This document shows, piece by piece, positions 1 to 64,000 of a stretch of 64,000 nucleotides of DNA. The position numbers and the translations under genes are program-made. Position 1 is the stretch's first letter; every line of letters starts with the position of its first letter. This stretch comes from Firmicutes bacterium UBA2203 (lineage in GTDB: Bacteria; Bacillota; Desulfotomaculia; Desulfotomaculales; Nap2-2B): the NCBI GenBank assembly GCA_002327235.1, contig DCUX01000004.1:28020-92019 (forward strand), in the 5' to 3' direction. The notes beneath the pieces were generated by a model. The model made no database searches. It was not told the DNA's origin and was given only the letters and a program-made list of their open reading frames with translations.

Positions 1-24
1 AATATTTAATCAGGAGTAAGTGCT

Positions 25-543
25 TTGTCAAGGAAAAAGATATTTTTAACCGAAGAGAAAATAAAGCGCCGGGTAGAACAATTAGCCCAAGAGATTTCTT
101 TAGCTTATCTTGACCAGGAGGTAATGGTAGTCGGCGTTTTAAAAGGGGCCTTTATTTTTATGGCTGACTTGGTGCGCGGCCTGACTATCCCGGTTAAGAT
201 TGATTTTGTTGCCCTCTCAAGTTATGGTTTTTCCAGTCAATCTTCCGGAGTGGTGCAAATTATAAAGGATATAGGGCAAAGTATAACCAATAAACAGGTC
301 CTTATTATTGAAGATATAGTGGATACGGGCCTTACCTTGCACTATTTAAAAGAGCGTTTTCTGTCCCGGGAGCCAAAAGAAGTAAAAATTTGCACCTTGT
401 TGGACAAGCCGGCGCGCCGTGAAGTGCCGTTAAAGGCAGATTATGTGGGTTTTATAGTGCCCGACGCGTTTTTGGTTGGTTATGGATTAGATTATCAGGA
501 AAAATACCGCCATCTGAGGGATATTTTTATAATTGAGATATAA
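25..543 (+). CDS. hpt: hypoxanthine phosphoribosyltransferase
   Basis: 172-aa ORF with a TTG start and AGGAG at 12-16. It has the PRPP-binding loop VLIIEDIVDTGLTL and is collinear with bacterial Hpt. Confidence 0.9.
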   Translation: MSRKKIFLTEEKIKRRVEQLAQEISLAYLDQEVMVVGVLKGAFIFMADLVRGLTIPVKIDFVALSSYGFSSQSSGVVQIIKDIGQSITNKQVLIIEDIVDTGLTLHYLKERFLSREPKEVKICTLLDKPARREVPLKADYVGFIVPDAFLVGYGLDYQEKYRHLRDIFIIEI

Positions 544-570
544 ATTAAAAGTAAGAGGAAAGAGGCAGGC

Positions 571-2112
571 ATGACCGTACCCAGTCAGGAATTAGTAATA
601 GTGTTGGATTTTGGCGGACAGTACAGTCACCTTATTGCCCGGCGAATCCGGGAGGGCAAAGTTTTTTGTGAAATGCTCCCCTATAATACCCCGTTAGGCG
701 AGCTCAGCGCTAAAAACCCCCGCGGTATTATTTTATCGGGCGGGCCGGCTAGTGTTTATCAACCAGGGGCTCCGGTATGCGACCCGCAACTTTATGATTT
801 GGGGATACCAATTTTAGGAATTTGTTACGGCATGCAGCTTATGAGTGTACAATTAGGGGGGGCAGTAGTTTCAGCCGAATATCGTGAGTATGGAAAAACA
901 GCCCTGGAAATTTTGGAACCAGACATTTTGTTTCAAAGCATGGATTCTTCGCAAGTGTGCTGGATGAGCCATGGCGACCGGGTAGAAGAACCGCCTCCGG
1001 GATGGAATATTTTAGCCCAAACCGCCTTTTCAAAGGTAGCCGCTATAGCCCACCGGGAAAAAAAACTATACGCGGTCCAGTTCCACCCGGAAGTAAAACA
1101 TACGCCCCAGGGACAGGAGATACTGCAAAATTTTCTTTATGATGTATGTGGTTGTAGAGGTTTATGGACCATGCGCTCTTTTATTGATCACGCGGCCGCG
1201 GAAATTTTAGCTCAGGTTGGTCAAGGAAAGGTAATTTGCGCTTTAAGCGGGGGAGTGGATTCTACCGTAACGGCCTTGCTGCTTCACCGGGCTATAGGTT
1301 ACCAGTGTACCAGTATTTTTGTTAATCATGGCCTGTTAAGAAAAGGGGAAGCGGAACAGGTAATCGAAACTTTTAAAGAGCAATTTCACCTTAATCTGGT
1401 GTATATCGAAGCCAAAGATCGTTTTTTAAGCCGCCTATCTGGAATTACCGATCCTGAACAAAAAAGAAAGATTATTGGGGAAGAATTTATTTGTGTTTTT
1501 GAAGAAAAAGCCGCCAAATTAGGAAAGGTGGATTTTTTGGCCCAGGGAACTCTTTACCCGGACGTAATAGAAAGCGGTACCGCGACGGCGGCCATGATTA
1601 AATCACACCACAATGTGGGAGGTTTGCCGGCAATAATGAACTTGCGGCTTATTGAACCCTTACGCTGGCTCTTTAAAGATGAGGTCCGGGTTTTAGGAGC
1701 GGAATTAGGGTTGCCGGAGGAAATAGTTTGGCGCCAACCCTTTCCTGGGCCTGGTTTAGCCGTGCGGATACTGGGGGAGGCAACCGCCGAAAAAATAGCC
1801 CTCCTTCAAGAGGCTGATGCTATTATAAACGAAGAAATCCAACGCGCCGGGCTCAATCGGGAAGTGTGGCAATCATTTGCTGTTTTACCTGATATACGCA
1901 GTGTAGGGGTTATGGGGGATGAACGTACTTATTTCCATACCGTAGCTGTACGGGTGGTGCAAAGTCTTGACGGTATGACAGCTGATTGGGTCAGGTTGCC
2001 TTACCATGTATTGGAGCGTATTTCTAGCCGGATTGTTAACGAGGTGGCCGGAATTAACCGGGTGGTTTATGATATTACTTCTAAGCCCCCGGCTACTATT
2101 GAATGGGAGTAA
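571..2112 (+). CDS. guaA: GMP synthase (glutamine-hydrolysing)
   Basis: 513 aa. N-terminal class I amidotransferase (GICYGMQ, FHPE), ATP-pyrophosphatase P-loop SGGVDS, and the typical C-terminus PPATIEWE. Confidence 0.95.
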
Positions 2113-2119
2113 TAAGACC

Positions 2120-2240
2120 GGTTAGAGGTTGGAAGTTAGAGGTTAGGGTTTTAAATCCAGTTGGAGGTTAGAAGTTGGAGGTTTTGGAAATTGGAAGAGG
2201 GTTTTAGATCCAATTTCTAACTACTAATTTCCAATTTCAA
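2120..2240 (+). repeat. family A heptad-arm hairpin repeat, double unit (two G-rich arms, loops TTTTAAATCC and TTTTAGATCC, one pyrimidine arm)
   Basis: Direct reading. GGTTAGA/GGTTGGA heptads are followed by the loop and then AATTTCY heptads. The unit fills the guaA-purE spacer and ends at the purE SD. Confidence 0.85.
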
Positions 2241-2257
2241 GAGGGTGAGGGTGTATT

Positions 2258-2779
2258 ATGTTGCGTCCGATAGTGGGAATAGTTATGGGCAGCGATTCTG
2301 ATTTACCTGTAATGTGTAAGGCCTGGGAGATTATAAACGAGTTTGATATTCCCAGCGAAATAAGTATTATCTCCGCTCACCGTTCGCTGGAAAAAGCTAT
2401 TGCTTATGCAGGCAGCGCGGTAGACCGGGGTTTACTAGTAATTATAGCGGGCGCTGGAGGAGCGGCTCATTTGCCAGGAGTTATTGCCGCCCGTACGCCT
2501 TTACCTGTTATTGGGGTGCCAATTAAAAATAGCTCTTTAAATGGTTTAGATGCTTTATTTTCAATGGTACAAATGCCTGCCGGTGTTCCGGTGGCTACCG
2601 TAGCCATCAACGGAGCAAAAAATGCCGCTATTTTAGCGGCTCAAATTATCGGGGTTAGTGAGCCGGCCGTAAGGACTAAAATAGAAAATTATAAGGCTAA
2701 GCTGGCCAGGGAGGTAGAGTCTAAAGCAGAACGATTAACCAAATTGGGGGTAGAAGGTTATTTGGAGGTTAGAGATTAG
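2258..2779 (+). CDS. purE: N5-carboxyaminoimidazole ribonucleotide mutase
   Basis: 173 aa with the motifs GSDSDLPVM and AGGAAHLPGV. Confidence 0.93.
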   Translation: MLRPIVGIVMGSDSDLPVMCKAWEIINEFDIPSEISIISAHRSLEKAIAYAGSAVDRGLLVIIAGAGGAAHLPGVIAARTPLPVIGVPIKNSSLNGLDALFSMVQMPAGVPVATVAINGAKNAAILAAQIIGVSEPAVRTKIENYKAKLAREVESKAERLTKLGVEGYLEVRD

Positions 2780-2830
2780 AGGTTGGAGGTTAGAGGTTTT
2801 AAATCCAACTTCCAACTTCCAACTTCCAAC
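2763..2830 (+). repeat. family A hairpin repeat (5' arm overlaps the last purE codons)
   Basis: 2781-2798 pairs with 2807-2824 over 18 positions (1 mismatch, 3 G-U). The loop is TTAAATCC. The 3' arm abuts the purB SD AGGAGG. Confidence 0.85.
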
Positions 2831-2845
2831 AGGAGGTAAAGGCAG

Positions 2846-4138
2846 ATGATTGAGCGTTACACTTTGCCGGAAATGAAAAAAATCTGGTCTTTAGAAAACA
2901 GGTTTCGCAAATGGCTGGAAATAGAAATATTCGCTACTGAGGCTATGTCAAAGCTGGGTTTAGTTCCGGAAGAGGCCTTAATGCAAATAAAGGAACGGGC
3001 TAACTTTGAGGTGGCGCGGATTGAAGAAATAGAAGCGGTAGTTAACCATGACGTTATCGCCTTTTTAACTAACGTAGGCGAATACGTTGGCGAGGCAGCA
3101 AAATATCTGCATTTGGGCTTAACCTCATCCGATATTTTAGATACTACTTTGGCTGTTCAAATGAAGGAAGCCGGAGAACAAATTCTAAAACGGCTGAAGG
3201 AATTAAGGGCCGTTCTTTTAAAATTGGCCCAACAGCACCGGCAAACAATAATGATAGGGCGTACCCATGGTGTTCATGCGGAACCGATTACTTTTGGTTT
3301 AAAAATGCTTTTATGGTTAGCGGAAACAGAACGGAACCTGGAAAGAATGCAGCGGGCCGTGGAAACTATCAGGGTGGGCAAAATTTCTGGCGCGGTTGGT
3401 ACTTACGCTAATATTAACCCACAGGTAGAAATTCACGTTTGCAACCAACTAGGTTTAAGGCCCAGCCGTCTATCCACTCAGGTTCTGCAACGCGACCGCC
3501 ACGCTGAATACTTAACTACTCTTGGAATTATCGGCAGCTCCCTGGACAAATTTGCGGTAGAAATACGTAATTTGCAACGCACCGAACTGATGGAAGTGGA
3601 AGAATATTTTGCTAAGGGACAAAAGGGTTCTTCGGCTATGCCGCATAAACGTAACCCTATTACGGCTGAAAGAATAAGTGGTCTTGCTCGCCTACTGCGA
3701 AGCAACGCTTTGGCGGCTATGGAAAATATGGCTTTATGGCACGAACGTGATATTTCCCATTCTTCAGTAGAACGGGTAATTATTCCTGACAGTACCATTG
3801 GGCTTGATTATATGTTGCATAAATTTACCTTAATCATGAAAAACTTACAGGTTTATCCTGAAAATATGCGCCGCAACCTGGAGCTTACCTGCGGCGTAAT
3901 TTTTTCCCAGCGGGTTTTGCTAGCCTTAGTGGAAAAAGGTTTAAGCCGGGAACAGGCATACGCTATTACGCAGGATAACGCCTTTCGCAGTTGGCAGGAG
4001 AAAAAAGATTTTTACACGCTTATTAAAAACGATCCTCAAATTACCGCTTACCTAACAACTGAGGAAATAGAAAATTTATTTGAGATTAACTATTATCTGC
4101 GTTATGTAGACGAAATTTACCGGCGTTTTGGCTTATAG
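2846..4138 (+). CDS. purB: adenylosuccinate lyase
   Basis: 430 aa with the fumarate-lyase signature GSSAMPHKRNP. Confidence 0.95.
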   Translation: MIERYTLPEMKKIWSLENRFRKWLEIEIFATEAMSKLGLVPEEALMQIKERANFEVARIEEIEAVVNHDVIAFLTNVGEYVGEAAKYLHLGLTSSDILDTTLAVQMKEAGEQILKRLKELRAVLLKLAQQHRQTIMIGRTHGVHAEPITFGLKMLLWLAETERNLERMQRAVETIRVGKISGAVGTYANINPQVEIHVCNQLGLRPSRLSTQVLQRDRHAEYLTTLGIIGSSLDKFAVEIRNLQRTELMEVEEYFAKGQKGSSAMPHKRNPITAERISGLARLLRSNALAAMENMALWHERDISHSSVERVIIPDSTIGLDYMLHKFTLIMKNLQVYPENMRRNLELTCGVIFSQRVLLALVEKGLSREQAYAITQDNAFRSWQEKKDFYTLIKNDPQITAYLTTEEIENLFEINYYLRYVDEIYRRFGL

Positions 4139-4145
4139 AAAATTT

Positions 4146-4282
4146 GTTACTATTTAGGTAGGCACATAGGTTCAAAGGCACAAAGGTCTAAAGTGAAATG
4201 AAAACGTATAGAGACCTATAAGTCTGGCAAAAAAACTTTGTGCCTCTGTGCCTTTGCCCCTTTGAACCTGAGTAGTTATAAG
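4146..4282. repeat. family B intergenic inverted-repeat element (full-length copy)
   Basis: Termini are GTTACTATTTAGGTAG ... CCTTTGAACCTGAGTAGTTATAAG. The arms are built from GGCACAAAG / CTTTGTGCC octamer-like words. Related copies lie at 29596-29645 and 58481-58730. Confidence 0.8.
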
Positions 4283-4337
4283 ACTTTAGAGATATAGAGC
4301 GTTAAATAGCTCCGGCTTTATTCAGGGGGGAGATATA

Positions 4338-5759
4338 ATGATGGAGGGGAGAAAGCCGCGGGAAGAATGCGGAGTTTTTGGTATCTACGGGCCAGGTTTG
4401 AACGTAGCCCGGCTTACCTATTATGGTATTTTTGCCCTGCAGCACCGGGGCCAGGAAAGTGCGGGAATCGCCATTTTAGATGGTGACAAGATACACGTCC
4501 AAAAAGGAATGGGATTGGTTTCTGAAGTTTTTGAGAACAGCGACTTAGATAAGCTGCAAGGCAGGGCAGCAATTGGTCACGTACGTTATTCCACCACGGG
4601 GGCAAGTCAATTGGTGAATGCCCAACCTTTAGTGTTCCGGTATGCCGGGGGAATGTTGGGCTTAGCTCATAACGGAAATATTACCAATACCCGTGAGTTA
4701 TACCATAGATTAACTTCAAGCGGGGCCATATTTCAGTCTACCACGGATAGTGAAATAATTGTAAATTTACTTGCTCGTTACAGTCAGGCTAGCCTTAGCA
4801 TGGAAGAAGCTGTAATCAGGTGTATGCAAGATTTAGAAGGAGCTTATTCGCTAGTAATTCTTACGGAAAAGAGTTTATTTGCCGTGCGTGATGCTTACGG
4901 TTTTCGTCCTTTGTGTCTAGGTGTTTTGAATGGTAATTATATAGTGGCTTCTGAGTCTTGCGCTTTAGATATAATAGGAGCAAGTTTTCTTCGTGATGTA
5001 ACCCCGGGGGAAATAATCACTATTAATGAATACGGCCTGAATTCTGTCCAGGGCGTAAGTTGCCGGCGGAGGGCCCATTGTATTTTTGAATACATTTACT
5101 TTGCCCGGCCCGACAGTAATATAGATGGTTTTAACGTTAAGCGGGTGCGCCGGGAAATGGGGCGGCGCCTGGCGCAAGAATACCCGGTAAAAGTTGACTT
5201 AGTAATTCCTGTGCCTGATTCCGGTACTTCGGCGGCTTTGGGGTATGCAGAAGCCTCAGGCATTTCTTTTGAGGAAGGATTAATGAAAAATCGTTACGTA
5301 GGCCGTACTTTTATCCAGCCCTGTCAGGAAATGCGTGATATAGGGGTGAGGCTAAAATTAAACCCCGTCCGGGAGTTGCTAGCCGGCAAGCGGATAGTAT
5401 TGATAGATGACTCTTTAGTTCGGGGGACAACCAGTAAAAAGATTGTAAGCATGTTGCGAGAATGCAGCGTGAGAGAAATTCACCTATGTCTTAGCTCCCC
5501 CCCTGTTGTTCACGCCTGTTATTATGGTATAGACACCTCGAACGAGAAAGAACTGCTTGCGGCTCAAATGTCTCTAGAAGAAATTAGACAACGAATTACC
5601 GTAGATGGCTTACATTACTTGAGCTTAAATTCTCTGCTGGATATATTTAATGGCAAAAAAGACAGTTTTTGTACCGCCTGTTATTCAGGTGATTATCCGG
5701 TAGCCGTAGAAAATACCGGTGTTGATAGTATTGATAGTCTTAAAAAATTAGAATTTTAA
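4338..5759 (+). CDS. purF: amidophosphoribosyltransferase
   Basis: 473 aa. Short propeptide then the nucleophile Cys (EECGVFGI), PRTase motif VLIDDSLVRGTT, and C-terminal Cys cluster. Confidence 0.95.
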   Translation: MMEGRKPREECGVFGIYGPGLNVARLTYYGIFALQHRGQESAGIAILDGDKIHVQKGMGLVSEVFENSDLDKLQGRAAIGHVRYSTTGASQLVNAQPLVFRYAGGMLGLAHNGNITNTRELYHRLTSSGAIFQSTTDSEIIVNLLARYSQASLSMEEAVIRCMQDLEGAYSLVILTEKSLFAVRDAYGFRPLCLGVLNGNYIVASESCALDIIGASFLRDVTPGEIITINEYGLNSVQGVSCRRRAHCIFEYIYFARPDSNIDGFNVKRVRREMGRRLAQEYPVKVDLVIPVPDSGTSAALGYAEASGISFEEGLMKNRYVGRTFIQPCQEMRDIGVRLKLNPVRELLAGKRIVLIDDSLVRGTTSKKIVSMLRECSVREIHLCLSSPPVVHACYYGIDTSNEKELLAAQMSLEEIRQRITVDGLHYLSLNSLLDIFNGKKDSFCTACYSGDYPVAVENTGVDSIDSLKKLEF

Positions 5760-5772
5760 GGAGGGGGAGGGG

Positions 5773-5806
5773 ACGCTTCTGTTGACCGCGCGGTCAACAG
5801 AAGCGT
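5773..5806. promoter_or_regulatory. perfect 34-nt palindrome between an SD-like GGAGG tract and the purM start codon
   Basis: ACGCTTCTGTTGACCGCG|CGCGGTCAACAGAAGCGT, with every position paired. GGAGG occurs at 5760-5764 and 5766-5770, and the ATG is at 5816. Confidence 0.8.
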
Positions 5807-5815
5807 ATTCATTAA

Positions 5816-6856
5816 ATGAAAAAAGGTTTAATCTACGCCCATAGCGGGGTAGATATTGACGCGGGCAACCAGGCCGTTAATTTAATCCGGCCAATCGCCC
5901 AAAGCACTTTTCGTCCCGAAGTTTTAAGTAATTTGGGTGGATTTAGCGGATTGTTTGCTTTAGACCCTGCCCGTTACCAAAAACCAGTTTTAGTAGCCAG
6001 TACTGATGGAGTAGGTACTAAATTAAAAGTGGCCGTTTTAATGAACCATCATAGCTCTATTGGCATTGATGCGGTGGCTATGTGTGTTAACGACATCTTG
6101 GTTCAAGGAGCGGAACCCTTATTTTTTTTGGATTATCTGGCGGTGGGAAAACTAGTTCCGGAAAAAGTAGCCACAATTGTAGCTGGAGTAGCCGAAGGCT
6201 GCCGGCAAGCAGGATGTGCTTTACTCGGGGGAGAAACGGCGGAAATGCCGGGTATTTATTCTCCTGAGGAATACGACCTGGCCGGCTTTGTGGTTGGCGT
6301 AGTAGAGCAGGCTAAAATTATAAACGGCTCGGGGATTAAACCGGGGAACCAAGTAATTGGTCTTCCCTCTTCTGGTCTACATAGCAACGGTTATTCCTTG
6401 GCCCGTAAGGTACTGCTGGAGGTGGCCGGCTATCAGGTGGATACCTGCCATCCTGCCTTGGGAAGGACGGTCGGAGAAGAAATGTTGGTTCCCACCCGGA
6501 TATATGTTCCTCTAGTGCTGTCTTTACTAGAAAAGACTAATTTTAATATTTTAGGCATGGTAAATATTACGGGAGGAGCTTTACGGGAAAATATCCCGCG
6601 TATTTTACCACCGGGATGTACGGTTGTCTTAAAAAAACAATCCTGGCCTATTCCCCCTATTTTTTCTTTAATCCAGGAAATTGGCCGGATTAAAGAAGCA
6701 GAAATGCAAAGAGTATTTAATCTGGGCCTTGGTTTTCTTTTAATTGTTCCTGGTGAGGAAGCACCATCCTTGTTAAGTTATTTTACCAAGCAAAAAGAAA
6801 AGGCTTATTTGGTGGGGGAAGTAATATCCGGCCACGGGGAAGTAGTATTTGTTTAG
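5816..6856 (+). CDS. purM: phosphoribosylformylglycinamidine cyclo-ligase (AIR synthetase)
   Basis: 346 aa with the motifs GVDIDAGN and DGVGTK. An in-frame stop at 5813-5815 fixes the start. Confidence 0.94.
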
Positions 6857-6926
6857 AGGTTAGGGGTTAGGGGTTAGAGGTTAGGATTTTAAATCCAATT
6901 TCCAACTTCCAATTTCCAACTTCCAA
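6853..6926 (+). repeat. family A hairpin repeat
   Basis: GGTTAGG/GGTTAGA heptads, loop TTTTAAATCC, then AATTTCC/AACTTCC heptads. It ends at the purN SD. Confidence 0.85.
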
Positions 6927-6939
6927 AAGGAGGTAGAGT

Positions 6940-7548
6940 ATGTCTTGCTTGCGTCTTGGTGTTTTAGTTTCCGGGAGGGGCTCAAATCTGCAGGCAATCA
7001 TAGATGCCGGCCAAAAAGGTGAAATACCGGCTGAGGTGGTAGTGGTAATCAGTGATCAACCTGATGCTTTTGCCCTGACCAGAGCCCGCGCTAATAATAT
7101 CCCGGCTATTTACGTTAACTTTCAAGATTTTCCTAATAAAGAAAAGTACGAAGAAAAAGTAGCGGCTATTCTACAAGCACATAAAGTAGAGTTAGTTTGT
7201 TTGGCCGGATACATGCGCATTTTAGGGGCAAGCATGTTAGAAGCTTTCCCTAACCGGATTATGAACATTCACCCGGCTTTGCTGCCTGCTTTTCCTGGAT
7301 TGCATGCCCAGGCCCGGGCCTGGGAGCACGGGGTTCGTTTTAGCGGTTGTACGGTGCATTTTGTTGATGAAGGGGTGGATACCGGACCTATTATTTTGCA
7401 GGCAGTTGTACCGGTGCTGGTGGAAGATACGGCCGAAACACTGGCGGCGCGAATTTTAGAACAAGAACATAAAATTTACCCGGCCGCCATTAGACTGTTT
7501 GCCCAAAATCGTTTACGTATTCAAAGGAGAAAAGTATACCTTAAGTAG
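6940..7548 (+). CDS. purN: phosphoribosylglycinamide formyltransferase
   Basis: 202 aa with SGRGSNLQA and the formyltransferase motif NIHPALLP. Confidence 0.93.
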   Translation: MSCLRLGVLVSGRGSNLQAIIDAGQKGEIPAEVVVVISDQPDAFALTRARANNIPAIYVNFQDFPNKEKYEEKVAAILQAHKVELVCLAGYMRILGASMLEAFPNRIMNIHPALLPAFPGLHAQARAWEHGVRFSGCTVHFVDEGVDTGPIILQAVVPVLVEDTAETLAARILEQEHKIYPAAIRLFAQNRLRIQRRKVYLK

Positions 7549-7596
7549 AGGTTGGAAGTTAGAGGTTAGAGTTTTAAATCCAATTTCCAACTTCCA
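7547..7596 (+). repeat. family A hairpin repeat
   Basis: GAGGTTGGAAGTTAGAGGTTAGAG - TTTTAAATCC - AATTTCCAACTTCC. Confidence 0.85.
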
Positions 7597-7598
7597 GA

Positions 7599-7835
7599 GT
7601 GATGGGAGTGACCATGATGGTTAAACTTACCGTTAGTTTAGCATACGCACTTAAAGAAAATTTTTATTGTTCCCAATGCCGTACCTGGATTTATTGTCCG
7701 GAAATGAACGAAAAATTAAAGGATGAACAGGGTAATATAATTGAAAAAATTGGTACCGGGTGTTTACAACAGGATGACGAAGGGGAATATTTTAAGTGCC
7801 CGGGCTGCCAAACCCGTTTTTATCTAACTGACTAG
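7599..7835 (+). CDS. small zinc-ribbon-like protein (CxxC ... CxxC), function unknown
   Basis: 78-aa ORF. ATG 7614 or 7617 after GGGAG is a more likely start. It has two CxxC pairs (CSQC, CPGC) and is preceded by a family A hairpin, like the pur genes. Confidence 0.55.
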   Translation: MMGVTMMVKLTVSLAYALKENFYCSQCRTWIYCPEMNEKLKDEQGNIIEKIGTGCLQQDDEGEYFKCPGCQTRFYLTD

Positions 7836-7857
7836 GCGCTAAAGAGACATTTAGCTC

Positions 7858-7942
7858 GAAATTGGAAAATGGATGTTGGACTTTATGTTGGAATTTACCT
7901 TTCAGGCAAAACCCTTCTCATTCCAATTTCCAACTTCCAATT
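7858..7942. repeat. family A-related hairpin between convergent genes (possible bidirectional terminator)
   Basis: The 5' arm GAAATTGGAAAATGGATGTTGGA...GTTGGAATTT and the 3' arm CATTCCAATTTCCAACTTCCAATT flank a different loop from the other copies. It abuts the phoU stop. Confidence 0.6.
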
Positions 7943-8606
7943 AGTTAAGCTCTCTTTTTTCGCCAGTGATTAAAAAAATTACTTCCTCACCAATATTGGT
8001 AGCGTGATCAGCGATTCTTTCCAGATAACGACTGATTAATAAAAAATAAACGGCCGGAATTACAATTTGGGGCTGGGTCTTTTCCCGCATTGCCCGTATA
8101 GCCTCTTGAAATATTTTAGCGGAAATAAAATCGACCTCATCATCTAAAGAACACATTTCGCGTGCTCTTTGGGCATCATTATTAACATAAGCGTCTAGAG
8201 CCTCCTTGATCATTTGTTGGACTACCCGGCTCATTTTGGAGGTATATTCCATAAGTTGTCTGTTCAAGGGATAGCCGTAAATGTAAAGGGTAGCCCGGGC
8301 AATGTCAACGGCGTAATCGGCCATTCGTTCTAAACTGACCAGAAATTTAAGGCTGGTAATAGACAGGCGTAAATCATGAGCTATTGGCTGTTGGGTAGCG
8401 ATTAACTTTACGCATTTATCTTCGATTTCCTGCGCTAATTTATCAATTAAAACATCACCAGAAATTATTTGGTTTGCCCCTGCTGCGTCTTGCTGCAGTA
8501 AAAATTGAACGGCCCTATAAATAGTCTCTTCCGTTAAACTGGCCAGCCGTAAAATGTCCTGCTGTAAATCAGTTAATTCTTGTTCAAAAGTACTACGGGC
8601 CCGCAT
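7941..8606 (-). CDS. phoU: phosphate signalling complex protein PhoU
   Basis: 221 aa. Two PhoU repeats, each with an E-R-x-x-D motif (ERMADYAVDIA, ERIADHATNI). AGGAGG lies upstream. Confidence 0.9.
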   Translation of the reverse strand: MRARSTFEQELTDLQQDILRLASLTEETIYRAVQFLLQQDAAGANQIISGDVLIDKLAQEIEDKCVKLIATQQPIAHDLRLSITSLKFLVSLERMADYAVDIARATLYIYGYPLNRQLMEYTSKMSRVVQQMIKEALDAYVNNDAQRAREMCSLDDEVDFISAKIFQEAIRAMREKTQPQIVIPAVYFLLISRYLERIADHATNIGEEVIFLITGEKRELN

Positions 8607-8623
8607 AAATATTTTGCCTCCTG

Positions 8624-8673
8624 AAAAAAACTTTAAAGGTGAGAGATATAGTTAATTAAAGTTAATCTCACCT
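8624..8673 (-). terminator. phoR-phoU intercistronic hairpin followed by a U-run (partial terminator/attenuator)
   Basis: 8637-8644 pairs perfectly with 8666-8673. On the minus strand TTTAAAGTTTTTTT follows the stem. Confidence 0.4.
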
Positions 8674-8681
8674 CAAATATC

Positions 8682-10055
8682 TCACATCTCACTTCTCACT
8701 TCGGCCGGTAAGGTAACCTTAAAGGAACTTCCCTGGTTAGGTATGCTCTCCGCTTTAATACTCCCTCCATGGGCCTTAATGATGTGTTTAACAATAGCTA
8801 AGCCTACGCCAATTCCACCCAGTTCCCGGGCTCTGGCCTTTTCTACCCGGTAAAAGCGTTCAAAGACACGGGGCAGGTCCTCAGGCGGGATGCCAATACC
8901 GGTATCCTTTACCTCTACCTGAACATTATCTCTATAGGTTGTGGCCCGGATTAAAACTTGCCCGCCAGGAAGAGTGTATTTTATTGAATTATCTACTAAA
9001 TTTGTTAATACCTGGGCTAATAAATCGGGATCACCAGATATGGAAGGCAACTCAACCGGTATTTCTACCGTTAAAGTTAAAGATTTTTGTTGGGCCTGGG
9101 GTTGAAACGTAACGGCTACCTGGTTAATGATTTCTTTTAACTGCACCAACTGCCACCGATGAACAACCCTTCTTTCTTCTATCTTAGAAAGATGTAATAG
9201 CTCGTCAATAAGTTTTGCCAGCCGGTTGGTTTCTTGGCTCATGATTTCTAAGCTCCGGTGAGCGGCGGCGGGGTCATCTATGGCTCCCTCGCGCAAGGTT
9301 TCTAAAAAACCGCTAATTGAAGTAAGAGGGGTGCGTAACTCGTGTGAAACATTAGCCACAAACTCAGTGCGCATTTGATCCAGTTTTTTTTCTTTAGTAA
9401 TGTTTCTTAGCAAGAGTACAATTCCTTCTTTTTCTTGTTCTTGATTTTTTAAGGGAGTGGCCTTAAGATAATAAAAATTGGGTTCGGGGTAAATAAGTTG
9501 AAATTCTTGCGTTATTGGCCTTTCACTTTTTAAAGCCTGTTTTACGGCTCTTTCTAAGTCGTAATTGCGGATGAGGTTCAGGATATTTTTGCCTAGATAG
9601 GCTTCCCGGGTAACGCCCAAAAAATTTTCTACCGCTGAATTAAGCAGAAGAACATTACCCTGGTTATCAAGTGCAACTACCCCTTCCGTCATACTGTTTA
9701 AGATAGTCTGCATGCGGTTTTTTTCGGCGGTAATCTGGGCTAGGATTTTTTTTTGTTGCCGCACTAAATCATTTATGTTTTGAGCCAACTGGCTAACTTC
9801 TTTTTGTTCGTAAAGGGGTAATTCCTGGTTTAAATTTCCTTGACTGATCGCTTTGGTAACCGTATTTATTTTTTTCAACGGAGAAATAACTTGTTTAAAA
9901 AATATCCACCCTAAGCCCAAGGCGAAGATAAACGATGTCAGCAAGGCCCAACCTAGATTAAGGTGATAAAAAAAATAAAATTGTAAAATGGCTAAAAAAA
10001 TTAGAAGAATAAAAAAATAATTAATAATTGCCCGCCAGATATTGTTTTTAATCAT
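8682..10055 (-). CDS. phoR: phosphate-sensing histidine kinase PhoR-like
   Basis: 457 aa. Two N-terminal TM helices, a PAS region, H-box SHELRTPLTS and a HATPase domain. It is adjacent to phoP and phoU. Confidence 0.85.
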   Translation of the reverse strand: MIKNNIWRAIINYFFILLIFLAILQFYFFYHLNLGWALLTSFIFALGLGWIFFKQVISPLKKINTVTKAISQGNLNQELPLYEQKEVSQLAQNINDLVRQQKKILAQITAEKNRMQTILNSMTEGVVALDNQGNVLLLNSAVENFLGVTREAYLGKNILNLIRNYDLERAVKQALKSERPITQEFQLIYPEPNFYYLKATPLKNQEQEKEGIVLLLRNITKEKKLDQMRTEFVANVSHELRTPLTSISGFLETLREGAIDDPAAAHRSLEIMSQETNRLAKLIDELLHLSKIEERRVVHRWQLVQLKEIINQVAVTFQPQAQQKSLTLTVEIPVELPSISGDPDLLAQVLTNLVDNSIKYTLPGGQVLIRATTYRDNVQVEVKDTGIGIPPEDLPRVFERFYRVEKARARELGGIGVGLAIVKHIIKAHGGSIKAESIPNQGSSFKVTLPAEVRSEM

Positions 10056-10060
10056 ATTTA

Positions 10061-10768
10061 CTAAGATACCTCCCTAAAACGATAGCCAACCCCCCGTATT
10101 GTTTCAATAAGCTGTGATATTTCAGGAAACTTTTCTAGCTTATGACGAATGTGCCGGATGTGAACATCAATCATCCGCATATCTCCGGCAAAATCATAAC
10201 CCCAAATTTTATCGACTAAATATTCACGGGTAAATACTTTTCCGGGATTGCTGACCAAAAAGTAAAAAAGCTCAAATTCTTTTGGGGTAAAATCCTGTTT
10301 TATCCCTTTAAACGTAACCGCCAAACAAGCCGGGTCAATTACCAAATCGTTATTTAAGAATTGTTTTTTTGCCGGGAGGCTTACCCTTTCCTTTTCTTTA
10401 GTTAACTGCCTTAACCGGGCTTTTACCCGGGCCGTTAGTTCCCTGGGACTGAAAGGTTTAGTAACGTAATCGTCCGCCCCTATTTCCAGGCCAACTACCC
10501 GGTCAATTTCCTCTACCCGGGCGCTAAGCATAATGATCGGGATATGGTCTAATTTTAAATCCTGGCGCAGGGCGTTGCATACCGCTAAACCATCACACCC
10601 GGGAAGCATTACGTCCAGTATAATCAAATCAGGTAATTCTTTACGGGCTGTTTCTAAAGCTGTATTTCCATCAAAAGCTGAGATTACCTTGAAACCTTCC
10701 CGCTCCAGGTTAAACTTAAGCAGTTCCACAATATTTTCTTCATCATCAACCACTAGGATTTTTGGCAT
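10061..10768 (-). CDS. phoP: OmpR/PhoB-family response regulator (PhoP-like)
   Basis: 235 aa. Receiver domain (DDE..., LIILDVMLPG) plus a winged-helix C-terminus (RGVGYRF). Confidence 0.85.
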   Translation of the reverse strand: MPKILVVDDEENIVELLKFNLEREGFKVISAFDGNTALETARKELPDLIILDVMLPGCDGLAVCNALRQDLKLDHIPIIMLSARVEEIDRVVGLEIGADDYVTKPFSPRELTARVKARLRQLTKEKERVSLPAKKQFLNNDLVIDPACLAVTFKGIKQDFTPKEFELFYFLVSNPGKVFTREYLVDKIWGYDFAGDMRMIDVHIRHIRHKLEKFPEISQLIETIRGVGYRFREVS

Positions 10769-10817
10769 TGCTAAACTACCCCTTTGAAATTGCCAATTGC
10801 AATTTCTTTATTTTTTA

Positions 10818-10855
10818 CTTTGGTAGGGGCGTATGGCTATACGCCCCTACCAAAG
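10818..10855. repeat. family C palindrome (CTTTGGTAGGGGCGTAT-GGCT-ATACGCCCCTACCAAAG)
   Basis: Perfect 17-bp stem with a 4-nt loop, and no U-tract downstream on either transcribed strand. The GGGGCGTAT...ATACGCCCC core recurs at 56726-56757 and 58535-58564. Confidence 0.85.
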
Positions 10856-10877
10856 ACTTATAATTTAAAACGACTGT

Positions 10878-13031
10878 TTAAGTTAACCTTTGGCTTAAGT
10901 TAGTATATCTTTCTTTTACCTTGTTATTTTTTATAGCTATCGCTAGCGCTTTAGGCGAACCAATTAAAACCATTAACTTTTTGGCCCGGGTAATGGCCGT
11001 ATAAAGGAGATTACGCTGCAGCATTATATAGTGTTGGGTTAGGAGGGGCATAATAACTGCGGCGTATTCACTGCCCTGGGATTTATGAACCGAAATAGCG
11101 TAGGCTAGGGTCAACTCCTCCATTTCGTGATTGCTGTATGTTGCCTTCTGGGTATCAAAAGCCACGGTTATTTCTTGTTCTTCCGGGTCAATTTTTACCA
11201 CGCGCCCTATATCGCCGTTAAAAACCTCTTTTTCGTAGTTATTTTTAGTTTGCATTACTTTATCGTCAATGCAAAAAACTTTGCTTCCATAGGTAATTTC
11301 CTGGCGCCGCGGATTAAGCAAGGTCTGTAATTCCCGGTTTAGATTAGCCACCCCCGTAATTCCCTTATGCGTTGGGCTTAAAACTTGAATATCTTCCTTA
11401 GGGTTAAAACCAAAGGATCGAGGTATTTTTTGCCGGCATAAAATTTTTATTGTTTCTAAAACTCTTTCCGGCTCCTCTTCTTGGATGAAATAAAAATCCC
11501 TTTGTTTTTGTTTTGTCTTTAAAGCAGGATATAAACCCTGATTAACCCGGTGAGCATTTAAGATAATTAAACTTTCTTGGGCCTGGCGGTAAATATCTTT
11601 TAAAAAAACCACCTCTATTTTTTCGGACTTAATAATATCCCTTAAAACATTACCGGGCCCAACGGAAGGAAGCTGGTCTGCATCTCCCACTAAAACTAAA
11701 CCGGCTTTCGGAGGGATTGATTTTAACAAATGATGCATTAAGACAAGGTCAATCATGGAAGCCTCATCAACAATAATTAAATCTCCTTCCAAAGGACGTT
11801 CTTCATTTCTTTTCCAGGCCTTTTCCTTAGGGCTGTATTCCAGGAGACGGTGGATGGTCTTAGCTTCCTTGCCGGTAACCTGAGAAAGTTTCTTAGCCGC
11901 CCTGCCGGTTGGTGAGGCTAAGATTATTTGCTGCCCCTTTTTGGCTAATATTTCAATTAAACTGGCCACCAACGTTGTTTTTCCGGTCCCTGGCCCCCCA
12001 GTTATCACCAACAATTTAGCTTTAATGGCTTTTCTTAAAGCTTCCCTTTGTTTTTCGGCCAGAATTATTTTATTTATTTTTTGCACCCAAAGTAAAGCCT
12101 TCTCCAGGTCAATAGATAAGGGGGGTTTGGGGGTTATATTTAGTTTTTTCAGTTTTTGGGCCACGCTTACTTCCGCCAGGTAAAAGGGTTTAAGGTAAAT
12201 TACCTGGACACCGCTAATCAATTCAGCCACAACCTCCCCTTTTGCTACTAGCGAGGCTATTGCTTCCCGGCTTATTTCGGCTTCAATTCCTAATTCTGCC
12301 TCTGTTTTTTTTAATAGTTCCGGAACGGGAACATATACGTGTCCCTCTTCAGCGTACTGGTGCAGCGTATAAATTAATCCTGCTTGTGCCCGTAAGGGTG
12401 AATTTAAGGCAAAACCAAAATTTTGGGCTATTTTATCGGCCGTTTTAAAGCCAATCCCGTTAATATCCAAAGCCAGGCGGTAAGGATTTTCCTTCATAAT
12501 CGAAATAGCCTGTTCCCGGTAGGCCTTATATATTTTTACGGCGTAGGCGGAACTAATATTATTATTGTATAAAAAGAGCATTACTTCCTTAATTTCCTTT
12601 TGTTCGGTCCAGGCGTCAGTAATACTTTTTAAGCGGGTTGGACCAATTCCTTCTACTTTTAACAGGCTTTCCGCTTCATTTTCAATAATATCCAGGGCCT
12701 TATCCCCGAACTGGTTAATAATCCGCCTGGCCATAATTGGGCCTATGCCTTTAATTAAACCAGAACCTAAGTACTTTTCTATACCGGTTATGGTGGCCGG
12801 AAGTAGGGACAGACAGCTTTCTACCTGAAATTCTTCCCCAAATTTTTTATTCCTTATCCATTTTCCCTTTAACTGCAAAGTTTGCCCCGGATTAAGGGCA
12901 AATAAGTTTCCGACTATAGTAATAAGGTCTTTGTGTGCCCTATTTTTAAGTTTAGCCACGGTAAAATTGCTTTCGGGATCAAAATATACAATTCTTTCTA
13001 GAATACCTTCCAGGGAAATTTGGTCAAGCAC
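10878..13031 (-). CDS. recD2: RecD2-type SF1B DNA helicase (RecD/TraA family)
   Basis: 717 aa with Walker A GGPGTGKTT, DEASM and the C-terminal ISVHKSQGSE. GTG start. Confidence 0.9.
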   Translation of the reverse strand: MLDQISLEGILERIVYFDPESNFTVAKLKNRAHKDLITIVGNLFALNPGQTLQLKGKWIRNKKFGEEFQVESCLSLLPATITGIEKYLGSGLIKGIGPIMARRIINQFGDKALDIIENEAESLLKVEGIGPTRLKSITDAWTEQKEIKEVMLFLYNNNISSAYAVKIYKAYREQAISIMKENPYRLALDINGIGFKTADKIAQNFGFALNSPLRAQAGLIYTLHQYAEEGHVYVPVPELLKKTEAELGIEAEISREAIASLVAKGEVVAELISGVQVIYLKPFYLAEVSVAQKLKKLNITPKPPLSIDLEKALLWVQKINKIILAEKQREALRKAIKAKLLVITGGPGTGKTTLVASLIEILAKKGQQIILASPTGRAAKKLSQVTGKEAKTIHRLLEYSPKEKAWKRNEERPLEGDLIIVDEASMIDLVLMHHLLKSIPPKAGLVLVGDADQLPSVGPGNVLRDIIKSEKIEVVFLKDIYRQAQESLIILNAHRVNQGLYPALKTKQKQRDFYFIQEEEPERVLETIKILCRQKIPRSFGFNPKEDIQVLSPTHKGITGVANLNRELQTLLNPRRQEITYGSKVFCIDDKVMQTKNNYEKEVFNGDIGRVVKIDPEEQEITVAFDTQKATYSNHEMEELTLAYAISVHKSQGSEYAAVIMPLLTQHYIMLQRNLLYTAITRAKKLMVLIGSPKALAIAIKNNKVKERYTNLSQRLT

Positions 13032-13120
13032 TAAAAGCGCCCTTTCTAATGGCCTTTAAAATAAGCATAACATAACCTCCCTCTTTCTTACAAGTAAAAA
13101 ATAAGCTAGGGTCAATAGGC

Positions 13121-13176
13121 AAAATCTTAACAAAATCTTAACAAAATCTTAACAAAATCTTAACAAAATCTTAACA
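13121..13176 (+). promoter_or_regulatory. array of five phased PhoP-type Pho boxes (11-mer AAAATCTTAAC x5)
   Basis: TTAACA occurs at 13127, 13138, 13149, 13160 and 13171, an exact 11-bp period. TAAAAT lies at 13186-13191 and pstC starts at 13216. Confidence 0.75.
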
Positions 13177-13215
13177 ATAGTTTGTTAAAATTGAAAAAGT
13201 AAAGAAGGTGGGAAA

Positions 13216-14247
13216 ATGAATCATTTGGATTCGGTCCCGGTAAAAGAAGAAGAGGTAAAAGTAATAGTTAACCCCAAGGTTTTTTTAGTCTCCCGGCAAT
13301 CCGTAAAAGAATTTTTAATTGAAAAGGGATTATTTCTTTTTACCATTTTAAGCAGTATCTTGATCTTTTTTGTTTTTATCTTTGTGGCTAAAGAAGCCTG
13401 GCCGGTACTTAAGGCAAATGGCCTAGCCTTTGTATATACCGGCGGTTGGGACCAGGATTTTTACCGGGCCTGGGTGGCTACCGCTAAAGAGCCGAGCTGG
13501 CGTTTTGGAGCTCTACCTTTAATTAGCGGCACTATATTTACCACCTTAGGCGCGCTTTGTTTTACCGTTCCTTTAGGTTTAGGATGCGCCATTTTTTTAG
13601 TCGAAGTTTGTCCGCCCTGGTTCTTTAAGCCCGTGGAATCAACGGTGCGTTTACTGTCGGCCATCCCTTCCGTAATTTATGGTCTAGTTGGCTTACTGGT
13701 GGTGGTGCCTTGGATTGACAGGCATTTAGTTACTAATGAAATGGCTTTAAGAATGGCCAAAGTGGCGGCTTTAGACGGCACCAGCCTGTTAGCCGGCATT
13801 TTAGTATTGGGGATGATGATTGTGCCAATTTTCGTGGCTTTGGCCGCCGATGCCCTGCGGGTGGTGCCGAAAGTTTACAAAGAGGGTTCTTTAGCCCTGG
13901 GTGTTTCCCACTGGCGGACAATTATTAAAATTATGCTGCCGGGGGCCAAAAAAGGCATTATTGCGGGGGCCATTTTAGCCACGGGACGGGCTATTGGGGA
14001 AGCTATTGCTCTTTCCATGGTTAGCGGCAGTGTGGCGAATATTCCTAACCCGGGCCACGGCCTGGTATTTTTCTTAGAACCTTTACGCACCTTAGCTTCC
14101 ACGGTGGTGGATAATGCAGAAGGAATGGGGGTCCCCACCTGCGAGTCGGCTCTTTTTGCCTGCGGAGCTTTTCTTTTGGTTTCTTGCGTAATCTTAAGCT
14201 TCTTTGCCCGTTGGGTGGCGCGCACTCAAAAACAAGGAGGTAGCTAA
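13216..14247 (+). CDS. pstC: phosphate ABC transporter permease PstC
   Basis: 343-aa multi-TM protein with the permease loop GRAIGEAIALSMVSG. It is followed by pstA and pstB. Confidence 0.9.
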   Translation: MNHLDSVPVKEEEVKVIVNPKVFLVSRQSVKEFLIEKGLFLFTILSSILIFFVFIFVAKEAWPVLKANGLAFVYTGGWDQDFYRAWVATAKEPSWRFGALPLISGTIFTTLGALCFTVPLGLGCAIFLVEVCPPWFFKPVESTVRLLSAIPSVIYGLVGLLVVVPWIDRHLVTNEMALRMAKVAALDGTSLLAGILVLGMMIVPIFVALAADALRVVPKVYKEGSLALGVSHWRTIIKIMLPGAKKGIIAGAILATGRAIGEAIALSMVSGSVANIPNPGHGLVFFLEPLRTLASTVVDNAEGMGVPTCESALFACGAFLLVSCVILSFFARWVARTQKQGGS

Positions 14248-14310
14248 GCAATAAAAAATAAAGAAAATTTACTTGGATTTTCCGCCTGTTGGTTTTCAGG
14301 AATTATCATT

Positions 14311-15174
14311 TTGGTGGTTTGCTTTGCCATCGTTATCTATTTATTTATTAAAGGAATAGGGGCCATAGATTGGGCTTTTCTTACCCAGGACCCTCAACCC
14401 AGCTTAAGGGAGGAATTAAGCGGAGGCATTCTGGCCCCAATGGTTGGCACTATTTTACTTACGGCCGTGGGAATAATAGTTGCTTTTCCATGGGCCTTAG
14501 CTACTGCTACTTACCTGGCTGAATACGCGGAAGATAATTTTTTCTTTGGGGCCCTGCGCCTTGGGATAGATGTTTTAGCCGGGGTTCCTACTATTGTTTA
14601 CGCTATTTTTGGCTTGGCTATTTTTTCTTTACCGGAATTAGCTTTTTTTAGTTCTATGGTAGAAGGGGTAGCGGAAGGAAAGGCTTTTGGCCGGAGCTTT
14701 CTGGTAAGCGGGATTACTATGGCCGTAATGGTTCTTCCTTTTGTAATTAAGTCCTGCGAAGAAGCTATTAAAGCAGTTCCGCAAACTTTCCGCGAGGCAG
14801 CCTTTGCCTTGGGAGTAAGCAAATGGCGGACCATTAGCCGGGTAATTTTACCGGCTGCCCGGCCGGGTATTATTACCGGAACCATTCTGGGCATAGGTCG
14901 TATTGCCGGCGATACCGCTATTGTTTGGTTGTGTTTGGGCGGAAGTATGAATCTTACCGGTCCGCAGCCCTGGTGGTATCCTCAAAACTGGGGAGCTACT
15001 TTACAAAATGCCGGCAGTACCTTGACCACTTTTATTTATTATTCTTCACCGGCCGGAGAGGGCAATTCCCCTAATAAAGCTTTTGGGGCGGGATTAGTTT
15101 TAATCATTATTATTTTAATACTCAACACTTTAGTGGATTATATAGGTAGTATTGGTAAACTGAAGGAGGAATAA
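14311..15174 (+). CDS. pstA: phosphate ABC transporter permease PstA
   Basis: 287-aa multi-TM protein with GIGRIAGDTAIV. The frame is open back to 14248 and GGAGG lies at 14236-14240, so the true N-terminus may lie upstream with a non-canonical start. Confidence 0.88.
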   Translation: MVVCFAIVIYLFIKGIGAIDWAFLTQDPQPSLREELSGGILAPMVGTILLTAVGIIVAFPWALATATYLAEYAEDNFFFGALRLGIDVLAGVPTIVYAIFGLAIFSLPELAFFSSMVEGVAEGKAFGRSFLVSGITMAVMVLPFVIKSCEEAIKAVPQTFREAAFALGVSKWRTISRVILPAARPGIITGTILGIGRIAGDTAIVWLCLGGSMNLTGPQPWWYPQNWGATLQNAGSTLTTFIYYSSPAGEGNSPNKAFGAGLVLIIIILILNTLVDYIGSIGKLKEE

Positions 15175-15178
15175 GACC

Positions 15179-15955
15179 TTGCTAAATACGGTTAACGGAA
15201 AAACCAAGCTCCATGCCCGGGAACTTAGCGCCTGGTATGGCAGAACGCCGGCCTTAAAAAAGGTAAGCGTGACTATTCCCGCTAACTCAATTGTAGGTTT
15301 AATTGGTCCTTCCGGCTGCGGTAAAAGTACTTTTTTACGCTGCTTAAACCGGATGAATGATTTAATTCGCTCTTTTAAGCTGGAAGGAAAAATAACGCTT
15401 GACGAAAAGGACATTTACGCCCCCGATACCGATATTGTTTTAATCCGGCGCAAGGTAGGGATGGTTTTTCAACAACCAAACCCTTTTCCCATGTCTGTTT
15501 TTGATAACGTAGCCTTTGGGGTTAGGGAACATAACCGGGGCGTCAACGGCAAAAAACTTGAAAATATAGTAGTTAACAGCTTGAAGCAGGCCAACCTTTG
15601 GGATGAAGTGAAAGATAAACTGCCCCAATCAGGCTTAAGTTTATCCGGGGGGCAGCAGCAAAGGCTTTGTATTGCCCGTCTTTTGGCGGTGAAGCCAGAG
15701 GTTATTCTTTTAGATGAACCCTGTTCCGCCTTAGACCCGCTTTCCACGGGAAAAATTGAAGAATTGTTGTTAGAATTAAAAAAGTCTTATACCATTGTTG
15801 TGGTTACGCATAATTTGGGCCAGGCCTTCCGGATTTCAGACTATATTGGTTTTTTTCTCCTTGGACAACTGGTTGAATTTGGCCCGGCGGCGGAACTGGC
15901 CGTTAAACCAAAAGAAAAGGTAACGGCTGACTACATTTCCGGACACTTTGGTTAA
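15179..15955 (+). CDS. pstB: phosphate ABC transporter ATP-binding protein PstB
   Basis: 258 aa with Walker A GPSGCGKST, signature LSGGQQQRL and Walker B ILLDEP. Confidence 0.95.
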   Translation: MLNTVNGKTKLHARELSAWYGRTPALKKVSVTIPANSIVGLIGPSGCGKSTFLRCLNRMNDLIRSFKLEGKITLDEKDIYAPDTDIVLIRRKVGMVFQQPNPFPMSVFDNVAFGVREHNRGVNGKKLENIVVNSLKQANLWDEVKDKLPQSGLSLSGGQQQRLCIARLLAVKPEVILLDEPCSALDPLSTGKIEELLLELKKSYTIVVVTHNLGQAFRISDYIGFFLLGQLVEFGPAAELAVKPKEKVTADYISGHFG

Positions 15956-16149
15956 ACGGTTAAAAAAATAACTTTTTCGGTTATATTTTTTAGGGTATAA
16001 TAAATACAAAGGACGGAAAGGAGTTTTAAGAAACGGCCTACTTTAAAGAAAAGAAAAAAGAGGAAAAACAGTTTTTTTACCGCCCCAAATTAAATAAGCC
16101 CTTTCTCCAAAAAGAGTTAAAGTTAGATAGTTTTCAAGAAAGAGCTATT

Positions 16150-16779
16150 ATGGCTTTAAAGTCAGGTTCATCCGTTATCGTAGCTGCTCCAACCGGAACC
16201 GGAAAAACTTTAATTGCGGAAAAATTAGTGGCTGATGTTTTAACCAAAGAAAAAGGAGTTATTTATACTTCCCCCATTAAAGCTTTATCCAACCAAAAGT
16301 ACCGCGATTTTGGCGCCTTGTTTGGACGGGATAAGGTAGGTCTTATTACTGGTGATTTATCAATTAATGAAGGGGCGCTCGTGCTGGTAATGACTACCGA
16401 AATCTTTCGTAACTGGTGTTTTACTCAGCCTGGTGAACTGCAAGATGTTTCCCACGTTGTTTTTGATGAAATGCATTATTTGGATGATCTTGCCCGGGGT
16501 ACGGTGTGGGAAGAAAGTGTAATTTTTGCCCCTTTACACCTTAAACTTTTAGGGTTATCTGCCACTATTCCTAATATTTATGAGATTGCGGCCTGGATAA
16601 AGGAAGTTCGTCATGACGAGGTAAAGGTGATTATTGAAAAGAAGCGGGCGGTGCCCTTAAAAACTAACTGGATTAATCAACAAGGAAATATCTTAACGGC
16701 CGCTGAAGCGCAAGCAGAAATAAAAGCCCAGCAAGAAGAGCGTAAGGAACGCTACCGTGAGGGAAAGAAGAATGAATAA
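16150..16779 (+). CDS. Ski2/HelY-like DEAD/DEAH-box helicase, N-terminal (RecA1) half
   Basis: Motif I AAPTGTGKT, motif II DEMH, motif III SAT. The Q-motif-like FQERAI lies in frame upstream of the ATG (frame open from 16030), with no canonical start codon there. Confidence 0.7.
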   Translation: MALKSGSSVIVAAPTGTGKTLIAEKLVADVLTKEKGVIYTSPIKALSNQKYRDFGALFGRDKVGLITGDLSINEGALVLVMTTEIFRNWCFTQPGELQDVSHVVFDEMHYLDDLARGTVWEESVIFAPLHLKLLGLSATIPNIYEIAAWIKEVRHDEVKVIIEKKRAVPLKTNWINQQGNILTAAEAQAEIKAQQEERKERYREGKKNE

Positions 16780-18340
16780 AGCTTTAGCCAGCTTGGAACC
16801 ACAAATTTCCTGTACAGAAGTAATTGAAATTATTCAAGAGCATTTGCCGGCTCTTTATTTTACCTTTGGACGCCGGCGAACTGAAACATTGGCCGATGAA
16901 CTAAGCCGGCAATGGGACTTTCTAAACATGGAGGAAAAAAAGCAAGTCAGACAGCTTATCTGCCAGGCAGAGGAAAAAAATCCTGGTTTATTTTACTTGC
17001 GGCGGGAAAATTTGCGCCGGTTTCTCTACCAAGGTATTGGCTATCACCACGCCGGCTTATCGCCCGCCCTGAAGGATTTAGTGGAGCGGCTTTATGAGTC
17101 CCGTTTGATTTACGTTTTGTTTTGTACGGAAACTTTTGCCGTAGGTGTTAATTTTCCAGCCGCCAGCACCGTTTTCGATTCTTGCCGGAAATGGGACGGC
17201 CGGGTGTTTCGCAATTTGCATAACCGGGAGTTTTTTCAAATGGCTGGCCGCTCCGGGCGGCGGGGCTATGATGAAACAGGACAGGTGTTTGTTTGTCTTG
17301 ACCAGCGTTTTCCAGAGCAAACGGCTTTTTACGAGGAAGACAAAATGGAACCGGTTCAGGGTCGCCTAATGATTACTCCTAACACGGTTTTAAACCTTTT
17401 GCACTGGAAAAACGGGGCGGAAATTAAAACGTTTTTAGAAAAAAACCTGGCGACTTACCAAAACAATAAAGAAATGAGGCATATAAAACAGGAAATATTT
17501 AAGTTGGAAGCTGAATTGGTTAAGCAAGAAGGGGTTTTTTGTGCGGTCCGCCGGACCCCCGCCTGTCAGCTCGAACGCTTAAAACTAAGGCAGGAATTAA
17601 ATTACCTCTCCCGGCGCAAAAACAGGCATTCCCTTATGGCTAAGGAAAGGAAGAAGGAGATTTTTTCTCTCTTAAAGATTGAGCGCCAAAAATGTAACGA
17701 TAAAAAGTGCCGTCAAAACGAGAAGAAAATAAAAAAAATTAACGAAAAAATAAGCTTCTTTAACCGGCAAGCAAATTACCTGAGCAAAAATAGCCGGGAA
17801 TATGAGCAGGAATTTGCGCAAGTACTAGAACTACTGCAGCGGTTGGGTTTTATTAAAGGCCGGGAGTTGCTGCCGCGCGGATTGTTTGCTTTAAATATTC
17901 ATGTTCAAGAAATTTTAGTTACGGAGTTAATTTTTTCCGGCCTTCTTTTAGAGGTGCCTTCGGCTGAAGCAGCGGCTATTCTGGCTGGGATAGATTATCA
18001 GCCTGGACGCGATGAAAGAGTGGTAAAAGGAAATATTCCGCTAAAACAAATGACGACCCTAAAAAATCACCTTTTAAACTATGGAGTACCGGAGCATTTT
18101 TGTTTATGGTCACCGCTGCCGGGGCCGCTGGCCTGCGCCTGGTACGAGGGCGCTTCCTTTGCTGCTTTGCTGCAGTTAAGTAACCTGCAGGAGGGGGACA
18201 TTTTCTCTTTACTTAGACGGGAAATAGACCTTTTGCGGCAGATAGAAAGAGCCGCCGGTAATGACCCTGTGGTAACCCAGTTTGCCCAAAACCTCCGTTA
18301 TAAATTAGACCGCGACGAAGTGGCCATTACGGGACTTTAA
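16757..18340 (+). CDS. Ski2/HelY-like helicase, C-terminal half (RecA2, arch-like insert, DSHCT-like end)
   Basis: GIGYHHAGL, FAVGVNFPA and QMAGRSGRRG, then a Lys-rich coiled region and a DSHCT-like C-terminus. It is in the +1 frame relative to the N half. ATG 16772 is preceded by GAGGGA. Confidence 0.7.
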   Translation: MRERRMNKALASLEPQISCTEVIEIIQEHLPALYFTFGRRRTETLADELSRQWDFLNMEEKKQVRQLICQAEEKNPGLFYLRRENLRRFLYQGIGYHHAGLSPALKDLVERLYESRLIYVLFCTETFAVGVNFPAASTVFDSCRKWDGRVFRNLHNREFFQMAGRSGRRGYDETGQVFVCLDQRFPEQTAFYEEDKMEPVQGRLMITPNTVLNLLHWKNGAEIKTFLEKNLATYQNNKEMRHIKQEIFKLEAELVKQEGVFCAVRRTPACQLERLKLRQELNYLSRRKNRHSLMAKERKKEIFSLLKIERQKCNDKKCRQNEKKIKKINEKISFFNRQANYLSKNSREYEQEFAQVLELLQRLGFIKGRELLPRGLFALNIHVQEILVTELIFSGLLLEVPSAEAAAILAGIDYQPGRDERVVKGNIPLKQMTTLKNHLLNYGVPEHFCLWSPLPGPLACAWYEGASFAALLQLSNLQEGDIFSLLRREIDLLRQIERAAGNDPVVTQFAQNLRYKLDRDEVAITGL

Positions 18341-18412
18341 GAAGTAATATTAATGGTAAGGGATTTAAAACTCTATTTCAGGAGTTTTTGGTCGGTCTGT
18401 CCGGCAGCCAAT

Positions 18413-19276
18413 TTACCCCCCCCGTTTCGGCAACTTTACTTCAAAGGTTACTGGTGGAGAGGAGACCGTAATTTTACCATCATTAAAATCAACAATATTT
18501 TTAACAATAAATAAACCCATTCCCCGTCCTTCGCCTTTCGTAGTAAATCCAGGATCAAATATAGTCTGTTTCATTTCTGGGCAAATCTCAGGCCCGGTAT
18601 TAGTTAGCTTAATACCGTAATAAGATTCATCGTCATATATTTCCAGTTTAACCTGCCGTTGGTCAGGAGGCAGCGGAGCTACTGCTTCAAAGGCATTATC
18701 TATTAGATTCCCTAAAATACGATTTAAGTCATAAACAGAAGCCCTAAGGTACGTTAAATCAGTTTGAATATTTAACTCAAAGGCAATTTCTTTGTTGCGC
18801 GCTTGAACTATTTTTCTTTGGAGGAGAGCATTTACCTCGGGTTTTTTTAAAAACATGATTTGGGAAGCAAAGTGCGCTTCGGAGACAATTTCAGTTAAAT
18901 ATTCACTGGCCGCTTCAGTATGACCAATTTGAAGCAAGCCATAAATAGTTTGGATGTGATTTAGATAGTCATGACGTTGGGCACGAACATAATTATTAAA
19001 GTCATTTAAAACCTTTAGTTTTTCTTCTTGTATTTCAAGCTGGTTTTTTTGCTGCCGGTTTAATTTGATTATTTTTAGGGTTTCTAAAGTAAAAAAGAGG
19101 TTAGACAGAATTAGAACAAGGATTATGATTGCCCATTTTAACGCTAAGATTTGAGCAAAAAAGCTAAAATATAGGGTGATGATGAAAACAGCTAAGGCTT
19201 GCCCCCCAAAAAAAGTTACGGGTGTTCTTAGCCAAGGTAATTTTCTCAAAAAAACCAGCCCTTCTTGTTGTGTCAA
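18413..19276 (-). CDS. orphan sensor histidine kinase (SpoOB-type helical phosphoacceptor region plus GHKL ATPase)
   Basis: 287 aa. Two N-terminal TM helices, RAQRHDYLNHIQTIYGLLQ, DNAFEA and TKGEGRGMGL. No response regulator is adjacent. Confidence 0.75.
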   Translation of the reverse strand: MTQQEGLVFLRKLPWLRTPVTFFGGQALAVFIITLYFSFFAQILALKWAIIILVLILSNLFFTLETLKIIKLNRQQKNQLEIQEEKLKVLNDFNNYVRAQRHDYLNHIQTIYGLLQIGHTEAASEYLTEIVSEAHFASQIMFLKKPEVNALLQRKIVQARNKEIAFELNIQTDLTYLRASVYDLNRILGNLIDNAFEAVAPLPPDQRQVKLEIYDDESYYGIKLTNTGPEICPEMKQTIFDPGFTTKGEGRGMGLFIVKNIVDFNDGKITVSSPPVTFEVKLPKRGG

Positions 19277-19461
19277 ATAAAGGTATGGATGATTATGTAT
19301 ATATTTCGCTAAATTTTAAGTAAAACCTTTATATGTCTTAAATATTTATAACTTTATCTTTCAACAAATTAGGCTAAATTCTGACAGAGCTTTTAAAAGT
19401 GAAATTAATAAAAAACCTTTAGGGAGGGCAAACTTTCTTAAAAGGGGGTTTAAGGGAGATA

Positions 19462-19728
19462 ATGGAACAAAATAAATTTTTCTGGGGGGCCTCTTTGGGG
19501 CTCTTTCTTGGAATGGTGGTTTTTGGAGTTCAGGCATCCCTTGGAGCGCTGAATGAAGCTTTACAGTTAAAAGAGCCGCTTAAGTTCGGCCAGATAAAAA
19601 AAATGTCTTCCGGCGTGTATCAAATAAAATTACTAGGTAAAAGCGGGACTATTTATTTACCGGAAAAAAAATTTAAATCATTGCTTAAAAATAAAGACTA
19701 TGATATAAGAAAATCATTAAAAAATTAA
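19462..19728 (+). CDS. hypothetical small protein with an N-terminal hydrophobic segment
   Basis: 88-aa ORF with GGGAG upstream and one TM or signal-like helix. No family recognised. Confidence 0.5.
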   Translation: MEQNKFFWGASLGLFLGMVVFGVQASLGALNEALQLKEPLKFGQIKKMSSGVYQIKLLGKSGTIYLPEKKFKSLLKNKDYDIRKSLKN

Positions 19729-19797
19729 AATAGCCCAAAACGGAGGAGACAAAAGACAAAGGGGGTGGCTTCTTTGTCTAAAAAATTGAGTTAAGGA

Positions 19798-21303
19798 GTG
19801 ACCTTTTGTTTGTTATACGAAAGTACCAGGGGAAAAATTCATTCTTTTAGCGCCCCTAAAGCAATTAAGTTAGGAATGGCTCCTGACGGAGGACTCTTTG
19901 TGCCCGCTGAACCGGTCCAGATAACTAAACAACAGCTTAATAGTTTAGTTGGTGTAAGTTATCAAGAAAAGGCTTTTTATATCTTAAATTTATTTTTGAC
20001 AGATTTTACCGCGGCCCAACTAAAGGAAAGCATCACTAGGGCTTATCACCAAAAAAATTTCCCCGGTCCTAAAATTGCTCCCGTAAAAAAATTAAACGCT
20101 GAGCTCTACCTTTTAGAATTATGGCACGGGCCTACGGCAGCTTTTAAAGACTTTGCCTTGCAAATATTGCCTTATCTTCTTCGCCACGCGGTGGCTAAAA
20201 CAGGAGCAGATAAAAAAATAGCTATTTTGGTTGCCACCTCAGGAGACACCGGAAAGGCGGCCTTGGAAGGATTTAAGGACGTTGAGGGGACAAAGATTAT
20301 TGTTTTTTACCCGGTCGAAGGGGTCAGTAAAATACAAGAGTTGCAAATGGTTACCCAGGAAGGAAGCAATGTTCAAGTGGTGGCCGTAAGGGGTAATTTT
20401 GACCAGACCCAAAGAGGGGTAAAGGAAATTTTTAGAGAAAGTCCTTATTTGCTTCCTAAAATTACCTATTGTTTTTCTTCGGCCAACTCTATTAACTGGG
20501 GAAGACTGGTACCGCAAATTGTTTATTATTTTTCGGCTTACCTGGATTTACAAAAACAGGGGGAAATAGCTCCTTCAGAAGAAATAAATTTTGTGGTTCC
20601 AACTGGAAATTTTGGTAATATTTTAGCCGCTTTTTACGCCAGGCAAATGGGTTTACCCATTCGAAAATTAATTTGCGCCACCAACCAAAATAACGTGCTG
20701 ACCGATTTTATCCGTACCGGATTTTATGACTGCAACCGGATTTTTTACCAAACCATTTCCCCCTCTATGGATATTCTAGTGGCCAGCAACCTGGAACGCT
20801 TACTTTACGAGGTTACCGGTCATGAAGCGGTTAAAGTAGAAAAATGGATGACCGATTTACAGGAAAAAGGCTGCTTTCGGGTGGATGAGGAAGTTTTAGA
20901 AAAAATAAAAGCTATTTTTTGGTCTGATTTTGCCGCGGATGAGGAAACATTAACCACTATTAGGGATACTTACCGGCAGTATAATTATATTTTGGACCCT
21001 CATACCGCGGTAGGCAAAAATGTCCACGCTAAGTATTTATCCCAAACCGGCGACACAATCAAAACAGTTCTTGTCTCTACGGCCAGCCCTTTTAAATTTT
21101 GCCCCCACGTGGTTAAAGCAATTTTGGGTGAGAAAGCAACCCAAAATAAAAGTGCTTTTGAGTTATTAGATGTATTGGCCCGGGCTACTAGTTTAGAAAT
21201 TCCACCCGGACTAAAAAATTTGCCTCAAAAAGCGGTTCGGCATACCTTAGTTATAGACCCGGCCGGGATGAAGCAGACGGTAATTAACAGCTTAACTTCA
21301 TAA
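19798..21303 (+). CDS. thrC: threonine synthase (long form)
   Basis: 501 aa. The N-terminal YESTRG motif suggests a TTG 19810 start. PLP-lysine context TAAFKDFALQ. Confidence 0.92.
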   Translation: MTFCLLYESTRGKIHSFSAPKAIKLGMAPDGGLFVPAEPVQITKQQLNSLVGVSYQEKAFYILNLFLTDFTAAQLKESITRAYHQKNFPGPKIAPVKKLNAELYLLELWHGPTAAFKDFALQILPYLLRHAVAKTGADKKIAILVATSGDTGKAALEGFKDVEGTKIIVFYPVEGVSKIQELQMVTQEGSNVQVVAVRGNFDQTQRGVKEIFRESPYLLPKITYCFSSANSINWGRLVPQIVYYFSAYLDLQKQGEIAPSEEINFVVPTGNFGNILAAFYARQMGLPIRKLICATNQNNVLTDFIRTGFYDCNRIFYQTISPSMDILVASNLERLLYEVTGHEAVKVEKWMTDLQEKGCFRVDEEVLEKIKAIFWSDFAADEETLTTIRDTYRQYNYILDPHTAVGKNVHAKYLSQTGDTIKTVLVSTASPFKFCPHVVKAILGEKATQNKSAFELLDVLARATSLEIPPGLKNLPQKAVRHTLVIDPAGMKQTVINSLTS

Positions 21304-21364
21304 TTTCTGCTTGTTTTGGCTATCCTACCTCCTAAGGACGTATTCGTTAAACGGGGGAAAAAGG

Positions 21365-23170
21365 ATGGCTTTTAAATCAAGCCTCAAAGAGTTGCTTACT
21401 TTTCAAGCACCCGTAGAAAAAACCGGGGAACAAGAAACACCGCCAGGACAACCAGGACAAAAAGAAAAAAAAGAGCAGCCGGAAGAAAGAAAAAGAAACA
21501 AAAAAGAGCCTGAGTTAATACCCCTATCCTCCTCTCCTGAAAAACCCTCCCGGGTGCCCAAAAACCGTTTTCGTCGTCCGGTAAGGGCGGCAGCCTGGCC
21601 CAAGGTTCACGCGCCTAAAACAAAAAACGAAACAACTCAAAAGAAAATAGCAGCCAGTCTTAAGGTAAATATTACCCGGTTAAAGGAAATTTTTCACTTG
21701 CCCCAAAACAGGGACATTGTTTTTCGTGATTTTTCCATTGGGACAAACCCGCCGGTAACCGCCGCCCTTATTTTTGTTGACGGTTTAACCGACCGTAACT
21801 TACAGAATAGCCATGTTTTAGAGCCCTTAATGCTTTTATCCCGTTTGCGTTTAGACCCTGGTCCCACTTTACTGGAAACCGTCATGACCCGTCTTTTACC
21901 TGGCAATCAGGCTGAAACAACCGATGACCTTAACACGGTAGTTGACGCTATTTTAGATGGTTCAACGGCTATTTTAATTGATTTTTGTCCTAAGGCAATT
22001 TTTGTAGAAACAAAAGGATGGGAACACCGTACGGTTAGCCAGCCAACTGCGGAACTGGTCATCCGGGGTCCTCAGGAAGGTTTTACCGAAACCTTGCGGG
22101 TTAATACGGCTTTAATCCGCCGTTCATTGCACTCTCCTGATTTGGTGACCGAGTTTATTAAAGTAGGCCGTCTTAACCGGCTTAACTGCGCCGTAATGTA
22201 CGTTAAAGGTTTAACCGACCCTAAACTGGCGGGGGAAGTTAAAAACCGCCTTAGCCACCTGGCTACTGATTACGTAGGGGAAAGCGGTGTTTTAGAGCAG
22301 TTTATTGAGGACAATACCTTTGGTTTTGTGCCCCAAATCCTGACCACCGAAAGACCGGATCGCGTAGTGGCCGGACTTACCGAAGGCCAGGCGGCCCTTT
22401 TGCTGGAAGGAAACCCCTTTGCTTTACTTGTTCCAGCCACCTTTTTTACTCTTTTTCACACGGCCGAAGACGCTTATATTCGCTGGCCTTACGGAACTAT
22501 TTTAAGATTTATCCGTTTGTTTGGGTTTTTTATGGCTATCTTCCTTCCCGGTATTTATATAGCCATTATTGGTTACCACCACGAAATGATTCCCACGGAT
22601 TTGCTCATGTCTATTGCCGCCGCCCGGGAAAATGTTCCTTTTCCTTCGGTGGTGGAATTAGTAGTCATGGAGATTATTTTTGAACTTATCCGGGAGGCAG
22701 GTATTCGCATTCCCGGTTTAATTGGCCCTACCTTAAGTATTGTCGGGGCGTTGATTTTAGGTCAGGCGGCGGTGGCCGCAAATATTATCAGCCCTATTTT
22801 AATTATCGTGGTGGCCATTACGGCTATTGGCAGTTTTGCCGTACCCAATTATATTCTTACTTTTAGCGTTCGCCTGCTGCAATTTATTTATATCTTCTTA
22901 GGAGCAGTTTTTGGGGTTTGGGGATTGGTAGTAGGGGTTTATATCCAGCTTCTCCTTTTGGCCGGGATTAAATCCTTTGGCGTACCCTTTTTAGCCCCCC
23001 TAGCTACAATTAAACAGGCCACCGCCGACGTACTCATCAGAGGGCCGGTATGGAAGCAAGAAGAGCGTCCAGGTTTTCTTAAGCCCCAGCGTAAACAAAG
23101 GCAGCCTAAAGTAAGCCGTAAATGGTTACATCAGCCAAAAAAGGGGAGTTCTAATGCACCAGGAAAGTAA
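21365..23170 (+). CDS. spore germinant receptor subunit A (GerA/GerK family)
   Basis: GerAA-type soluble domain plus a C-terminal multi-TM region. ATG 21365 is preferred to the track start at 21311. It has a roughly 100-aa K/E/P-rich N-terminal extension. Confidence 0.88.
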   Translation: MAFKSSLKELLTFQAPVEKTGEQETPPGQPGQKEKKEQPEERKRNKKEPELIPLSSSPEKPSRVPKNRFRRPVRAAAWPKVHAPKTKNETTQKKIAASLKVNITRLKEIFHLPQNRDIVFRDFSIGTNPPVTAALIFVDGLTDRNLQNSHVLEPLMLLSRLRLDPGPTLLETVMTRLLPGNQAETTDDLNTVVDAILDGSTAILIDFCPKAIFVETKGWEHRTVSQPTAELVIRGPQEGFTETLRVNTALIRRSLHSPDLVTEFIKVGRLNRLNCAVMYVKGLTDPKLAGEVKNRLSHLATDYVGESGVLEQFIEDNTFGFVPQILTTERPDRVVAGLTEGQAALLLEGNPFALLVPATFFTLFHTAEDAYIRWPYGTILRFIRLFGFFMAIFLPGIYIAIIGYHHEMIPTDLLMSIAAARENVPFPSVVELVVMEIIFELIREAGIRIPGLIGPTLSIVGALILGQAAVAANIISPILIIVVAITAIGSFAVPNYILTFSVRLLQFIYIFLGAVFGVWGLVVGVYIQLLLLAGIKSFGVPFLAPLATIKQATADVLIRGPVWKQEERPGFLKPQRKQRQPKVSRKWLHQPKKGSSNAPGK

Positions 23171-24248
23171 AATAGGGCTAAAAGAGGCCATTATGCTGGT
23201 TACAATGGCGTTAATTACTGAGTTATTTCTTACCTTTCCGGCCGTTTTAGGCCATAAAGGACAGACGGCCGCCTGGCTAGTTCTTCTGGTAGCCACTTTA
23301 GTAGCCCTGGTTGCTTTTCTTCCCACGGCAATTTTACTGGAAAGGTATCCTGAGAAGACCATTATTGAAATTGGGGAAGAGTTGTTGGGTCCTATAGGCA
23401 ACGCTTTTTTTGCCCTAATTATTTTCCTTACTTTTCTAGTTATTACCAGTTTAATCTTACGTCAATATGCGGAACGCACCCTAACCGTAAGCTTAAATAA
23501 TTTACCTATAAGCGTAGCGATGGTGATGTTTTTAATTGGGGCGGCCGTAGCCTGCTACCTTGGTTTGGAAGCCATAAACCGCAGTGTTTGGATAGCTGGC
23601 TTCATTATTGTTTTTTTGCTTCTTTTGGTGCAATTTTTGCCTTTTCCTTATTGGCAAACGGATTACCTTTTTCCTTTAGGGGGCTTGGGTTTAAAAGAAA
23701 TGCTCTTTGAGGGCTTAAAAAGAAGTTCTCTTTTTGCGGAGGTGCTCATGCTGGCGATAATTTATCCCTCTTTGCCTAAAGGCGCCGTGCGTTCAGTAGG
23801 TTTAACCGGTCTTTTTCTAAGCGGTTTAATAATGGCCCTTACCATTTTCACCACCCAACTAGTTTTCCCGGTTCAAGTATTTCAGGAAATGTCTTTGCCC
23901 ACCTTTGAAACTTCCCGAATAATCTATTTTGGCCGCTTTATCCAGCGGTTAGAATCAATTTTTGTTCCCCTATGGGTTTTTGCCGGCTTAATTAAAGTTA
24001 GTCTTGGTTGCTATCTAATGTGTCTTATTCTTACCCAGTGGTTAAAACTACCTTATTACCGCCCCTTTATTTTACCGGTGGTGGTAATTACAATGGCTGC
24101 CGCCTTTATTCCGGCTAACGTTAGTGAGGCCGTATGGGTAGATACGCAAATTGTGCGGGTTTTTGGGGCCATTCCAGCTTTTGGCCTGCCATTCTTATTG
24201 CTTCTCCTTGCTTTTTGGCGGCAAAGGCAAAGGGGCCAGGTAAAATGA
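23154..24248 (+). CDS. spore germinant receptor subunit B (amino-acid-permease-like)
   Basis: 364-aa protein with about 10 TM helices. It overlaps the A subunit stop and the C subunit start. Confidence 0.88.
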   Translation: MHQESKIGLKEAIMLVTMALITELFLTFPAVLGHKGQTAAWLVLLVATLVALVAFLPTAILLERYPEKTIIEIGEELLGPIGNAFFALIIFLTFLVITSLILRQYAERTLTVSLNNLPISVAMVMFLIGAAVACYLGLEAINRSVWIAGFIIVFLLLLVQFLPFPYWQTDYLFPLGGLGLKEMLFEGLKRSSLFAEVLMLAIIYPSLPKGAVRSVGLTGLFLSGLIMALTIFTTQLVFPVQVFQEMSLPTFETSRIIYFGRFIQRLESIFVPLWVFAGLIKVSLGCYLMCLILTQWLKLPYYRPFILPVVVITMAAAFIPANVSEAVWVDTQIVRVFGAIPAFGLPFLLLLLAFWRQRQRGQVK

Positions 24249-25501
24249 AGCGGAAATTTTGCCTGTTTTTGCTTATTTGTTTACTGTTTCAGACCGGGTG
24301 TTGGGGTTTTCGGGAAGTAGATGAAGAAGCTTTTATCATGATTTTAGGGCTGGACAAAGGAAAAGAAAATTTGCTTGTTTTAACGGCGCAAATTGCGGTC
24401 CCGCGCGGTATGGGCGGCGGAGGAATGGGCCAGGGAGGGGGTAGCACCTCCGGCGGGCAGGCAAAGCCAACCATGGCTATAACGGTAGAGTGCCGTTCAA
24501 TTTTGGCCGGTTTAAATATGCTTAACGCTACTTTAGAAAGAAAGCCTTCCTTAGCCCACCTAAAGGTAGTTGTAGTTTCTGAAGAACTAGCCCGTCAGGG
24601 AATAAAAGCTTATTTAACCCAATTATTACGTTATTTCGAATTTCGGCGCAGCACTTTTTTGGTGGTTTCCCGCGGGCCGGCTCAAAAACTGATTAAACAG
24701 TTTCAACCAATAATGGAAAATAACCCGGCCAAATTTGCCGAACTTTTTATGGGCAGTCAGCATTACGTGGGTTTTATTCCTTTTGGGCAAGTTCACCACT
24801 TTTATAATGATCTAAGGTCAAACGCCGTGCAGCCGGTAGCCATGCTGGTTAGTTTAAAAGAAAAGCCGCCGGAGAATATACCGGCCGAAGAAGAACAATT
24901 TTCGGAGGGCCAATTTTATGCCGGCCAGTCGCCGCTTAAAGGAGGCAATAATATTGAGCTAATGGGTACGGCTGTTTTTTATCAGGACCGGATGGTGGGG
25001 GTACTAAACGGGGAAGAAACATTAATTTTAAACTTGTTACGTGGTTGGCTCAAACAAACGTTATTAACCATTCCTGACCCGGCCAACCCGAAATATTCGA
25101 TCTCCTTAAGAATAAAAATGGAAAGAAAACCTAAACTGAAAGTTACTTTAAGCCGGGGAGGGCCCAAAATCTACGTAAGAATATCTTTAGATGGGGAAAT
25201 TATTTCCACCCAAAGCAGCATAAATTACGGAAGTCCGGCTAAATTATCTTTACTAGAAGAAGAGTTAAATAAATTGCTGACTGAAAAAACCCAAAACTTA
25301 ATCGCTAAAACTCAGGATGAAATGCAGGCTGATATATTTGGCTTTGGAAACAAGGCCAGGCATTTGGTGGCTACCTGGCCCAAGTGGCAAAAGTTAAACT
25401 GGCCGGAACTTTTCCCTCAGGCCCAAACCGGCGTAATCGTAAAAATCCACCTCAGGCGCTTTGGCTTGTTAAGAAATATTAATCCTACCGGAGCACCGTA
25501 A
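24245..25501 (+). CDS. spore germinant receptor subunit C (lipoprotein)
   Basis: ATG 24245 (ATGA overlap with subunit B) gives MKRKFCLFLLICLLFQTGCW with a lipobox Cys. GerAC-family body. Confidence 0.88.
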   Translation: MKRKFCLFLLICLLFQTGCWGFREVDEEAFIMILGLDKGKENLLVLTAQIAVPRGMGGGGMGQGGGSTSGGQAKPTMAITVECRSILAGLNMLNATLERKPSLAHLKVVVVSEELARQGIKAYLTQLLRYFEFRRSTFLVVSRGPAQKLIKQFQPIMENNPAKFAELFMGSQHYVGFIPFGQVHHFYNDLRSNAVQPVAMLVSLKEKPPENIPAEEEQFSEGQFYAGQSPLKGGNNIELMGTAVFYQDRMVGVLNGEETLILNLLRGWLKQTLLTIPDPANPKYSISLRIKMERKPKLKVTLSRGGPKIYVRISLDGEIISTQSSINYGSPAKLSLLEEELNKLLTEKTQNLIAKTQDEMQADIFGFGNKARHLVATWPKWQKLNWPELFPQAQTGVIVKIHLRRFGLLRNINPTGAP

Positions 25502-25517
25502 AAAAGGGGGAAAAAGA

Positions 25518-25694
25518 GTGATTATTTGGTTTTTGCTGTTTTTCTTACTGCTGCTCACCTATTACCTGGCTACTTACAGTCGCTGGGCCTGGCAGCATAA
25601 CCACAAAAGAGGGGCGGTAGGCATAATTATAGTAGCTTTATTTACCCTGGTTTTACCGGTTGCGGTTTGGGCTTATCATAACTGGGTCCGGTAA
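25518..25694 (+). CDS. small two-TM protein, putative germinant receptor D-type subunit (absent from the ORF track)
   Basis: 58-codon ORF: MIIWFLLFFLLLLTYYLATYSRWAWQHNHKRGAVGIIIVALFTLVLPVAVWAYHNWVR. The GTG follows AAGGGGGA. Its position mirrors 42058-42279 in the second ger operon. Confidence 0.5.
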   Translation: MIIWFLLFFLLLLTYYLATYSRWAWQHNHKRGAVGIIIVALFTLVLPVAVWAYHNWVR

Positions 25695-25759
25695 AAGGAA
25701 CATTTTAAAAGCTAACCCCATAATATGGTATATAAATATAAAAAGGGGGATTTTAGAAT

Positions 25760-25876
25760 ATGGATTTAAACCTCGAAAGCAGCTCCAGTGGCCTTTGGTT
25801 TATTTTAATCCTGGTAGTTATCTTTTTGTTGCTTTGTGGAGGCGGTATTTTAGGCCAGGGTAAAACTGAAGAATAA
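25760..25876 (+). CDS. tiny TM peptide, YjcZ-like sporulation-type small protein (38 aa)
   Basis: MDLNLESSSSGLWFILILVVIFLLLCGGGILGQGKTEE. AGGGGG lies 10 nt upstream. A Ser/Gly stretch is followed by one very hydrophobic helix. Confidence 0.4.
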   Translation: MDLNLESSSSGLWFILILVVIFLLLCGGGILGQGKTEE

Positions 25877-25909
25877 TTAAAAAATTTAAGAAGAAAGGAG
25901 GCAGTTTTG

Positions 25910-25993
25910 ATGCTTGACATTAAGAATATGGAAGCAAGTGGCGGGTGGCTGATTATTTTAATTATCATTATCCTGCTTATTTTAATTCTGTAA
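25910..25993 (+). CDS. tiny TM peptide (27 aa), paralogue-like of 25760-25876
   Basis: MLDIKNMEASGGWLIILIIIILLILIL. A strong SD AAAGGAGG lies at 25893-25900. Confidence 0.4.
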   Translation: MLDIKNMEASGGWLIILIIIILLILIL

Positions 25994-26038
25994 GGTAGGG
26001 GTACAAAAGAACAAAGACACAGAGCAGTATGGGTTATT

Positions 26039-26075
26039 AAGGAAGCGGAGGGACGTCATTTTGCTTCCCCTCTTT
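26039..26075 (+). terminator. family E hairpin (GGAAGC ... ACGTC ... GCTTCC) followed by a T-rich tract
   Basis: GGAAGC at 26041-26046 pairs with GCTTCC at 26063-26068. TCTTTAATAAAAAATTTT lies downstream. Confidence 0.4.
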
Positions 26076-26118
26076 AATAAAAAATTTTACGCCCATATTT
26101 TTTCGACATATTTAAGCT

Positions 26119-26155
26119 AAGGGGTATTGTAAAATTACCCCTTCTATTTTTATAA
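26119..26155 (+). terminator. rho-independent terminator
   Basis: AAGGGGTA (26119-26126) pairs with TACCCCTT (26136-26143). CTATTTTTATAATTTT follows. Confidence 0.7.
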
Positions 26156-26218
26156 TTTTATGCTATGATATAGTAATAATTTTTTTATAGGCTAATTAAC
26201 AGGCCAATTAAGTCAGAG

Positions 26219-27337
26219 GTGGAAATACTGTTAGAGGAAAAATTGTATTGGTTGGGATGGCAATTACTGTTACCTGGTTCGGCTAGACAAATATGGCGCC
26301 TGGTAGAACGATTAGGCTCTCCCCGAAAAGCCTGGTTAGCTTCCGAGAAAGAATTATTAGATCAGGGGGGACTTAAACCGGAAACGGCCGTCCAACTGGT
26401 TAAACAAAGGGACATGCTGGAATTGGAAAATGAATTGGCTAGGTTGGAAGAAAATCAGATTTCATACCTTTTGTATCACGAACCGGCTTATCCCGAGCTT
26501 TTGCGCCATATTTTTGACCCTCCTCCGGGTTTATTTGTCCGGGGAAGACTGTTATCCGAAGATAACCCGGCGGTATCTATTGTGGGTTCGCGTAGACCCA
26601 CTCCTTATGGTTTATCTGTAAGTGAAAAGTTGGCTAGAGAACTGGCGCAGGCAGGAATAACGGTGGTCAGTGGGATGGCGCGCGGCATTGACACCGCGGC
26701 CCATAGAGGAGCCTTGCAGGGTGGGGGACGTACTATTGCCGTTCTAGGTTGCGGAATAGATGTAATTTATCCCCGGGAAAACCAGCGCCTTTACGCCCAA
26801 ATTATTTCAACCGGGGCGGTGGTCAGTGAATTTCCTTGCGGTTCACCCCCCGAAGCCTGGCATTTTCCTGTCCGCAACCGGCTTATAAGCGGTCTGGCCA
26901 GGGCGCTAGTGGTTGTCGAGGCGGGAGAAAAAAGTGGGGCCTTAATTACCGCCGACCTTGCTTTAGAGCAGGGGCGGGAGGTAATGGCTGTACCGGGCAA
27001 TATTACCAGTAATTTGAGCCGGGGACCTAATATTTTAATTAAGCAGGGCGCCCGTTTGGTAGAAGGAGGAAAAGATATTTTAGAGGAAATAGGCTTAGGG
27101 ACGCTTTTCAAACCTAAAGTTACTTCAGCGAATAACCCGGCCTTGACCACGGAAGAAGAGAGAATTTACCAGCTATTATCGTATGAGCTTGTTTCCCTTG
27201 ATGCGTTGATTGAAAGGACAGGGTTAACAGCCTCTCAAGTGCTGTCTGCTTTAATGTTTTTAGAAATAAAGGGACTGGTTAACCAGTTTCCAGGTAAGTT
27301 TTATACCCGGCGGGATGCAGCAGGATCTAAACAATAA
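26219..27337 (+). CDS. dprA: DNA processing protein DprA (Smf)
   Basis: 372 aa. Rossmann-like DprA core (VSGMARGIDTAAHRGAL, VLGCGIDVIYP) and a C-terminal winged-helix-like tail. Confidence 0.92.
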   Translation: MEILLEEKLYWLGWQLLLPGSARQIWRLVERLGSPRKAWLASEKELLDQGGLKPETAVQLVKQRDMLELENELARLEENQISYLLYHEPAYPELLRHIFDPPPGLFVRGRLLSEDNPAVSIVGSRRPTPYGLSVSEKLARELAQAGITVVSGMARGIDTAAHRGALQGGGRTIAVLGCGIDVIYPRENQRLYAQIISTGAVVSEFPCGSPPEAWHFPVRNRLISGLARALVVVEAGEKSGALITADLALEQGREVMAVPGNITSNLSRGPNILIKQGARLVEGGKDILEEIGLGTLFKPKVTSANNPALTTEEERIYQLLSYELVSLDALIERTGLTASQVLSALMFLEIKGLVNQFPGKFYTRRDAAGSKQ

Positions 27338-27339
27338 AA

Positions 27340-27414
27340 AAGGAAAGAAGCAAAAAGGAAGCAAGTAGAACGTCCCCTTGCTTCTCCTTGCTCCCCCTTG
27401 CTTCATTGCTTCAC
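27340..27414 (+). repeat. family E heptad-arm hairpin
   Basis: GGAAAGAAGCAAAAAGGAAGCAAG - TAGAACGTCCC - CTTGCTTCTCCTTGCTCCCCCTTGCTTCATTGCTTC. It shares the GGAAGC..ACGTC..TTGCTTC core with 26039-26075. Confidence 0.75.
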
Positions 27415-27479
27415 CGGCGGGCCTGTCCGCTTCGCAACAGGCGGGCAAGATTTTGTGGCAATTAAGGAGGAAAGCTAAC

Positions 27480-29594
27480 GTGGCCGATACGCTATTAATT
27501 GTAGAATCTCCTACTAAAGCTAAAAGCTTGAGTCTTTTCTTAGGGAAAAAATACGTGGTTAAAGCCTCTATGGGGCACCTTCGTGATTTGCCTAAAAGCC
27601 GGCTTGGGGTGGAGGTAGAGCAAGAATTTAAACCCCAATATATTCCGGTACGGGGTAAAGGTAAAATCATTAAAGAGTTAAAGGAAGCGGTAAAAAATGC
27701 TAACCGGGTTCTTCTTGCCTCCGACCCCGACCGGGAGGGAGAAGCCATTGCCTGGCATATACAAAATTTACTAGAGCTTAAATCAGATGAACCGTGCCGG
27801 GTTGAGTTTAGCGAAATAACCAAACAAAGCGTAATTCAAGCGCTGGAAAACCCCCGCTATATTGATTACAACCGGGTTAACGCCCAGCAAGCCAGGCGCA
27901 TTTTAGACCGCCTGGTAGGTTATAATTTGAGTCCCTTATTATGGCGAAAAATAAAAAAGGGATTAAGCGCCGGAAGGGTGCAATCAGCTGCCTTGCGTCT
28001 TATTTGTGACCGGGAAGAAGAAATTAAAGCTTTTATTCCCGAGGAATACTGGTCTTTAACGGCAAAGTTAAGCCAAGATGAAAAAAAATATTTTTTAGCC
28101 CGCCTGTATAAAATAGGAAATAAAAAAGCTGCTCTTAGTTGTCAGGATGAGGTGGAAAATATTATGAAGGAGTTGGCGCCGGCTCAGTATCAGGTGGTAA
28201 AAAAAGAGCGCACTAAAAAATCGCGCCAGCCGGTAACTCCTTTTACCACCAGCAGTTTACAGCAGGAAGCCTCCCGTAGGCTTAATTTTACCCCGCAAAA
28301 GACAATGTTGCTCGCGCAGCAGCTTTACGAAGGGTTAGACTTAGGTCCGGAAGGAACAACCGGTTTAATAACTTATATCCGGACTGATTCCACGCGGGTA
28401 GCCGAATCAATCCAGGAAGAGGCCAGATTATATATAAAACGCCACTTTGGGGCGGGTTACGTTCCCTTAAAACTACGTAAAATAAAGCCCAAGGGCCGGA
28501 TTCAAGATGCTCACGAAGCTATTCGCCCAACCAGCGTGTGGCGTGAACCACAGGCTGTAAAAACTTACCTGACCGGTGACCAGTATAAACTTTATAACTT
28601 AATTTGGTTGCGTTTTATAGCCAGTCAAATGAGTCCGGCGGTTATTGAAACAGTTACCGTGGATATTTCTGCTGGACGGTGTATTTTCCGGGCGGTAGGG
28701 TCAAACGTTAAGTTTGATGGCTTTATGAAGGTATACGTAGAATCTTTAGATAATGAGCCGGACGCAGAGTCAGAGGCAAAAAAATTGCCTGATTTAAAAG
28801 AAGGGGAACTGCTTAAACTTAAGGAATTGCTTCCCAAGCAGCATTTTACCCAACCGCCCCCGCGTTATACCGAAGCAACCCTGGTTAAAACCCTGGAGGA
28901 AAAAGGCATTGGGCGGCCCAGCACTTACGTGCCTATTATTGATACCATTCAAAAGCGCGGCTACGTTACCCGCAAAAGCAAACAGTTTATTCCTACCGAA
29001 TTAGGAATTATGGTTACCGATTTACTAAAAAAGTTTTTTCCGCATATAGTTGACGTTAAGTTTACCGCGGAAATGGAAGAAAAGTTAGACCGGGTGGAAG
29101 AAGGGCAAACCCAATGGGTAGACATTTTAAAGGAGTTTTACCAGCCTTTTCAACAAACAATATTACGGGCCGAAGCCGAAGCCAAAGCCAACCACCCGGA
29201 AATAAAAGAAGAAGTAACTAAGGAAGTCTGTGATCTCTGTGGCCGGAACATGGTTGTTAAAACCGGGCGGTACGGGAAATTTTTAGCCTGTCCAGGGTTT
29301 CCAGATTGCCGTAATGTAAAGCCTTTTTTAAAAACAACCGGCGCATTTTGTCCGTTATGTGGAGGAGAAATAGTCTTGCGCCGGACAAAAAAAGGCCGTT
29401 CTTTTTATGGGTGTAAAAATTATCCAAAATGTAATTTTATTACCTGGGAACCTCCCAGCCAGGAAAAATGCCCGGTGTGCCATAGTTTAATGGTGGTTAA
29501 AAGCACGCGCGGTCAAAAAGAAACCTTAAAGTGTATTAACCAGGAATGTAAAAAGGAGATAGTGAAAAACAAGGAAGCAAAGGCAAAAAATTAA
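27480..29594 (+). CDS. topA: DNA topoisomerase I
   Basis: GTG 27480 follows AAGGAGG and gives VADTLLIVESPTKA (Toprim). C-terminal Cys4 zinc ribbons are present. The track start at 27378 lies inside the repeat. Confidence 0.95.
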   Translation: MADTLLIVESPTKAKSLSLFLGKKYVVKASMGHLRDLPKSRLGVEVEQEFKPQYIPVRGKGKIIKELKEAVKNANRVLLASDPDREGEAIAWHIQNLLELKSDEPCRVEFSEITKQSVIQALENPRYIDYNRVNAQQARRILDRLVGYNLSPLLWRKIKKGLSAGRVQSAALRLICDREEEIKAFIPEEYWSLTAKLSQDEKKYFLARLYKIGNKKAALSCQDEVENIMKELAPAQYQVVKKERTKKSRQPVTPFTTSSLQQEASRRLNFTPQKTMLLAQQLYEGLDLGPEGTTGLITYIRTDSTRVAESIQEEARLYIKRHFGAGYVPLKLRKIKPKGRIQDAHEAIRPTSVWREPQAVKTYLTGDQYKLYNLIWLRFIASQMSPAVIETVTVDISAGRCIFRAVGSNVKFDGFMKVYVESLDNEPDAESEAKKLPDLKEGELLKLKELLPKQHFTQPPPRYTEATLVKTLEEKGIGRPSTYVPIIDTIQKRGYVTRKSKQFIPTELGIMVTDLLKKFFPHIVDVKFTAEMEEKLDRVEEGQTQWVDILKEFYQPFQQTILRAEAEAKANHPEIKEEVTKEVCDLCGRNMVVKTGRYGKFLACPGFPDCRNVKPFLKTTGAFCPLCGGEIVLRRTKKGRSFYGCKNYPKCNFITWEPPSQEKCPVCHSLMVVKSTRGQKETLKCINQECKKEIVKNKEAKAKN

Positions 29595-29595
29595 A

Positions 29596-29645
29596 GTAAC
29601 TATTCAGGTAGACCTTTGACCCTTTGAACCTGAGTTAGTTATAAA
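29596..29645. repeat. family B element, minimal copy (both termini, core missing)
   Basis: GTAACTATTCAGGTAG-A-CCTTTGACCCTTTGAACCTGAGTTAGTTATAAA aligns with both ends of 4146-4282. Confidence 0.75.
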
Positions 29646-29654
29646 AAAGTTAGG

Positions 29655-30569
29655 ATGGTAAAATTGTACGACTATATTGATGACTTTTTAGCTTATTTAC
29701 AAGTGGAAAAGAATGCCTCTCCCCATACCCTAAAAAATTACCAGCTTGATTTATTTCAAGGACTGGATTATTTTAAACGAACCTTAAAAAAAGAGGACTT
29801 TCAAATCGCACCGGCTGATTTGAATTACCCCTTGTTACGGGCGTACCTGGCCAATTTAAAAGCGAAAGGTTTAGCCAGCACTACTTTAGCGCGTAAACTG
29901 GCGGCCTGGCGTTCGTTTTACCGCTTTTTAAACCGCGAAGGCAAGGTTAATCAAAACCCCTTCCTAAAAATAACTTACCCAAAACATCGGGCCAAATTAC
30001 CCCGTTTTCTTTTTCCTGACCAGTGCTGTTTGTTAATGGAGGTGGCCCGGGGCACCGATCCTTTAAGTCAGCGAAACTTGGCGATACTGGAGTGTCTTTA
30101 TGCCAGCGGCAGCAGGGTTAGTGAACTGGTTAATCTTAACCTGGCTAACGTTGACCTGGCCGCAGGTTACCTTAAGGTTACCGGCAAAGGGGCCCGTGAG
30201 CGTTTGGTTCCAGTAGGCAAGTACGCCGTTGAAGCTTTAAGACGGTACTTATTTGGCGGCCGGCAGGATTTAGTTAATCCGGATAAGACAGAGGAAGCTG
30301 TTTTTTTGAATTACCGGGGAGACCGCCTTTCGGCGCGGGGGATACGTAAAATATTAGCTAAATTAATTCGTCAATCCAGCCTGACCTACCGTATAAGCCC
30401 GCACGTGCTGCGGCATTCTTTTGCCACCCATATGCTGAACAACGGCGCGGATTTAAGGGCGGTCCAAGAATTGCTAGGACACGTGAGGCTGGCTACCACC
30501 CAAATATACACCCACGTAACCAAGGAAAAGTTAAAGCAGGTATACCGGCAAGCCCACCCGCGGGCTTAA
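29655..30569 (+). CDS. xerC: tyrosine recombinase XerC (CodV-like)
   Basis: 304 aa with the catalytic region HVLRHSFATHML ... LLGHVRLATTQIYTHV. Confidence 0.9.
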   Translation: MVKLYDYIDDFLAYLQVEKNASPHTLKNYQLDLFQGLDYFKRTLKKEDFQIAPADLNYPLLRAYLANLKAKGLASTTLARKLAAWRSFYRFLNREGKVNQNPFLKITYPKHRAKLPRFLFPDQCCLLMEVARGTDPLSQRNLAILECLYASGSRVSELVNLNLANVDLAAGYLKVTGKGARERLVPVGKYAVEALRRYLFGGRQDLVNPDKTEEAVFLNYRGDRLSARGIRKILAKLIRQSSLTYRISPHVLRHSFATHMLNNGADLRAVQELLGHVRLATTQIYTHVTKEKLKQVYRQAHPRA

Positions 30570-30595
30570 AAATACAGGCTTAAAATATAAAAATT

Positions 30596-30619
30596 AAGCG
30601 GCAGGATATTCTGCCGCTT
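30596..30619. terminator. bidirectional hairpin terminator (better U-tract for the minus-strand gene)
   Basis: AAGCGGCAG-GATATT-CTGCCGCTT, a 9-bp stem. The minus strand continues AATTTTTATATTTT. Confidence 0.75.
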
Positions 30620-30643
30620 TAAATAAGACCCCTTTTGTAATTT

Positions 30644-31627
30644 TTAAGGATCAACCGGTGTAGCTGACTGGATAGTATCAAGGAAAACATTAAAGATAGT
30701 TAAACCAACAGCCGTACGCTGGAAGGTAATGGTACAGACAGTGGTGCTGTCATGAACTGCAGGGGGGGTAGCTGTATCAGTGAATTCAAGTGGTACGGGG
30801 AAAGTAACTGTTTTTGCAGTAACCGGGTCTGTAAAGCTTATTGTGTCCAGTCCCCCGGCAAAGCCGCCCACTTCGGCAAAGGAAGCCGCCCCGGCAGCAT
30901 TGGTTTTCTTGGTTATGCTTACGGTGGTAGTGTCTACTTTCCGGGTAAGGGTGACATCCACATTTGGTATACCCGTTCCCACTGCCTCCAGAAGGTTAAT
31001 GACCGGCGGACTCTGGCACCTTTGAGGCGGGTAAAGAGGCGCATCGGGTGGGCAGACAAACGGCTGGGGCGGTGGACTGCAAGGATCCAGTTCGCAAAAA
31101 CCGTAGCTTGGTACAAGAAGCTTAACCAGGGCTTTAACCTGAATTTCTTTGCAGACCTTTACCTGGCTCCAAATAAGTTGATTACCGGTGACAGGGTCGG
31201 TAACCACACCGCACTCACAATCGCCAACGTCAAGAATTTGACATTGGACCAATGTTCCAAGAGGGGCCCACATAAAGGCCTGGGTTATAGCCTGAAGAGT
31301 GGTAGTATAAGTAGTAACTAAATTTCCGTTTACGTCCCTTATTTCTCCGGTAATGCCTACCCGGTTAACTACTTTAACGGGCCGGTAGTAAGGCGGATTA
31401 AAATCACCAAATCCGGCAAAAAAACAAACGGCACTGCCTGGCACTACACTACAGGTGCAGGTAGAACCTGCCGGTATAGGAACCGGAGCAGGTATACTAC
31501 CTCCAAGAAGTTCCTCGGCGGCACATTGGTCGTAAACTTTGAGCACCTCGATGCAATCTTTTTCCGTATACGGCGGGCAATTTGGAGTCCCGTCTACAAA
31601 CGGGCACTTACCTGGTTTAATGGCCAT
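30644..31627 (-). CDS. hypothetical protein rich in Cys and Pro (16 Cys), with no signal peptide
   Basis: 327-aa ORF with GGAGGG 8 nt upstream of the ATG. N-terminal Cys motifs (KCPF, NCPPY, DCIEVLKVYDQC), a beta-rich middle, the Pro/Cys linker CSPPPQPFVCPPDAPLYPPQRCQSPP, and a T/V-rich C-terminal beta domain. No family recognised. Confidence 0.8.
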   Translation of the reverse strand: MAIKPGKCPFVDGTPNCPPYTEKDCIEVLKVYDQCAAEELLGGSIPAPVPIPAGSTCTCSVVPGSAVCFFAGFGDFNPPYYRPVKVVNRVGITGEIRDVNGNLVTTYTTTLQAITQAFMWAPLGTLVQCQILDVGDCECGVVTDPVTGNQLIWSQVKVCKEIQVKALVKLLVPSYGFCELDPCSPPPQPFVCPPDAPLYPPQRCQSPPVINLLEAVGTGIPNVDVTLTRKVDTTTVSITKKTNAAGAASFAEVGGFAGGLDTISFTDPVTAKTVTFPVPLEFTDTATPPAVHDSTTVCTITFQRTAVGLTIFNVFLDTIQSATPVDP

Positions 31628-31932
31628 AATAGATTCCCTCCTTTCTTTAAAGTAATACTATATTGAGCATCTAAAACAATATATGGGAAACATATGCTAA
31701 GTGTTACCATATAAAACATAATATGGTATTATATAAACCTGAAATGTTTTAAATAAAAAAATTTTCTAGCCTAAGTAAAAAGAAATTTCTTTTCCCACAA
31801 GGTGATGATAATAAAGCGAAGGGGCAATAAAGCGGTTTTTCCGATAGTTTCCTTTAAGGTTTATATGGGACATTATGGCTATAAATACATATAATAACTA
31901 AAAGAGATTAGGCCTAAAAGGAGGCTTATTTT

Positions 31933-32262
31933 ATGAATTTAGAAATAAGTGCTAATCCAGAATTTAATCATGAACCGGAGAAAAACGAAGAAAAACAAGA
32001 AAAACAACCAGAAATAACCGCCGAAAGAGAAATTAAGGCTGAAGCAAGAAAAACTAAAGACGAACAAGTCCCGGCGTATTTTGCTGATTTACCGCGCACG
32101 GTTATAGAATACGCGCAACAATCAATGGTACCTCCTCAAGTAATTGAGTATTATAAGCAATACGGTCTGGATGAACAGATTATAAAAATTTTGTTTCACG
32201 TGCAACCTTATGACGATGCTTCATATAAGCCGGTCAATGACTTAACGGGCCATATTTGCTGA
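31933..32262 (+). CDS. hypothetical protein with an acidic, Lys-rich N-terminus
   Basis: 109-aa ORF with AAAGGAGG upstream. No family recognised. Confidence 0.6.
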   Translation: MNLEISANPEFNHEPEKNEEKQEKQPEITAEREIKAEARKTKDEQVPAYFADLPRTVIEYAQQSMVPPQVIEYYKQYGLDEQIIKILFHVQPYDDASYKPVNDLTGHIC

Positions 32263-32452
32263 AAAAAGTATCGGGCTAGCGGGCTAGCGCAACATAAGAA
32301 CACCGGTTAGCAGTTGCCAGAAAAATATTAGTTTCTTACAGTGCCTGACGGCGAGTTGCCGGTTATAAAAATATAGTAAAACGCTTGCCGTTTTACTGAA
32401 TACTTACTGTGGGTTAATATTTTGTTGGCAAAAATTAACCTTAGGGGGGTGA

Positions 32453-33142
32453 ATGGCTATGTCTAATATATTGTCTAGCTTTAAAAAAAGGTTTTACGCT
32501 TCTTTTAACCTTCCTTTAGCCAGTTATCCTTTAGATTGCCGGGTTGCTGAAGCATATTTATATAGTAAGCTGCTTGAAGATAAAACACTTTTAACCTTCG
32601 GCAAATACAATCTTATTTTTTGTTTTAGTAACCATCATAAGGATTTTTACCCGGTACATTTAACCAGCCGGACATTTTGCGAAAAATTTGAGGTGACCGA
32701 AACACTGCCGAAAGACATGGAAATCAAGCTGTATTTTAACCAGCCTTTATCCGCTACCACGCGCCTTGGCACGCAACAAAACCCAACCCTATTAAGTTCG
32801 CTAAAAAATATTTTTTTATTTCTTACTTGGGTGGAGGTACAGATAGAGGGAGAAATTACGATTGAATTTATCACCAATAAAGCTCAAGAAACAGCGGAAA
32901 CAGCTAAAATTATACCCGGTAAAAGACTAAACGTAACTTGTTTTGAGCAAAAGAATATGTTGGTTAATCAGGCGGAGGTAGCTCAAGCAGGCGTAAAACA
33001 AATAAAGCCTGACGCGGCAACGGGGGTTACCATACCATTCCCGGCTTTATACCCTGCATACACAAATCAAATACCTGACCAGATGAAGTTGCGCCAGACT
33101 TTTTTTCAAAAATATACTCCTCCTCCCAGTAAACCGGGGTAA
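32453..33142 (+). CDS. hypothetical protein
   Basis: 229-aa ORF with AGGGGGG upstream. No TM helix or signal peptide. No family recognised. Confidence 0.6.
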   Translation: MAMSNILSSFKKRFYASFNLPLASYPLDCRVAEAYLYSKLLEDKTLLTFGKYNLIFCFSNHHKDFYPVHLTSRTFCEKFEVTETLPKDMEIKLYFNQPLSATTRLGTQQNPTLLSSLKNIFLFLTWVEVQIEGEITIEFITNKAQETAETAKIIPGKRLNVTCFEQKNMLVNQAEVAQAGVKQIKPDAATGVTIPFPALYPAYTNQIPDQMKLRQTFFQKYTPPPSKPG

Positions 33143-33250
33143 TTAACAGGGAATTTAAAATAATAAAAATAATAAAAAGAATAAAGAGTTTTAAACTTGC
33201 CTTATTGGTTATAGTTGTGATAAATTAATGCATAGTAGGCTTGGGTATGA

Positions 33251-33289
33251 ATAAAGCCTTTTTATAAATTTTTTATAAAAAGGCTTTAT
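33251..33289. repeat. perfect 18-bp AT-rich hairpin directly upstream of hslV
   Basis: ATAAAGCCTTTTTATAAA-TTT-TTTATAAAAAGGCTTTAT. Confidence 0.85.
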
Positions 33290-33297
33290 AAAAAAAG

Positions 33298-33852
33298 GTG
33301 GCGAATTTTTTTTTGTTTCACGGCACTACGGTAGTAGCCGTAAAAAAAAATAATCAGGTGGCTTTAGCTGGAGATGGTCAGGTAACCTTTGCGCAAAATA
33401 CAATTTTAAAACACCGCGCCCGAAAAATACGCCGTTTGTATAACGGGCAAGTGCTGGCCGGTTTTGCGGGGGCGGTGGCTGATGCTTTTACTTTGTTTGA
33501 TAAATTTGAAAAAAAACTGGAGTCATACAGCGGGAATTTAGCCAGGGCGGCCGTTGAACTAGCTAAAGAATGGCGAACAGACCGTTTTTTACGTCGTTTG
33601 GAAGCGCTGCTTATCGTAGCTAATCAGGAAAGCTTATTAATAATATCCGGTAACGGAGAAGTAATTGATCCTGATGACGGAGTAGCGGCCATAGGCTCTG
33701 GTGGGCCGTACGCGTTAGCTGCGGCGCGTGCTTTAGTCAAATATACTGATTTAACGGCCAGCCAGGTTGCTTACGAAGCCCTGTCCATTGCCGCCGGTAT
33801 TTGTGTTTATACTAATACGGAAATAACTGTGGAAGAACTGGGAGGAAAATGA
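33298..33852 (+). CDS. hslV: ATP-dependent protease subunit HslV (ClpQ/CodW)
   Basis: 184 aa, collinear with B. subtilis CodW (FHGTTVVAV ... [14 protein letters not shown]). The start could be GTG 33298 or TTG 33313. Confidence 0.93.
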
Positions 33853-33853
33853 A

Positions 33854-35254
33854 GTGGAAGAGCTAACCCCACAGCAAATTGTTAATGAGCTGGATAAATA
33901 CATTATTAGCCAGCAGGAAGCAAAAAAAGCCGTTGCCATTGCTTTACGCAACCGTTACCGGCGCAGCAAGCTGCCGCCGGAACTCCAGGAAGAGGTGGTG
34001 CCGAAAAATATTCTTATGATTGGCCCGACGGGAGTGGGAAAGACAGAAATTGCCCGGCGTTTAGCCCGTTTGGTAAAAGCTCCTTTTATAAAGGTAGAGG
34101 CGACTAAATTCACGGAAGTTGGTTATGTGGGCCGGGATGTAGAAAGCATGGTTCGTGACCTGGTAGAAACTTCCATCAGAATGACCAAACAGGAAAAAAT
34201 GTTTTTGGTCCAAGATAAAGCAAGGGAATTAGCCCAGGAACGCCTGGTTGAACTTTTAGTGCCTTTACCGTGTTCTGAAGTTTCCGCACCCAATCCCCTA
34301 GAAATGATTTTTGGGGGGGGTGCAAAACAAACGAAGCCAAAAGACCAGCTATCAGAAAAAAGGGACCAAGCCTTTTACCTGGAACGGGAAAGCCTGCGGG
34401 AAAAGTTAAGGCAAGGGGAATTGGAGCAAGAATATGTGGAAATAGAAGTTGAAGATACCGTATCGCCTATGTTAGAGGTTTTTACCGGTACTGGTATGGA
34501 GGAAATAGGTATTAATATGCAGGATATGCTGGGGGGTTTTTTCCCGAAAAAAAAGCGGAAACGTAAAGTAACGGTTACCGAGGCCCGTAAGATTCTTACC
34601 CAGCAGGAAGCTCAAAAATTAATTGATATGGATGAAGTTACTTCTCAGGCCATCCAGCGGGCCGAAGAGCACGGGATTGTTTTTTTGGACGAAATTGATA
34701 AAATAGCCAGTCTTGATACCACCGGCGGCCCTGATGTTTCCAGAGGCGGGGTACAAAGGGACATTCTTCCTATTGTAGAAGGCTCAACGGTAATAACCAG
34801 GTACGGACCGGTTAAAACTGATTATATTCTTTTTATTGCCGCGGGCGCCTTCAGTACAGTAAAACCTTCTGATCTTATTCCGGAATTGCAGGGGCGTTTC
34901 CCTATCCGGGTAACCTTGAATAGTCTTACCGAAGCAGATTTTTTGCAGATATTAACGGAACCACAAAATGCTTTAATTAAACAATACACGGCTTTGTTAG
35001 CCACCGAGGAGGTAAAAATAGAATTTTCAAAAAATTCACTTGCCGAAATTGCAAAAATCGCGTATAATGTAAACACGCGTACCGAAAATATTGGGGCCCG
35101 GCGTTTATACACCATTACCGAAAAACTTTTAGAAGAGCTGTCTTTTAACGCGCCAAGTTTAAAAGGACAGACTTTTATTATTGACGAAAATTACGTCAGG
35201 CAAAAATTAAGCACCATTGTCAAAGATGAAGATGTGAGTCGCTATATTCTTTAG
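33854..35254 (+). CDS. hslU: ATP-dependent protease ATPase subunit HslU (ClpY/CodX)
   Basis: 466 aa with Walker [16 protein letters not shown] and Walker B FLDEIDKI. Confidence 0.95.
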
Positions 35255-35271
35255 TTTAGTTAAAAAGGAGA

Positions 35272-36072
35272 ATGAAAATGCTAACCTTATTGGATAAAAC
35301 CCGTACTTTGAATAAACTGCTCCAAAAGTCAGCCGGGTACCCTGTTGATTTTAAAGAAGTAGCCCTTCTTTTTAGTGAGATCATTGAATGTAACGTTTAT
35401 ATTCTTGACCGCCGGGGTAAACTTTTAGGGTTTAACTACGGCAACCCGTTTACCTGTGAAGTAACTAGGAGTTTTATAGAATTTCAAGGCAGCTTTCCCG
35501 AAGAATATAACGAAAAGCTGTTAAAAATTAACGAAACTCAAGCAAATGTTGGGGATTATGTAGAATATTGTATGTTTAAACCTGAATTAAACTGTAAATT
35601 TAAGAACAGATTAAATACCTTTGTCCCTATTATTGGGGCCGGTTCACGTTTAGGCACCCTGGTTCTGTCGAAACTGGAGGATAAATTTACTTGTGAGGAT
35701 TTGGTATTGGCCGAGTATGGGGCTACGGTGGTAGGGATGGAAATCTTAAGAGCCCGAGCTGGACGGATGGAGGAAGAAGCCCGCAAGCGGGCTACCGTAC
35801 AGGTTGCTTTAAGCACTTTATCATACTCTGAGCTAGACGCGATAAAACATATTTTTGCTCAGTTAAATGGTGAAGAAGGTCTCCTTATAGCTAGTAAAAT
35901 AGCTGACGAGGTGGGCATTACCCGTTCGGTAATTGTAAATGCGCTGCGTAAATTTGAAAGCGCCGGGGTAATCGAGTCCAAGTCTTTAGGGATGAAAGGC
36001 ACTTACATTCGGGTCTTGAATGACCGTTTATTAGAGGAAATAGAAAAATTAAGCCATCAAATAAAACTTTAA
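35272..36072 (+). CDS. codY: GTP-sensing pleiotropic repressor CodY
   Basis: 266 aa. GAF-like N-terminal domain and a C-terminal HTH ([26 protein letters not shown]). Confidence 0.95.
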
Positions 36073-36073
36073 G

Positions 36074-38077
36074 TTAATTTTCCGCTAATGGGTACCCTCT
36101 TAATTGGTTGCCAAGGGCCAGGTAAGCTAAAACAAGCATGGCGTGCGACCAGCCCAGGGGGATTACCCAGGCCGGACCACCTACTTGCTTGTTTACTTGC
36201 TCGGGCAGCAAACCAAGCGGGTTGGCGTTTTTTATTACCCACCGGTATAAAGATAAAGCCTTTTCCTTCTCACCGCGTAAGGCATAGATAATACCTAACC
36301 AAAGAGTGGTTATGACCCAGGGGTTGCCGCCGGCGTAAACATCACCCTGGTAGCGGTGAATGCCGCCTACCTGTCTATTAGTAAGAAATTTTTCAATTGC
36401 CTGGATGATTCTGTATGTCCAGAAATCAGTTGGTTTTAAGACTCTGAAAGGAAAAACCAGGCCGGCTAAGGCCGCGTCAATACGCCGGTCCTGTTCTGTC
36501 CAGTAAACAGGGTAAAGCCCTAAAGGATCGGTGGTGGACCATACCTGATAACCATGCTCCTTATGCCAGTGATACTCATTTAAGGAGATGCGCCGGTTAA
36601 TCCCCCGTAAAAAACACCTAGTTTTAGCCTCCCACTGCCGGGTCAAAATTGCTTTTTTTACCTTTGCCGCCGTCTCCCGCCACAAAGCAGCTTTGACCGG
36701 TTCCCCTTTAGTCTTGGCTAAGACCGCAGCCGCTTTTAAACCACCGTAGGTTGCGGCTGCAGCATAGGTGCTTTGACAAAAATTATCTTCCCATAAATCA
36801 AAGCTAGGTTGAGGAAGGTTGTTAGCCGGTGAAAGGGAGCGAAGCAAATAATTTACTCCCAAGCAAACGGAAGGCCAAACAGCGGCCAAAAAATTTTGCT
36901 CTCTAGTAAGGGTAAAGTGGTGGGCATAGCCCCAAAGCACCGCGCCTACCTGGTCAATCTGGTGGCCCCAAAAAGGAGCCCATCTGTCATCCGTAAAGTA
37001 TCTTTGTTTCCAACTACCGTCGGTTTCCTGTGCCTTTAAACAATAAAAGTAAAAGTCTCTGGCTTCTTTGTAAAAACCGGCTTCGTCCAGGGCAACCGCG
37101 GCAAAAAATCCATCGCGCGGCCAGCAATAAGCGTATCCCCCACAGCAAGAGTAAAAAGGGTCAAACTCCGGAGCGGCAATTATTCCTCCTGTTTCCCGGT
37201 GACAAAGTAGTTTTAAAGTCAATAAGGAACGTTGTATCTCATCAGGCACCCTATTATTATCCTCGGGACTTTGCTCCGGCGTTGAATTTTTTTGGCCCCA
37301 ATTTTGCCAAAAAGAAACTGTTTTATCAAGCCATGATAAAGCAGGCGTATTAAGGGTGCGGGTATATAAATCAAGCACCTGCCTTTCGCTGGAAGCAAAA
37401 GCTAAATAAAGGGCAATTTCCTTTTCTTCGCCTGGAGCCAGAAGACCCAACTCCCATTTTAAAATCCCTGCTCCTCCCCGCAAATTAGAAGAAGCACCCG
37501 GAAACCTACCCTGGCTAGCCATATCTAACAGCTCTTCTCCCTCATCTTCCTGTCCGCAGTGATAACCGGTTAAGGGATAGTTAGGTGCCGCCAGTAAAAG
37601 ATAAGTATTATAACGAAATTGAATTAAAGCCTGGTGGCTAAACTTAAGATACAGGGTATCGTATAAAGGGGATTCGTCAATTAAAAATAAACAGTATCCT
37701 ATCAGGGAAAAACTACGGGTTTGTTCTTTTAGATTTTTTATTTGGTATTGCCGGATTAAAACATCTGTTTCAGGTAAAATAAAATCATAAAGTTTCACGG
37801 CTAAACCCATTTCAGAATGAACTAGATTTGTTTTTAAGACGTTGTTTCCCGGTAAATATTCCTGTTGAGCCTGCCAGGCCGGCGTATGAAACCAGCTAAC
37901 CGGGGAGTCAGAGCACCTATTTATTTGTATGCCTACAAAAAAACGGCCTAAATGCTGGCCTTTATCAATATGAGGCCAAAAAATACGGAAAAGCTCCCCG
38001 TTATCTTTTATCGCGGCTAACATCTTACTATTGCCTATTATTCCTCCTGTAAGCTGGGGGGACAAGAGTTTCTTCAC
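36074..38077 (-). CDS. glycoside hydrolase family 15 protein (glucoamylase/glucodextranase-like)
   Basis: 667 aa. Beta-sandwich N-terminal domain plus an (alpha/alpha)6 domain with CWPRDG and DLWEDN motifs. Confidence 0.8.
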   Translation of the reverse strand: MKKLLSPQLTGGIIGNSKMLAAIKDNGELFRIFWPHIDKGQHLGRFFVGIQINRCSDSPVSWFHTPAWQAQQEYLPGNNVLKTNLVHSEMGLAVKLYDFILPETDVLIRQYQIKNLKEQTRSFSLIGYCLFLIDESPLYDTLYLKFSHQALIQFRYNTYLLLAAPNYPLTGYHCGQEDEGEELLDMASQGRFPGASSNLRGGAGILKWELGLLAPGEEKEIALYLAFASSERQVLDLYTRTLNTPALSWLDKTVSFWQNWGQKNSTPEQSPEDNNRVPDEIQRSLLTLKLLCHRETGGIIAAPEFDPFYSCCGGYAYCWPRDGFFAAVALDEAGFYKEARDFYFYCLKAQETDGSWKQRYFTDDRWAPFWGHQIDQVGAVLWGYAHHFTLTREQNFLAAVWPSVCLGVNYLLRSLSPANNLPQPSFDLWEDNFCQSTYAAAATYGGLKAAAVLAKTKGEPVKAALWRETAAKVKKAILTRQWEAKTRCFLRGINRRISLNEYHWHKEHGYQVWSTTDPLGLYPVYWTEQDRRIDAALAGLVFPFRVLKPTDFWTYRIIQAIEKFLTNRQVGGIHRYQGDVYAGGNPWVITTLWLGIIYALRGEKEKALSLYRWVIKNANPLGLLPEQVNKQVGGPAWVIPLGWSHAMLVLAYLALGNQLRGYPLAEN

Positions 38078-38295
38078 CTTTTTATCTCCTTTTAATCATA
38101 AAATACTTGCTAACCTTTTTATTTTTTATAAAAGAGCCAATAATTATTAAGATTTGTTATAGAATTAAAGTTAAAGAATTAAAAATAAAAGGAGAAATAT
38201 TTTATATTTTAGCGGGTAAAAATAACCTATTTCCGGATAGGAAATACTTCTTTTTTAGCGAATCTGTTAGGTAAAGCAATATATAAAAAGAAAAG

Positions 38296-38826
38296 GTGAG
38301 GGAGAAAATGGATGAAGCTGTACTGCTAGTAACAAAATTAATGTCTCTGGCGGCACGCACCGCCCCTAAATGCATGGGACAAGATTATGTAGAAACAAAA
38401 ATTATTGCGGGGGAAGAGATAGAAAGGCTGGCCGCGGAAATGGTAAGCTACGGGCAAAAAGCAAAAAAAGCTAACTTTGACCGGGACGCCGAAAATGTTC
38501 GCCGTTCCCAGGCGGTATTTTTAATTGCCCTGCGGAAAAACATGCCGGTGGGGTTAAATTGTGGCGCATGCGGCATAAATGAATGCGGTTATTTAATAAG
38601 TGAAGAGGGAAACGAGTTTGAAGGCCCTTTGTGTGCCTGGCGGGTACTGGATGTAGGGATTGCCTTAGGTTCCGCCGTAAAAGTAGCCAGCGCCCTAAAC
38701 GTAGATAACCGGGTCATGTACCGGGTGGGGGTAGTGGCCCGAAAAATGGGCCTGATTAAAGGACCCCTGGTGGTTGGTGTCCCAGTTTCGGCCTATAGTA
38801 AAAATATTTACTTTGACCGGGGGTAG
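38296..38826 (+). CDS. DUF2148-like protein with a ferredoxin-like Cys motif
   Basis: 176 aa with the central CGACGINEC motif. It resembles the uncharacterised DUF2148/COG4739 family, recognised from memory only. Confidence 0.55.
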   Translation: MREKMDEAVLLVTKLMSLAARTAPKCMGQDYVETKIIAGEEIERLAAEMVSYGQKAKKANFDRDAENVRRSQAVFLIALRKNMPVGLNCGACGINECGYLISEEGNEFEGPLCAWRVLDVGIALGSAVKVASALNVDNRVMYRVGVVARKMGLIKGPLVVGVPVSAYSKNIYFDRG

Positions 38827-39043
38827 TTTGAAAAGTAAAAGTAGTTGTAAAAATATTTTTGGTACTTACCACTAGAAATTGCTTTAATTATTGCTTTGGT
38901 TACTATAAAAAGAAGTGATTTAATAAAGTATAAGAAGTATAAATTGTCCGTTATTATTATTGTTAAAATATAAATCATTTATTATAATTAAAACAAGTAA
39001 AAATATAAAATATATTTGCTGTATAAAATTAATAAATTAAATA

Positions 39044-39369
39044 TCGTCGGTGCCTTAAAGCAAGGCGAGCTTTAAGGAGAATAGGGAATCAGGTGTAAGT
39101 CCTGAGCGGACCCGCCACTGTAACCAGGAAATTAGGTGGTAAGTTTAAGCCACTAGGGTAGCGCTTTTGGGTTATAATAATCTTCGGTAGCAGCAATTTA
39201 TCACGGCGTAAATTAAAGGTAAGCGGTAACTGAACTTTCATAAACTAAGTGTCAATGAGCGGGACAAATAACCGTCTCCTGTTACGCCGTCACGAATGTA
39301 AACTAAGCGTTAATCTGGGAAGGCGGCCAAAGTGCGTTAGCAAACTGGAGCCAGGAGACCTGCCGGCGG
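39044..39369 (+). promoter_or_regulatory. cobalamin (AdoCbl) riboswitch with an enlarged peripheral insertion
   Basis: Conserved core AATAGGGAATCAGGTGTAAGTCCTGAGCGGACCCGCCACTGTAA and B12 box AGCCAGGAGACCTGCC (39349-39364). P1 pairs 39044-39051 with 39361-39368. Confidence 0.85.
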
Positions 39370-39396
39370 CAAAAAAACCGGGGATGATGGTAAAGT

Positions 39397-39428
39397 CCAC
39401 GGCCTGTTAGGCTGTGGGCTTTTATTTT
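39397..39428 (+). terminator. riboswitch expression-platform terminator
   Basis: CCACGGCC-TGTTA-GGCTGTGG followed by GCTTTTATTTTA. Confidence 0.8.
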
Positions 39429-39486
39429 ATGGCTTATTTTAAAGAAGCTTATTTTACATTTTACTTATTTTAAAGGGGGTATTTTT

Positions 39487-40551
39487 GTGCTTTTAGAAAA
39501 AACACTTAACGAAGTTGGTGGTCTTGACGAGGAGGCCATGAAGCTGGCTCAAGAAAGGCTGGATAGCTTAATTAAGCCGCCCGGCAGTTTAGGGCGGTTG
39601 GAAGGAATAGCGGTCCAATTGGCGGGTATAGCCGGCCAGGCCCGTCCGGAAATAGGAAAAAAAACCGTAATTGTCATGGCGGCAGACCACGGGGTGGTGG
39701 CCGAAGGGGTAAGTGCCGCTCCTCCGGAAATTACGGCGCAAATGCTGCCTGCTTTTTTACAAGGGGTGGCGGGCATTGGAGTTTTAGCCCGCCAGGCTGA
39801 AGCACAGTTAGTGGTAGTGGATATTGGGGTGGCGGTACCGGTAACTTATCCCGGAGTGGTAAATAAAAAAATACGGGCCGGCAGCGCTAATATAGCCAGA
39901 GGCCCGGCCATGACCAGGAATGAGGCGGTTCAAGCTTTAGAAACCGGGATAAATATTGCCCGGGAGGAAATAAAAAAAGGAGCCACTCTTTTAGCCACCG
40001 GTGATATGGGTATTGGCAATACCACCCCCAGTAGTGCGGTGTTTGCTGCTTTAAGCGGTTACCGGGTGGAAAAAATCACCGGTCGCGGTACTTTGGTTAA
40101 TGACGAGGTGCTGGCCCGAAAAATAAAAGTTGTGGCCCGGGCCATTGAAGTAAACCGTCCTGATCCGCAGGATGGCCTTGACGTAGTGGCTAAAGTTGGC
40201 GGCCTGGAAATTGCCGGGCTGGCGGGGGTAATTTTAGGTGCTGCTGCCTGCCGGGTGCCGATAGTTCTGGATGGTTTTATAACTACGGCGGCAGCCCTTA
40301 TTGCCTTTGCTTTACAGCCCCGGACAAAACAATTTATGTTCGCCTCACATCTTTCCGGGGAACAGGGCCACCAGTTAATGCTGGACTACCTGGGCCTTAA
40401 ACCAATGCTTTATCTAAATATGCGCCTGGGCGAAGGAACCGGCGCGGTTTTGGCCATGCCTATAGTGGAGGCGGCTGCCCGCATTATTAAGGAGATGGCC
40501 AGCTTTCGTGATGCCGGGGTAAGTGACTTGGAGGAAGAAAAATTACTGTAG
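39487..40551 (+). CDS. cobT: nicotinate-nucleotide--dimethylbenzimidazole phosphoribosyltransferase
   Basis: 354 aa with GDMGIGNTT and EGTGA motifs. GTG start after AAGGGGG. Confidence 0.92.
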   Translation: MLLEKTLNEVGGLDEEAMKLAQERLDSLIKPPGSLGRLEGIAVQLAGIAGQARPEIGKKTVIVMAADHGVVAEGVSAAPPEITAQMLPAFLQGVAGIGVLARQAEAQLVVVDIGVAVPVTYPGVVNKKIRAGSANIARGPAMTRNEAVQALETGINIAREEIKKGATLLATGDMGIGNTTPSSAVFAALSGYRVEKITGRGTLVNDEVLARKIKVVARAIEVNRPDPQDGLDVVAKVGGLEIAGLAGVILGAAACRVPIVLDGFITTAAALIAFALQPRTKQFMFASHLSGEQGHQLMLDYLGLKPMLYLNMRLGEGTGAVLAMPIVEAAARIIKEMASFRDAGVSDLEEEKLL

Positions 40552-40563
40552 CTGAGGAAAAAA

Positions 40564-40601
40564 CACCAGTAGGGGCGTTAAATTTAACGCCCCTACTGGT
40601 G
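40564..40601. terminator. perfect 38-nt palindrome between convergent cobT and fbp (family C variant)
   Basis: CACCAGTAGGGGCGTTAAA|TTTAACGCCCCTACTGGTG. On the minus strand TTTTTTCCTC follows, which is good for terminating fbp. Confidence 0.8.
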
Positions 40602-40624
40602 TATCTACTTAACTAACAAACTAA

Positions 40625-41719
40625 TTAACGTACTTTTTCAAAACGGTCTTTTAATTTTTTCATTACCTGGGGCATGGTAGTGTATTCCATTTCGTTTTCG
40701 GGCAGGCGGTGGGGCTCAAAGGGTCCCTGGCTGCGCATGTAGTTGGCGATAAAGTTAGCCGTTTGCCGGGCCTGGTCAAAAGCCAGGTCTTTAAAGAAGT
40801 CCTGCGGGCCAATTAGTTTTCCTTCGCATAGTTGAAAACCTAAGGCAATTACCCGCGGTGGTCCGTCAAAGCGGGTGGGAGTAGACTGTTCTATACTAAC
40901 CGGCATTAAAGGACCACAGTGGGAGCCGCGCATCCAGCCGCTGACTAATTGAGGATTGGCAAAAGGCTCCAGTACTTCTCCCACGGCCGGCATGCCGCTT
41001 TGGCAGCGCACAATTAAAACCGGGTCATCTTTGCCCACGTAACGGCCGGCCATTAAATTAAGCCTTTGGGTGCTGGAAATAGCCGCTATATCGCCTGTTT
41101 GCTTATGAAAAATGCTTTTTATACAATAGCGTCCTCGCGTCCCGATAAAGACCAATAAATCATAAATTTCCTCGGGGGCAGAAAAAATTACCTTTTTGTT
41201 TTCAATTAAGTCCCGCACCTCAAAAAGAAACCCTTCGTGCATACTGGGATCAATAACCAGCCCGGCGGTGTTAAAAGGATCGGCAAATATTTTATACAGC
41301 GGCAGGTTCCAAGCCCCGGGTTCAGTTTTGTCGGCCATAAAAATAATAATTGGTTCGCTCCTTCTTTCTTCTAAGGTCATTTCAGCTACCCCGGGTCCCA
41401 GTCCCTTAACGTTACCGGAAAAAGCATCGGATAGTAAATCCTGCCCGGCCCCGTAAAGCTTGAATTTTTTCGCTATTTCAGTGCAGGCTTGAAAGGTATC
41501 CCAGGCCAACTGGTGAATCTCCCCGCTGTTGCGTTCAAATTCGTGCGTCATAATTAAGTTAATGTCGTCACCAACGTGGGTAACGTAAGAATCAATTAAA
41601 TGGGGGCTGCCTGAAAGGATACCCTGAGCTTTTTCCAAAAGAGCCGGGTAAACATTGGAGTGACCTACGTAACTGCCCACATCTGCCTTAATAACGGAAA
41701 GAGTTATTTTTTTACCCAT
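40625..41719 (-). CDS. fbp: fructose-1,6-bisphosphate aldolase/phosphatase (class V FBPase)
   Basis: 364 aa, collinear with the archaeal-type bifunctional enzyme (SVIKADVGS, GAGQDLLSDAFSGNVKGLGPGVAEM, WMRGSHCGPLMPV). Confidence 0.92.
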   Translation of the reverse strand: MGKKITLSVIKADVGSYVGHSNVYPALLEKAQGILSGSPHLIDSYVTHVGDDINLIMTHEFERNSGEIHQLAWDTFQACTEIAKKFKLYGAGQDLLSDAFSGNVKGLGPGVAEMTLEERRSEPIIIFMADKTEPGAWNLPLYKIFADPFNTAGLVIDPSMHEGFLFEVRDLIENKKVIFSAPEEIYDLLVFIGTRGRYCIKSIFHKQTGDIAAISSTQRLNLMAGRYVGKDDPVLIVRCQSGMPAVGEVLEPFANPQLVSGWMRGSHCGPLMPVSIEQSTPTRFDGPPRVIALGFQLCEGKLIGPQDFFKDLAFDQARQTANFIANYMRSQGPFEPHRLPENEMEYTTMPQVMKKLKDRFEKVR

Positions 41720-42057
41720 GATTTAGCGCTAGCCTCCTTATAAAAAATTATTAATAAATTATTAATAAATTGGGTGTGTAATAAATTAACGGGTAAAATT
41801 AAACGATTTAATTTTAATTCTTCCTTTTGGGAAGGGCTTACTAAAATTTATTAGTTTGGTGAAAAATTAACCTTTTTTATTTATTCGCTAACCAGTCGAT
41901 TTATTCCTGCTTACCGGGTAATTTATTTTCTTTTATTTTTTAATTAGAGCCAACTATTTTCGTTAATTAAGGGAATTAAGCTACATTATTTAATTTTAAC
42001 CCGAAAATAGATTGCCACCTATTTTCATTGGTGGTTATGCCTTATAGGCATGGGTGG

Positions 42058-42279
42058 TTAGGAAGGTATTAACCAGTTGGCCAAAGGCTTAAAAATAGCT
42101 TCAATGGCTTTAGTTGGCGAAGGCAAATTAAAACCCAGCACTAAAGGGACGGCAAGGACCATTCCCAGCCAGAGGAAAACGGCAAAGGCAATCAATTCCC
42201 GCCACATTTTATTTTTGACCAAAGGAGGTACTTGAAGGTAAATAATAAATAAAAAAACTAGAATCAGTAAAAAAATCAA
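42058..42279 (-). CDS. small two-TM protein, putative germinant receptor D-type subunit
   Basis: 73 aa with two hydrophobic helices. It starts 16 nt after the gerxC stop on the same strand. Confidence 0.55.
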   Translation of the reverse strand: MIFLLILVFLFIIYLQVPPLVKNKMWRELIAFAVFLWLGMVLAVPLVLGFNLPSPTKAIEAIFKPLANWLIPS

Positions 42280-42294
42280 GGCTTAAACCACCCC

Positions 42295-43497
42295 TTACTT
42301 CTTTAAAGAAGCCCTTCTTCCCTGCATACCGGTATCCCTTAGTTTTACTTTCACCGTCAAATAAACTTGGGCGTTGGTAAATTCTTCATCCCAGCGGTTT
42401 TTAAGCATTGACCATTCCCTTTTATGCTTGCAGTGGAAAGCCTCCCCAAAACCAAAACTGTCCACTTTATATTCCCCCTGAACTTTGTCTAAGGTTGTTT
42501 TTATATGCTGCCTTATTTCAGCGGCGGCTTTATTTTCTACGATCTTTATCATTTCCGGCTGGGTAAAGTCCTCTTCGTCCTGTTGCTCAATTAGGTCTAC
42601 TTCAGCCCTTACGGTCAGGTAAAATTTAATTTCTCCCTTTTGGTAGGCCGGCTCGATTTTTGTATTACCTGCTATTACTTTTAAAGATATATTTTTATCC
42701 GGGTATATTGGCGAGGGTACTGTAATCCTCATTTCATGCATTTCCCCTTTTATGCAACGTAAACCCTGGGTCTCCCTACTGTCTAGCCAGCCTATAAGTT
42801 TATCTCCTTTAAAAATAGCCGTCCCGGTGATAACAATTTCCTGGTGGTGGTGAACCTTTTCCAGGCCGGGACCCTGTGCCACCCCCTGATTTTTTAATTC
42901 CACCCGTGTGAGAACCGGGTCAGTCCCGCGGCTGGCCAGGTCCTGACTGAAGTCCCGGAATTTTACCGCATAACCTGTTCTAAACCGGGCTAAAAAACCG
43001 ACCGCTTGGGCAGAGGTTATTTGCAGTTCCGAATGGCTTTCCAGCACTTTTTTTGCCTCCTGTGGGGTAGCCATAACCCATACTGTTCCCCGGCTGAGCG
43101 GCTGGCGGTGGAAAAAGTTATTTACATCCTTAACCCCGTGCCGGCACAACCTTTCACCTAAAATTAAAACCACGTTATGGCCCAGGTAAAGGTGACGGGA
43201 TACTTGCTGGGATAATTTATCTTGGGCGTCAAAAACAGTATCTCCGGTGGCGGAGATCACCCAGGTAATATTTTGATTCATCGCGGCTCCCCCGCCCGGA
43301 CCTCCTCCCATGCCGCCTCCGCCAAAAGCCGCCGGTCTGGCCAACTGGTAAGTAAGCTGGATTTTATTATCTTTAGTGTAATCTACTCCTGTACCCAAAA
43401 TAATGGCAATCTCGTTTAACTCTTTTTTGCTCCAGCAGCCGGAAATATTTAACGTTATGAAAAGTAAAAATAAAATTAAAAAAAGTTTTTGCTTCAT
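42295..43497 (-). CDS. spore germinant receptor subunit C (lipoprotein)
   Basis: 400 aa. The signal peptide ends at the lipobox NISGCW. GerAC-family body. Confidence 0.88.
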   Translation of the reverse strand: MKQKLFLILFLLFITLNISGCWSKKELNEIAIILGTGVDYTKDNKIQLTYQLARPAAFGGGGMGGGPGGGAAMNQNITWVISATGDTVFDAQDKLSQQVSRHLYLGHNVVLILGERLCRHGVKDVNNFFHRQPLSRGTVWVMATPQEAKKVLESHSELQITSAQAVGFLARFRTGYAVKFRDFSQDLASRGTDPVLTRVELKNQGVAQGPGLEKVHHHQEIVITGTAIFKGDKLIGWLDSRETQGLRCIKGEMHEMRITVPSPIYPDKNISLKVIAGNTKIEPAYQKGEIKFYLTVRAEVDLIEQQDEEDFTQPEMIKIVENKAAAEIRQHIKTTLDKVQGEYKVDSFGFGEAFHCKHKREWSMLKNRWDEEFTNAQVYLTVKVKLRDTGMQGRRASLKK

Positions 43498-44594
43498 TTT
43501 TTACCCGTTTCCTTAATTAAAACAATTATTAAGAGCAAAAAAGGGATTAAAAATTCAAAGGTAAGGGCATAAAAGGGAAAATCCTCGGTTAAAAAATTTA
43601 AAAGGTCAATAATATTGGGGTGCAAAAGGTAACTTAAGGAGGTAACAATTACCGCTAAAGGTAAGATTAAAGGATGGTAGTCTTTTAATCCCAAAAGCTG
43701 GGCGCTGCCTAAAGTGGCGGCCCAGAAAAAAAGAGTGGCTTTCACCGTACCGCTGGTTATCCAAATAACTATAGGGATTATCTCTAGTCTTTCAAAAAAG
43801 TTGGCAATATTAATCATTTTGGTGCCATTTAAAACGGGAAAAAGGTAACTGCCGGTCAGGGCGGGGCCAAAAATAAGCAGGACCCCTACGGTGGACAATT
43901 CGATTAAAACTAAAACGAAAAACAAGGCTTTAATTGTCAGGCGGTAAACGTTCTTTTGTTCCGCCAGGTAAGGGATGATAACCGCCAGGGTAATAATTTC
44001 CCCAAACCAGGAAAGGGGAGTGAGAGTACTTTTGGCCAGGGATAATAAACTGGTGTCAAAAACAGGTAAAATGTTAACTACTTTCATTTCCGGGGTAGCC
44101 AAAACAAAAAGGATAGTTAATAAGCCTGCGTTAAGAGGTAAAAAAAGCTGGCTAAGGCGGGCCAATACTTCCAAACCACTATAGGCAAGGTAAGCAAACA
44201 TAATGGTACCGTGAATAAGAAATACTACCAGGGGTGTTTCGGGCATAAAGGCCGCGACAATGGTGGAACAGTATTCCCGGTCTACTAAAGCGCAAAGGTG
44301 AATAAACAGCCAGACATAAAAAAAACCAATAATTTTGCCCGGGAAACGGCCTAAAATACGGGGAAGATATTCAAATAAAGTCTGACCCGGAAAGCGCAAG
44401 CTTAAATTTATGACGACCAAAGAAATTAAAACCCCGCCGGCAAAGGCGACCAGAAAAGATAGCCAGGCGTCTTGTTGAGCGTGGGCCACCGTGTTTTGCG
44501 GAACAAAAAGAATTAAGGTGGCGTAAATCATGGTCACCAGTAAATATAAGGTTTGTCGGGCGTCAATCTTACCGCCTTCGAGTATTTTACCCAC
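43494..44594 (-). CDS. spore germinant receptor subunit B (permease-like)
   Basis: 366-aa multi-TM protein. It overlaps the subunit C start by 4 nt. Confidence 0.88.
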   Translation of the reverse strand: MGKILEGGKIDARQTLYLLVTMIYATLILFVPQNTVAHAQQDAWLSFLVAFAGGVLISLVVINLSLRFPGQTLFEYLPRILGRFPGKIIGFFYVWLFIHLCALVDREYCSTIVAAFMPETPLVVFLIHGTIMFAYLAYSGLEVLARLSQLFLPLNAGLLTILFVLATPEMKVVNILPVFDTSLLSLAKSTLTPLSWFGEIITLAVIIPYLAEQKNVYRLTIKALFFVLVLIELSTVGVLLIFGPALTGSYLFPVLNGTKMINIANFFERLEIIPIVIWITSGTVKATLFFWAATLGSAQLLGLKDYHPLILPLAVIVTSLSYLLHPNIIDLLNFLTEDFPFYALTFEFLIPFLLLIIVLIKETGKK

Positions 44595-44653
44595 CCCCTC
44601 CTTTTTTAAGGTATAAAAATCTAAAATTAAGAAAGAATTTAAGCCCCTATCCT

Positions 44654-46252
44654 TTATTTTCTTTTTTCCGGTGGTTTTGGTTTTAAACCCGCTTTCATCC
44701 GGTGCAGGTTTTCTTTACCCAATAAATGGGGACGGGTTAGCATGGCCCACCAGGGGGCGCGCACCACCACATCTTTTAATTCGGCTGGAGACAAAGGCAT
44801 AACCGGATATAAAAAAGGAATCCCAAAGGAGCGTAAAGAGGCCAAGTGGGTTATTAAGATGATTAAACTAGTAATTAAGCCAAATAAACCGGTAAAGGCG
44901 GCAATCATGGTTAAAGGGAACCTGATTAATCTTAAAGACAAGGTTCCGGCGTAACAAAGCGTAAATGAAGCAATACCGGTTAAGGCCACCGCAATTACCG
45001 TTGCCGGAGATACCAGCCCCGCCCGCACTGAAGCATCTCCAATCACAATTGCCCCTACAATGCTTACCGCCTGACCTACCGGCTGGGGCATGCGAATGCC
45101 GGCCTCTCTTAAGGTTTCAAAAGTTAAGTCCATCAGTAAAACTTCCACAATAGTGGGAAAAGGGACCGCTTCTCTTTGGCCGGCAATGCTTAAAAGCAAA
45201 GCCGTAGGTAGCATTTCCTGGTGGAAAGTAAGTAAAGCCACGTAGATAGCCGGCGCGGTAACGAAAAATATTAAAGCTATGAGGCGGATTAGCCTGATTA
45301 AAGAATAGAAGAAGTAGCGTTGGTAATAATCTTCCGGGGATTGAATAATTTCGTTAAATAAGGTCGGAACGGTAAGCACATAAGGGGAGCCGTCGGTAAG
45401 GATGGCCGCCCGGCCCTCTAAGAGCATGGCCGCCACTTTATCTACCCGGTCGGTATGGTTAATGGTGCAAAAGGGCGATAAGGGGTTATCGTCAATTAAT
45501 TCTTCCAGGTAACCTGATTCTAATACCGCGTCAATCTCAATCCGGGAAAGCCTTTCTTTTACCTCGGTCACCAGCCCGGGATAAACCACCCCTTTAATGT
45601 AGATTACGGCCACATCGGTACGGGTAATTTGGCCGATTGGCCTGACTTCAATTTTTAAGGCCGGGTTTTTAATCCGCCGCCGCAGTAAAGAAGTATTGGT
45701 GCGCAAGGTCTCCACAAAAGACTCGCGGGGGCCGCGGACCACCACGTCGGTTTTCGAATCTTGGATGCTTCTGGCTTCCCAGCCGCGGGCGCTGTTAATA
45801 ATCGCTCTGGCGTGCCCATCAACCAGTAAGACGGTATCCCCGGACATAATGGCGTCAATAAGGCGCGCTAAACTGTCCGTTTCATCAATCTGGTGAATGC
45901 AAAGGCCGCGGTCGCGGATAAAATCAAAAGCCTGGGCTTTGCTAATTTTATATTCTTTGGGTAAGGCCGGGGGTACCTCCAGGGAAAGGGTGCGCATGAC
46001 AAAGTTGCTGACCTGGATTTTATCCGCCAGGCCGTCGACATAAATTAAAGCCAGGCGAATATCGGGGAGCTGGGCAAAATTAAATTCCCGGAAGACCACG
46101 TCAGAGCAATCGGCCAGGATAAAATGTAAGGTGGTTAGATTTTCTTTAAGGCTAGTTTTTAGCTTTTGGCTGCGCCAGGCTTGTTCCTTAACTCCCGGGC
46201 TTTCTAGTTTGGTGGCTTCCTGGGTCTTTTTTGACTTAAAAAAATCGAACAT
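44654..46252 (-). CDS. spore germinant receptor subunit A
   Basis: 532-aa GerAA/GerKA family protein: soluble domain plus a C-terminal TM bundle. Confidence 0.9.
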   Translation of the reverse strand: MFDFFKSKKTQEATKLESPGVKEQAWRSQKLKTSLKENLTTLHFILADCSDVVFREFNFAQLPDIRLALIYVDGLADKIQVSNFVMRTLSLEVPPALPKEYKISKAQAFDFIRDRGLCIHQIDETDSLARLIDAIMSGDTVLLVDGHARAIINSARGWEARSIQDSKTDVVVRGPRESFVETLRTNTSLLRRRIKNPALKIEVRPIGQITRTDVAVIYIKGVVYPGLVTEVKERLSRIEIDAVLESGYLEELIDDNPLSPFCTINHTDRVDKVAAMLLEGRAAILTDGSPYVLTVPTLFNEIIQSPEDYYQRYFFYSLIRLIRLIALIFFVTAPAIYVALLTFHQEMLPTALLLSIAGQREAVPFPTIVEVLLMDLTFETLREAGIRMPQPVGQAVSIVGAIVIGDASVRAGLVSPATVIAVALTGIASFTLCYAGTLSLRLIRFPLTMIAAFTGLFGLITSLIILITHLASLRSFGIPFLYPVMPLSPAELKDVVVRAPWWAMLTRPHLLGKENLHRMKAGLKPKPPEKRK

Positions 46253-46427
46253 GGTCCATCCCCTTTTAAAAGAGGCTTTCCTGTTCGACTATTATTAACA
46301 ATATATGATTATTTATACTAAAAAGTTAAATGAAAGTAAAGTGGGTAGAAAAGGGCTTTTTACGGCGATTTTATTCCTTCCCTTGCTCCTATTTTTTAAA
46401 TTAAACTATAATTACTTGGGTCTTTAC

Positions 46428-47123
46428 TCATACCGCACATTCCTGGCCGGGATTAAGCAGGATTACTTCCACGCCAGGGGCGCTTTGCCGTACCAGTTCC
46501 ACGAAGTCTTTTGCCTCCTGGACTAAAATGGGGAAGGTTTTGAAGTGCATGGGGATAACCTTTTTGGGTTTGAGCAGGCTGACGGCGCGGGCAGCCTGCG
46601 GTATGTCCATGGTAAACACACCGCCCACGGGTAAAAGAGCTACATCAATAGGGTAAAGCTCGCCCCACAACTGCATGGTGGAAAAGATACAGGTGTCACC
46701 AGAATGATAAATAGTGCAGCCGTCTTCCAGTTTAATGATGTAACCGGCCGGATTTGCGGTTTCCGAAGAATGGTAAGCCTGGGTCATGGTAATGGCTATA
46801 CCGTCTACCACCGCGGTGCCGCCAATATTCATGCCCATGCCGCCAAAGACAATTTTATCGTCCAGAACACCCATGCCCTTTAATTTACCTACGGTTTCCG
46901 GCATGCCTACTAAAATAGCCCCGGTTTTTTTCACTATATCGGCGGCGTTGGCAATGTGGTCAAAATGGTCGTGGGTTACCAGAACCAGATGGGCCGCGGA
47001 TATATCGTTAACACCACAAGCGGCCATAGGGTTACCTTCCAGCCAGGGGTCAATAATAATTACTTTTCCTTGGGCGGAGATAATTTGAAAACAGGCGTGC
47101 CCCAACCACTTAATTTTAGCCAT
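46428..47123 (-). CDS. UPF0173-type metal-dependent hydrolase (metallo-beta-lactamase fold)
   Basis: 231 aa with the HxHxDH motif (VTHDHFDH) and the KWLGHACF N-terminus. Confidence 0.8.
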   Translation of the reverse strand: MAKIKWLGHACFQIISAQGKVIIIDPWLEGNPMAACGVNDISAAHLVLVTHDHFDHIANAADIVKKTGAILVGMPETVGKLKGMGVLDDKIVFGGMGMNIGGTAVVDGIAITMTQAYHSSETANPAGYIIKLEDGCTIYHSGDTCIFSTMQLWGELYPIDVALLPVGGVFTMDIPQAARAVSLLKPKKVIPMHFKTFPILVQEAKDFVELVRQSAPGVEVILLNPGQECAV

Positions 47124-47434
47124 AAAAATTCCTCCTTTTTTATTGATTATTATTATTCTTCTTTTCTTTCTCTAGTTTTAAGTTTTAGTCTGGCCTTTCC
47201 GCAGAACTTCCCTTTTCTACCCTCGGTTTTATAAAGTAAGCCCTTATTTATTATAGATTTATAATTTCGGCAAAAGTTTTATTTTTCCTGCTGATTTTTC
47301 CCTTTTTTAAAATTATAACCATATAGTATAATAAATAAGGCCATTTTATACTAAGGAGAAGCAAGAAAACAAAGAGAAAGAAGCAAAATGTTTTTTTCGT
47401 AAAGACTAATTTTAGGTAACTTTGGCGCAGGAGG

Positions 47435-48586
47435 ATGGTAAAACTGAAACTAAAAAAACAGGTAGCCGTGCTTTTTGGGGGGCGCTCAGAGGAACACGAA
47501 GTATCCTGCCAGTCAGCCCAGACGGTAATTGAGGTCCTGGATAAAGATAAATACGAAGTTATTCCGGTAGGCATTACTAAGGAAGGAAAATGGCTGGCGG
47601 GGTTAACCCCCCAGTCTTTACTCCAAATAGAAAAAATAAGCTTGGCGGCTAGACCAATATTTTTTTCGGGTGACCCTGCCTACCGCGGCCTAATCTGGTT
47701 TGAAGAAAAAAATAGCTCTTCCTCAGCCAGTTTGATTTATGGTAGAATACCGGTTGAAGTGGTTATCCCCGTCCTGCACGGCCCTTACGGGGAAGACGGG
47801 ACGGTGCAGGGCCTGCTGGAGTTAATTGGCGTTCCTTACGTGGGTTGCGGGGTGCTGGCCTCGGCGGTAGGGATGGATAAAATAATGATGAAAAATATTT
47901 TTGCCCAGCATAACCTTCCCCAGCCCAGGTTTTTATCTTGCCGGCGCGGCGATTGGGAGAGGTCAAAAGAGGAGATAATCTCAAGCGTGGAAAAGCAGCT
48001 TAAATATCCTTGTTTTGTTAAGCCGGCCAACCTGGGTTCCAGCGTTGGAATTTCTAAGGCCGGAGAAAAAAAGGAACTGGTGAAAGCGGTAGCCCGGGCA
48101 GCACGCTATGACCGGCGAATAATTTTTGAAGAATATATTGCCGGCCGCGAAATAGAGGTAAGCGTTTTAGGCAACGAGGACCCGGTGGCTTCATTGCCTG
48201 GGGAGATAACCTATGACCAGGAATTTTATGATTACCAGGCCAAATACCGGTCCTCAAAGGTGCGCTTGCATATTCCTGCTTCTTTGCCTGACAAGACCAT
48301 AGACCAGTTGCAGGAACTGGCCATAAAAGCATACCGGGCATTAGATTGTGCCGGTTTAGGAAGGGTAGATTTTTTTTTAAAGGAGCAAACCGGGGAGTTA
48401 TTAGTTAACGAAATAAATACCATGCCGGGTTTTACCCGCTTTAGCATGTACCCCAAACTTTGGGAAGCGAGCGGTTTAGGGATAAGTGAGCTTTTAGACC
48501 GTTTAATTGAGTTGGCTCTTGAGCGGCACCGGAGAAAAATATATTCTGGAATCCTTTCGGCAAAAGCAAAGAAAATAGAGCAATAA
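47435..48586 (+). CDS. ddl: D-alanine--D-alanine ligase
   Basis: 383 aa, ATP-grasp fold, with GGRSEEHEVS and EINTMPGFT motifs. Confidence 0.93.
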   Translation: MVKLKLKKQVAVLFGGRSEEHEVSCQSAQTVIEVLDKDKYEVIPVGITKEGKWLAGLTPQSLLQIEKISLAARPIFFSGDPAYRGLIWFEEKNSSSSASLIYGRIPVEVVIPVLHGPYGEDGTVQGLLELIGVPYVGCGVLASAVGMDKIMMKNIFAQHNLPQPRFLSCRRGDWERSKEEIISSVEKQLKYPCFVKPANLGSSVGISKAGEKKELVKAVARAARYDRRIIFEEYIAGREIEVSVLGNEDPVASLPGEITYDQEFYDYQAKYRSSKVRLHIPASLPDKTIDQLQELAIKAYRALDCAGLGRVDFFLKEQTGELLVNEINTMPGFTRFSMYPKLWEASGLGISELLDRLIELALERHRRKIYSGILSAKAKKIEQ

Positions 48587-48615
48587 AAACTAGCGCAAAT
48601 AAGAAATAGCGCTAG

Positions 48616-48644
48616 TTGACACCCTAAAAGAAAAAGTTTACAAT
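48616..48644 (+). promoter_or_regulatory. consensus sigma-A promoter for infC-rpmI-rplT
   Basis: TTGACA (48616-48621), a 17-nt spacer, then TACAAT (48639-48644). Confidence 0.7.
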
Positions 48645-48674
48645 AACGAAGGTTATAACAGGAGGTGTTTTTAT

Positions 48675-49205
48675 ATTACCAAAGAGTACCGGATAAATGA
48701 AAGTATTCGGGTTAAGGAAGCCAGGGTTATAGACGCTGATAATAATCAAATAGGTATTCTTCCCCTTCAGGAGGCCTTGCGCCTGGCCGAAGAAAGAAAT
48801 CTGGATTTAGTTGAAATAGCGCCCCAAGCCAAGCCTCCGGTATGCCGGATTATGGATTACGGCAAGTTTAAATACGAGCAAAGCAAGCACGATAAAGAAA
48901 TCAAAAAAAAACAGCGGGTTGTTGATATTAAAGAAATAAAACTACGCCCTAATATAGAAGAGCATGATTTTCAAATTAAAGCCAAAAATGCGGCCCGCTT
49001 TCTAAAAGAGGGCGATAAAGTAAAGGCAACGATCATTTTCCGGGGCCGCGAAATTGTGCATACCCAGTTGGGCCAGCAAGTGTTGAAACGTTTGGCAGAA
49101 CAGGTAAAGGAAGTTTCTACGGTTGAAAGGCTGCCTAAACTGGAAGGAAAGAGCATGATCATGATTTTAGCTCCCGTTAAGCAAGAAGAAGTTAAACAAG
49201 CGTAG
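48675..49205 (+). CDS. infC: translation initiation factor IF-3 (ATT start)
   Basis: The N-terminal domain ([34 protein letters not shown]) is in frame upstream of the track start at 48777. The only plausible initiator is ATT 48675, 7 nt after GGAGGTG. Confidence 0.88.
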
Positions 49206-49225
49206 AGAGGAGATTATTTTTAATT

Positions 49226-49420
49226 ATGCCCAAAATAAAAACTCACCGTGGGGCGGCAAAAAGGTTTAAATTAACGGCTACGGGTAAAATTAAACGGGCT
49301 AGTGCTTTCCACAGCCATTTGCTGGGTAAAAAAACGGCCGGCCGGAAGCGAAAATTAAGAAAAGGTACTCTGGTGGACAAAACTGATAATGCCCGAATTA
49401 AGCGTTTATTGCCTTACTAG
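49226..49420 (+). CDS. rpmI: 50S ribosomal protein L35
   Basis: 64 aa: [15 protein letters not shown]... Confidence 0.95.
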
Positions 49421-49446
49421 GCTAAAAAGAGAGGAGAATTGGTAAT

Positions 49447-49797
49447 ATGCCCAGAGTAAAAAATAGTGTGGTTACCCGCCGGAGACATAAAAAGATTCTT
49501 AAGTTAGCCCAGGGTTACCGCGGGGCAAAGAGCAAGTTGTACCGGGTAGCCAAAGAGCAGGTGATGAAGTCATTAAGCTATGCTTACCGCGATCGCCGCG
49601 TAAGAAAGCGCGATTTTCGCAAATTGTGGATTGCCCGTATTAATGCGGCGGCGCGCTTAAACGGTATTTCATACAGCAGGCTAATGAACGGGTTGCGGTT
49701 GGCCGGGGTGGAGATTAACCGTAAAAATCTAGCTGATTTAGCCGTTCATGATGCCAGTGCCTTTAACCAACTGGTAGAGATAGCTAAAAATAGGTAA
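49447..49797 (+). CDS. rplT: 50S ribosomal protein L20
   Basis: 116 aa: [26 protein letters not shown]... Confidence 0.95.
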
Positions 49798-49824
49798 GCT
49801 GCAGGGGCTGCAAAATTTTTCAGT

Positions 49825-51156
49825 ATGGAAAAAATAATTTCTTGGCGTCTTAACCCACCGCAAATACTTGTCCTGGGTTTCGCCGCCCTAATTTTAGCCG
49901 GCGCTCTTTTGTTATCATTACCTCAAGCCTCAAGAACAGGACAATATACTAATTTTTTAACCGCTCTTTTTACGGCTACCTCGGCGGTATGCGTAACGGG
50001 TTTGGTCGTGGTAGACACGGGTACTTACTGGTCTACTTTTGGACAAGGGGTTATCTTGCTTTTAATTCAAATAGGTGGATTAGGTTTTATGACCATGGCC
50101 ACCTTTTTCTTTATTTTAATGGGCCGCCATATTGGTTTAAGAGAGCGCTTGTTAATTCAAGAATCGCTTAATCAATTAAGCTTGGCCGGGGTGGTAAGGC
50201 TAGCGCGCGCCGTACTGCTTTTTACTTTTTTTACCGAGGGTTTTTTTACCTGTATTTTGGCCTTGCGTTGGGCCTTTGATTACGGGTGGTCTACGGGATG
50301 GTGGTTTGGCTTGTTTCACGCCGTATCTGCTTTTAACAACGCCGGTTTTGACCTTTTTGGCCATTTCAAAAGCTTAACCGCTTACGCTTCTGATGCAACA
50401 GTAACTTTTAGCATCACCACGTTAATTATTTTAGGAGGAATAGGTTTTGCGGTAGTTGTGGAGATATTTAAAAAAAACCGTAAAAGGTATATATCAGTCC
50501 ACACCCGTCTGGCTCTTTTAACCACCTTACTGTTAATTGGTTTCGGCCTGTTTTTCTTTGCTTTATTGGAATGGCAGGGTGTACTGGCGGAACTTTCCTG
50601 GCCGGGAAAATTACTGGCTTCCTATTTCCAGGCCGTGACCCCCCGCACGGCCGGATATAATACCGTTGATATTGGTCAGTTGCGAAATGCTACTCAGTTT
50701 TTCCTTATTCTTTTAATGTTTATTGGCGCTTCTCCCGGCTCTACCGGTGGGGGGATCAAAACCACTACTTTCAGCCTTTTGGTTTTAAGTGTCTTATCCT
50801 TAGTTAGAGGAAAGGAAGAGGTGGAAATTTTCCGGCGGCGTCTTCCCGCCTGGCAAGTGTACAAAGCGCTGGCCATTTTATTTTTAGCGGCTATAACGAT
50901 TATTACCGTTACTTTAATTTTATCTATTACTGAGCAGGCGGATTTTTTAGCCCTGCTTTTCGAAACTACCTCCGCTTTTGGTACGGTTGGTTTGAGCACC
51001 GGGATAACGCCGCATCTTTCTGCTCCCGGGCGGATGTTAATTATTTTGACTATGTTTGCCGGCCGCTTAGGCCCTCTGACTTTGGCCTTTGCGCTGGCGC
51101 AGCGCCGGCAAAAAGCAAGCCTCAGGTATCCGGAAGAAAAAATAATGATTGGGTAG
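49825..51156 (+). CDS. ktrB: TrkH/KtrB-family potassium uptake membrane subunit
   Basis: 443-aa multi-TM protein with repeated selectivity-filter-like GxG segments (TAGYNT, GSTGGGIKT, TVGLSTG). Confidence 0.85.
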   Translation: MEKIISWRLNPPQILVLGFAALILAGALLLSLPQASRTGQYTNFLTALFTATSAVCVTGLVVVDTGTYWSTFGQGVILLLIQIGGLGFMTMATFFFILMGRHIGLRERLLIQESLNQLSLAGVVRLARAVLLFTFFTEGFFTCILALRWAFDYGWSTGWWFGLFHAVSAFNNAGFDLFGHFKSLTAYASDATVTFSITTLIILGGIGFAVVVEIFKKNRKRYISVHTRLALLTTLLLIGFGLFFFALLEWQGVLAELSWPGKLLASYFQAVTPRTAGYNTVDIGQLRNATQFFLILLMFIGASPGSTGGGIKTTTFSLLVLSVLSLVRGKEEVEIFRRRLPAWQVYKALAILFLAAITIITVTLILSITEQADFLALLFETTSAFGTVGLSTGITPHLSAPGRMLIILTMFAGRLGPLTLAFALAQRRQKASLRYPEEKIMIG

Positions 51157-51169
51157 GGATGACTTGTTT

Positions 51170-51817
51170 ATGAAACAGTTTGCCGTTATTGGACTTGGCC
51201 GCTTTGGTTCTAGTTTGGCTAGGGCCCTTTGCCGTATGGGTTATGAAGTTTTGGCCATAGATACCAGTGAAGAAAACGTGAACGATATTATGGACGAAAT
51301 TACCTACGCCGTACAAATGGACGCCTTAGAAGAAAGTGCTTTAAAGTCAATGGGAATTCGTAATTTTGACGTGGTTATTGTGGCCATAGGTCAGGATATT
51401 CAAGCCAGTATTTTAGTGACGGTAATGCTTAAGGAAATGGGGGTAAAAAAAGTAATTGCCAAAGCCCAAACAGAACTGCACGGTAAAGTTTTAGAAAAGG
51501 TGGGGGCCGATTTGGTAGTTTTTCCGGAGCGGGATATGGGGGAAAGACTGGCTCATACTTTAATTGCCGCGGATAATATTATGGATTTAATTAATCTTTC
51601 GCCTGATTATAGTATTATTGAATTAAAAACCCCACCTGGATTTATCGGTAAAACGTTACAGGAAGCAGCTTTACGCAAAGAATACGGGATTACCGTAATT
51701 GCTATCCGGCGGGGCAAAGAGGTGATTATTTCACCGGAGGCCAAACAGGTAATCCGGGAAAACGACATTTTGGTGACTATTGGTCGTAATGAGAAGTTAA
51801 AAAAACTGGAGAGGTGA
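51170..51817 (+). CDS. ktrA: TrkA/KtrA-family potassium uptake regulatory subunit
   Basis: ATG 51170 gives MKQFAVIGLGRFG (Rossmann GxGxxG, RCK_N) followed by RCK_C. The track start at 51149 is less likely. Confidence 0.85.
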   Translation: MKQFAVIGLGRFGSSLARALCRMGYEVLAIDTSEENVNDIMDEITYAVQMDALEESALKSMGIRNFDVVIVAIGQDIQASILVTVMLKEMGVKKVIAKAQTELHGKVLEKVGADLVVFPERDMGERLAHTLIAADNIMDLINLSPDYSIIELKTPPGFIGKTLQEAALRKEYGITVIAIRRGKEVIISPEAKQVIRENDILVTIGRNEKLKKLER

Positions 51818-52614
51818 AAAAGATTAAGCAGGATTATCTGCTTAAATATTTACGCCGCTTAACCAGTCAAAAGGGGCGCAAAAAGGAAGGAAAATTCATC
51901 CTGGAAGGAACGCGCGCCGTGGAAGAAGCTTTAGCCGCTGACTGGCCGGTGGAGGCAATCTTTTATACCCGTCAGGCGGCTGCTGGCGAGAAAGTCCGGC
52001 ATATTTTAGCCAAGGCTAAGGCCAGGCGGATAAACCGGCAGGAGATTAGCCCGGTTTTATGCCGGGGATTAGCCGATACCGAAACTCCGTCGGGAATTAT
52101 GGCCTTAGTTAAGCGGTTTGATTACCAATTAAAAGATATATTTCAAAACCAACCTTCGCTCTTAGTGTTGGCCGACGGTATTCAAGACCCGGGTAACTTG
52201 GGAACAATTATTCGCAGCACTGATGCGGCAGGGGCTCAAGGGGTTATTATTACTAAAGGAACGGTGGATTTATATAACCCTAAGGTAATCCGGGCTACTA
52301 TGGGTTCTTTTTTTCATCTCCCGGTAGTAATGGCCGGTACGCTTGAGGAACTAAGAGATTTTATGGCTACTTTTAATTTACAATTAATCGCCGGTCAACA
52401 AAAGTCGCCTAAGTTAATTAAGGCGGTGAATTTAACTCTGCCGACGGTATTGGCGGTGGGCAATGAAGCGTATGGTTTATCCCCGGAGGTACTTAATCTG
52501 GCTAATCATGCGGTTTCTATTCCTATGCCCGGTAAGACCGAATCCTTAAATGCGGCAATAGCTATATCAATCATGCTTTACGAAACAATTCGTCAGCGCT
52601 TGCCTAAACATTAG
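51814..52614 (+). CDS. TrmH/SpoU-family RNA 2'-O-methyltransferase
   Basis: 266 aa with SPOUT motifs (DGIQDPGNLGTIIRS, LAVGNEAYGLS, SLNAAIAISIMLYE). Confidence 0.85.
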   Translation: MKKIKQDYLLKYLRRLTSQKGRKKEGKFILEGTRAVEEALAADWPVEAIFYTRQAAAGEKVRHILAKAKARRINRQEISPVLCRGLADTETPSGIMALVKRFDYQLKDIFQNQPSLLVLADGIQDPGNLGTIIRSTDAAGAQGVIITKGTVDLYNPKVIRATMGSFFHLPVVMAGTLEELRDFMATFNLQLIAGQQKSPKLIKAVNLTLPTVLAVGNEAYGLSPEVLNLANHAVSIPMPGKTESLNAAIAISIMLYETIRQRLPKH

Positions 52615-52625
52615 ACCAGGTTTTA

Positions 52626-52654
52626 TTGTTTTTCAAAATAGGGTGTGATATAAT
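52626..52654 (+). promoter_or_regulatory. putative sigma-A promoter with extended -10, for pheST
   Basis: TTGTTT (52626-52631), a 17-nt spacer, then TATAAT (52649-52654), with TG at 52646-52647. Confidence 0.55.
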
Positions 52655-52855
52655 TAGGCGAGTAAGTCCCCAAAAAGTCAGGAAGGGTTGTGGATAAATG
52701 TTGTTAACCGCTGAATTTTTTTGGAGGCTGTTTGAAACTACCGGCTCTCTTTGGGCCTATATACTTTACCGTAAGTTTATCTTACATTAAACTAAGTAAA
52801 GCAAGTTTTAATAAAATAAATAAGCTTGTTCTTTAAAAGAGGAGGTATTCAAAAA

Positions 52856-53878
52856 GTGGAGGAAAAGCTGCGCCTTATGCTAAAGGCAGCGCAGCAGGCG
52901 ATAGCTAATGCTCAAGATCTAGAGGAAATAAATCAAGTAAGAATTCATTACCTGGGTAAAAAGGGTGAACTGACCCGTATTTTACGGGGGATGGGAGCGC
53001 TAGCGGCTGATGAACGGCGAAACTACGGTCAATTAGCCAATAAAATTAGGGAAGAAATTGAGGAAGCTTTAGAAAAACAAACAAATGTTTTCAAAAATAA
53101 AGAAAAACAAGAACGTTTAGCGGCTGAAAAAATTGACGTTACCTTACCAGGAAATGTTTTTTACCTGGGTCACCTTCATCCCATAACCACTATACTTAAC
53201 CAAATTGAGGACATTTTTTTGGGTCTTGGTTTTTCTATTGCCGAAGGCCCCGAAGTTGAACTCGATTATTATAACTTTGAGGCCCTAAATATTCCTGCTG
53301 GGCACCCGGCCCGGGAACTACAGGATACTTTTTTTATTACGCCTAATATTTTATTGCGTACCCATACTTCACCGGTCCAGGTGCGGACCATGGAGGTTAC
53401 AACCCCAAATATACCCGTTAAAATAATTGCTCCCGGCAAAGTATACCGGCGGGATGACGATGCTACCCATACTCCCATGTTTCACCAGGTGGAAGGATTG
53501 GCTATTGACCGGCAAATTACCTTTGCTGATTTAAAAGGTACTTTGCAATTATTTGCCGCCGAGACATTTGGCGCCGATATCCGGACGCGTTTTAGACCCA
53601 GCTTCTTTCCCTTTACCGAGCCAAGCGCCGAAGTGGATATTTCCTGTGTTATGTGTGCCGGCCAGGGGTGCCGGGTGTGTTCGCAAACTGGCTGGTTGGA
53701 GATTTTGGGTTGCGGGATGGTCCATCCGCGCGTTTTAGAAATGTCCGGTTACAGCTCGGAAGAGGTGACCGGTTTTGCTTTTGGCTTAGGGGTAGAGCGT
53801 ATTGCCATGCTAAAATACGGCATCGATGATATGCGCTTGCTTTTTGAAAATGATTTGCGTTTTTTAGCTCAGTTTTAA
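52856..53878 (+). CDS. pheS: phenylalanine--tRNA ligase alpha subunit
   Basis: GTG 52856 follows AGAGGAGG. Class II motifs ([25 protein letters not shown]). Confidence 0.95.
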
Positions 53879-53922
53879 TATTAGTTATATTAGTTATAAT
53901 AAAGGAGGATTATCTTTAACCA

Positions 53923-56388
53923 GTGCGTGTTTCCTGGCAATGGCTGAAAGAATACGTGGATATTCCTGTAGGACCGGAAGAATTGGCGGAAAAATTAACC
54001 TTGACCGGCCTGTCCCTTGCGGGAATGCATTATATGGGAAAGGAAATCGAAAGGGTAGTCACCGGGAAAATTCAAAAAATAGATGCTCACCCTAAGGCAG
54101 ATAAATTAGTGATCTGTCTGGTTGATACCGGCCAGGAAACGTTAAGGCAAATTGTTACCGGTGCCCCTAACGTAAAAGAAGGCCAGGTTGTTCCGGTAGC
54201 GCTTGAGGGGGCCAGGTTGGCCGGGGGAATGGTAATTAAGCCGGCTAAGTTTAGAGGGGTGGTATCCCAGGGAATGCTTTGCTCCGGGAGTGAGCTGGGT
54301 TTAACAACGGATATTATTCCGGTCGATCAGGCGCACGGTATTTTAGTTTTTCCTCCCGATACGCTGCCCGGGCAGGAGGTTAAAACTATGCTTGGCTTGG
54401 ATGATTGTTTAATAGAATTAGAGGTAACCCCTAACCGGGGTGATTGTCTTTCTATGCTAGGTGTGGCCCGGGAAGTAGCCGCTATTTTTAAACAGCCCTT
54501 ACGGTTACAAATACCGGAAGTAAAACCCCAGCCAAACGAAGTTAAAGAGTACGTCCAGGTTGAAATAGAGGATGTGGCGTTATGTTCCCGTTATGTAGCC
54601 CGATTGTTTAAGCAGGTTAAAATTGCCCCTTCCCCTCTGTGGATTCAAAACCGTTTGCGGGCCGGGGGAGTGCGCCCAATTAACAATATTGTAGACCTTA
54701 CCAACTACGTAATGCTGGAATTAGGTCAACCCTTACATGCTTTTGATTATGACCGCTTAAAAGAAGGTAAAATTGTGGTTAGAAAGGCAAGGGAAGGCGA
54801 AGAATTAGTTTCTTTAGACGGGGTAACCCGGACTTTAAATCCCGATAGGTTGGTTATTGCTGACGCTAAAGAACCGGTGGCGTTGGCTGGGGTAATGGGG
54901 GGTCATAATACAGAAGTTACCCCTAAAACCACCACTGTTTTACTGGAATCGGCTTGTTTTCACCCCCAAACAATTCGCCGGACGTCACAAGTTTTAAACC
55001 TGCGCTCTGAGTCCTCTAACCGTTTTGAAAAAGGGGTTGATGTAGAAGGGTGTACGCTTGCTGCCCACCGGACCGCGCAGCTCCTTCAGGATATTCAGGC
55101 CGGTGAAGTAGTAGACGGGATTATTGACCAATACCCTAAACCTTTTACCCCCAGAACAATATTATTAAAAACAGATAGAGTAAATTTTTTATTAGGGGTA
55201 AAAATACCAACCGAAGAAGAGGAAGAAATTTTATCCCGGTTAAATTTTCAGGTTCAACGTCAACCGAATGAAACATCCGGGCAAGCACCTTATTTAATAG
55301 TAAAAGTCCCTAGCTACCGGCCCGATATTGAACGGGAGATTGATTTGGTGGAGGAAATAGCCCGGCTTTACGGCTATAATCAAATTCCCGTCAGCTTACC
55401 GTTTGGTGCAGCAACAAAGGGAAAGCGCGTAGACGGGCAAGAAATCTCCGCCAAAATTAAAGAAGTCTTAATAAGCTGCGGATTAAATGAAGTAGTTACC
55501 TTTAGCTTTATTAACCCCGCTGTTTTTGACCGGTTTGGTTTGCCCCCGGAAAGTCCTTACCGGAACACCATAAAACTGCAAAACCCGCTCCGTATTGATA
55601 CGGCTGCCTTGCGGACAACTTTGTTACCGGGCCTGGTGGAAGTAATCCAGCGCAATTTTAACCGGCGGGTAACTAACGGGGCTATTTTTGAAATTGGACG
55701 GGTATTTTATCCTGACTCAATTGATGGGGCTGGCTTCCAATCTGCCCTGCCAGAAGAAAGGATGATGCTGAGCGCAGCGGGCACTGGTCAAACTTTAAAT
55801 AGTTGGCACCAGCCGGCAATAGCTATAGATTTTTATTATTTCAAAGGGGTGCTAGAAACCCTGCTGACGGCGCTTGGTTTGGCAAAAATATCCTTTGAGG
55901 CTACGGGTAAAGAACCCGGCTTCCACCCCGGCCGGACGGCCCAAGTCATGGTTAACGGAAATCAAGTAGGATTAATAGGGGAGTTGCACCCTGATGTGCT
56001 GGAAAATTATGATTTACCGGTTCCGGTAGTTACTTTTTCCGTAGACTTGACCAGATTGACTTCCTTGCCCGGGAAAAGCAAAACTTATACCCCTTTGCCG
56101 CATTTTCCAGGCGTAAACCGGGATATCGCCGTAGTGTTACCTAAAGATATTCCGGCCGCAGAGGTTTGTTTCCTGATTGAAAAAACCGGGGGGAATCTTT
56201 TACGTAATGTTCGTCTCTTTGATGTTTACCAGGGAGAACAAATAAAAAAAGGCTACCGTAGCCTGGCCTTTACCCTTGTTTTTCAAGCTGATGACCGGAC
56301 CCTGACGGATAATGAAGTATCGGTTAGTATGGAAGCTATTACAGCGGTCTTAAAGGAGAAATTAGGAGCTGAATTACGCAGTAGTTAA
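53923..56388 (+). CDS. pheT: phenylalanine--tRNA ligase beta subunit
   Basis: 821 aa with the MRVSWQWLKEY N-terminus and tRNA-binding, B3/4, B5 and anticodon-binding domains. Confidence 0.95.
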   Translation: MRVSWQWLKEYVDIPVGPEELAEKLTLTGLSLAGMHYMGKEIERVVTGKIQKIDAHPKADKLVICLVDTGQETLRQIVTGAPNVKEGQVVPVALEGARLAGGMVIKPAKFRGVVSQGMLCSGSELGLTTDIIPVDQAHGILVFPPDTLPGQEVKTMLGLDDCLIELEVTPNRGDCLSMLGVAREVAAIFKQPLRLQIPEVKPQPNEVKEYVQVEIEDVALCSRYVARLFKQVKIAPSPLWIQNRLRAGGVRPINNIVDLTNYVMLELGQPLHAFDYDRLKEGKIVVRKAREGEELVSLDGVTRTLNPDRLVIADAKEPVALAGVMGGHNTEVTPKTTTVLLESACFHPQTIRRTSQVLNLRSESSNRFEKGVDVEGCTLAAHRTAQLLQDIQAGEVVDGIIDQYPKPFTPRTILLKTDRVNFLLGVKIPTEEEEEILSRLNFQVQRQPNETSGQAPYLIVKVPSYRPDIEREIDLVEEIARLYGYNQIPVSLPFGAATKGKRVDGQEISAKIKEVLISCGLNEVVTFSFINPAVFDRFGLPPESPYRNTIKLQNPLRIDTAALRTTLLPGLVEVIQRNFNRRVTNGAIFEIGRVFYPDSIDGAGFQSALPEERMMLSAAGTGQTLNSWHQPAIAIDFYYFKGVLETLLTALGLAKISFEATGKEPGFHPGRTAQVMVNGNQVGLIGELHPDVLENYDLPVPVVTFSVDLTRLTSLPGKSKTYTPLPHFPGVNRDIAVVLPKDIPAAEVCFLIEKTGGNLLRNVRLFDVYQGEQIKKGYRSLAFTLVFQADDRTLTDNEVSVSMEAITAVLKEKLGAELRSS

Positions 56389-56416
56389 ATCAGCTAACCG
56401 AAGGGGATGCCCAACC

Positions 56417-56788
56417 ATGGATGAAATGCGCAAACCTGATAATGAGCCTGAAAATATAGAAAACCGGGTCAAAGTAGAAATTTTTGGTGAAAGTTATGTC
56501 TTAAAAGGTCCCGAATCAATTGAATACTTGCAAACGTTGGCCCAATACGTAGATAAAAAAGTTCGCCAGTTGGCGGTCCGTAACTCGCGCCTGGGAAAGG
56601 AAAGGGCCTCCTTATTGGCGGCTTTAAATATCGCTGATGAATTAATGAAATTACAAAAAAAATACGACCAGAAGACAAATTATAAAGCAAAAATTGGAAA
56701 ATTCCAGATAAAGAAAAAGATTTTATTGTCGGGGCGTATTGCCATACGCCCCGACAAAATTATTTTGCGAAAAGAAGATAATTGTTGA
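56417..56788 (+). CDS. zapA: cell division protein ZapA (with a C-terminal extension that reads through a repeat)
   Basis: The ZapA core is [14 protein letters not shown] ... [16 protein letters not shown]. The last 30 or so codons cover palindrome 56726-56757. Confidence 0.85.
56726..56757. repeat. family C palindrome inside the zapA 3' end
   Basis: TTGTCGGGGCGTAT-TGCC-ATACGCCCCGACAA, a 14-bp stem. Confidence 0.85.
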
Positions 56789-57483
56789 TCACTCCTCAAG
56801 TTTTGCCTCGAACCTTTTATGCCCGGGATACAGTAATGGTGGCGCGGGAACTTTTGGGTAAGTTATTAGTGCATTATTTGCCGGAGGGGACCGCCGTAGG
56901 TCAGATTGTGGAAACAGAAGCTTATCTGCAAAATGATCCGGCCTGTCACGCAGCGCGCGGCCTGACTAAAAGAAATTGCGTCATGTTTGGCCCGCCGGGG
57001 TATGCTTATATTTACTTTATATACGGAATGCATTATTGTTTTAATGCAGTAACACGCGAAGAAGGGATTGGGGAAGCAGTTTTAATTCGGGCTCTTGAAC
57101 CAATAAATTTACCGAAAGACAGGCAATTTTCCCGAACTTCACCCCTCAAACTTCGAACATCGAGTTTGTGCCGCGGTCCTGCCCGCCTGACTCAGGCAAT
57201 GGGAATTACCAAGGCTTATAATGGGTATGATTTAACTAATGAGGGGCCGCTGGTTATTTGGGCGGCGGAAAATGTACCTTCGGAAAAAATAGTTACCACT
57301 ACCAGAATCGGGATAAAGATTGGTCAAGAGTTACCCTTGCGTTTTTACGTGGCTGGTTCTCCTTATGTTTCTAAAGGCAGGTTACCTGCCCGTCAGACTG
57401 ACAGGCACGATAGCAGTAACATGATAAATAATCTAACCTGCCCGTCAGGCGGGGAAGCTTACCCTGCTAGAAATAAAAACTAA
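56782..57483 (+). CDS. mpg: 3-methyladenine DNA glycosylase (Mpg/AAG family)
   Basis: [15 protein letters not shown] ... [24 protein letters not shown]. The C-terminal 30 or so codons are encoded by repeat D. Confidence 0.88.
57385..57454. repeat. family D repeat (copy 1)
   Basis: CCTGCCCGTCAGACTGACAGGCACGATAGCAGTAACATGATAAATAA...CCTGCCCGTCAGGCGGGG is about three-quarters identical, by eye, to the reverse complement of 58612-58686. Confidence 0.75.
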
Positions 57484-57499
57484 ACTTAGAGGTGAAAAA

Positions 57500-58453
57500 A
57501 TGAAGTTAGGTGAAATTTTTAAGTTAGCCGTTGAAAAAGGGATCGAAAATGATCCGCGGGGAAAAGACGCCATTCAAAAAATTTTAGCTCAGGAAAAACA
57601 AAAGTATGAAGAAATGAAGCCGGAAGAAAAGCAAGATTATGATTTAGAACGGTTGACTAACCCATACGATGATACCAGGATTTTGGCCGGGGAAACTGAT
57701 TTAGAAATAAGGCGGGCTTTAGTAGGTATTGACATGGAGATAGGGGAGGTTCTTTTAGCCGACCGCCTGGCGGAAAGAGGCCGTCCGATAGAACTTATTA
57801 TTTCGCATCACCCTGAGGGCAAAGCCATGGCGGCTCTTTATCAGGTTATGCACCTGCAAGAGGACGTTTTAGCTCGCTTTGGCGTGCCGATTAACGTGGC
57901 CGAAAGTTTACTGTCTTCCCGAATCAGCGAAGTCAAACGGGGTTTACTGCCCCTAAACCATAACCGGGCCGTAGATGCGGCTAAAATTTTAAATTTAGCT
58001 TTTTTATGTGTCCACACGCCGGCCGACAATCATGTTGTTAAATATTTGCAAAACTTAATGGACGAAAAAAAACCGGAAACTTTAAAAGATATTATTAAAC
58101 TCTTAAAGGAAATTCCTGAATACGCTGCCGCCGCAAAAAACAACGCCGGCCCCATTATTATTATAGGGGCAAACGAGCGACGGGCCGGCAAAATAATGGT
58201 GGATATGACCGGGGGCACCAGCGGCTCGGAAGACATTTACAGCAAATTAGCCGAGGCAGGAGTAGGAACCTTGCTGGTTATGCATATTAACGAAAAACAC
58301 CGGGAAAAGGCGGAAAAAAGCCACGTTAACGTTATTTGTGCCGGTCACATGGCCAGCGATTCCCTGGGCATGAACCTGTTTTTGGATGTTTTAGAGGCAC
58401 AAGGAGTAGAGATTATTCCTTGTGCGGGTCTGCTTCGCCATAGACGTTTATAA
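57500..58453 (+). CDS. NIF3-like (DUF34) dinuclear-metal-centre family protein
   Basis: 317 aa with ISHHPEG and CAGHMASDSLG motifs, which resemble the NIF3 family metal ligands. This assignment is weaker than the others. Confidence 0.6.
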   Translation: MKLGEIFKLAVEKGIENDPRGKDAIQKILAQEKQKYEEMKPEEKQDYDLERLTNPYDDTRILAGETDLEIRRALVGIDMEIGEVLLADRLAERGRPIELIISHHPEGKAMAALYQVMHLQEDVLARFGVPINVAESLLSSRISEVKRGLLPLNHNRAVDAAKILNLAFLCVHTPADNHVVKYLQNLMDEKKPETLKDIIKLLKEIPEYAAAAKNNAGPIIIIGANERRAGKIMVDMTGGTSGSEDIYSKLAEAGVGTLLVMHINEKHREKAEKSHVNVICAGHMASDSLGMNLFLDVLEAQGVEIIPCAGLLRHRRL

Positions 58454-58480
58454 GGGCGTACGGCACTCAATAAACAAAAC

Positions 58481-58730
58481 AGGGGCAAAGGGCACAGAGG
58501 CACAAAGACATAAAGTGAAATGAAACATCCATGCTGTAGGGGCGTATTGCAATACGCCCCTACAAAAAAGAAAGAAAATCCAAGGATTTTCGGATGAAAA
58601 CGCATAAAGAGCTGCCCGCCTGTCTGTCAGGCTGTGGGTTATTTACCATATTGCCACTATCCTTACCTGACAGTCTGACGGACAGGCGAAGTCTGGTAAA
58701 AAACTTTGTGCCTTTGCCCCTATGAACCTG
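58481..58730. repeat. composite intergenic element: a family B copy carrying nested family C and family D palindromes and a further hairpin
   Basis: B arms lie at 58481-58507 and 58704-58721. Inside them are the C palindrome (58535-58564), the hairpin GAAAATCC-AA-GGATTTTC (58574-58591) and D copy 2 (58612-58686). Confidence 0.8.
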
Positions 58731-58751
58731 TGTTTTAAAGGAAGATGCTTT

Positions 58752-61112
58752 TTGGAGCAAAGTTTAATTCGTCTGGAATATAATAAAGTTTTAGAGAAAA
58801 TTGCTTCTTATACTGTCTCACCCCTTGGCCGGGAAAAAGTGTTATCTTTACGTCCCCGTAAGGATTTAACCGCGATTTTAAAAGAACAAACCCAAACAAC
58901 TGAAGGAAAAGAATTACGGCGTAAAGAGCCAGGGGCTGATTTTCAGGGATGGTTTGACCTCGGGGCAGAGATTATTAAAGCTACCCGGGGAATTCCTTTA
59001 ACGCCTGCCGAACTGCTTTTAATAGGGAAAACACTGGCCACCTGCCGTCAAATTAAAACATTTTTCGCCAATCGCAAGGGACAATATCCTTTGTTAGAAC
59101 AACTGGGGACCAGTTTAAGTGATTTTACGGCTCTGGAACGGAAAATTTCGGCAGTGCTCTCGCCGTCAGGCGAGATAATGGACCAGGCATCACCGGAACT
59201 AGCTGATGTTCGTCGTAAATTGGCAAATGTTAAACAACAAATAAAGGAACGTTTAGAGAAAATGTTGCGCGCTCCGGCCTATATAAAATATTTCCAGGAT
59301 TTGATTGTTACCATGCGCAACGATCGTTACGTTGTTCCGGTAAAACAGGAATGCCGCTATCAGGTACCAGGAATTATTCATGATCAATCAGCCAGCGGGG
59401 CGACCCTTTATGTTGAACCAATGGATTTAATCGAGCCCGGCAATGAATTGCGCCGCTTGCAAGCGCGCGAAGCTAAAGAAATTAACCGCCTTTTATATGT
59501 TCTTACCCGGGCGGTGGCCGAAAAATATACCGGGTTAAACCAGGCCATGGCTATTTTAGGTGAATTGGATTTTATTATAGCTAAGGCTATTTACAGCCAA
59601 ACTATAAATGCTTTTGCCCCGGAAATTATTCCCGAGTTTTTTCTGGATATTAGACAAGGGCGTCACCCTTTACTTGACCCTAAAAAGGCGGTTCCCTTAT
59701 CGGTTAAATTGGGCCGGGAACATGATACCTTAATTATTACCGGGCCTAATGCCGGAGGGAAAACAGTGGCTTTAAAAACAATTGGCTTAACTGTTCTTAT
59801 GGCGCAAGCAGGTTTACATATCCCGGCCGAAGAGGGAACAAAAATAGGACTTTTTGAAACAATATTGGCAGATATTGGGGACGAACAAAGCATTGAGCAA
59901 TCTTTGAGCACTTTTTCCGCCCATTTATTAAATTTAAAAGAAATTTTAAATAGGGCTAACTCAGGTAGCCTTGTCTTATTGGACGAATTAGGGATGGGTA
60001 CCGATCCGGTGGAAGGCGCGGCCTTAGCCCAAGCAATTTTAGAAAAACTTCAGGCTAAAGAAGCTAAAACAATTACCACTACTCACTATGGCGAACTTAA
60101 AAATTATGCTTTAACCCACAAAAAAGCGGTTAATGCCTGTGTAGAATTCGACCCGGTTACCTATAAGCCTACTTATCGTCTTTTAACGGGACGGCCTGGA
60201 CTGTCACTGGCTTTTGAAGTAGCTTTGAAGTGCGGCTTAGCGGAGGAGACAATATCCCGGGCTAAAGAATTTTTAACTGCCGAACAAATTGAGTCGTTAG
60301 ATTTAATAAAGGATATGTATAAACAACGGCAAGAAACAGAAAAAGTCCTTCGCCAAACGCAGAAAAAATATCGGCAGGCTAAAGCCTTAAAAAAGTTATA
60401 TCAAGACCGCCTGACTAAAGTAACGGCGCAGCGGGATATTATTTTAAAAAGCGCCCGGGAAAAAGCCGAAACAATAACAAGAGAGGCTAAAAGGCAAGCT
60501 GAAGAAGCAGTTAAAGAACTAAGGGCTAAATTAATCGCTAAAAATAACAGGGAACGCGAAATGGCTATTCAAGAAGTTAGAAAAAAGCTTCAAATAAAGA
60601 CGGTATCCGATAAGCATAAAGAAACGTTAAATTTAACGCCCCAACCGGTAGTGGCAGTGGGACAAGAAGTTTATTTGCCGCGGCTAAAACAAAGCGGTTT
60701 TGTCCAAAATCTTACTGAAGACGGGATGGTACAGGTTCAGGTAGGGATACTTAAAATAAATGTACCACCCCAAGAGCTGTGTTACAAAGAGATTAAACGC
60801 CGGGGCGTTAAATTTAACGCTTCAGCCGGAGGTACTCAAGTAGCCGCTTTATTAGCTGAAAAAGCCCGTCATATTGAGACAAGACTGGATTTACGCGGCC
60901 TTTCACGTGAAGAGGCATTATATCAGCTAAACCAATATTTGGACAATGCGGTTTTAGCCGGATTACCCCGGGCCGAGTTAATACACGGTAAGGGTACGGG
61001 CATTTTAAGGCAGGCTATTCATGAGCAACTAAAAAATGACTTTAGAGTAAAAGCCTTTCGTTTGGGTGAGCTTACGGAAGGCGGGGCCGGGGTAACCATA
61101 GTGGAATTGTAG
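58752..61112 (+). CDS. mutS2: endonuclease MutS2 (with Smr domain)
   Basis: TTG 58752 gives LEQSLIRLEYNKVLEKI. Walker A GPNAGGKT and a C-terminal Smr domain (LDLRGLSREEAL ... HGKGTGILR). The track start at 58722 lies inside the repeat. Confidence 0.92.
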   Translation: MEQSLIRLEYNKVLEKIASYTVSPLGREKVLSLRPRKDLTAILKEQTQTTEGKELRRKEPGADFQGWFDLGAEIIKATRGIPLTPAELLLIGKTLATCRQIKTFFANRKGQYPLLEQLGTSLSDFTALERKISAVLSPSGEIMDQASPELADVRRKLANVKQQIKERLEKMLRAPAYIKYFQDLIVTMRNDRYVVPVKQECRYQVPGIIHDQSASGATLYVEPMDLIEPGNELRRLQAREAKEINRLLYVLTRAVAEKYTGLNQAMAILGELDFIIAKAIYSQTINAFAPEIIPEFFLDIRQGRHPLLDPKKAVPLSVKLGREHDTLIITGPNAGGKTVALKTIGLTVLMAQAGLHIPAEEGTKIGLFETILADIGDEQSIEQSLSTFSAHLLNLKEILNRANSGSLVLLDELGMGTDPVEGAALAQAILEKLQAKEAKTITTTHYGELKNYALTHKKAVNACVEFDPVTYKPTYRLLTGRPGLSLAFEVALKCGLAEETISRAKEFLTAEQIESLDLIKDMYKQRQETEKVLRQTQKKYRQAKALKKLYQDRLTKVTAQRDIILKSAREKAETITREAKRQAEEAVKELRAKLIAKNNREREMAIQEVRKKLQIKTVSDKHKETLNLTPQPVVAVGQEVYLPRLKQSGFVQNLTEDGMVQVQVGILKINVPPQELCYKEIKRRGVKFNASAGGTQVAALLAEKARHIETRLDLRGLSREEALYQLNQYLDNAVLAGLPRAELIHGKGTGILRQAIHEQLKNDFRVKAFRLGELTEGGAGVTIVEL

Positions 61113-61357
61113 TTATTTAATCACCCATTCAAGAACGGTTTGATTGAATACTTAGTATGGTTAGGTAAGATCATGTTAGATAAACGAGTATATCCGCAAT
61201 AGTTGCTAATATCATCCCAAAAATGGAGGTGTATCAGCGATAATTGAGAAGGTGAATATATTAGTCGACATTCTTTAAATTAGGAAGTGACCGGTAAAAT
61301 ATCAGGAAGGTAAGGTTTGAAAGAAATACTTTCACGACGTTTTTTGCCTGGAAAGGA

Positions 61358-61582
61358 ATGGTTATAATCATGTATGAAAAGGAAATCGAGCTGAAAGCGC
61401 AAGAGCTTCCTGAAAATTTAAAGAGGGAGGTTTTGGATTATATGGAGTTTCTACTAAAGAAGTATAAAGGCAAGGAAACCAAGGCAAAGGAGTTCAAGTT
61501 TGACTGGGAAGGGGGCTTATTAGAGCTACGGGATAAATTCACTTCTGTTGAATTGCAACACAGGGTTTTGGAGTGGAGATAA
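61358..61582 (+). CDS. DUF2281-like antitoxin
   Basis: 74 aa with the motif LPENLKREVLDYMEFLLKKYKG. Its stop overlaps the PIN gene start (TAATG). Confidence 0.7.
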   Translation: MVIIMYEKEIELKAQELPENLKREVLDYMEFLLKKYKGKETKAKEFKFDWEGGLLELRDKFTSVELQHRVLEWR

Positions 61583-61959
61583 TGTTTTTAGTGGATACAA
61601 ATGTATTTTTAGAAATACTCTTGAGGCAGGATGAGAAAGAAAGTTGTAAGAAGTTTCTAGATAACAATATCGGAAATCTCAACATAACAGATTTCTCTTT
61701 GCATTCTATTGGTGTAATCTTGTTCAAATATGGCAAAGAGGAAATTTTTCAGAAATTTGTTGAAGATGTCCTACCTACTACCAGATTTCTCTCATTGCCG
61801 ATGGAATTGTATAAAGAGGTTGTATACGTCGGGAAAAGCCTGAATTTAGATTTTGATGATGCCTATCAGTACAGCATAGCCAAATATCATGGGTTGAAAG
61901 TAGTTACAATGGACAAGGATTTTAAGAAGATAAAAGATGTGGAAATTTTGTTCCTGTAG
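61582..61959 (+). CDS. vapC: PIN-domain toxin (VapC-like)
   Basis: MFLVDTNVFLEIL (first acidic residue) and a later D-x-x-x-Y and MD motif. About 125 aa. Confidence 0.8.
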   Translation: MFLVDTNVFLEILLRQDEKESCKKFLDNNIGNLNITDFSLHSIGVILFKYGKEEIFQKFVEDVLPTTRFLSLPMELYKEVVYVGKSLNLDFDDAYQYSIAKYHGLKVVTMDKDFKKIKDVEILFL

Positions 61960-61966
61960 GACTTTT

Positions 61967-62035
61967 ATGCGTCGCAGGGGTGAAGTCTGGCTCATCAACT
62001 TAGACCCAAAGGAAAAGAAAGGGATTTTCAGATGA
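61967..62035 (+). pseudogene. MazF/PemK-family toxin N-terminal remnant
   Basis: MRRRGEVWLINLDPKEKKGIFR* carries the RGE-V-W-L-x-x-LDP signature of MazF/PemK and is truncated after 22 codons. No cognate antitoxin is present. Confidence 0.6.
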
Positions 62036-62049
62036 AGGAAGAAATTTTT

Positions 62050-63963
62050 ATGAAGATAAAGGTTACTTTAACAAACGGTAAGGTAAAGGAATATCAGGCG
62101 GACACAACTTTGGCTGAGGTAGCCAGGGATGAGAATCCGGACTTAGCCCGGATGGTTTTAGCCGCTCAAATAAATGATAACCAGGTGGTAGATTTAAGTT
62201 ACCCGTTGGAACAGGACACAAAAGTAAGATTTCTTAGTTTTGAAGACGAAGAGGGGAAGCAAGTTTTTAGGCATAGCGCCGCTCACGTTTTAGCCCAGGC
62301 AGTGAAACGCCTGTATCCCCAAACAAAACTGGCTATCGGCCCGGCGATTAAAGACGGTTTTTACTATGATTTTGATGCTTCCCAAAGGTTTACCCCGGAA
62401 GAATTGGAAAAAATTGAACAAGAAATGAGGAATATTATTAAAAATGACTTTCCGTTTACGCGCACGGAATTGACGCGGGAAGAAGCCTTAGTAAAATTTA
62501 GTGAAGTAAAGGAAGATTATAAAGTAGAATTAATTAATAATTTAACCAATACCCCTGTCGTTTCTCTTTACACCCAGGGAGAATTTACGGACCTTTGTGC
62601 CGGGCCTCATCTTCCTTCAACCGGGAAGTTAGGGGCGGTTAAGTTAACCAGCGTAGCCGGAGCCTACTGGCGGGGGGACGAGAGAAATAAAATGCTGCAG
62701 CGTATTTACGGAACCGCTTTTCCCTTGCCGGCTCAACTGGAGGAATATTTGTTCCGGCAGGAAGAGGCCAAGCGCCGCGATCACCGCCGCTTGGGTGTTG
62801 AACTAGATTTGTTTAGTTTTCACGAGGAAGGGCCGGGTTTCCCCTTTTTTCACCCGGCCGGCATGGTTTTATATAACCAATTGGTCCAATTCTGGCGGGA
62901 AGTACATGAAAAACAAGGGTACCAGGAAATTAAAACCCCCCTTATTTTAAGTCAAGATTTATGGGAACAGTCGGGGCATTGGGAACACTACCGGGAAAAT
63001 ATGTACTTTACTAAAGTTGACGAGAAAGATTTTGCCGTAAAGCCAATGAACTGCCCAGGCAGCATGCTGATTTACCGGAGCCGGTTGCACAGCTACCGTG
63101 ATTTACCTGTTCGCCTGGCCGAACTCGGCCTGGTGCACCGGCATGAGCTTTCCGGCGTTCTGCACGGTTTAATGCGCTTACGTTGTTTTACCCAGGATGA
63201 CGCGCACCTGTACATGCTGCCTGACCAGGTAGGTGAGGAAATTATTGGGGTAATTAATATGGTGGAACAGTTTTACCAGACTTTTGGCTTTAAATACCGG
63301 GTCGAACTTTCTACCAAGCCCGAAAAAGCTATGGGCTCAGACGAGATTTGGGAAATGGCTACCCGTGCCCTACAAGACGCGCTGCAGGCTAAAGGCATGG
63401 CTTATAAGGTAAATGCGGGGGACGGCGCCTTTTATGGTCCTAAAATTGACTTTCATTTAGAGGATAGTTTGGGTCGGTCTTGGCAGTGCGGGACCATCCA
63501 ACTGGATTTTTTAATGCCTGAAAAATTTGATTTATTTTATGTTGGTGAGGACGGACAAAAACACCGTCCGGTGATGATTCACCGGGTAATTTTTGGCAGT
63601 ATTGAACGTTTTATCGGAATTTTAATTGAACATTACGCCGGAAACTTGCCGTTGTGGTTGTCTCCGGTGCAGGTAAAAGTGCTGCCCATTGCCGACCGTC
63701 ATTTAGCTTACGCCAAAGAGGTTACTGCTAACCTGGAAAAAGAACAAATCCGGGCGGAATTAGATACCCGCCGGGAAAAAATCAATTATAAGATCCGGGA
63801 GGCCCAGCTTTTTAAAATACCCTATATGCTGGTCATAGGCGATAAAGAAGTAGCTAACAATACCGTTTCTTTGCGCCACCATTTACAGGGAGATCAGGGC
63901 CCTGTTCCGTTACCGCCGCTGGTGCAAATGATAAGACAAAAAATTGAAAACAAAACCTTTTAA
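62050..63963 (+). CDS. thrS: threonine--tRNA ligase
   Basis: ATG 62050 gives MKIKVTLTNGKVKEY (TGS domain), followed by editing, class II core (FRHSAAH, HRHELSG) and anticodon-binding domains. Confidence 0.95.
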   Translation: MKIKVTLTNGKVKEYQADTTLAEVARDENPDLARMVLAAQINDNQVVDLSYPLEQDTKVRFLSFEDEEGKQVFRHSAAHVLAQAVKRLYPQTKLAIGPAIKDGFYYDFDASQRFTPEELEKIEQEMRNIIKNDFPFTRTELTREEALVKFSEVKEDYKVELINNLTNTPVVSLYTQGEFTDLCAGPHLPSTGKLGAVKLTSVAGAYWRGDERNKMLQRIYGTAFPLPAQLEEYLFRQEEAKRRDHRRLGVELDLFSFHEEGPGFPFFHPAGMVLYNQLVQFWREVHEKQGYQEIKTPLILSQDLWEQSGHWEHYRENMYFTKVDEKDFAVKPMNCPGSMLIYRSRLHSYRDLPVRLAELGLVHRHELSGVLHGLMRLRCFTQDDAHLYMLPDQVGEEIIGVINMVEQFYQTFGFKYRVELSTKPEKAMGSDEIWEMATRALQDALQAKGMAYKVNAGDGAFYGPKIDFHLEDSLGRSWQCGTIQLDFLMPEKFDLFYVGEDGQKHRPVMIHRVIFGSIERFIGILIEHYAGNLPLWLSPVQVKVLPIADRHLAYAKEVTANLEKEQIRAELDTRREKINYKIREAQLFKIPYMLVIGDKEVANNTVSLRHHLQGDQGPVPLPPLVQMIRQKIENKTF

Positions 63964-64000
63964 ATAAAAGTGAATATTTGGTTATCCAAGGAAAGGGCGG

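Follow-up and report, generated by a model that had tools for sequence, protein, structure and literature searches.

The heptad hairpins in the pur cluster of the 64,000-nt stretch of DNA analysed here (the window) are, on balance, probably a young, lineage-restricted, small palindromic repeat that has been copied locally and is prone to slippage, and a conserved purine regulator is unlikely. Besides four canonical units (guaA-purE, purE-purB, purM-purN and purN-orf), the set includes one half unit and, between the orf and phoU, a related hairpin that is older (Table 1). An earlier note on this DNA had described six units of one architecture; this holds for the canonical four, but not for half unit 1a or for site 5, which is distinct.

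Table 1. Heptad hairpins of the pur cluster and other palindromes in the window
Feature	Location	Position	Strand	Description
Unit 1a, half unit	guaA-purE gap	2120..2158	+	GGTTAGA GGTTGGA AGTTAGA GGTTAGG and loop TTTTAAATCC; own 3′ arm absent
Unit 1b	guaA-purE gap	2159..2240	+	Array AGTTGGA GGTTAGA AGTTGGA ..., loop TTTTAGATCC, degenerate 3′ arm to purE SD
Unit 2	purE-purB	2763..2830	+	Loop 2797-2806; 3′ arm (TCCAACT)x3.9
Unit 3	purM-purN	6851..6926	+	Five 5′ heptads, loop 6887-6896, about 4.7 3′ heptads up to purN SD
Unit 4	purN-orf	7546..7597	+	Loop 7572-7581, then about 2.5 3′ heptads
Site 5	Convergent small ORF / phoU	7858..7942	.	TTGGAAN / TCCAAYT heptads; different 41-nt central part
AGGCACA-type element, different family	purB-purF gap	4150..4290	+	Long hairpin, 8-nt-period arms AGGCACAA / TTGTGCCT, end ...TGAACCTGAGTAGTTA
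Diverged second copy of AGGCACA-type element		58478..58730	-	Two other palindromes nested within
Perfect 17+17 palindrome	purF-purM gap	5773..5806	+	Unrelated to heptad family
Heptad hairpin, same design	HK-phoU (phoR-phoU) gap	8607..8702 (approx.)	-	RGTGAGA heptads

The units are built of tandem heptads, RGTTRGR in the left arm and the near-complement TCCAAYT in the right, inverted around a conserved 10-nt core, TTTTAAATCC. As had been noticed by eye, this loop is nearly invariant: it recurs exactly at 2149, 2797, 6887 and 7572, with the variant TTTTAGATCC at 2202. Period-7 tandem arrays occupy eight stretches (2120-2150, 2209-2238, 2765-2798, 2804-2830, 6853-6885, 6894-6926, 7546-7571 and 7921-7942), and the heptad-dimer pattern GGTTAGAGGTTAGA, searched with up to three mismatches, gave 19 matches against 6.1 expected, a number reached by none of 100 shuffles; 17 of the 19 fall within 2120-7577. 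The pairing quoted for unit 2 (2781-2798 with 2807-2824: 18 positions, one A·C mismatch and three G·U pairs) was confirmed. Unit 1b, whose degenerate 3′ arm reads TCCAATT TCTAACT ACTAATT TCCAATT, served as training sequence for a covariance model and is matched by it at 2183-2232 with 65.4 bits; unit 1a gives a partial match (2141-2162, E 0.011) and site 5 scores 18.5 bits (E 0.06). Site 5, which is conserved in L045 and has other hairpins in its place in L054 and L059, is an older, distinct hairpin and probably a bidirectional 3′-end structure. The elements are identical in six independent assemblies and are thus not assembly artefacts.

In all available DNA of the strain the units share one orientation, each at a stop-codon/SD junction. 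Their 3′ arms stop 0-7 nt short of the downstream SD (0-6 nt by the earlier count), and that of unit 2 adjoins the purB SD AGGAGG at 2831. SD-like GGAGG strings are present within the 5′ arms, and, in keeping with the view that these are not canonical terminators, no unit is followed by a U-tract or was called terminator-like. purE, purM and purN also owe their TAG stops to the arrays, and all three stops lie within heptads: that of purE (2777-2779) is overlapped, together with the last five codons, by the 5′ arm of unit 2; that of purM (6854-6856) falls in the first heptad of unit 3, where relatives have TAA; and that of purN (7546-7548) opens the 5′ arm of unit 4, PurN being 4-5 codons shorter. 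PurE ends in ...GVEGY-LEVRD in the window versus -SGLETGS or -LNHKTGN in relatives, and PurN in ...KVYLK versus ...KVYLKPGPA. The arrays thus landed precisely where one cistron ends and before the SD of the following one, and in two cases (purE and purN) they overwrote the last 4-7 codons. On the + strand the 5′ arms carry stops in two to three of the three frames, with UAG every 7 nt; no stop is present in the 3′ arms of units 2-4, and XAG is absent from the 3′ arm.

Ten related pur loci (L045, L046, L053, L054, L056, L058, L059, L061, L062 and L063; 78-92% protein identity) have the same genes and SDs, and no hairpin at purE-purB or purM-purN. Their purE-purB gap is 19 nt wide, with the stop followed by 4 nt and then the same SD, their purM-purN gap is 11-17 nt wherever the sequence covers it, and the SD (AGGAGGTAAAGG / AAGGAGG) is unchanged across all ten. 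L061, L054, L056 and L059 have an exact empty purM-purN site, GTTTA followed directly by AAGGAGG, where the window has about 72 nt cleanly inserted. The covariance model found no match with E <0.4 in the ten loci except unit 4 in L058, where the copy is identical to that of the window; L058 is possibly an assembly mosaic, and so gives no firm evidence of transfer. The only relatives with units are L043/L044, which form one lineage (94% PurE and 93.6% DNA identity). The comparison shows that the units were gained after the split from relatives about 90-92% identical in DNA.

Heptad counts are unequal between the two unit-bearing lineages, and the arms are unbalanced. The guaA-purE gap measures 201 nt in L043/L044 versus 145 nt in the window, and in L043 its 5′ array reads as 12 heptads and its 3′ arm as about four; unit 2 of L043/L044 has one heptad fewer in the left arm, one more in the right arm and a loop shorter by one T. 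Near-identical strains differ from each other by two versus four AAAGGCAC units and by 13 nt, gained or lost, in the purN-orf gap, and their comparison also reveals (TTAGGAT)x4 as a new array. In the pur units the number of heptads changes fast, and in one arm independently of the other, as would be expected from replication slippage; bacteria have an excess of heptamer SSRs, for which slippage of the polymerase has been put forward as an explanation (PMC4679880, PMC4692102). Such slippage, a recognised process for heptamers in these same studies, might even have given birth to each unit in situ, by expanding local SD-like sequence (GGAGGT...) that was then copied by folding back, without any exchange among the sites: the heptads do resemble SD-proximal sequence (AGGAGGTAAAGG versus GGAGGTTAGAGG), and in L063 a heptad array has newly arisen de novo. 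We regard this as very improbable, however, as convergence cannot explain the same 10-nt loop in four units nor the blocks shared without change by unit 1a and unit 4 (24 nt, in the 5′ arm of unit 4) and by units 3 and 4 (25 nt, loop and 3′ arm), and the exact empty site with its clean insertion at purM-purN also counts against it. A further block of 21 nt is shared by unit 3 and site 5 (3′ arm of site 5). These identical blocks of 21-25 nt show that the units arose by copying from unit to unit (or by homogenisation) and not by independent birth.

Run with its filters off, the covariance model found no further copy in the remaining 56 kb of the window, upholding the earlier search by eye, and the family is absent elsewhere in about 59 kb of the same strain (the window remainder and, in L037, 3.4 kb of upstream DNA). 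The units are confined to one 5.5-kb operon, five out of five in one orientation, and this confinement to the pur cluster (over 64 kb plus 3.4 kb) means that, as far as can be seen, they are no generic genome repeat of high density. Restriction to the pur cluster, as formerly stated, is correct within the window for the exact family, but not for its design, which recurs on the minus strand in the HK-phoU gap. There the gene strand reads AGTGAGA AGTGAGA TGTGAGA ..., loop, ...TCTCTCACC and then the SD, with the TGA stop of the kinase (8682-8684) in the third heptad; a longer version occurs in L045 (-37.3 kcal/mol), and the hairpin is present in L059 and absent from L054. Some observations sit uneasily with a young repeat: the clustering of all five units in one operon is stricter than a freely mobile repeat would give, no transposase or other mobilising enzyme was seen in the window, and the sole clean insertion, at purM-purN, has no target-site duplication (at most 1 nt).

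Nor do the units fill every intercistronic gap, as had been claimed, since the purB-purF (4139-4337) and purF-purM (5760-5815) gaps hold hairpins unrelated to the heptad family and the hpt-guaA gap holds no hairpin. The purF-purM palindrome is kept in L045 and L059 and missing in L046, L054 and L056. In L054/L062 the purB-purF element recurs in the guaA-purE gap and, in inverted orientation, in the RR-recD2 gap, and it is demonstrably dispersed and mobile; the gap with its second copy in the window folds at -112 kcal/mol. This neighbour makes it conceivable that the heptad units too are a generic genome-wide repeat of REP/MITE type, present in many copies of either orientation, for which the pur cluster is one landing place, the more so as the window contains 3-4 members of a GGGGCGTAT palindrome family, the intergenic gaps of the clade hold many other repeat-armed palindromes with fast turnover, and the heptamer-array pairs of Xanthomonas are genome-wide. 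We nevertheless think this unlikely, given the filter-free search described above, and given that same-strain k-mer assemblies pass unbroken through units 1 and 2, whereas two of them, the contigs L037 and L038, terminate in the dispersed purB-purF element, each at 4248. Pattern scans of two public collections, from both of which the source lineage is seemingly absent, returned chance matches only.

Whole gap regions were folded on both strands and compared with shuffled sequence (200 shuffles for purM-purN). The + strand z-scores at the five sites in order were -4.0, -3.1, -2.0, -3.4 and -3.9, so that the folding advantage expected of the hairpins is clear at four sites and borderline at purM-purN, where 6 of the 200 shuffles fold as well. 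The further claim that folding is confined to one strand has to be abandoned. Only the guaA-purE gap favours the + strand (-41.4 versus -25.5 kcal/mol); at the other four sites the + and - strands give -26.6 versus -26.3, -24.2 versus -20.0, -19.6 versus -18.7 and, at site 5, which is foldable on both strands, -30.3 versus -34.2 kcal/mol, with minus-strand z-scores of -5.1, -2.7, -5.4 and -4.3. Unit-only folds agree with this strand comparison. The two strands fold about equally because every heptad has one G·U and one A·C on either strand, and the argument that G-U pairs become C-A on the complement fails for the same reason.

The hairpins had been taken for an operon-specific, cis-acting RNA element that tunes pur expression as mRNA stabiliser, processing site or translation insulator; in one variant of this proposal a protein may read the UAG triplets at their 7-nt period, as HutP reads XAG. 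Much that would suit such an element is indeed found, namely confinement to pur in 67 kb of the strain, one orientation, placement always at the stop/SD junction, a loop invariant in four of five units and folding better than shuffles. The UAG spacing of the 5′ arm equals that of the HutP sites U498/U505/U512 (PMC2425495), and neither the window nor the DNA upstream yielded a purine riboswitch, which leaves pur regulation otherwise unaccounted for. The step from these features to function is nonetheless contradicted by the lack of units in ten related pur loci, in which genes and SDs are the same, and by the unstable heptad counts and unbalanced arms of the units. Moreover, none of 14 stem pairs shows compensatory covariation, both strands fold, the 3′ arm lacks XAG and is followed by no terminator, the proteins of the window include no candidate RNA-binding protein, HutP-like or other, SD accessibility as predicted does not differ consistently between alleles that have hairpins and those that lack them, and the same design is present in a non-pur operon. 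The mobility of the neighbouring purB-purF hairpin and the fast turnover of palindromes in the gaps of the clade also count against function. We therefore hold a regulatory element of this kind to be distinctly unlikely, and infer that the units are not a purine-responsive regulator; roles as stabiliser or processing site are plausible as side effects. That the loop is more conserved than the arms, and so could be recognised by something, is a further observation that does not sit easily with a young repeat.

If the units are a young, locally copied repeat, they would have spread locally, with adjacent junctions exchanging sequence by template switching or gene conversion. Tolerance of them may come from the left arm, with a stop every 7 nt and hence in all frames, and from the intact downstream SD; given these stops and the untouched SD, the operon would keep working with the units in place. 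In the polycistronic mRNA each unit would form a stem-loop of 17-38 kcal/mol with a mismatch every 7 bp. Any effect on RNA would probably be like that of REP, ERIC or Correia elements, as a barrier to exonucleolytic decay or as a double-strand RNase site uncoupling the stability of adjacent cistrons.

Like REP/BIME, ERIC and Correia elements, the units are imperfect palindromes in intercistronic or 3′ regions, co-transcribed, stem-loop-forming and polymorphic in presence from strain to strain; they differ in having no RAYT or transposase nearby and no target duplication, in arms made of tandem repeats rather than unique sequence, in AT-rich stems mismatched every 7 bp, and in being known as a local cluster, dispersal being seen for the latter elements only. 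REP sequences in malEFG protect against 3′ exonucleases. RNase III cuts Correia elements, and with ERIC a site for RNase E becomes exposed (PMC10969869); REPs carry a GTAG/CGTC tag that the units do not have (PMC3733652). As cited in PMC10969869, the Chunjie MITE in Geobacter uraniireducens inserted within an operon without disrupting it, and is similarly a recent, small, non-coding palindrome between operon genes that leaves the operon structure usable; by that account it is 178-235 bp long, with terminal inverted repeats, direct repeats and 38 full and 57 partial dispersed copies, whereas the pur units are 50-120 nt long, without direct repeats and known in the pur cluster only. The sites of HutP in the Bacillus subtilis hut terminator likewise have NAG triplets that recur every 7 nt within the 5′ portion of a hairpin, but HutP requires two XAG-rich sites around a G+C-rich intrinsic terminator, plus the hutP gene (PMC2425495), whereas the pur 3′ arm lacks XAG, there is no terminator and the window has no HutP homolog; the resemblance is one of spacing only.

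Two heptamer systems are also comparable. The intergenic TAACTGA direct repeats that occur in marine Beggiatoaceae, cyanobacteria and Bacteroidetes (MacGregor 2015, PMC4679880), for which a hypothetical role in translation was proposed, are also arrays of 2-6 heptamers in fixed orientation just upstream of starts, some overlapping the upstream ORF end, with stop codons in the forward heptamer. Unlike the pur units, they are direct arrays (with one inverted pair only) that have no hairpin or conserved loop, replace the SD rather than precede it, and number hundreds of copies genome-wide (PMC4679880). Inverted pairs of heptameric SSRs are known as GGGAATC in Xanthomonas campestris/axonopodis and as GGGGAYT in Nostoc/Anabaena (Rehm et al. 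2015, PMC4692102), Xanthomonas having 70-75 convergent, length-variable GGGAATC array pairs and about 186 arrays genome-wide. These belong to another phylum and another heptamer, the pur heptamer not being a clean G-quadruplex motif; the Xanthomonas sites are mostly conserved between species (PMC4692102), whereas the pur units are absent from close relatives, are seen as a local cluster in one operon, share a common 10-nt loop, and overlap and replace stop codons. In these inverted pairs (PMC4692102) as in the pur units, tandem 7-nt units form two convergent arrays with stem-loop potential, intergenic and mostly between co-directional ORFs, with the 3′ end of the upstream ORF close by, in transcribed regions, and with array lengths that vary between close relatives.

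Tandem Repeats Finder places period-7 arrays (3.1-4.9 copies, at eight places within 2120-7942) exactly where the earlier note had located its repeats, in the junctions of the co-directional pur cluster. Lag-7 identity of 15-20/21 is restricted to four pur gaps among the 35 window gaps of at least 30 nt that were examined, and a heptad-dimer pattern, three-fold enriched over shuffled sequence, has 17 of its 19 matches within 2120-7577. From 5′ to 3′ the canonical unit consists of 3-5 RGTTRGR heptads, a 10-nt core and then 2.5-5 TCCAAYT heptads; four units have the exact core TTTTAAATCC, and a fifth has a version with one base changed. The heptad pairs are intergenic, lie between co-directional ORFs and adjoin the 3′ end of the upstream ORF (three of the four arrays begin in or at its stop codon), and the 3′ arms do stop just short of the next gene's SD, at a distance of 0-7 nt. 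The pairing described earlier between 2781-2798 and 2807-2824 is likewise exact, with 18 positions, one A.C mismatch and three G.U pairs. Six independent assemblies of the same strain show the units in identical form, which rules out artefacts. The cluster ends, here and in every relative examined, with a small CxxC ORF that has no Pfam match; beyond it lie phoU, which is convergent, and the genes of a histidine kinase and a response regulator.

Features of the window and of related contigs, with positions along the window unless a contig is named
Feature	Position	Remarks
hpt	25-543	co-directional pur cluster, window start
guaA	571-2112	co-directional pur cluster
unit 1a	2120-2158	guaA-purE, half unit
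unit 1b	2159-2240	guaA-purE
purE	2258-2779	co-directional pur cluster
unit 2	2763-2830	purE-purB
purB	2846-4138	co-directional pur cluster
AGGCACA-type element	4150-4290 and 58478-58730; L054 5229-5360 and 13880-14130	8-nt-period arms
purF	4338-5759	co-directional pur cluster
purM	5816-6856	co-directional pur cluster
unit 3	6851-6926	purM-purN
purN	6940-7548	co-directional pur cluster
unit 4	7546-7597	purN-small ORF
small CxxC ORF	7613-7835	CxxC...CxxC motifs, 72-78 aa; last gene of pur cluster
site 5	7858-7942	between convergent small ORF and phoU
REP-like perfect palindrome family	10818-10855, 56717-56766, 58535-58564; variant 40563-40602	gene 3′ ends
11-mer array	13120-13177	just upstream of pstC (13216)
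Ski2-like helicase	16150-16779 and 16757-18340	two overlapping ORFs (DEAD; Helicase_C + DSHCT)
cobalamin riboswitch	39031-39381	88.6 bits; upstream of DBI_PRT (CobT-type) phosphoribosyltransferase gene, 39487-40551
inserted transposase and restriction-modification set	L056 11012-15618	at the position of site 5

The family is less uniform and less pervasive than the earlier note had it. Instead of six units of one architecture, unit 1a lacks a 3′ arm and site 5 is a separate hairpin, having only the heptad type in common with the units (covariance model E 0.06); nor does the family fill every intercistronic gap, since the hairpin of purB-purF is long, has an 8-nt period and belongs to a different family, that of purF-purM is a perfect 17+17 palindrome, and hpt-guaA has no hairpin at all. 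Restriction to the pur cluster holds for covariance-model matches, but the same design recurs on the other strand in the kinase-phoU gap, in the order AGTGAGA heptads, loop, pyrimidine arm and SD, with the TGA stop of the histidine kinase gene falling within the third heptad. We rejected a "purine-rich arm first" rule as a signal of orientation: if the 5′ arm of a hairpin is purine-rich on one strand, so is that on the opposite strand, and orientation can be told only from the TAG-bearing arm and the loop. For unit 3 (GGTTAGGGGTTAGGGG) a G-quadruplex reading was set aside, as the other units are without G-runs.

A covariance model built from the four window units and two units of the related locus L043, and run with filters off, returned, besides the units it was trained on, only the half unit 1a (E 0.011) and site 5, in agreement with the earlier statement that the other 56 kb hold no further copy. 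There was no model match in the 3.4 kb upstream (L037, a contig of the same strain) and no heptad array in the other ~59 kb of this strain. Pattern scans with TTTTARATCCAAYTTCCAA in genome contigs and with TTTTARATCCAAYTTCCAAYT in metagenome contigs gave single chance matches in unrelated organisms, the source lineage being evidently absent from these collections. An indirect clue to whether the family occurs elsewhere comes from k-mer contigs of the same strain: these pass unbroken through units 1 and 2, whereas two of them stop at one identical base inside the AGGCACA element of the purB-purF gap.

By PurE and PurN searches the window belongs to an uncultured clade of Peptococcaceae, one of whose members is 'Peptococcaceae bacterium SCADC1_2_3'. 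Pur loci were compared from eleven relatives, L044 being a duplicate of L043 that is not counted separately. Ten of these are without the hairpins (L045, L046, L053, L054, L056, L058, L059, L061, L062 and L063), at a DNA identity to the window of 89-92% as measured for L045, L054, L056 and L059. Where the region is present in them, the gap measures 19 nt at purE-purB and 11-17 nt at purM-purN, in each case amounting to a stop codon, a few bases and the SD found in the window. The model finds no unit in these ten apart from a full-scoring unit 4 in L058, which is identical to L056 on both sides of a ~270-nt window-like tract (about 7385-7655) that runs from the last part of purN through unit 4 into the small ORF. 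The tract stems from a recombination of co-occurring strains or else from an assembly that is a strain mosaic, and given the latter possibility we do not accept it as proof of horizontal transfer. The only relative with units is that of L043/L044 (94% PurE and 93.6% DNA identity), and its heptad numbers differ: the guaA-purE array is eight heptads longer than in the window, and unit 2 has one heptad fewer in its left arm, one more in its right arm and a loop shorter by one T. The units were therefore gained recently, and their heptad number has since changed fast and without compensation.

Site 5 and the kinase-phoU hairpin are older than the heptad units, both being present in L045. The position of site 5 is occupied by other hairpins in L054 and L059, with (CGACGAC)x7 in the latter; the kinase-phoU hairpin is kept in L059 and missing from L054. 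In L056 the small ORF and phoU are separated by an insertion with an IS110-family transposase and a type II restriction-modification set (N6_N4_Mtase, RE_EcoO109I, HinfI-like).

At the stop/SD junctions where they sit, the units have overwritten the ends of genes. PurE, which ends in GVEGY-SGLETGS or GVEGY-LNHKTGN in relatives, ends in GVEGY-LEVRD in the window, its last five codons being translated heptads; PurN is shortened by four or five codons (KVYLK against KVYLKPGPA); and purM now ends in TAG in place of TAA. The TAG stops of purE, purM and purN all lie within GGTTAGA-type heptads and are thus supplied by the arrays. Because 7 and 3 have no common factor, 21 nt of TAG-bearing heptads are enough to close every frame. 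Stops are in fact present in two or three + frames of the 5′ arms and lacking from the 3′ arms of units 2-4. The empty purM-purN site reads exactly GTTTA/AAGGAGG in L061 and others, which makes unit 3 a clean ~72-nt insertion with at most one duplicated base, and at purE-purB (unit 2) and purN-orf (unit 4) ancestral sequence was replaced. MITEs were considered and rejected on these grounds, with at most 1 nt of target-site duplication at unit 3 and replacement at units 2 and 4, and also on dispersal, which the AGGCACA element displays and the heptad family, in the window, the 3.4 kb upstream and the related pur loci, does not.

Blocks of identical sequence are common to unit 1a and unit 4 (24 nt, 5′ arm), to units 3 and 4 (25 nt, loop and 3′ arm) and to unit 3 and site 5 (21 nt, 3′ arm). 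Together with the common loop these exclude an independent origin of the units and point to their having been copied or homogenised among neighbouring junctions. We suggest that the arrays expand and contract through replication slippage, which is the published account of the excess of bacterial heptamer repeats (PMC4679880, PMC4692102), that the units may spread locally via template switching or gene conversion, and that they could persist by virtue of terminating the upstream frame themselves and leaving the SD intact.

Gain, loss and resizing of this kind extend to other repeats of the clade. The AGGCACA element (arms AGGCACAA/TTGTGCCT, end TGAACCTGAGTAGTTA) recurs in L054/L062 between guaA and purE and also, in inverted orientation, in the RR-recD2 gap, and the second window copy is diverged, with other palindromes nested within it; its occurrence in different gaps of different strains, along with this second copy, indicates a mobile, dispersed element. 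Near-identical strains have two versus four of its arm units, or show a 13-nt difference in another heptad hairpin, which is AT-rich; the L063 allele of the element combines an internal rearrangement, apparently an inversion, with a new (TTAGGAT)x4 array. Such differences among strains imply that rapid gain, loss and resizing of repeat-armed palindromes is general in the intergenic DNA of this clade. The window also holds a family of REP-like perfect palindromes, (T/C)(A/G)GGGGCGTAT-N4-ATACGCCCC..., one of which has a counterpart at the matching position in the RR-recD2 gap of L059. Beside phoP/phoR/phoU the 11-mer CAAAATCTTAA is perfectly repeated in tandem 5.3 times, with copies numbering 3 in L054, 5 in the window and L062, and 6 in L059. 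The TTAACA that recurs in this array every 11 nt has a spacing that we take to be Pho-box-like, after the PhoP sites of Bacillus.

Both strands were folded at five sites against 200 dinucleotide shuffles. That the + strand folds better than shuffled sequence is clear at four of the five sites and borderline at purM-purN (z -2.0 to -4.0), but folding is not confined to that strand, as had been claimed: the minus strand folds equally well at four sites (z -2.7 to -5.4), and only guaA-purE favours the + strand (gap folds, with which unit-only folds agree). Both strands fold because the arms deviate from perfect complementarity by two transitions per heptad, leaving one wobble and one A.C on either strand. 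Heptads pair with 6 bp and one mismatch each, with + strand energies of -19.6 to -41.4 kcal/mol. RNAalifold on six units found compensatory changes at none of 14 pairs, so that selection for pairing receives no support from this quarter; zero is expected for recent copies, and the result says nothing for structure. A conserved, structured cis-regulatory RNA is rejected, given this count and the absence of the units from ten related loci. The predicted probability of an unpaired SD (partition function) varies widely and inconsistently among alleles with and without hairpins, and SD masking was dropped as evidence either way.

The feature that the earlier note described is therefore real and its description of the sequence largely accurate, but the functional reading was over-stated. 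Nothing indicates purine-specific control, and there is no evidence for a new regulatory mechanism; as regulators of purine synthesis the units probably do not matter, since relatives manage without them. No riboswitch or other Rfam family was found in the pur cluster or upstream of it (window 1-8000, L037 1-3446 and L045), and at permissive settings the stretch 2000-8800 matched only a plant miRNA model, through a chance hairpin that scored 26 bits where the cutoff is 60.5, so that a known RNA family fails at gathering and permissive thresholds alike. The only gathering-level match in the window is a cobalamin riboswitch outside the heptad units. Pfam scans of 40 window ORFs detected neither transposase, RAYT or HutP nor a candidate RNA binder, and found only housekeeping genes: the pho regulon, pst, recD2, gerA operons, dprA, topA, xerC, hslVU, codY and infC-rplT (the rpmI between these last two was not among the scanned ORFs). 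The overlapping ORFs of the Ski2-like helicase are split likewise in L054 and L059.

HutP sites (PMC2425495) have a 7-nt spacing equal to that of the period-7 UAG of the 5′ arms, and a HutP-type antiterminator target is rejected for want of a second XAG site in the 3′ arm, of a terminator and of any HutP family match among the window proteins scanned. No unit is among the terminator-like sites and the stems have ~37-40% G+C, which excludes intrinsic terminators, as the earlier note had held. A more ambitious reading, which we consider improbable, is that of a self-copying hairpin module colonising the stop-codon/SD junctions of one operon and ending as a device that uncouples translation of purine genes or stabilises mRNA segments; left-arm stops in every frame would make landing at gene ends harmless, the right arm would be an anti-SD-like pyrimidine array, the TTTTAAATCC core would serve as the recognition site of a hypothetical copying or binding factor, and spread would be local, from junction to junction. 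If true, this would represent a new route by which operons gain intercistronic control elements, seen just after birth.

REP elements protect upstream cistrons. In mRNA the heptad units are predicted to form stems of 17-38 kcal/mol with a mismatch at every seventh pair, and by analogy with REP, ERIC and Correia elements (PMC10969869) they would most likely act between cistrons as a barrier to decay or as a double-strand RNase site. The units are not themselves REPs or REPINs, whose end tag is a conserved GTAG or CGTC tetranucleotide (PMC3733652): only unit 4 starts with GTAG (7545-7548), and units 2 and 3 have TTAG.

The heptad family is best placed with the known intergenic palindromes built of heptamer repeats, and is seen here shortly after its entry into an essential operon. 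It offers a clean, datable case of small repeat-armed palindromes entering the junctions of such an operon, for which strains ~90-94% identical supply empty and filled sites as well as overwritten gene ends and copy-number variants, and a simple rule, a stop codon per heptad and an untouched SD, would render the insertions harmless. It is also a warning for annotation, in that stop codons and the C-termini of proteins are altered by heptad arrays, and short-read assemblies break at related repeats. The heptamer-repeat phenomenon of Xanthomonas, cyanobacteria and Beggiatoaceae is hereby extended to anaerobic, spore-forming Bacillota of hydrocarbon-degrading communities. The closest published architecture is that of the convergent GGGAATC heptamer pairs of Xanthomonas, which are intergenic, lie between co-directional genes near the 3′ end of the upstream gene, differ in array length from one close relative to the next and are without a known function (PMC4692102). 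The window family shares with these at least three tandem 7-nt copies per array, two close convergent arrays able to form a stem-loop, an intergenic position between co-directional ORFs by the upstream 3′ end, and array-length polymorphism between close relatives (the window and L043). With the TAACTGA arrays of Beggiatoaceae (PMC4679880) it shares a stop-containing heptamer and a fixed position before start codons. It differs in phylum, in heptamer and in its conserved central core, and in that it overlaps stop codons, is apparently confined to one operon and is absent from close relatives.

Follow-up and report, generated by a model that had tools for sequence, protein, structure and literature searches.

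What is the product of a 327-aa, cysteine- and proline-rich reading frame in the genome of a Peptococcaceae-type endospore former, and does it belong to the spore surface, as an initial annotation of the locus had proposed? To our knowledge, the composition of the spore coat and exosporium has hardly been explored beyond Bacillus and a handful of Clostridium species, and most B. subtilis coat proteins are not known to have counterparts among anaerobes of the Desulfotomaculum, Pelotomaculum and Moorella groups. The coding sequence is complete and lies at positions 30644..31627 of the 64,000-nt stretch of DNA analysed here (the window), on the minus strand, which the initial annotation had not given. 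The open reading frame list and the translation give 327 aa plus a stop, starting with ATG, and a ribosome-binding site, AAAGGAGGG, can be read from the sequence at 31636..31644 (minus strand), 8 nt before the start codon. Measured against the 45 other open reading frames of the window, in which 1.1% of residues are Cys and 4.7% are Pro, the 16 Cys of the protein (residues 8, 17, 25, 35, 57, 59, 68, 129, 137, 139, 159, 178, 183, 192, 204 and 298) have a binomial probability of ~1e-6 and its 36 Pro one of ~2e-6. A single-sequence search returned 42 homologues, the closest of which is 93% identical and comes from Peptococcaceae bacterium SCADC1_2_3, and a profile search returned 370; no paralogue was found by tblastn within the 64-kb window. 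Downstream, between the target gene and the convergent xerC, a GC-rich hairpin at 30596..30619 (9 base pairs, of which 6 are G-C, and a AATTTTTATA tail) resembles a terminator when read on the minus strand. Judged by its sequence, the gene is real.

The AlphaFold2 model of the protein has a mean pLDDT of 87.9. Residues 1-22 (31562..31627, minus strand) form a flexible N-terminal extension (pLDDT 56-75) with conserved Cys8 and Cys17 in a PGKCP...NCPP setting, which recurs in the family consensus as PGxCP...CPP. The extension leads into a beta-rich core at residues 23-173 (31109..31561, minus strand), modelled as all-beta at pLDDT >90 with long strands at residues 23-46, 81-97, 103-120, 126-143 and 150-173; the core carries the hallmark motifs CIEVxKVYDxC and KALVKLLVP, and its Cys25, Cys35, Cys129 and Cys159 are invariant across the family. 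Residues 174-208 (31004..31108, minus strand; pLDDT 53-57) comprise the end of the conserved domain (SYGFC) and then a Pro/Cys-rich linker, with the string CELDPCSPPPQPFVCPPDAPLYPPQRCQSPP at residues 178-208. Among the four Cys in this region (178, 183, 192 and 204), the family alignment has Cys178 and Cys183 invariant and Cys192, together with a PPQ motif, nearly so. A C-terminal beta-sandwich of 10 strands, residues 209-327 (30647..31003, minus strand; pLDDT 82-98), includes VDVTLTRKVDTTTVSITKKTNAAGAASF at residues 223-250 and is confined to the long-form clade. On these points the initial annotation reads well: its count of 16 Cys, its N-terminal Cys motifs (KCPF, NCPPY, DCIEVLKVYDQC and CTC), its beta-strand-rich middle and its Pro/Cys linker all reappear here, as does its statement that there is no signal peptide, with no hydrophobic N-terminal segment detected (maximum 19-residue Kyte-Doolittle mean of 0.86 over the first 40 sliding windows).

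The sigma-K pattern that we looked for consists of AC at -35, a spacer of 16-17 nt, CATA---T(A) at -10 and a suitable distance to the start codon, and it is present upstream of the target gene as AC-N17-CATATATTG, 58 nt before the ATG. The -10 element, CATATATTG, lies at 31677..31685 (minus strand), where C-A-T-A-T-A-A-T is found in 16-19 of 19 orthologous loci; the -35 element, GTAACA, lies at 31702..31707 (minus strand; core AC at 31703-31704), 17 nt separate AC from CATA, and ACA is kept in 14-16 of the 19 loci. Eighteen of 21 orthologous loci have AC-N16/17-CATAnnnT upstream of the start (shuffle mean 0.79, maximum 5). The pattern AC-N16/17-CATATAAT precedes 49 of 57 distant family loci (shuffle mean 2.2, maximum 7), and the distant loci with CATAnnnT include GC-rich genomes that lack TATAAT. 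The position matrix shows CCATATAATG as nearly invariant, ACA as conserved at -35 and TTG as absent. The motif of the target family matches the C. difficile sigma-K consensus, which has AC at -35 and CATATAAT at -10, where sigma-E has ATA at -35 (PMC3789822). We class the promoter as sigma-K-type, late mother-cell and conserved across the family on the strength of this pattern, with its timing inside the mother cell uncertain because a CATA-type -10 is common to sigma-E. The same site can also be read as a moderate sigma-A promoter, GTAACA-18-TATATT, agreeing at 9 of 12 consensus positions. This reading was rejected because the -35 TTG is not conserved in orthologues, the C-A that immediately precedes TATAAT never varies and the GC-rich relatives keep CATAnnnT without TATAAT; sigma-70-like sites are no commoner in the region than in shuffles (6 against an expected 6.6). 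The sigma-G consensus has a -35 of GnATA type, and a sigma-G reading was set aside because the -35 here is not of that type.

The only significant family match is to NCBIfam NF052457, the 'BMQ_0737 family morphogenetic spore coat protein', at E 9e-9 over residues 84-202. For the whole protein the score is 35.8 bits, where the curated cut-off is 71 bits, and this direct match is confined to the second half of the profile, from position 80 to position 192 of 199; residues 1-206 alone score 37.2 bits. As the score is about half the cut-off, the 327-aa protein is no equivalog, and its function could have diverged. The same profile is matched by 29 of 30 and by 37 of 43 family members, with a best E of 2e-20, and the cut-off is exceeded by two relatives, P0062 at 73.8 bits and P0068 at 71.6 bits, whose matches run from position 1 to position 193 of the 199 in the profile. 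The window domain is 33% identical to P0062 over 195 aa (BLASTP E 4e-19). None of ten lower-ranked representative matches searched against NCBIfam scored above the NF052457 cut-off, and a phmmer search with P0062 returned no named Bacillus BMQ_0737 protein among the best 120 of its 151 matches. By significant homology, we place residues 1-206 in the BMQ_0737 superfamily as a divergent member. In B. megaterium, a BMQ_0737-GFP fusion localises with outer-coat and exosporium proteins and is accessible to antibody (PMC4656864), and the title of a 2014 paper presents BMQ_0737 as an outer-layer integrity protein of the spore; it is for this species alone that placement in the outermost layers and a null mutant with impaired outer-layer integrity are on record.

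The family comprises 523 clusters at 50% identity, every one of them labelled 'hypothetical', and is found almost entirely within endospore-forming lineages of the Bacillota. Named carriers are Peptococcaceae, Desulfotomaculum, Pelotomaculum, Desulfovirgula, Moorellales, Thermacetogeniaceae, Thermaerobacter and Ammonifex; the few matches in metagenome-assembled genomes labelled Pseudomonadota, Chitinophagales or Betaproteobacteria are probably mis-binned contigs. Among cultured carriers, Desulfovirgula thermocuniculi DSM 16036 has a long form and Pelotomaculum propionicicum has short forms at two loci. Mean contents over 330 relatives are 7.2% Cys and 10.5% Pro, and a hydrophobic N-terminus occurs in only three. 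Larger relatives of up to ~1,000 aa, also without a signal peptide, have the BMQ_0737-like domain fused to other modules, namely NHL-, SBBP- or YVTN-type beta-propeller repeats, DUF11/DUF7933 domains or FG-GAP-like repeats. Pfam gave no family for the 327-aa protein or for 43 relatives of its N-terminal domain, and nothing significant came out of PDB sequence searches, whether run with the whole protein or with the profiles of its N- and C-terminal domains. A Foldseek search with the AlphaFold2 model gave no match at E <= 1e-3 in PDB or BFVD and hence no structural relative to point to a mode of assembly; top matches such as AChBP and phage neck proteins were dismissed as meaningless (TM-scores <=0.26).

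For the C-terminal part, the initial annotation had suggested an Ig- or prealbumin-like surface domain. The model gives a confident beta-sandwich, and the prealbumin-like identity finds sub-threshold matches only: SdrD_B (PF17210) in 8 of 16 members (best E 1.4e-4) and CarboxypepD_reg (PF13620) in 5 of 16 (best E 1.3e-4), with the window C-domain itself below the Pfam gathering scores for SdrD_B (14.2 versus 29.7 bits) and Ig_DR_A0283-like (17.1 versus 27.1 bits). A profile search placed the transthyretin-like 3qva at E 0.064, and the sole fold match, 3e8v (Foldseek probability 1.0, TM 0.64), is assumed to fall on this domain. Residues 209-327 are probably a transthyretin/prealbumin-like domain.

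Divergently from the target gene run two conserved partner genes, orf109 (31933..32262, plus strand) and orf229 (32453..33142, plus strand), neither of which has a Pfam or NCBIfam family; in orf229, ~145 aa at the N-terminus are conserved and the tail reads PPPxKPG. A putative sigma-K-type promoter of orf109, recognised by sequence match as AC-N16-CATATAATA at 31870..31896 (plus strand), is the sole AC-N16-CATATAAT match in the 64-kb window (0.04 expected by chance), and the same motif precedes orf109 homologues at other loci. Homologues of both partners adjoin the target gene in 20 of 29 long-form loci, those of orf229 at 150-810 nt from the target orthologue, with the wider synteny rearranged. 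Conserved synteny with xerC/hslV was considered and rejected, since only orf109 and orf229 travel with the target. A single-sequence AlphaFold2 model of orf229 has a pLDDT of 34, too low to be informative. Near other family loci we find glycosyltransferases, small Cys-rich proteins and YkwD-like CAP genes. The window contains two GerA germinant-receptor operons, indicating that the host forms spores, and no tRNA genes were found in it.

Three independent lines, the NF052457 homology, the conserved sigma-K-type promoter and the almost exclusive occurrence in spore formers, argue that the gene product is structural and belongs to the outer layers of the spore, whether outer coat, crust or an exosporium-like layer, and we assign this reading a probability of roughly three in four. 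The general proposal of the initial annotation is thereby strengthened, and no vegetative enzyme or regulator, which would have spoken against it, turned up among the homologues of the protein. The families that it named fared otherwise: neither CotY/CotZ/ExsY (Pfam PF10612) nor the Ena family DUF3992 (PF13157) matched the protein or the 43 N-domain relatives at E <= 1, and the V-x-K-V-Y-D-x-C string that had seemed to recall them is instead a hallmark of the BMQ_0737 superfamily.

A different structural role would be that of an appendage or fibre subunit, in which beta-rich subunits stack as in Ena pili and are stapled by disulfides, a flexible N-terminal Cys-bearing connector reaching into the body of the neighbour, so that a fibre is built and not a sheet. 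Like the Ena1/Ena2 appendage subunits, the window protein is beta-rich, has no signal peptide and begins with a flexible extension with conserved Cys; this low-pLDDT segment of ~22 residues could, by analogy, act as an Ena-like inter-subunit connector, and the many conserved Cys of the core and the late mother-cell promoter would suit such a role. The DUF3992 result speaks against it, as do core strands predicted at 17-24 residues and a core with no significant Foldseek match in the PDB, and the 2014 title connects BMQ_0737, the sole characterised relative, with outer-layer integrity and not with appendages. We consider an appendage subunit unlikely.

The protein might also be associated with the spore without building it: synthesised by the mother cell and caught in the coat or between the layers, it would bind metal or buffer redox through its Cys, or bind a ligand through the prealbumin-like domain. 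The conserved CxC and other closely spaced Cys could coordinate a metal, and could do so instead of forming disulfides, and the fusion of the domain to beta-propeller and Ig-like binding modules in larger relatives fits a binding function. Against this, Pfam, NCBIfam and PDB sequence searches detected no metal-binding or enzyme family, and the homologue BMQ_0737 would, going by the same title, be needed for outer-layer integrity. A content of ~7% Cys with ~10% Pro is typical of cross-linked coat proteins, and it is maintained across the 330 relatives. A non-structural role of this kind appears improbable. A vegetative, sigma-A-transcribed protein unrelated to spores, whether cytoplasmic and Cys-rich or brought to the envelope by non-classical export, would draw on the GTAACA-18-TATATT site and is, in view of the promoter conservation, the spore-former range and the homology to a spore-coat family given above, very improbable indeed.

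Under the outer-layer structural reading, the gene would be transcribed late in the mother cell from its sigma-K-type promoter, and the protein, lacking a signal peptide, would be synthesised in the cytoplasm of the mother cell and then deposited on the developing spore. The BMQ_0737-like domain (~205 aa, beta-rich, with ~12 conserved Cys) may be the assembly or anchoring module, perhaps with a capacity for self-assembly. Its Cys and those of the N-terminal extension and the Pro/Cys linker would probably lock into disulfides once the reducing cytoplasm is lost, leaving the C-terminal beta-sandwich hanging off the linker and presumably facing outward. The products of orf109 and orf229, which would be under a sigma-K-type promoter of their own, probably act together with the target protein. 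A further and decidedly tentative step would make the BMQ_0737-like domain a general spore-surface anchor of anaerobic Bacillota, built into the outermost layer and covalently tethering whatever is fused to it (a prealbumin-like domain here, propellers and other modules in relatives); with orf109 and orf229 it might then form a sigma-K-controlled module of three genes that builds an undescribed, Desulfotomaculia-type outer layer, with a fold that has no solved relative.

The analysis provides a concrete candidate for an outer-layer protein of the Desulfotomaculum, Pelotomaculum and Moorella groups and ties a large unannotated family to one characterised relative in B. megaterium. It also brings to light the family-wide sigma-K-type promoter and the two conserved partner genes. 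On sequence evidence the window protein is a longer, distant relative of BMQ_0737 and gives a family that was known, though little studied, a new architecture; the result carries this kind of protein into new lineages and overturns nothing. If the domain were a self-assembling anchor, it could serve spore-surface display.

There are several known systems with which the protein can be compared. CotY/CotZ/ExsY and the C. difficile proteins CdeC and CdeM are self-assembling Cys-rich proteins of the crust or exosporium, under late mother-cell control and placed in the outermost layer. They are absent from the homology-search results for the window protein and have no sequence relationship to it; the likeness would be one of design principle, a Cys-rich, mother-cell-made and signal-peptide-free protein with presumed disulfide cross-linking. 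The Ena1/Ena2 subunits, whose shared features are given above, are much smaller. The C-terminal domain opens with the G-V-x-V-x-L...T-D-x-x-G-x-A-x-F pattern typical of transthyretin/prealbumin-like domains (Cna-B, SdrD_B, CarboxypepD_reg) and, like them, is predicted by AlphaFold2 to be a beta-sandwich, the matches being weak and all below curated thresholds. It has a conserved motif of its own, HDSxTxC, and the window protein, unlike prealbumin-like surface domains, has neither a sortase signal nor a signal peptide. The closest comparison is with BMQ_0737 of Bacillus (Priestia) megaterium QM B1551, to which the N-terminal 206 aa are homologous by way of the NF052457 model and intermediates. 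In common with the window protein, the relatives that pass the NF052457 cut-off are rich in Cys and carry CIExxKVYDxC, ALVKLLVPSYGFC and CPPxxLFPPQ. Neither the window protein nor BMQ_0737 has a signal peptide, and both would be expected to function in the outer layers of the spore. Unlike BMQ_0737, which comes from Bacillus, the window protein belongs to an anaerobic clostridial lineage, has a further beta-sandwich of ~120 aa attached at its C-terminus through a Pro/Cys linker and is accompanied by two conserved partner genes.

We interpret the 327-aa protein encoded at 30644-31627 (– strand) as an outer-spore-layer protein that is laid down late, locked through its cysteines and exposes its C-terminal domain, a reading to which we give a probability of about 0.75. 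Its homology, promoter motif, domain layout and neighbourhood are observed directly here; its location, self-assembly, disulfides and orientation are what we infer. The gene has a strong ribosome-binding site (AAAGGAGGG, 8 nt ahead of the ATG, – strand), and a GC-rich hairpin at 30596-30619 lies between it and the convergent xerC. The initial annotation had described a Cys- and Pro-rich product without a signal peptide, which holds: the protein contains 16 Cys and 36 Pro, against 1.1% Cys and 4.7% Pro in the 45 other ORFs of the window (binomial P ~1e-6 and ~2e-6, respectively), and its N-terminus has no hydrophobic stretch (top 19-residue hydropathy mean, 0.86). The sequence strings quoted there were all found in the protein.

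A Pfam scan of the protein returned no significant match, and its sole significant NCBIfam match was to NF052457, the model for the BMQ_0737 family of morphogenetic spore coat proteins (residues 84-202, E 9e-9), with a score of 35.8 bits where the curated cut-off is 71 bits. The same model is matched by 29 of 30 homologues and by 37 of 43 relatives consisting of the N-terminal domain only (best E 2e-20), and two relatives exceed the cut-off, P0062 (73.8 bits) and P0068 (71.6 bits), covering profile positions 1-193 of 199. P0062 is 33% identical to residues 21-202 of the target (BLASTP E 4e-19), and the two have the motifs PGxCP..CPP, CIExxKVYDxC, ALVKLLVPSYGFC and CPPxxLFPPQ in common. The NF052457 matches, the cut-off-passing relatives and the common motifs show that the match is no fluke and place residues 1-206 in the BMQ_0737 superfamily as a divergent member, though by the NCBI threshold this domain is not an equivalog. 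The string V-x-K-V-Y-D-x-C, thought at first to be faintly reminiscent of CotY or Ena, is instead a signature of this superfamily. We detected no sequence relation of the target to CotY, CotZ, ExsY, CdeC or Ena, and consider it improbable that the protein is an Ena-like fibre subunit. In Bacillus megaterium, BMQ_0737-GFP grouped with outer-coat/exosporium proteins and was antibody-accessible (PMC4656864).

An AlphaFold2 model built from a 30-sequence alignment (mean pLDDT 87.9) divides the protein into four parts. Residues 1-22 are predicted to be an N-terminal extension that is flexible (pLDDT 56-75); they lead into an all-beta core whose strands are unusually long (23-46, 81-97, 103-120, 126-143 and 150-173), after which come a Pro/Cys linker modelled at low confidence (174-208) and a separate beta-sandwich (209-327). 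The suggestion that the C-terminus is Ig- or prealbumin-like remains plausible: weak matches recur to SdrD_B (8 of 16 members), CarboxypepD_reg (5 of 16), SpaA prealbumin-like (2 of 16) and the transthyretin-like protein 3qva (E 0.064), all falling in one structural group and all sub-threshold. That the protein has no structural role in the spore and binds metal or a ligand there strikes us as no likelier than the fibre reading.

The target is preceded by GTAACA-N16-CATATATTG, with 17 nt from the AC core to CATA and the -10 element 58 nt ahead of the ATG. AC-N16/17-CATAnnnT is present ahead of 18 of 21 orthologues (shuffles: mean 0.79, maximum 5 in 1,000 trials), and the remaining three carry one-base variants. 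A position matrix built from 19 non-redundant loci shows C-C-A-T-A-T-A-A-T-G as near-invariant and the -35 ACA as kept in 14-16, with no conservation at the three would-be sigma-A TTG positions. The pattern extends to 49 of 57 more distant loci (shuffle mean 2.2), among which GC-rich genomes have CATAGGCT as the -10 element, without any TATAAT. The Clostridioides difficile sigma-K consensus combines a -35 AC with a -10 CATATAAT, while the -35 element of sigma-E is ATA (PMC3789822); together with the conserved AC/CATA pattern, this points to a sigma-K-type, late mother-cell promoter throughout the family. A vegetative protein driven by sigma-A is very unlikely, for although the window site taken alone fits 9 of 12 positions, this leaves the conservation pattern across loci unaccounted for. 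A loose AC...CATATAAT match was also seen at 61463, on the strand opposite a small overlapping gene pair (61358-61582 and 61573-61959, + strand), which may be a toxin-antitoxin pair, since the second product, starting MEIMFLVDTNVF, looks by eye like a PIN-domain toxin.

Searches with an N-domain profile gave 370 clusters (90% identity level) and 523 representatives (50% identity level), none with a functional name. The majority are ~200 aa, the N-domain alone; the target belongs to a ~325-aa clade defined by the additional C-terminal domain. In other relatives the N-domain is fused to DUF7933/DUF11, to SBBP repeats plus Ig-like domains or, by eye, to beta-propeller repeats of the NHL, YVTN or FG-GAP type, the longest of these proteins reaching ~1,000 aa. 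The large fusion relatives outside the window (P0148, P0208, P0163, P0249, P0142, P0069, P0050) have no signal peptide, which suggests that the BMQ_0737-like domain serves as an anchor for variable surface modules. The mean composition of 330 relatives is 7.2% Cys and 10.5% Pro, and only three of them have any hydrophobic N-terminus. Species-representative genomes, scanned with two patterns including V-x-K-V-Y-D-x-C, placed the family, frequently in several copies per genome, in Peptococcaceae, Desulfotomaculum, Pelotomaculum propionicicum, Desulfovirgula thermocuniculi, Moorellales, Thermacetogeniaceae, Syntrophaceticus, Thermaerobacter and Ammonifex, lineages that are known to form endospores. 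Copies in three MAGs labelled Pseudomonadota, Chitinophagales or Betaproteobacteria (L075, L082, P0275) are suspected to be mis-binned Bacillota contigs. The host itself is a spore former judging from two GerA-type germinant-receptor sets in the window: GerA, spore permease and GerAC at 42295-46252 (– strand), and a second GerAC at 24134-25501 (+ strand), whose partners are probably at 21311-24248.

The target is flanked on one side by dprA, topA and xerC, and on the other by two ORFs of unknown family, orf109 (31933-32262, + strand) and orf229 (32453-33142, + strand), then hslV, hslU and codY. Pfam and NCBIfam scans of both ORFs found no family match; proteins of the orf229 type have in common a ~145-aa N-terminal region and a tail of the form 'IPSRPGL...PPPKPxGAGG'. 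Wider synteny around family loci is not conserved; orf109 and orf229 accompany the long-form clade. In 20 of 29 long-form loci an orf229 homologue is found at a distance of 150-810 nt from the target orthologue, in varying orientation and mostly adjoined by an orf109 homologue (partner loci include L004, L005, L006, L013-L015, L017, L020, L022, L023, L025, L066 and L088). The usual arrangement is convergent: orf229 and orf109 follow the target but are encoded on the other strand. In the lineage of the window the two genes instead diverge from the target and have a 305-bp intergenic region in common with it. Genes of the orf109 type have an AC-N16-CATATAATA site of their own, which in the window is at 31870-31896 and recurs nowhere else in the 64 kb (0.04 matches expected). 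Target, orf109 and orf229 lie between xerC and hslV (29655-33852) within an otherwise standard topA-xerC-hslVU-codY cluster, and, as more distant orthologues occur in unrelated contexts, the module looks like an insertion at this site. Taking the whole family, 46 of the 90 loci have a CAP-domain gene no more than about 5 kb away (L005 9180-9965, L087 3809-4654, L089 8371-9039, L090 4127-4489 and 42 further loci), whereas the window has none; these genes are YkwD-like (114-131 bits vs the TIGR02909 cut-off of 171), and some copies appear by eye to carry a signal peptide. Some loci also have large TPR-glycosyltransferase genes and, adjoining these a few kb away from the family gene, genes for small proteins without known family (174-180 aa, 17-19 Cys; L005 49-591, L088 2785-3309, also L020, L023 and L036).

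Under the outer-layer reading, the protein would be synthesised at a late stage of sporulation in the cytoplasm of the mother cell and deposited on the spore, its N-terminal domain building into the outer layer. The many conserved cysteines of that domain would lock the assembly after loss of the reducing environment, with the Pro/Cys linker as a stiff spacer and the C-terminal beta-sandwich exposed. For spore specialists, the family-wide promoter, partner genes and modular fusions should be useful more than surprising. Compared with the BMQ_0737 family, the target falls within the superfamily but scores below its cut-off and has an additional domain; in working principle, it may resemble CotY, CotZ, ExsY or CdeC.
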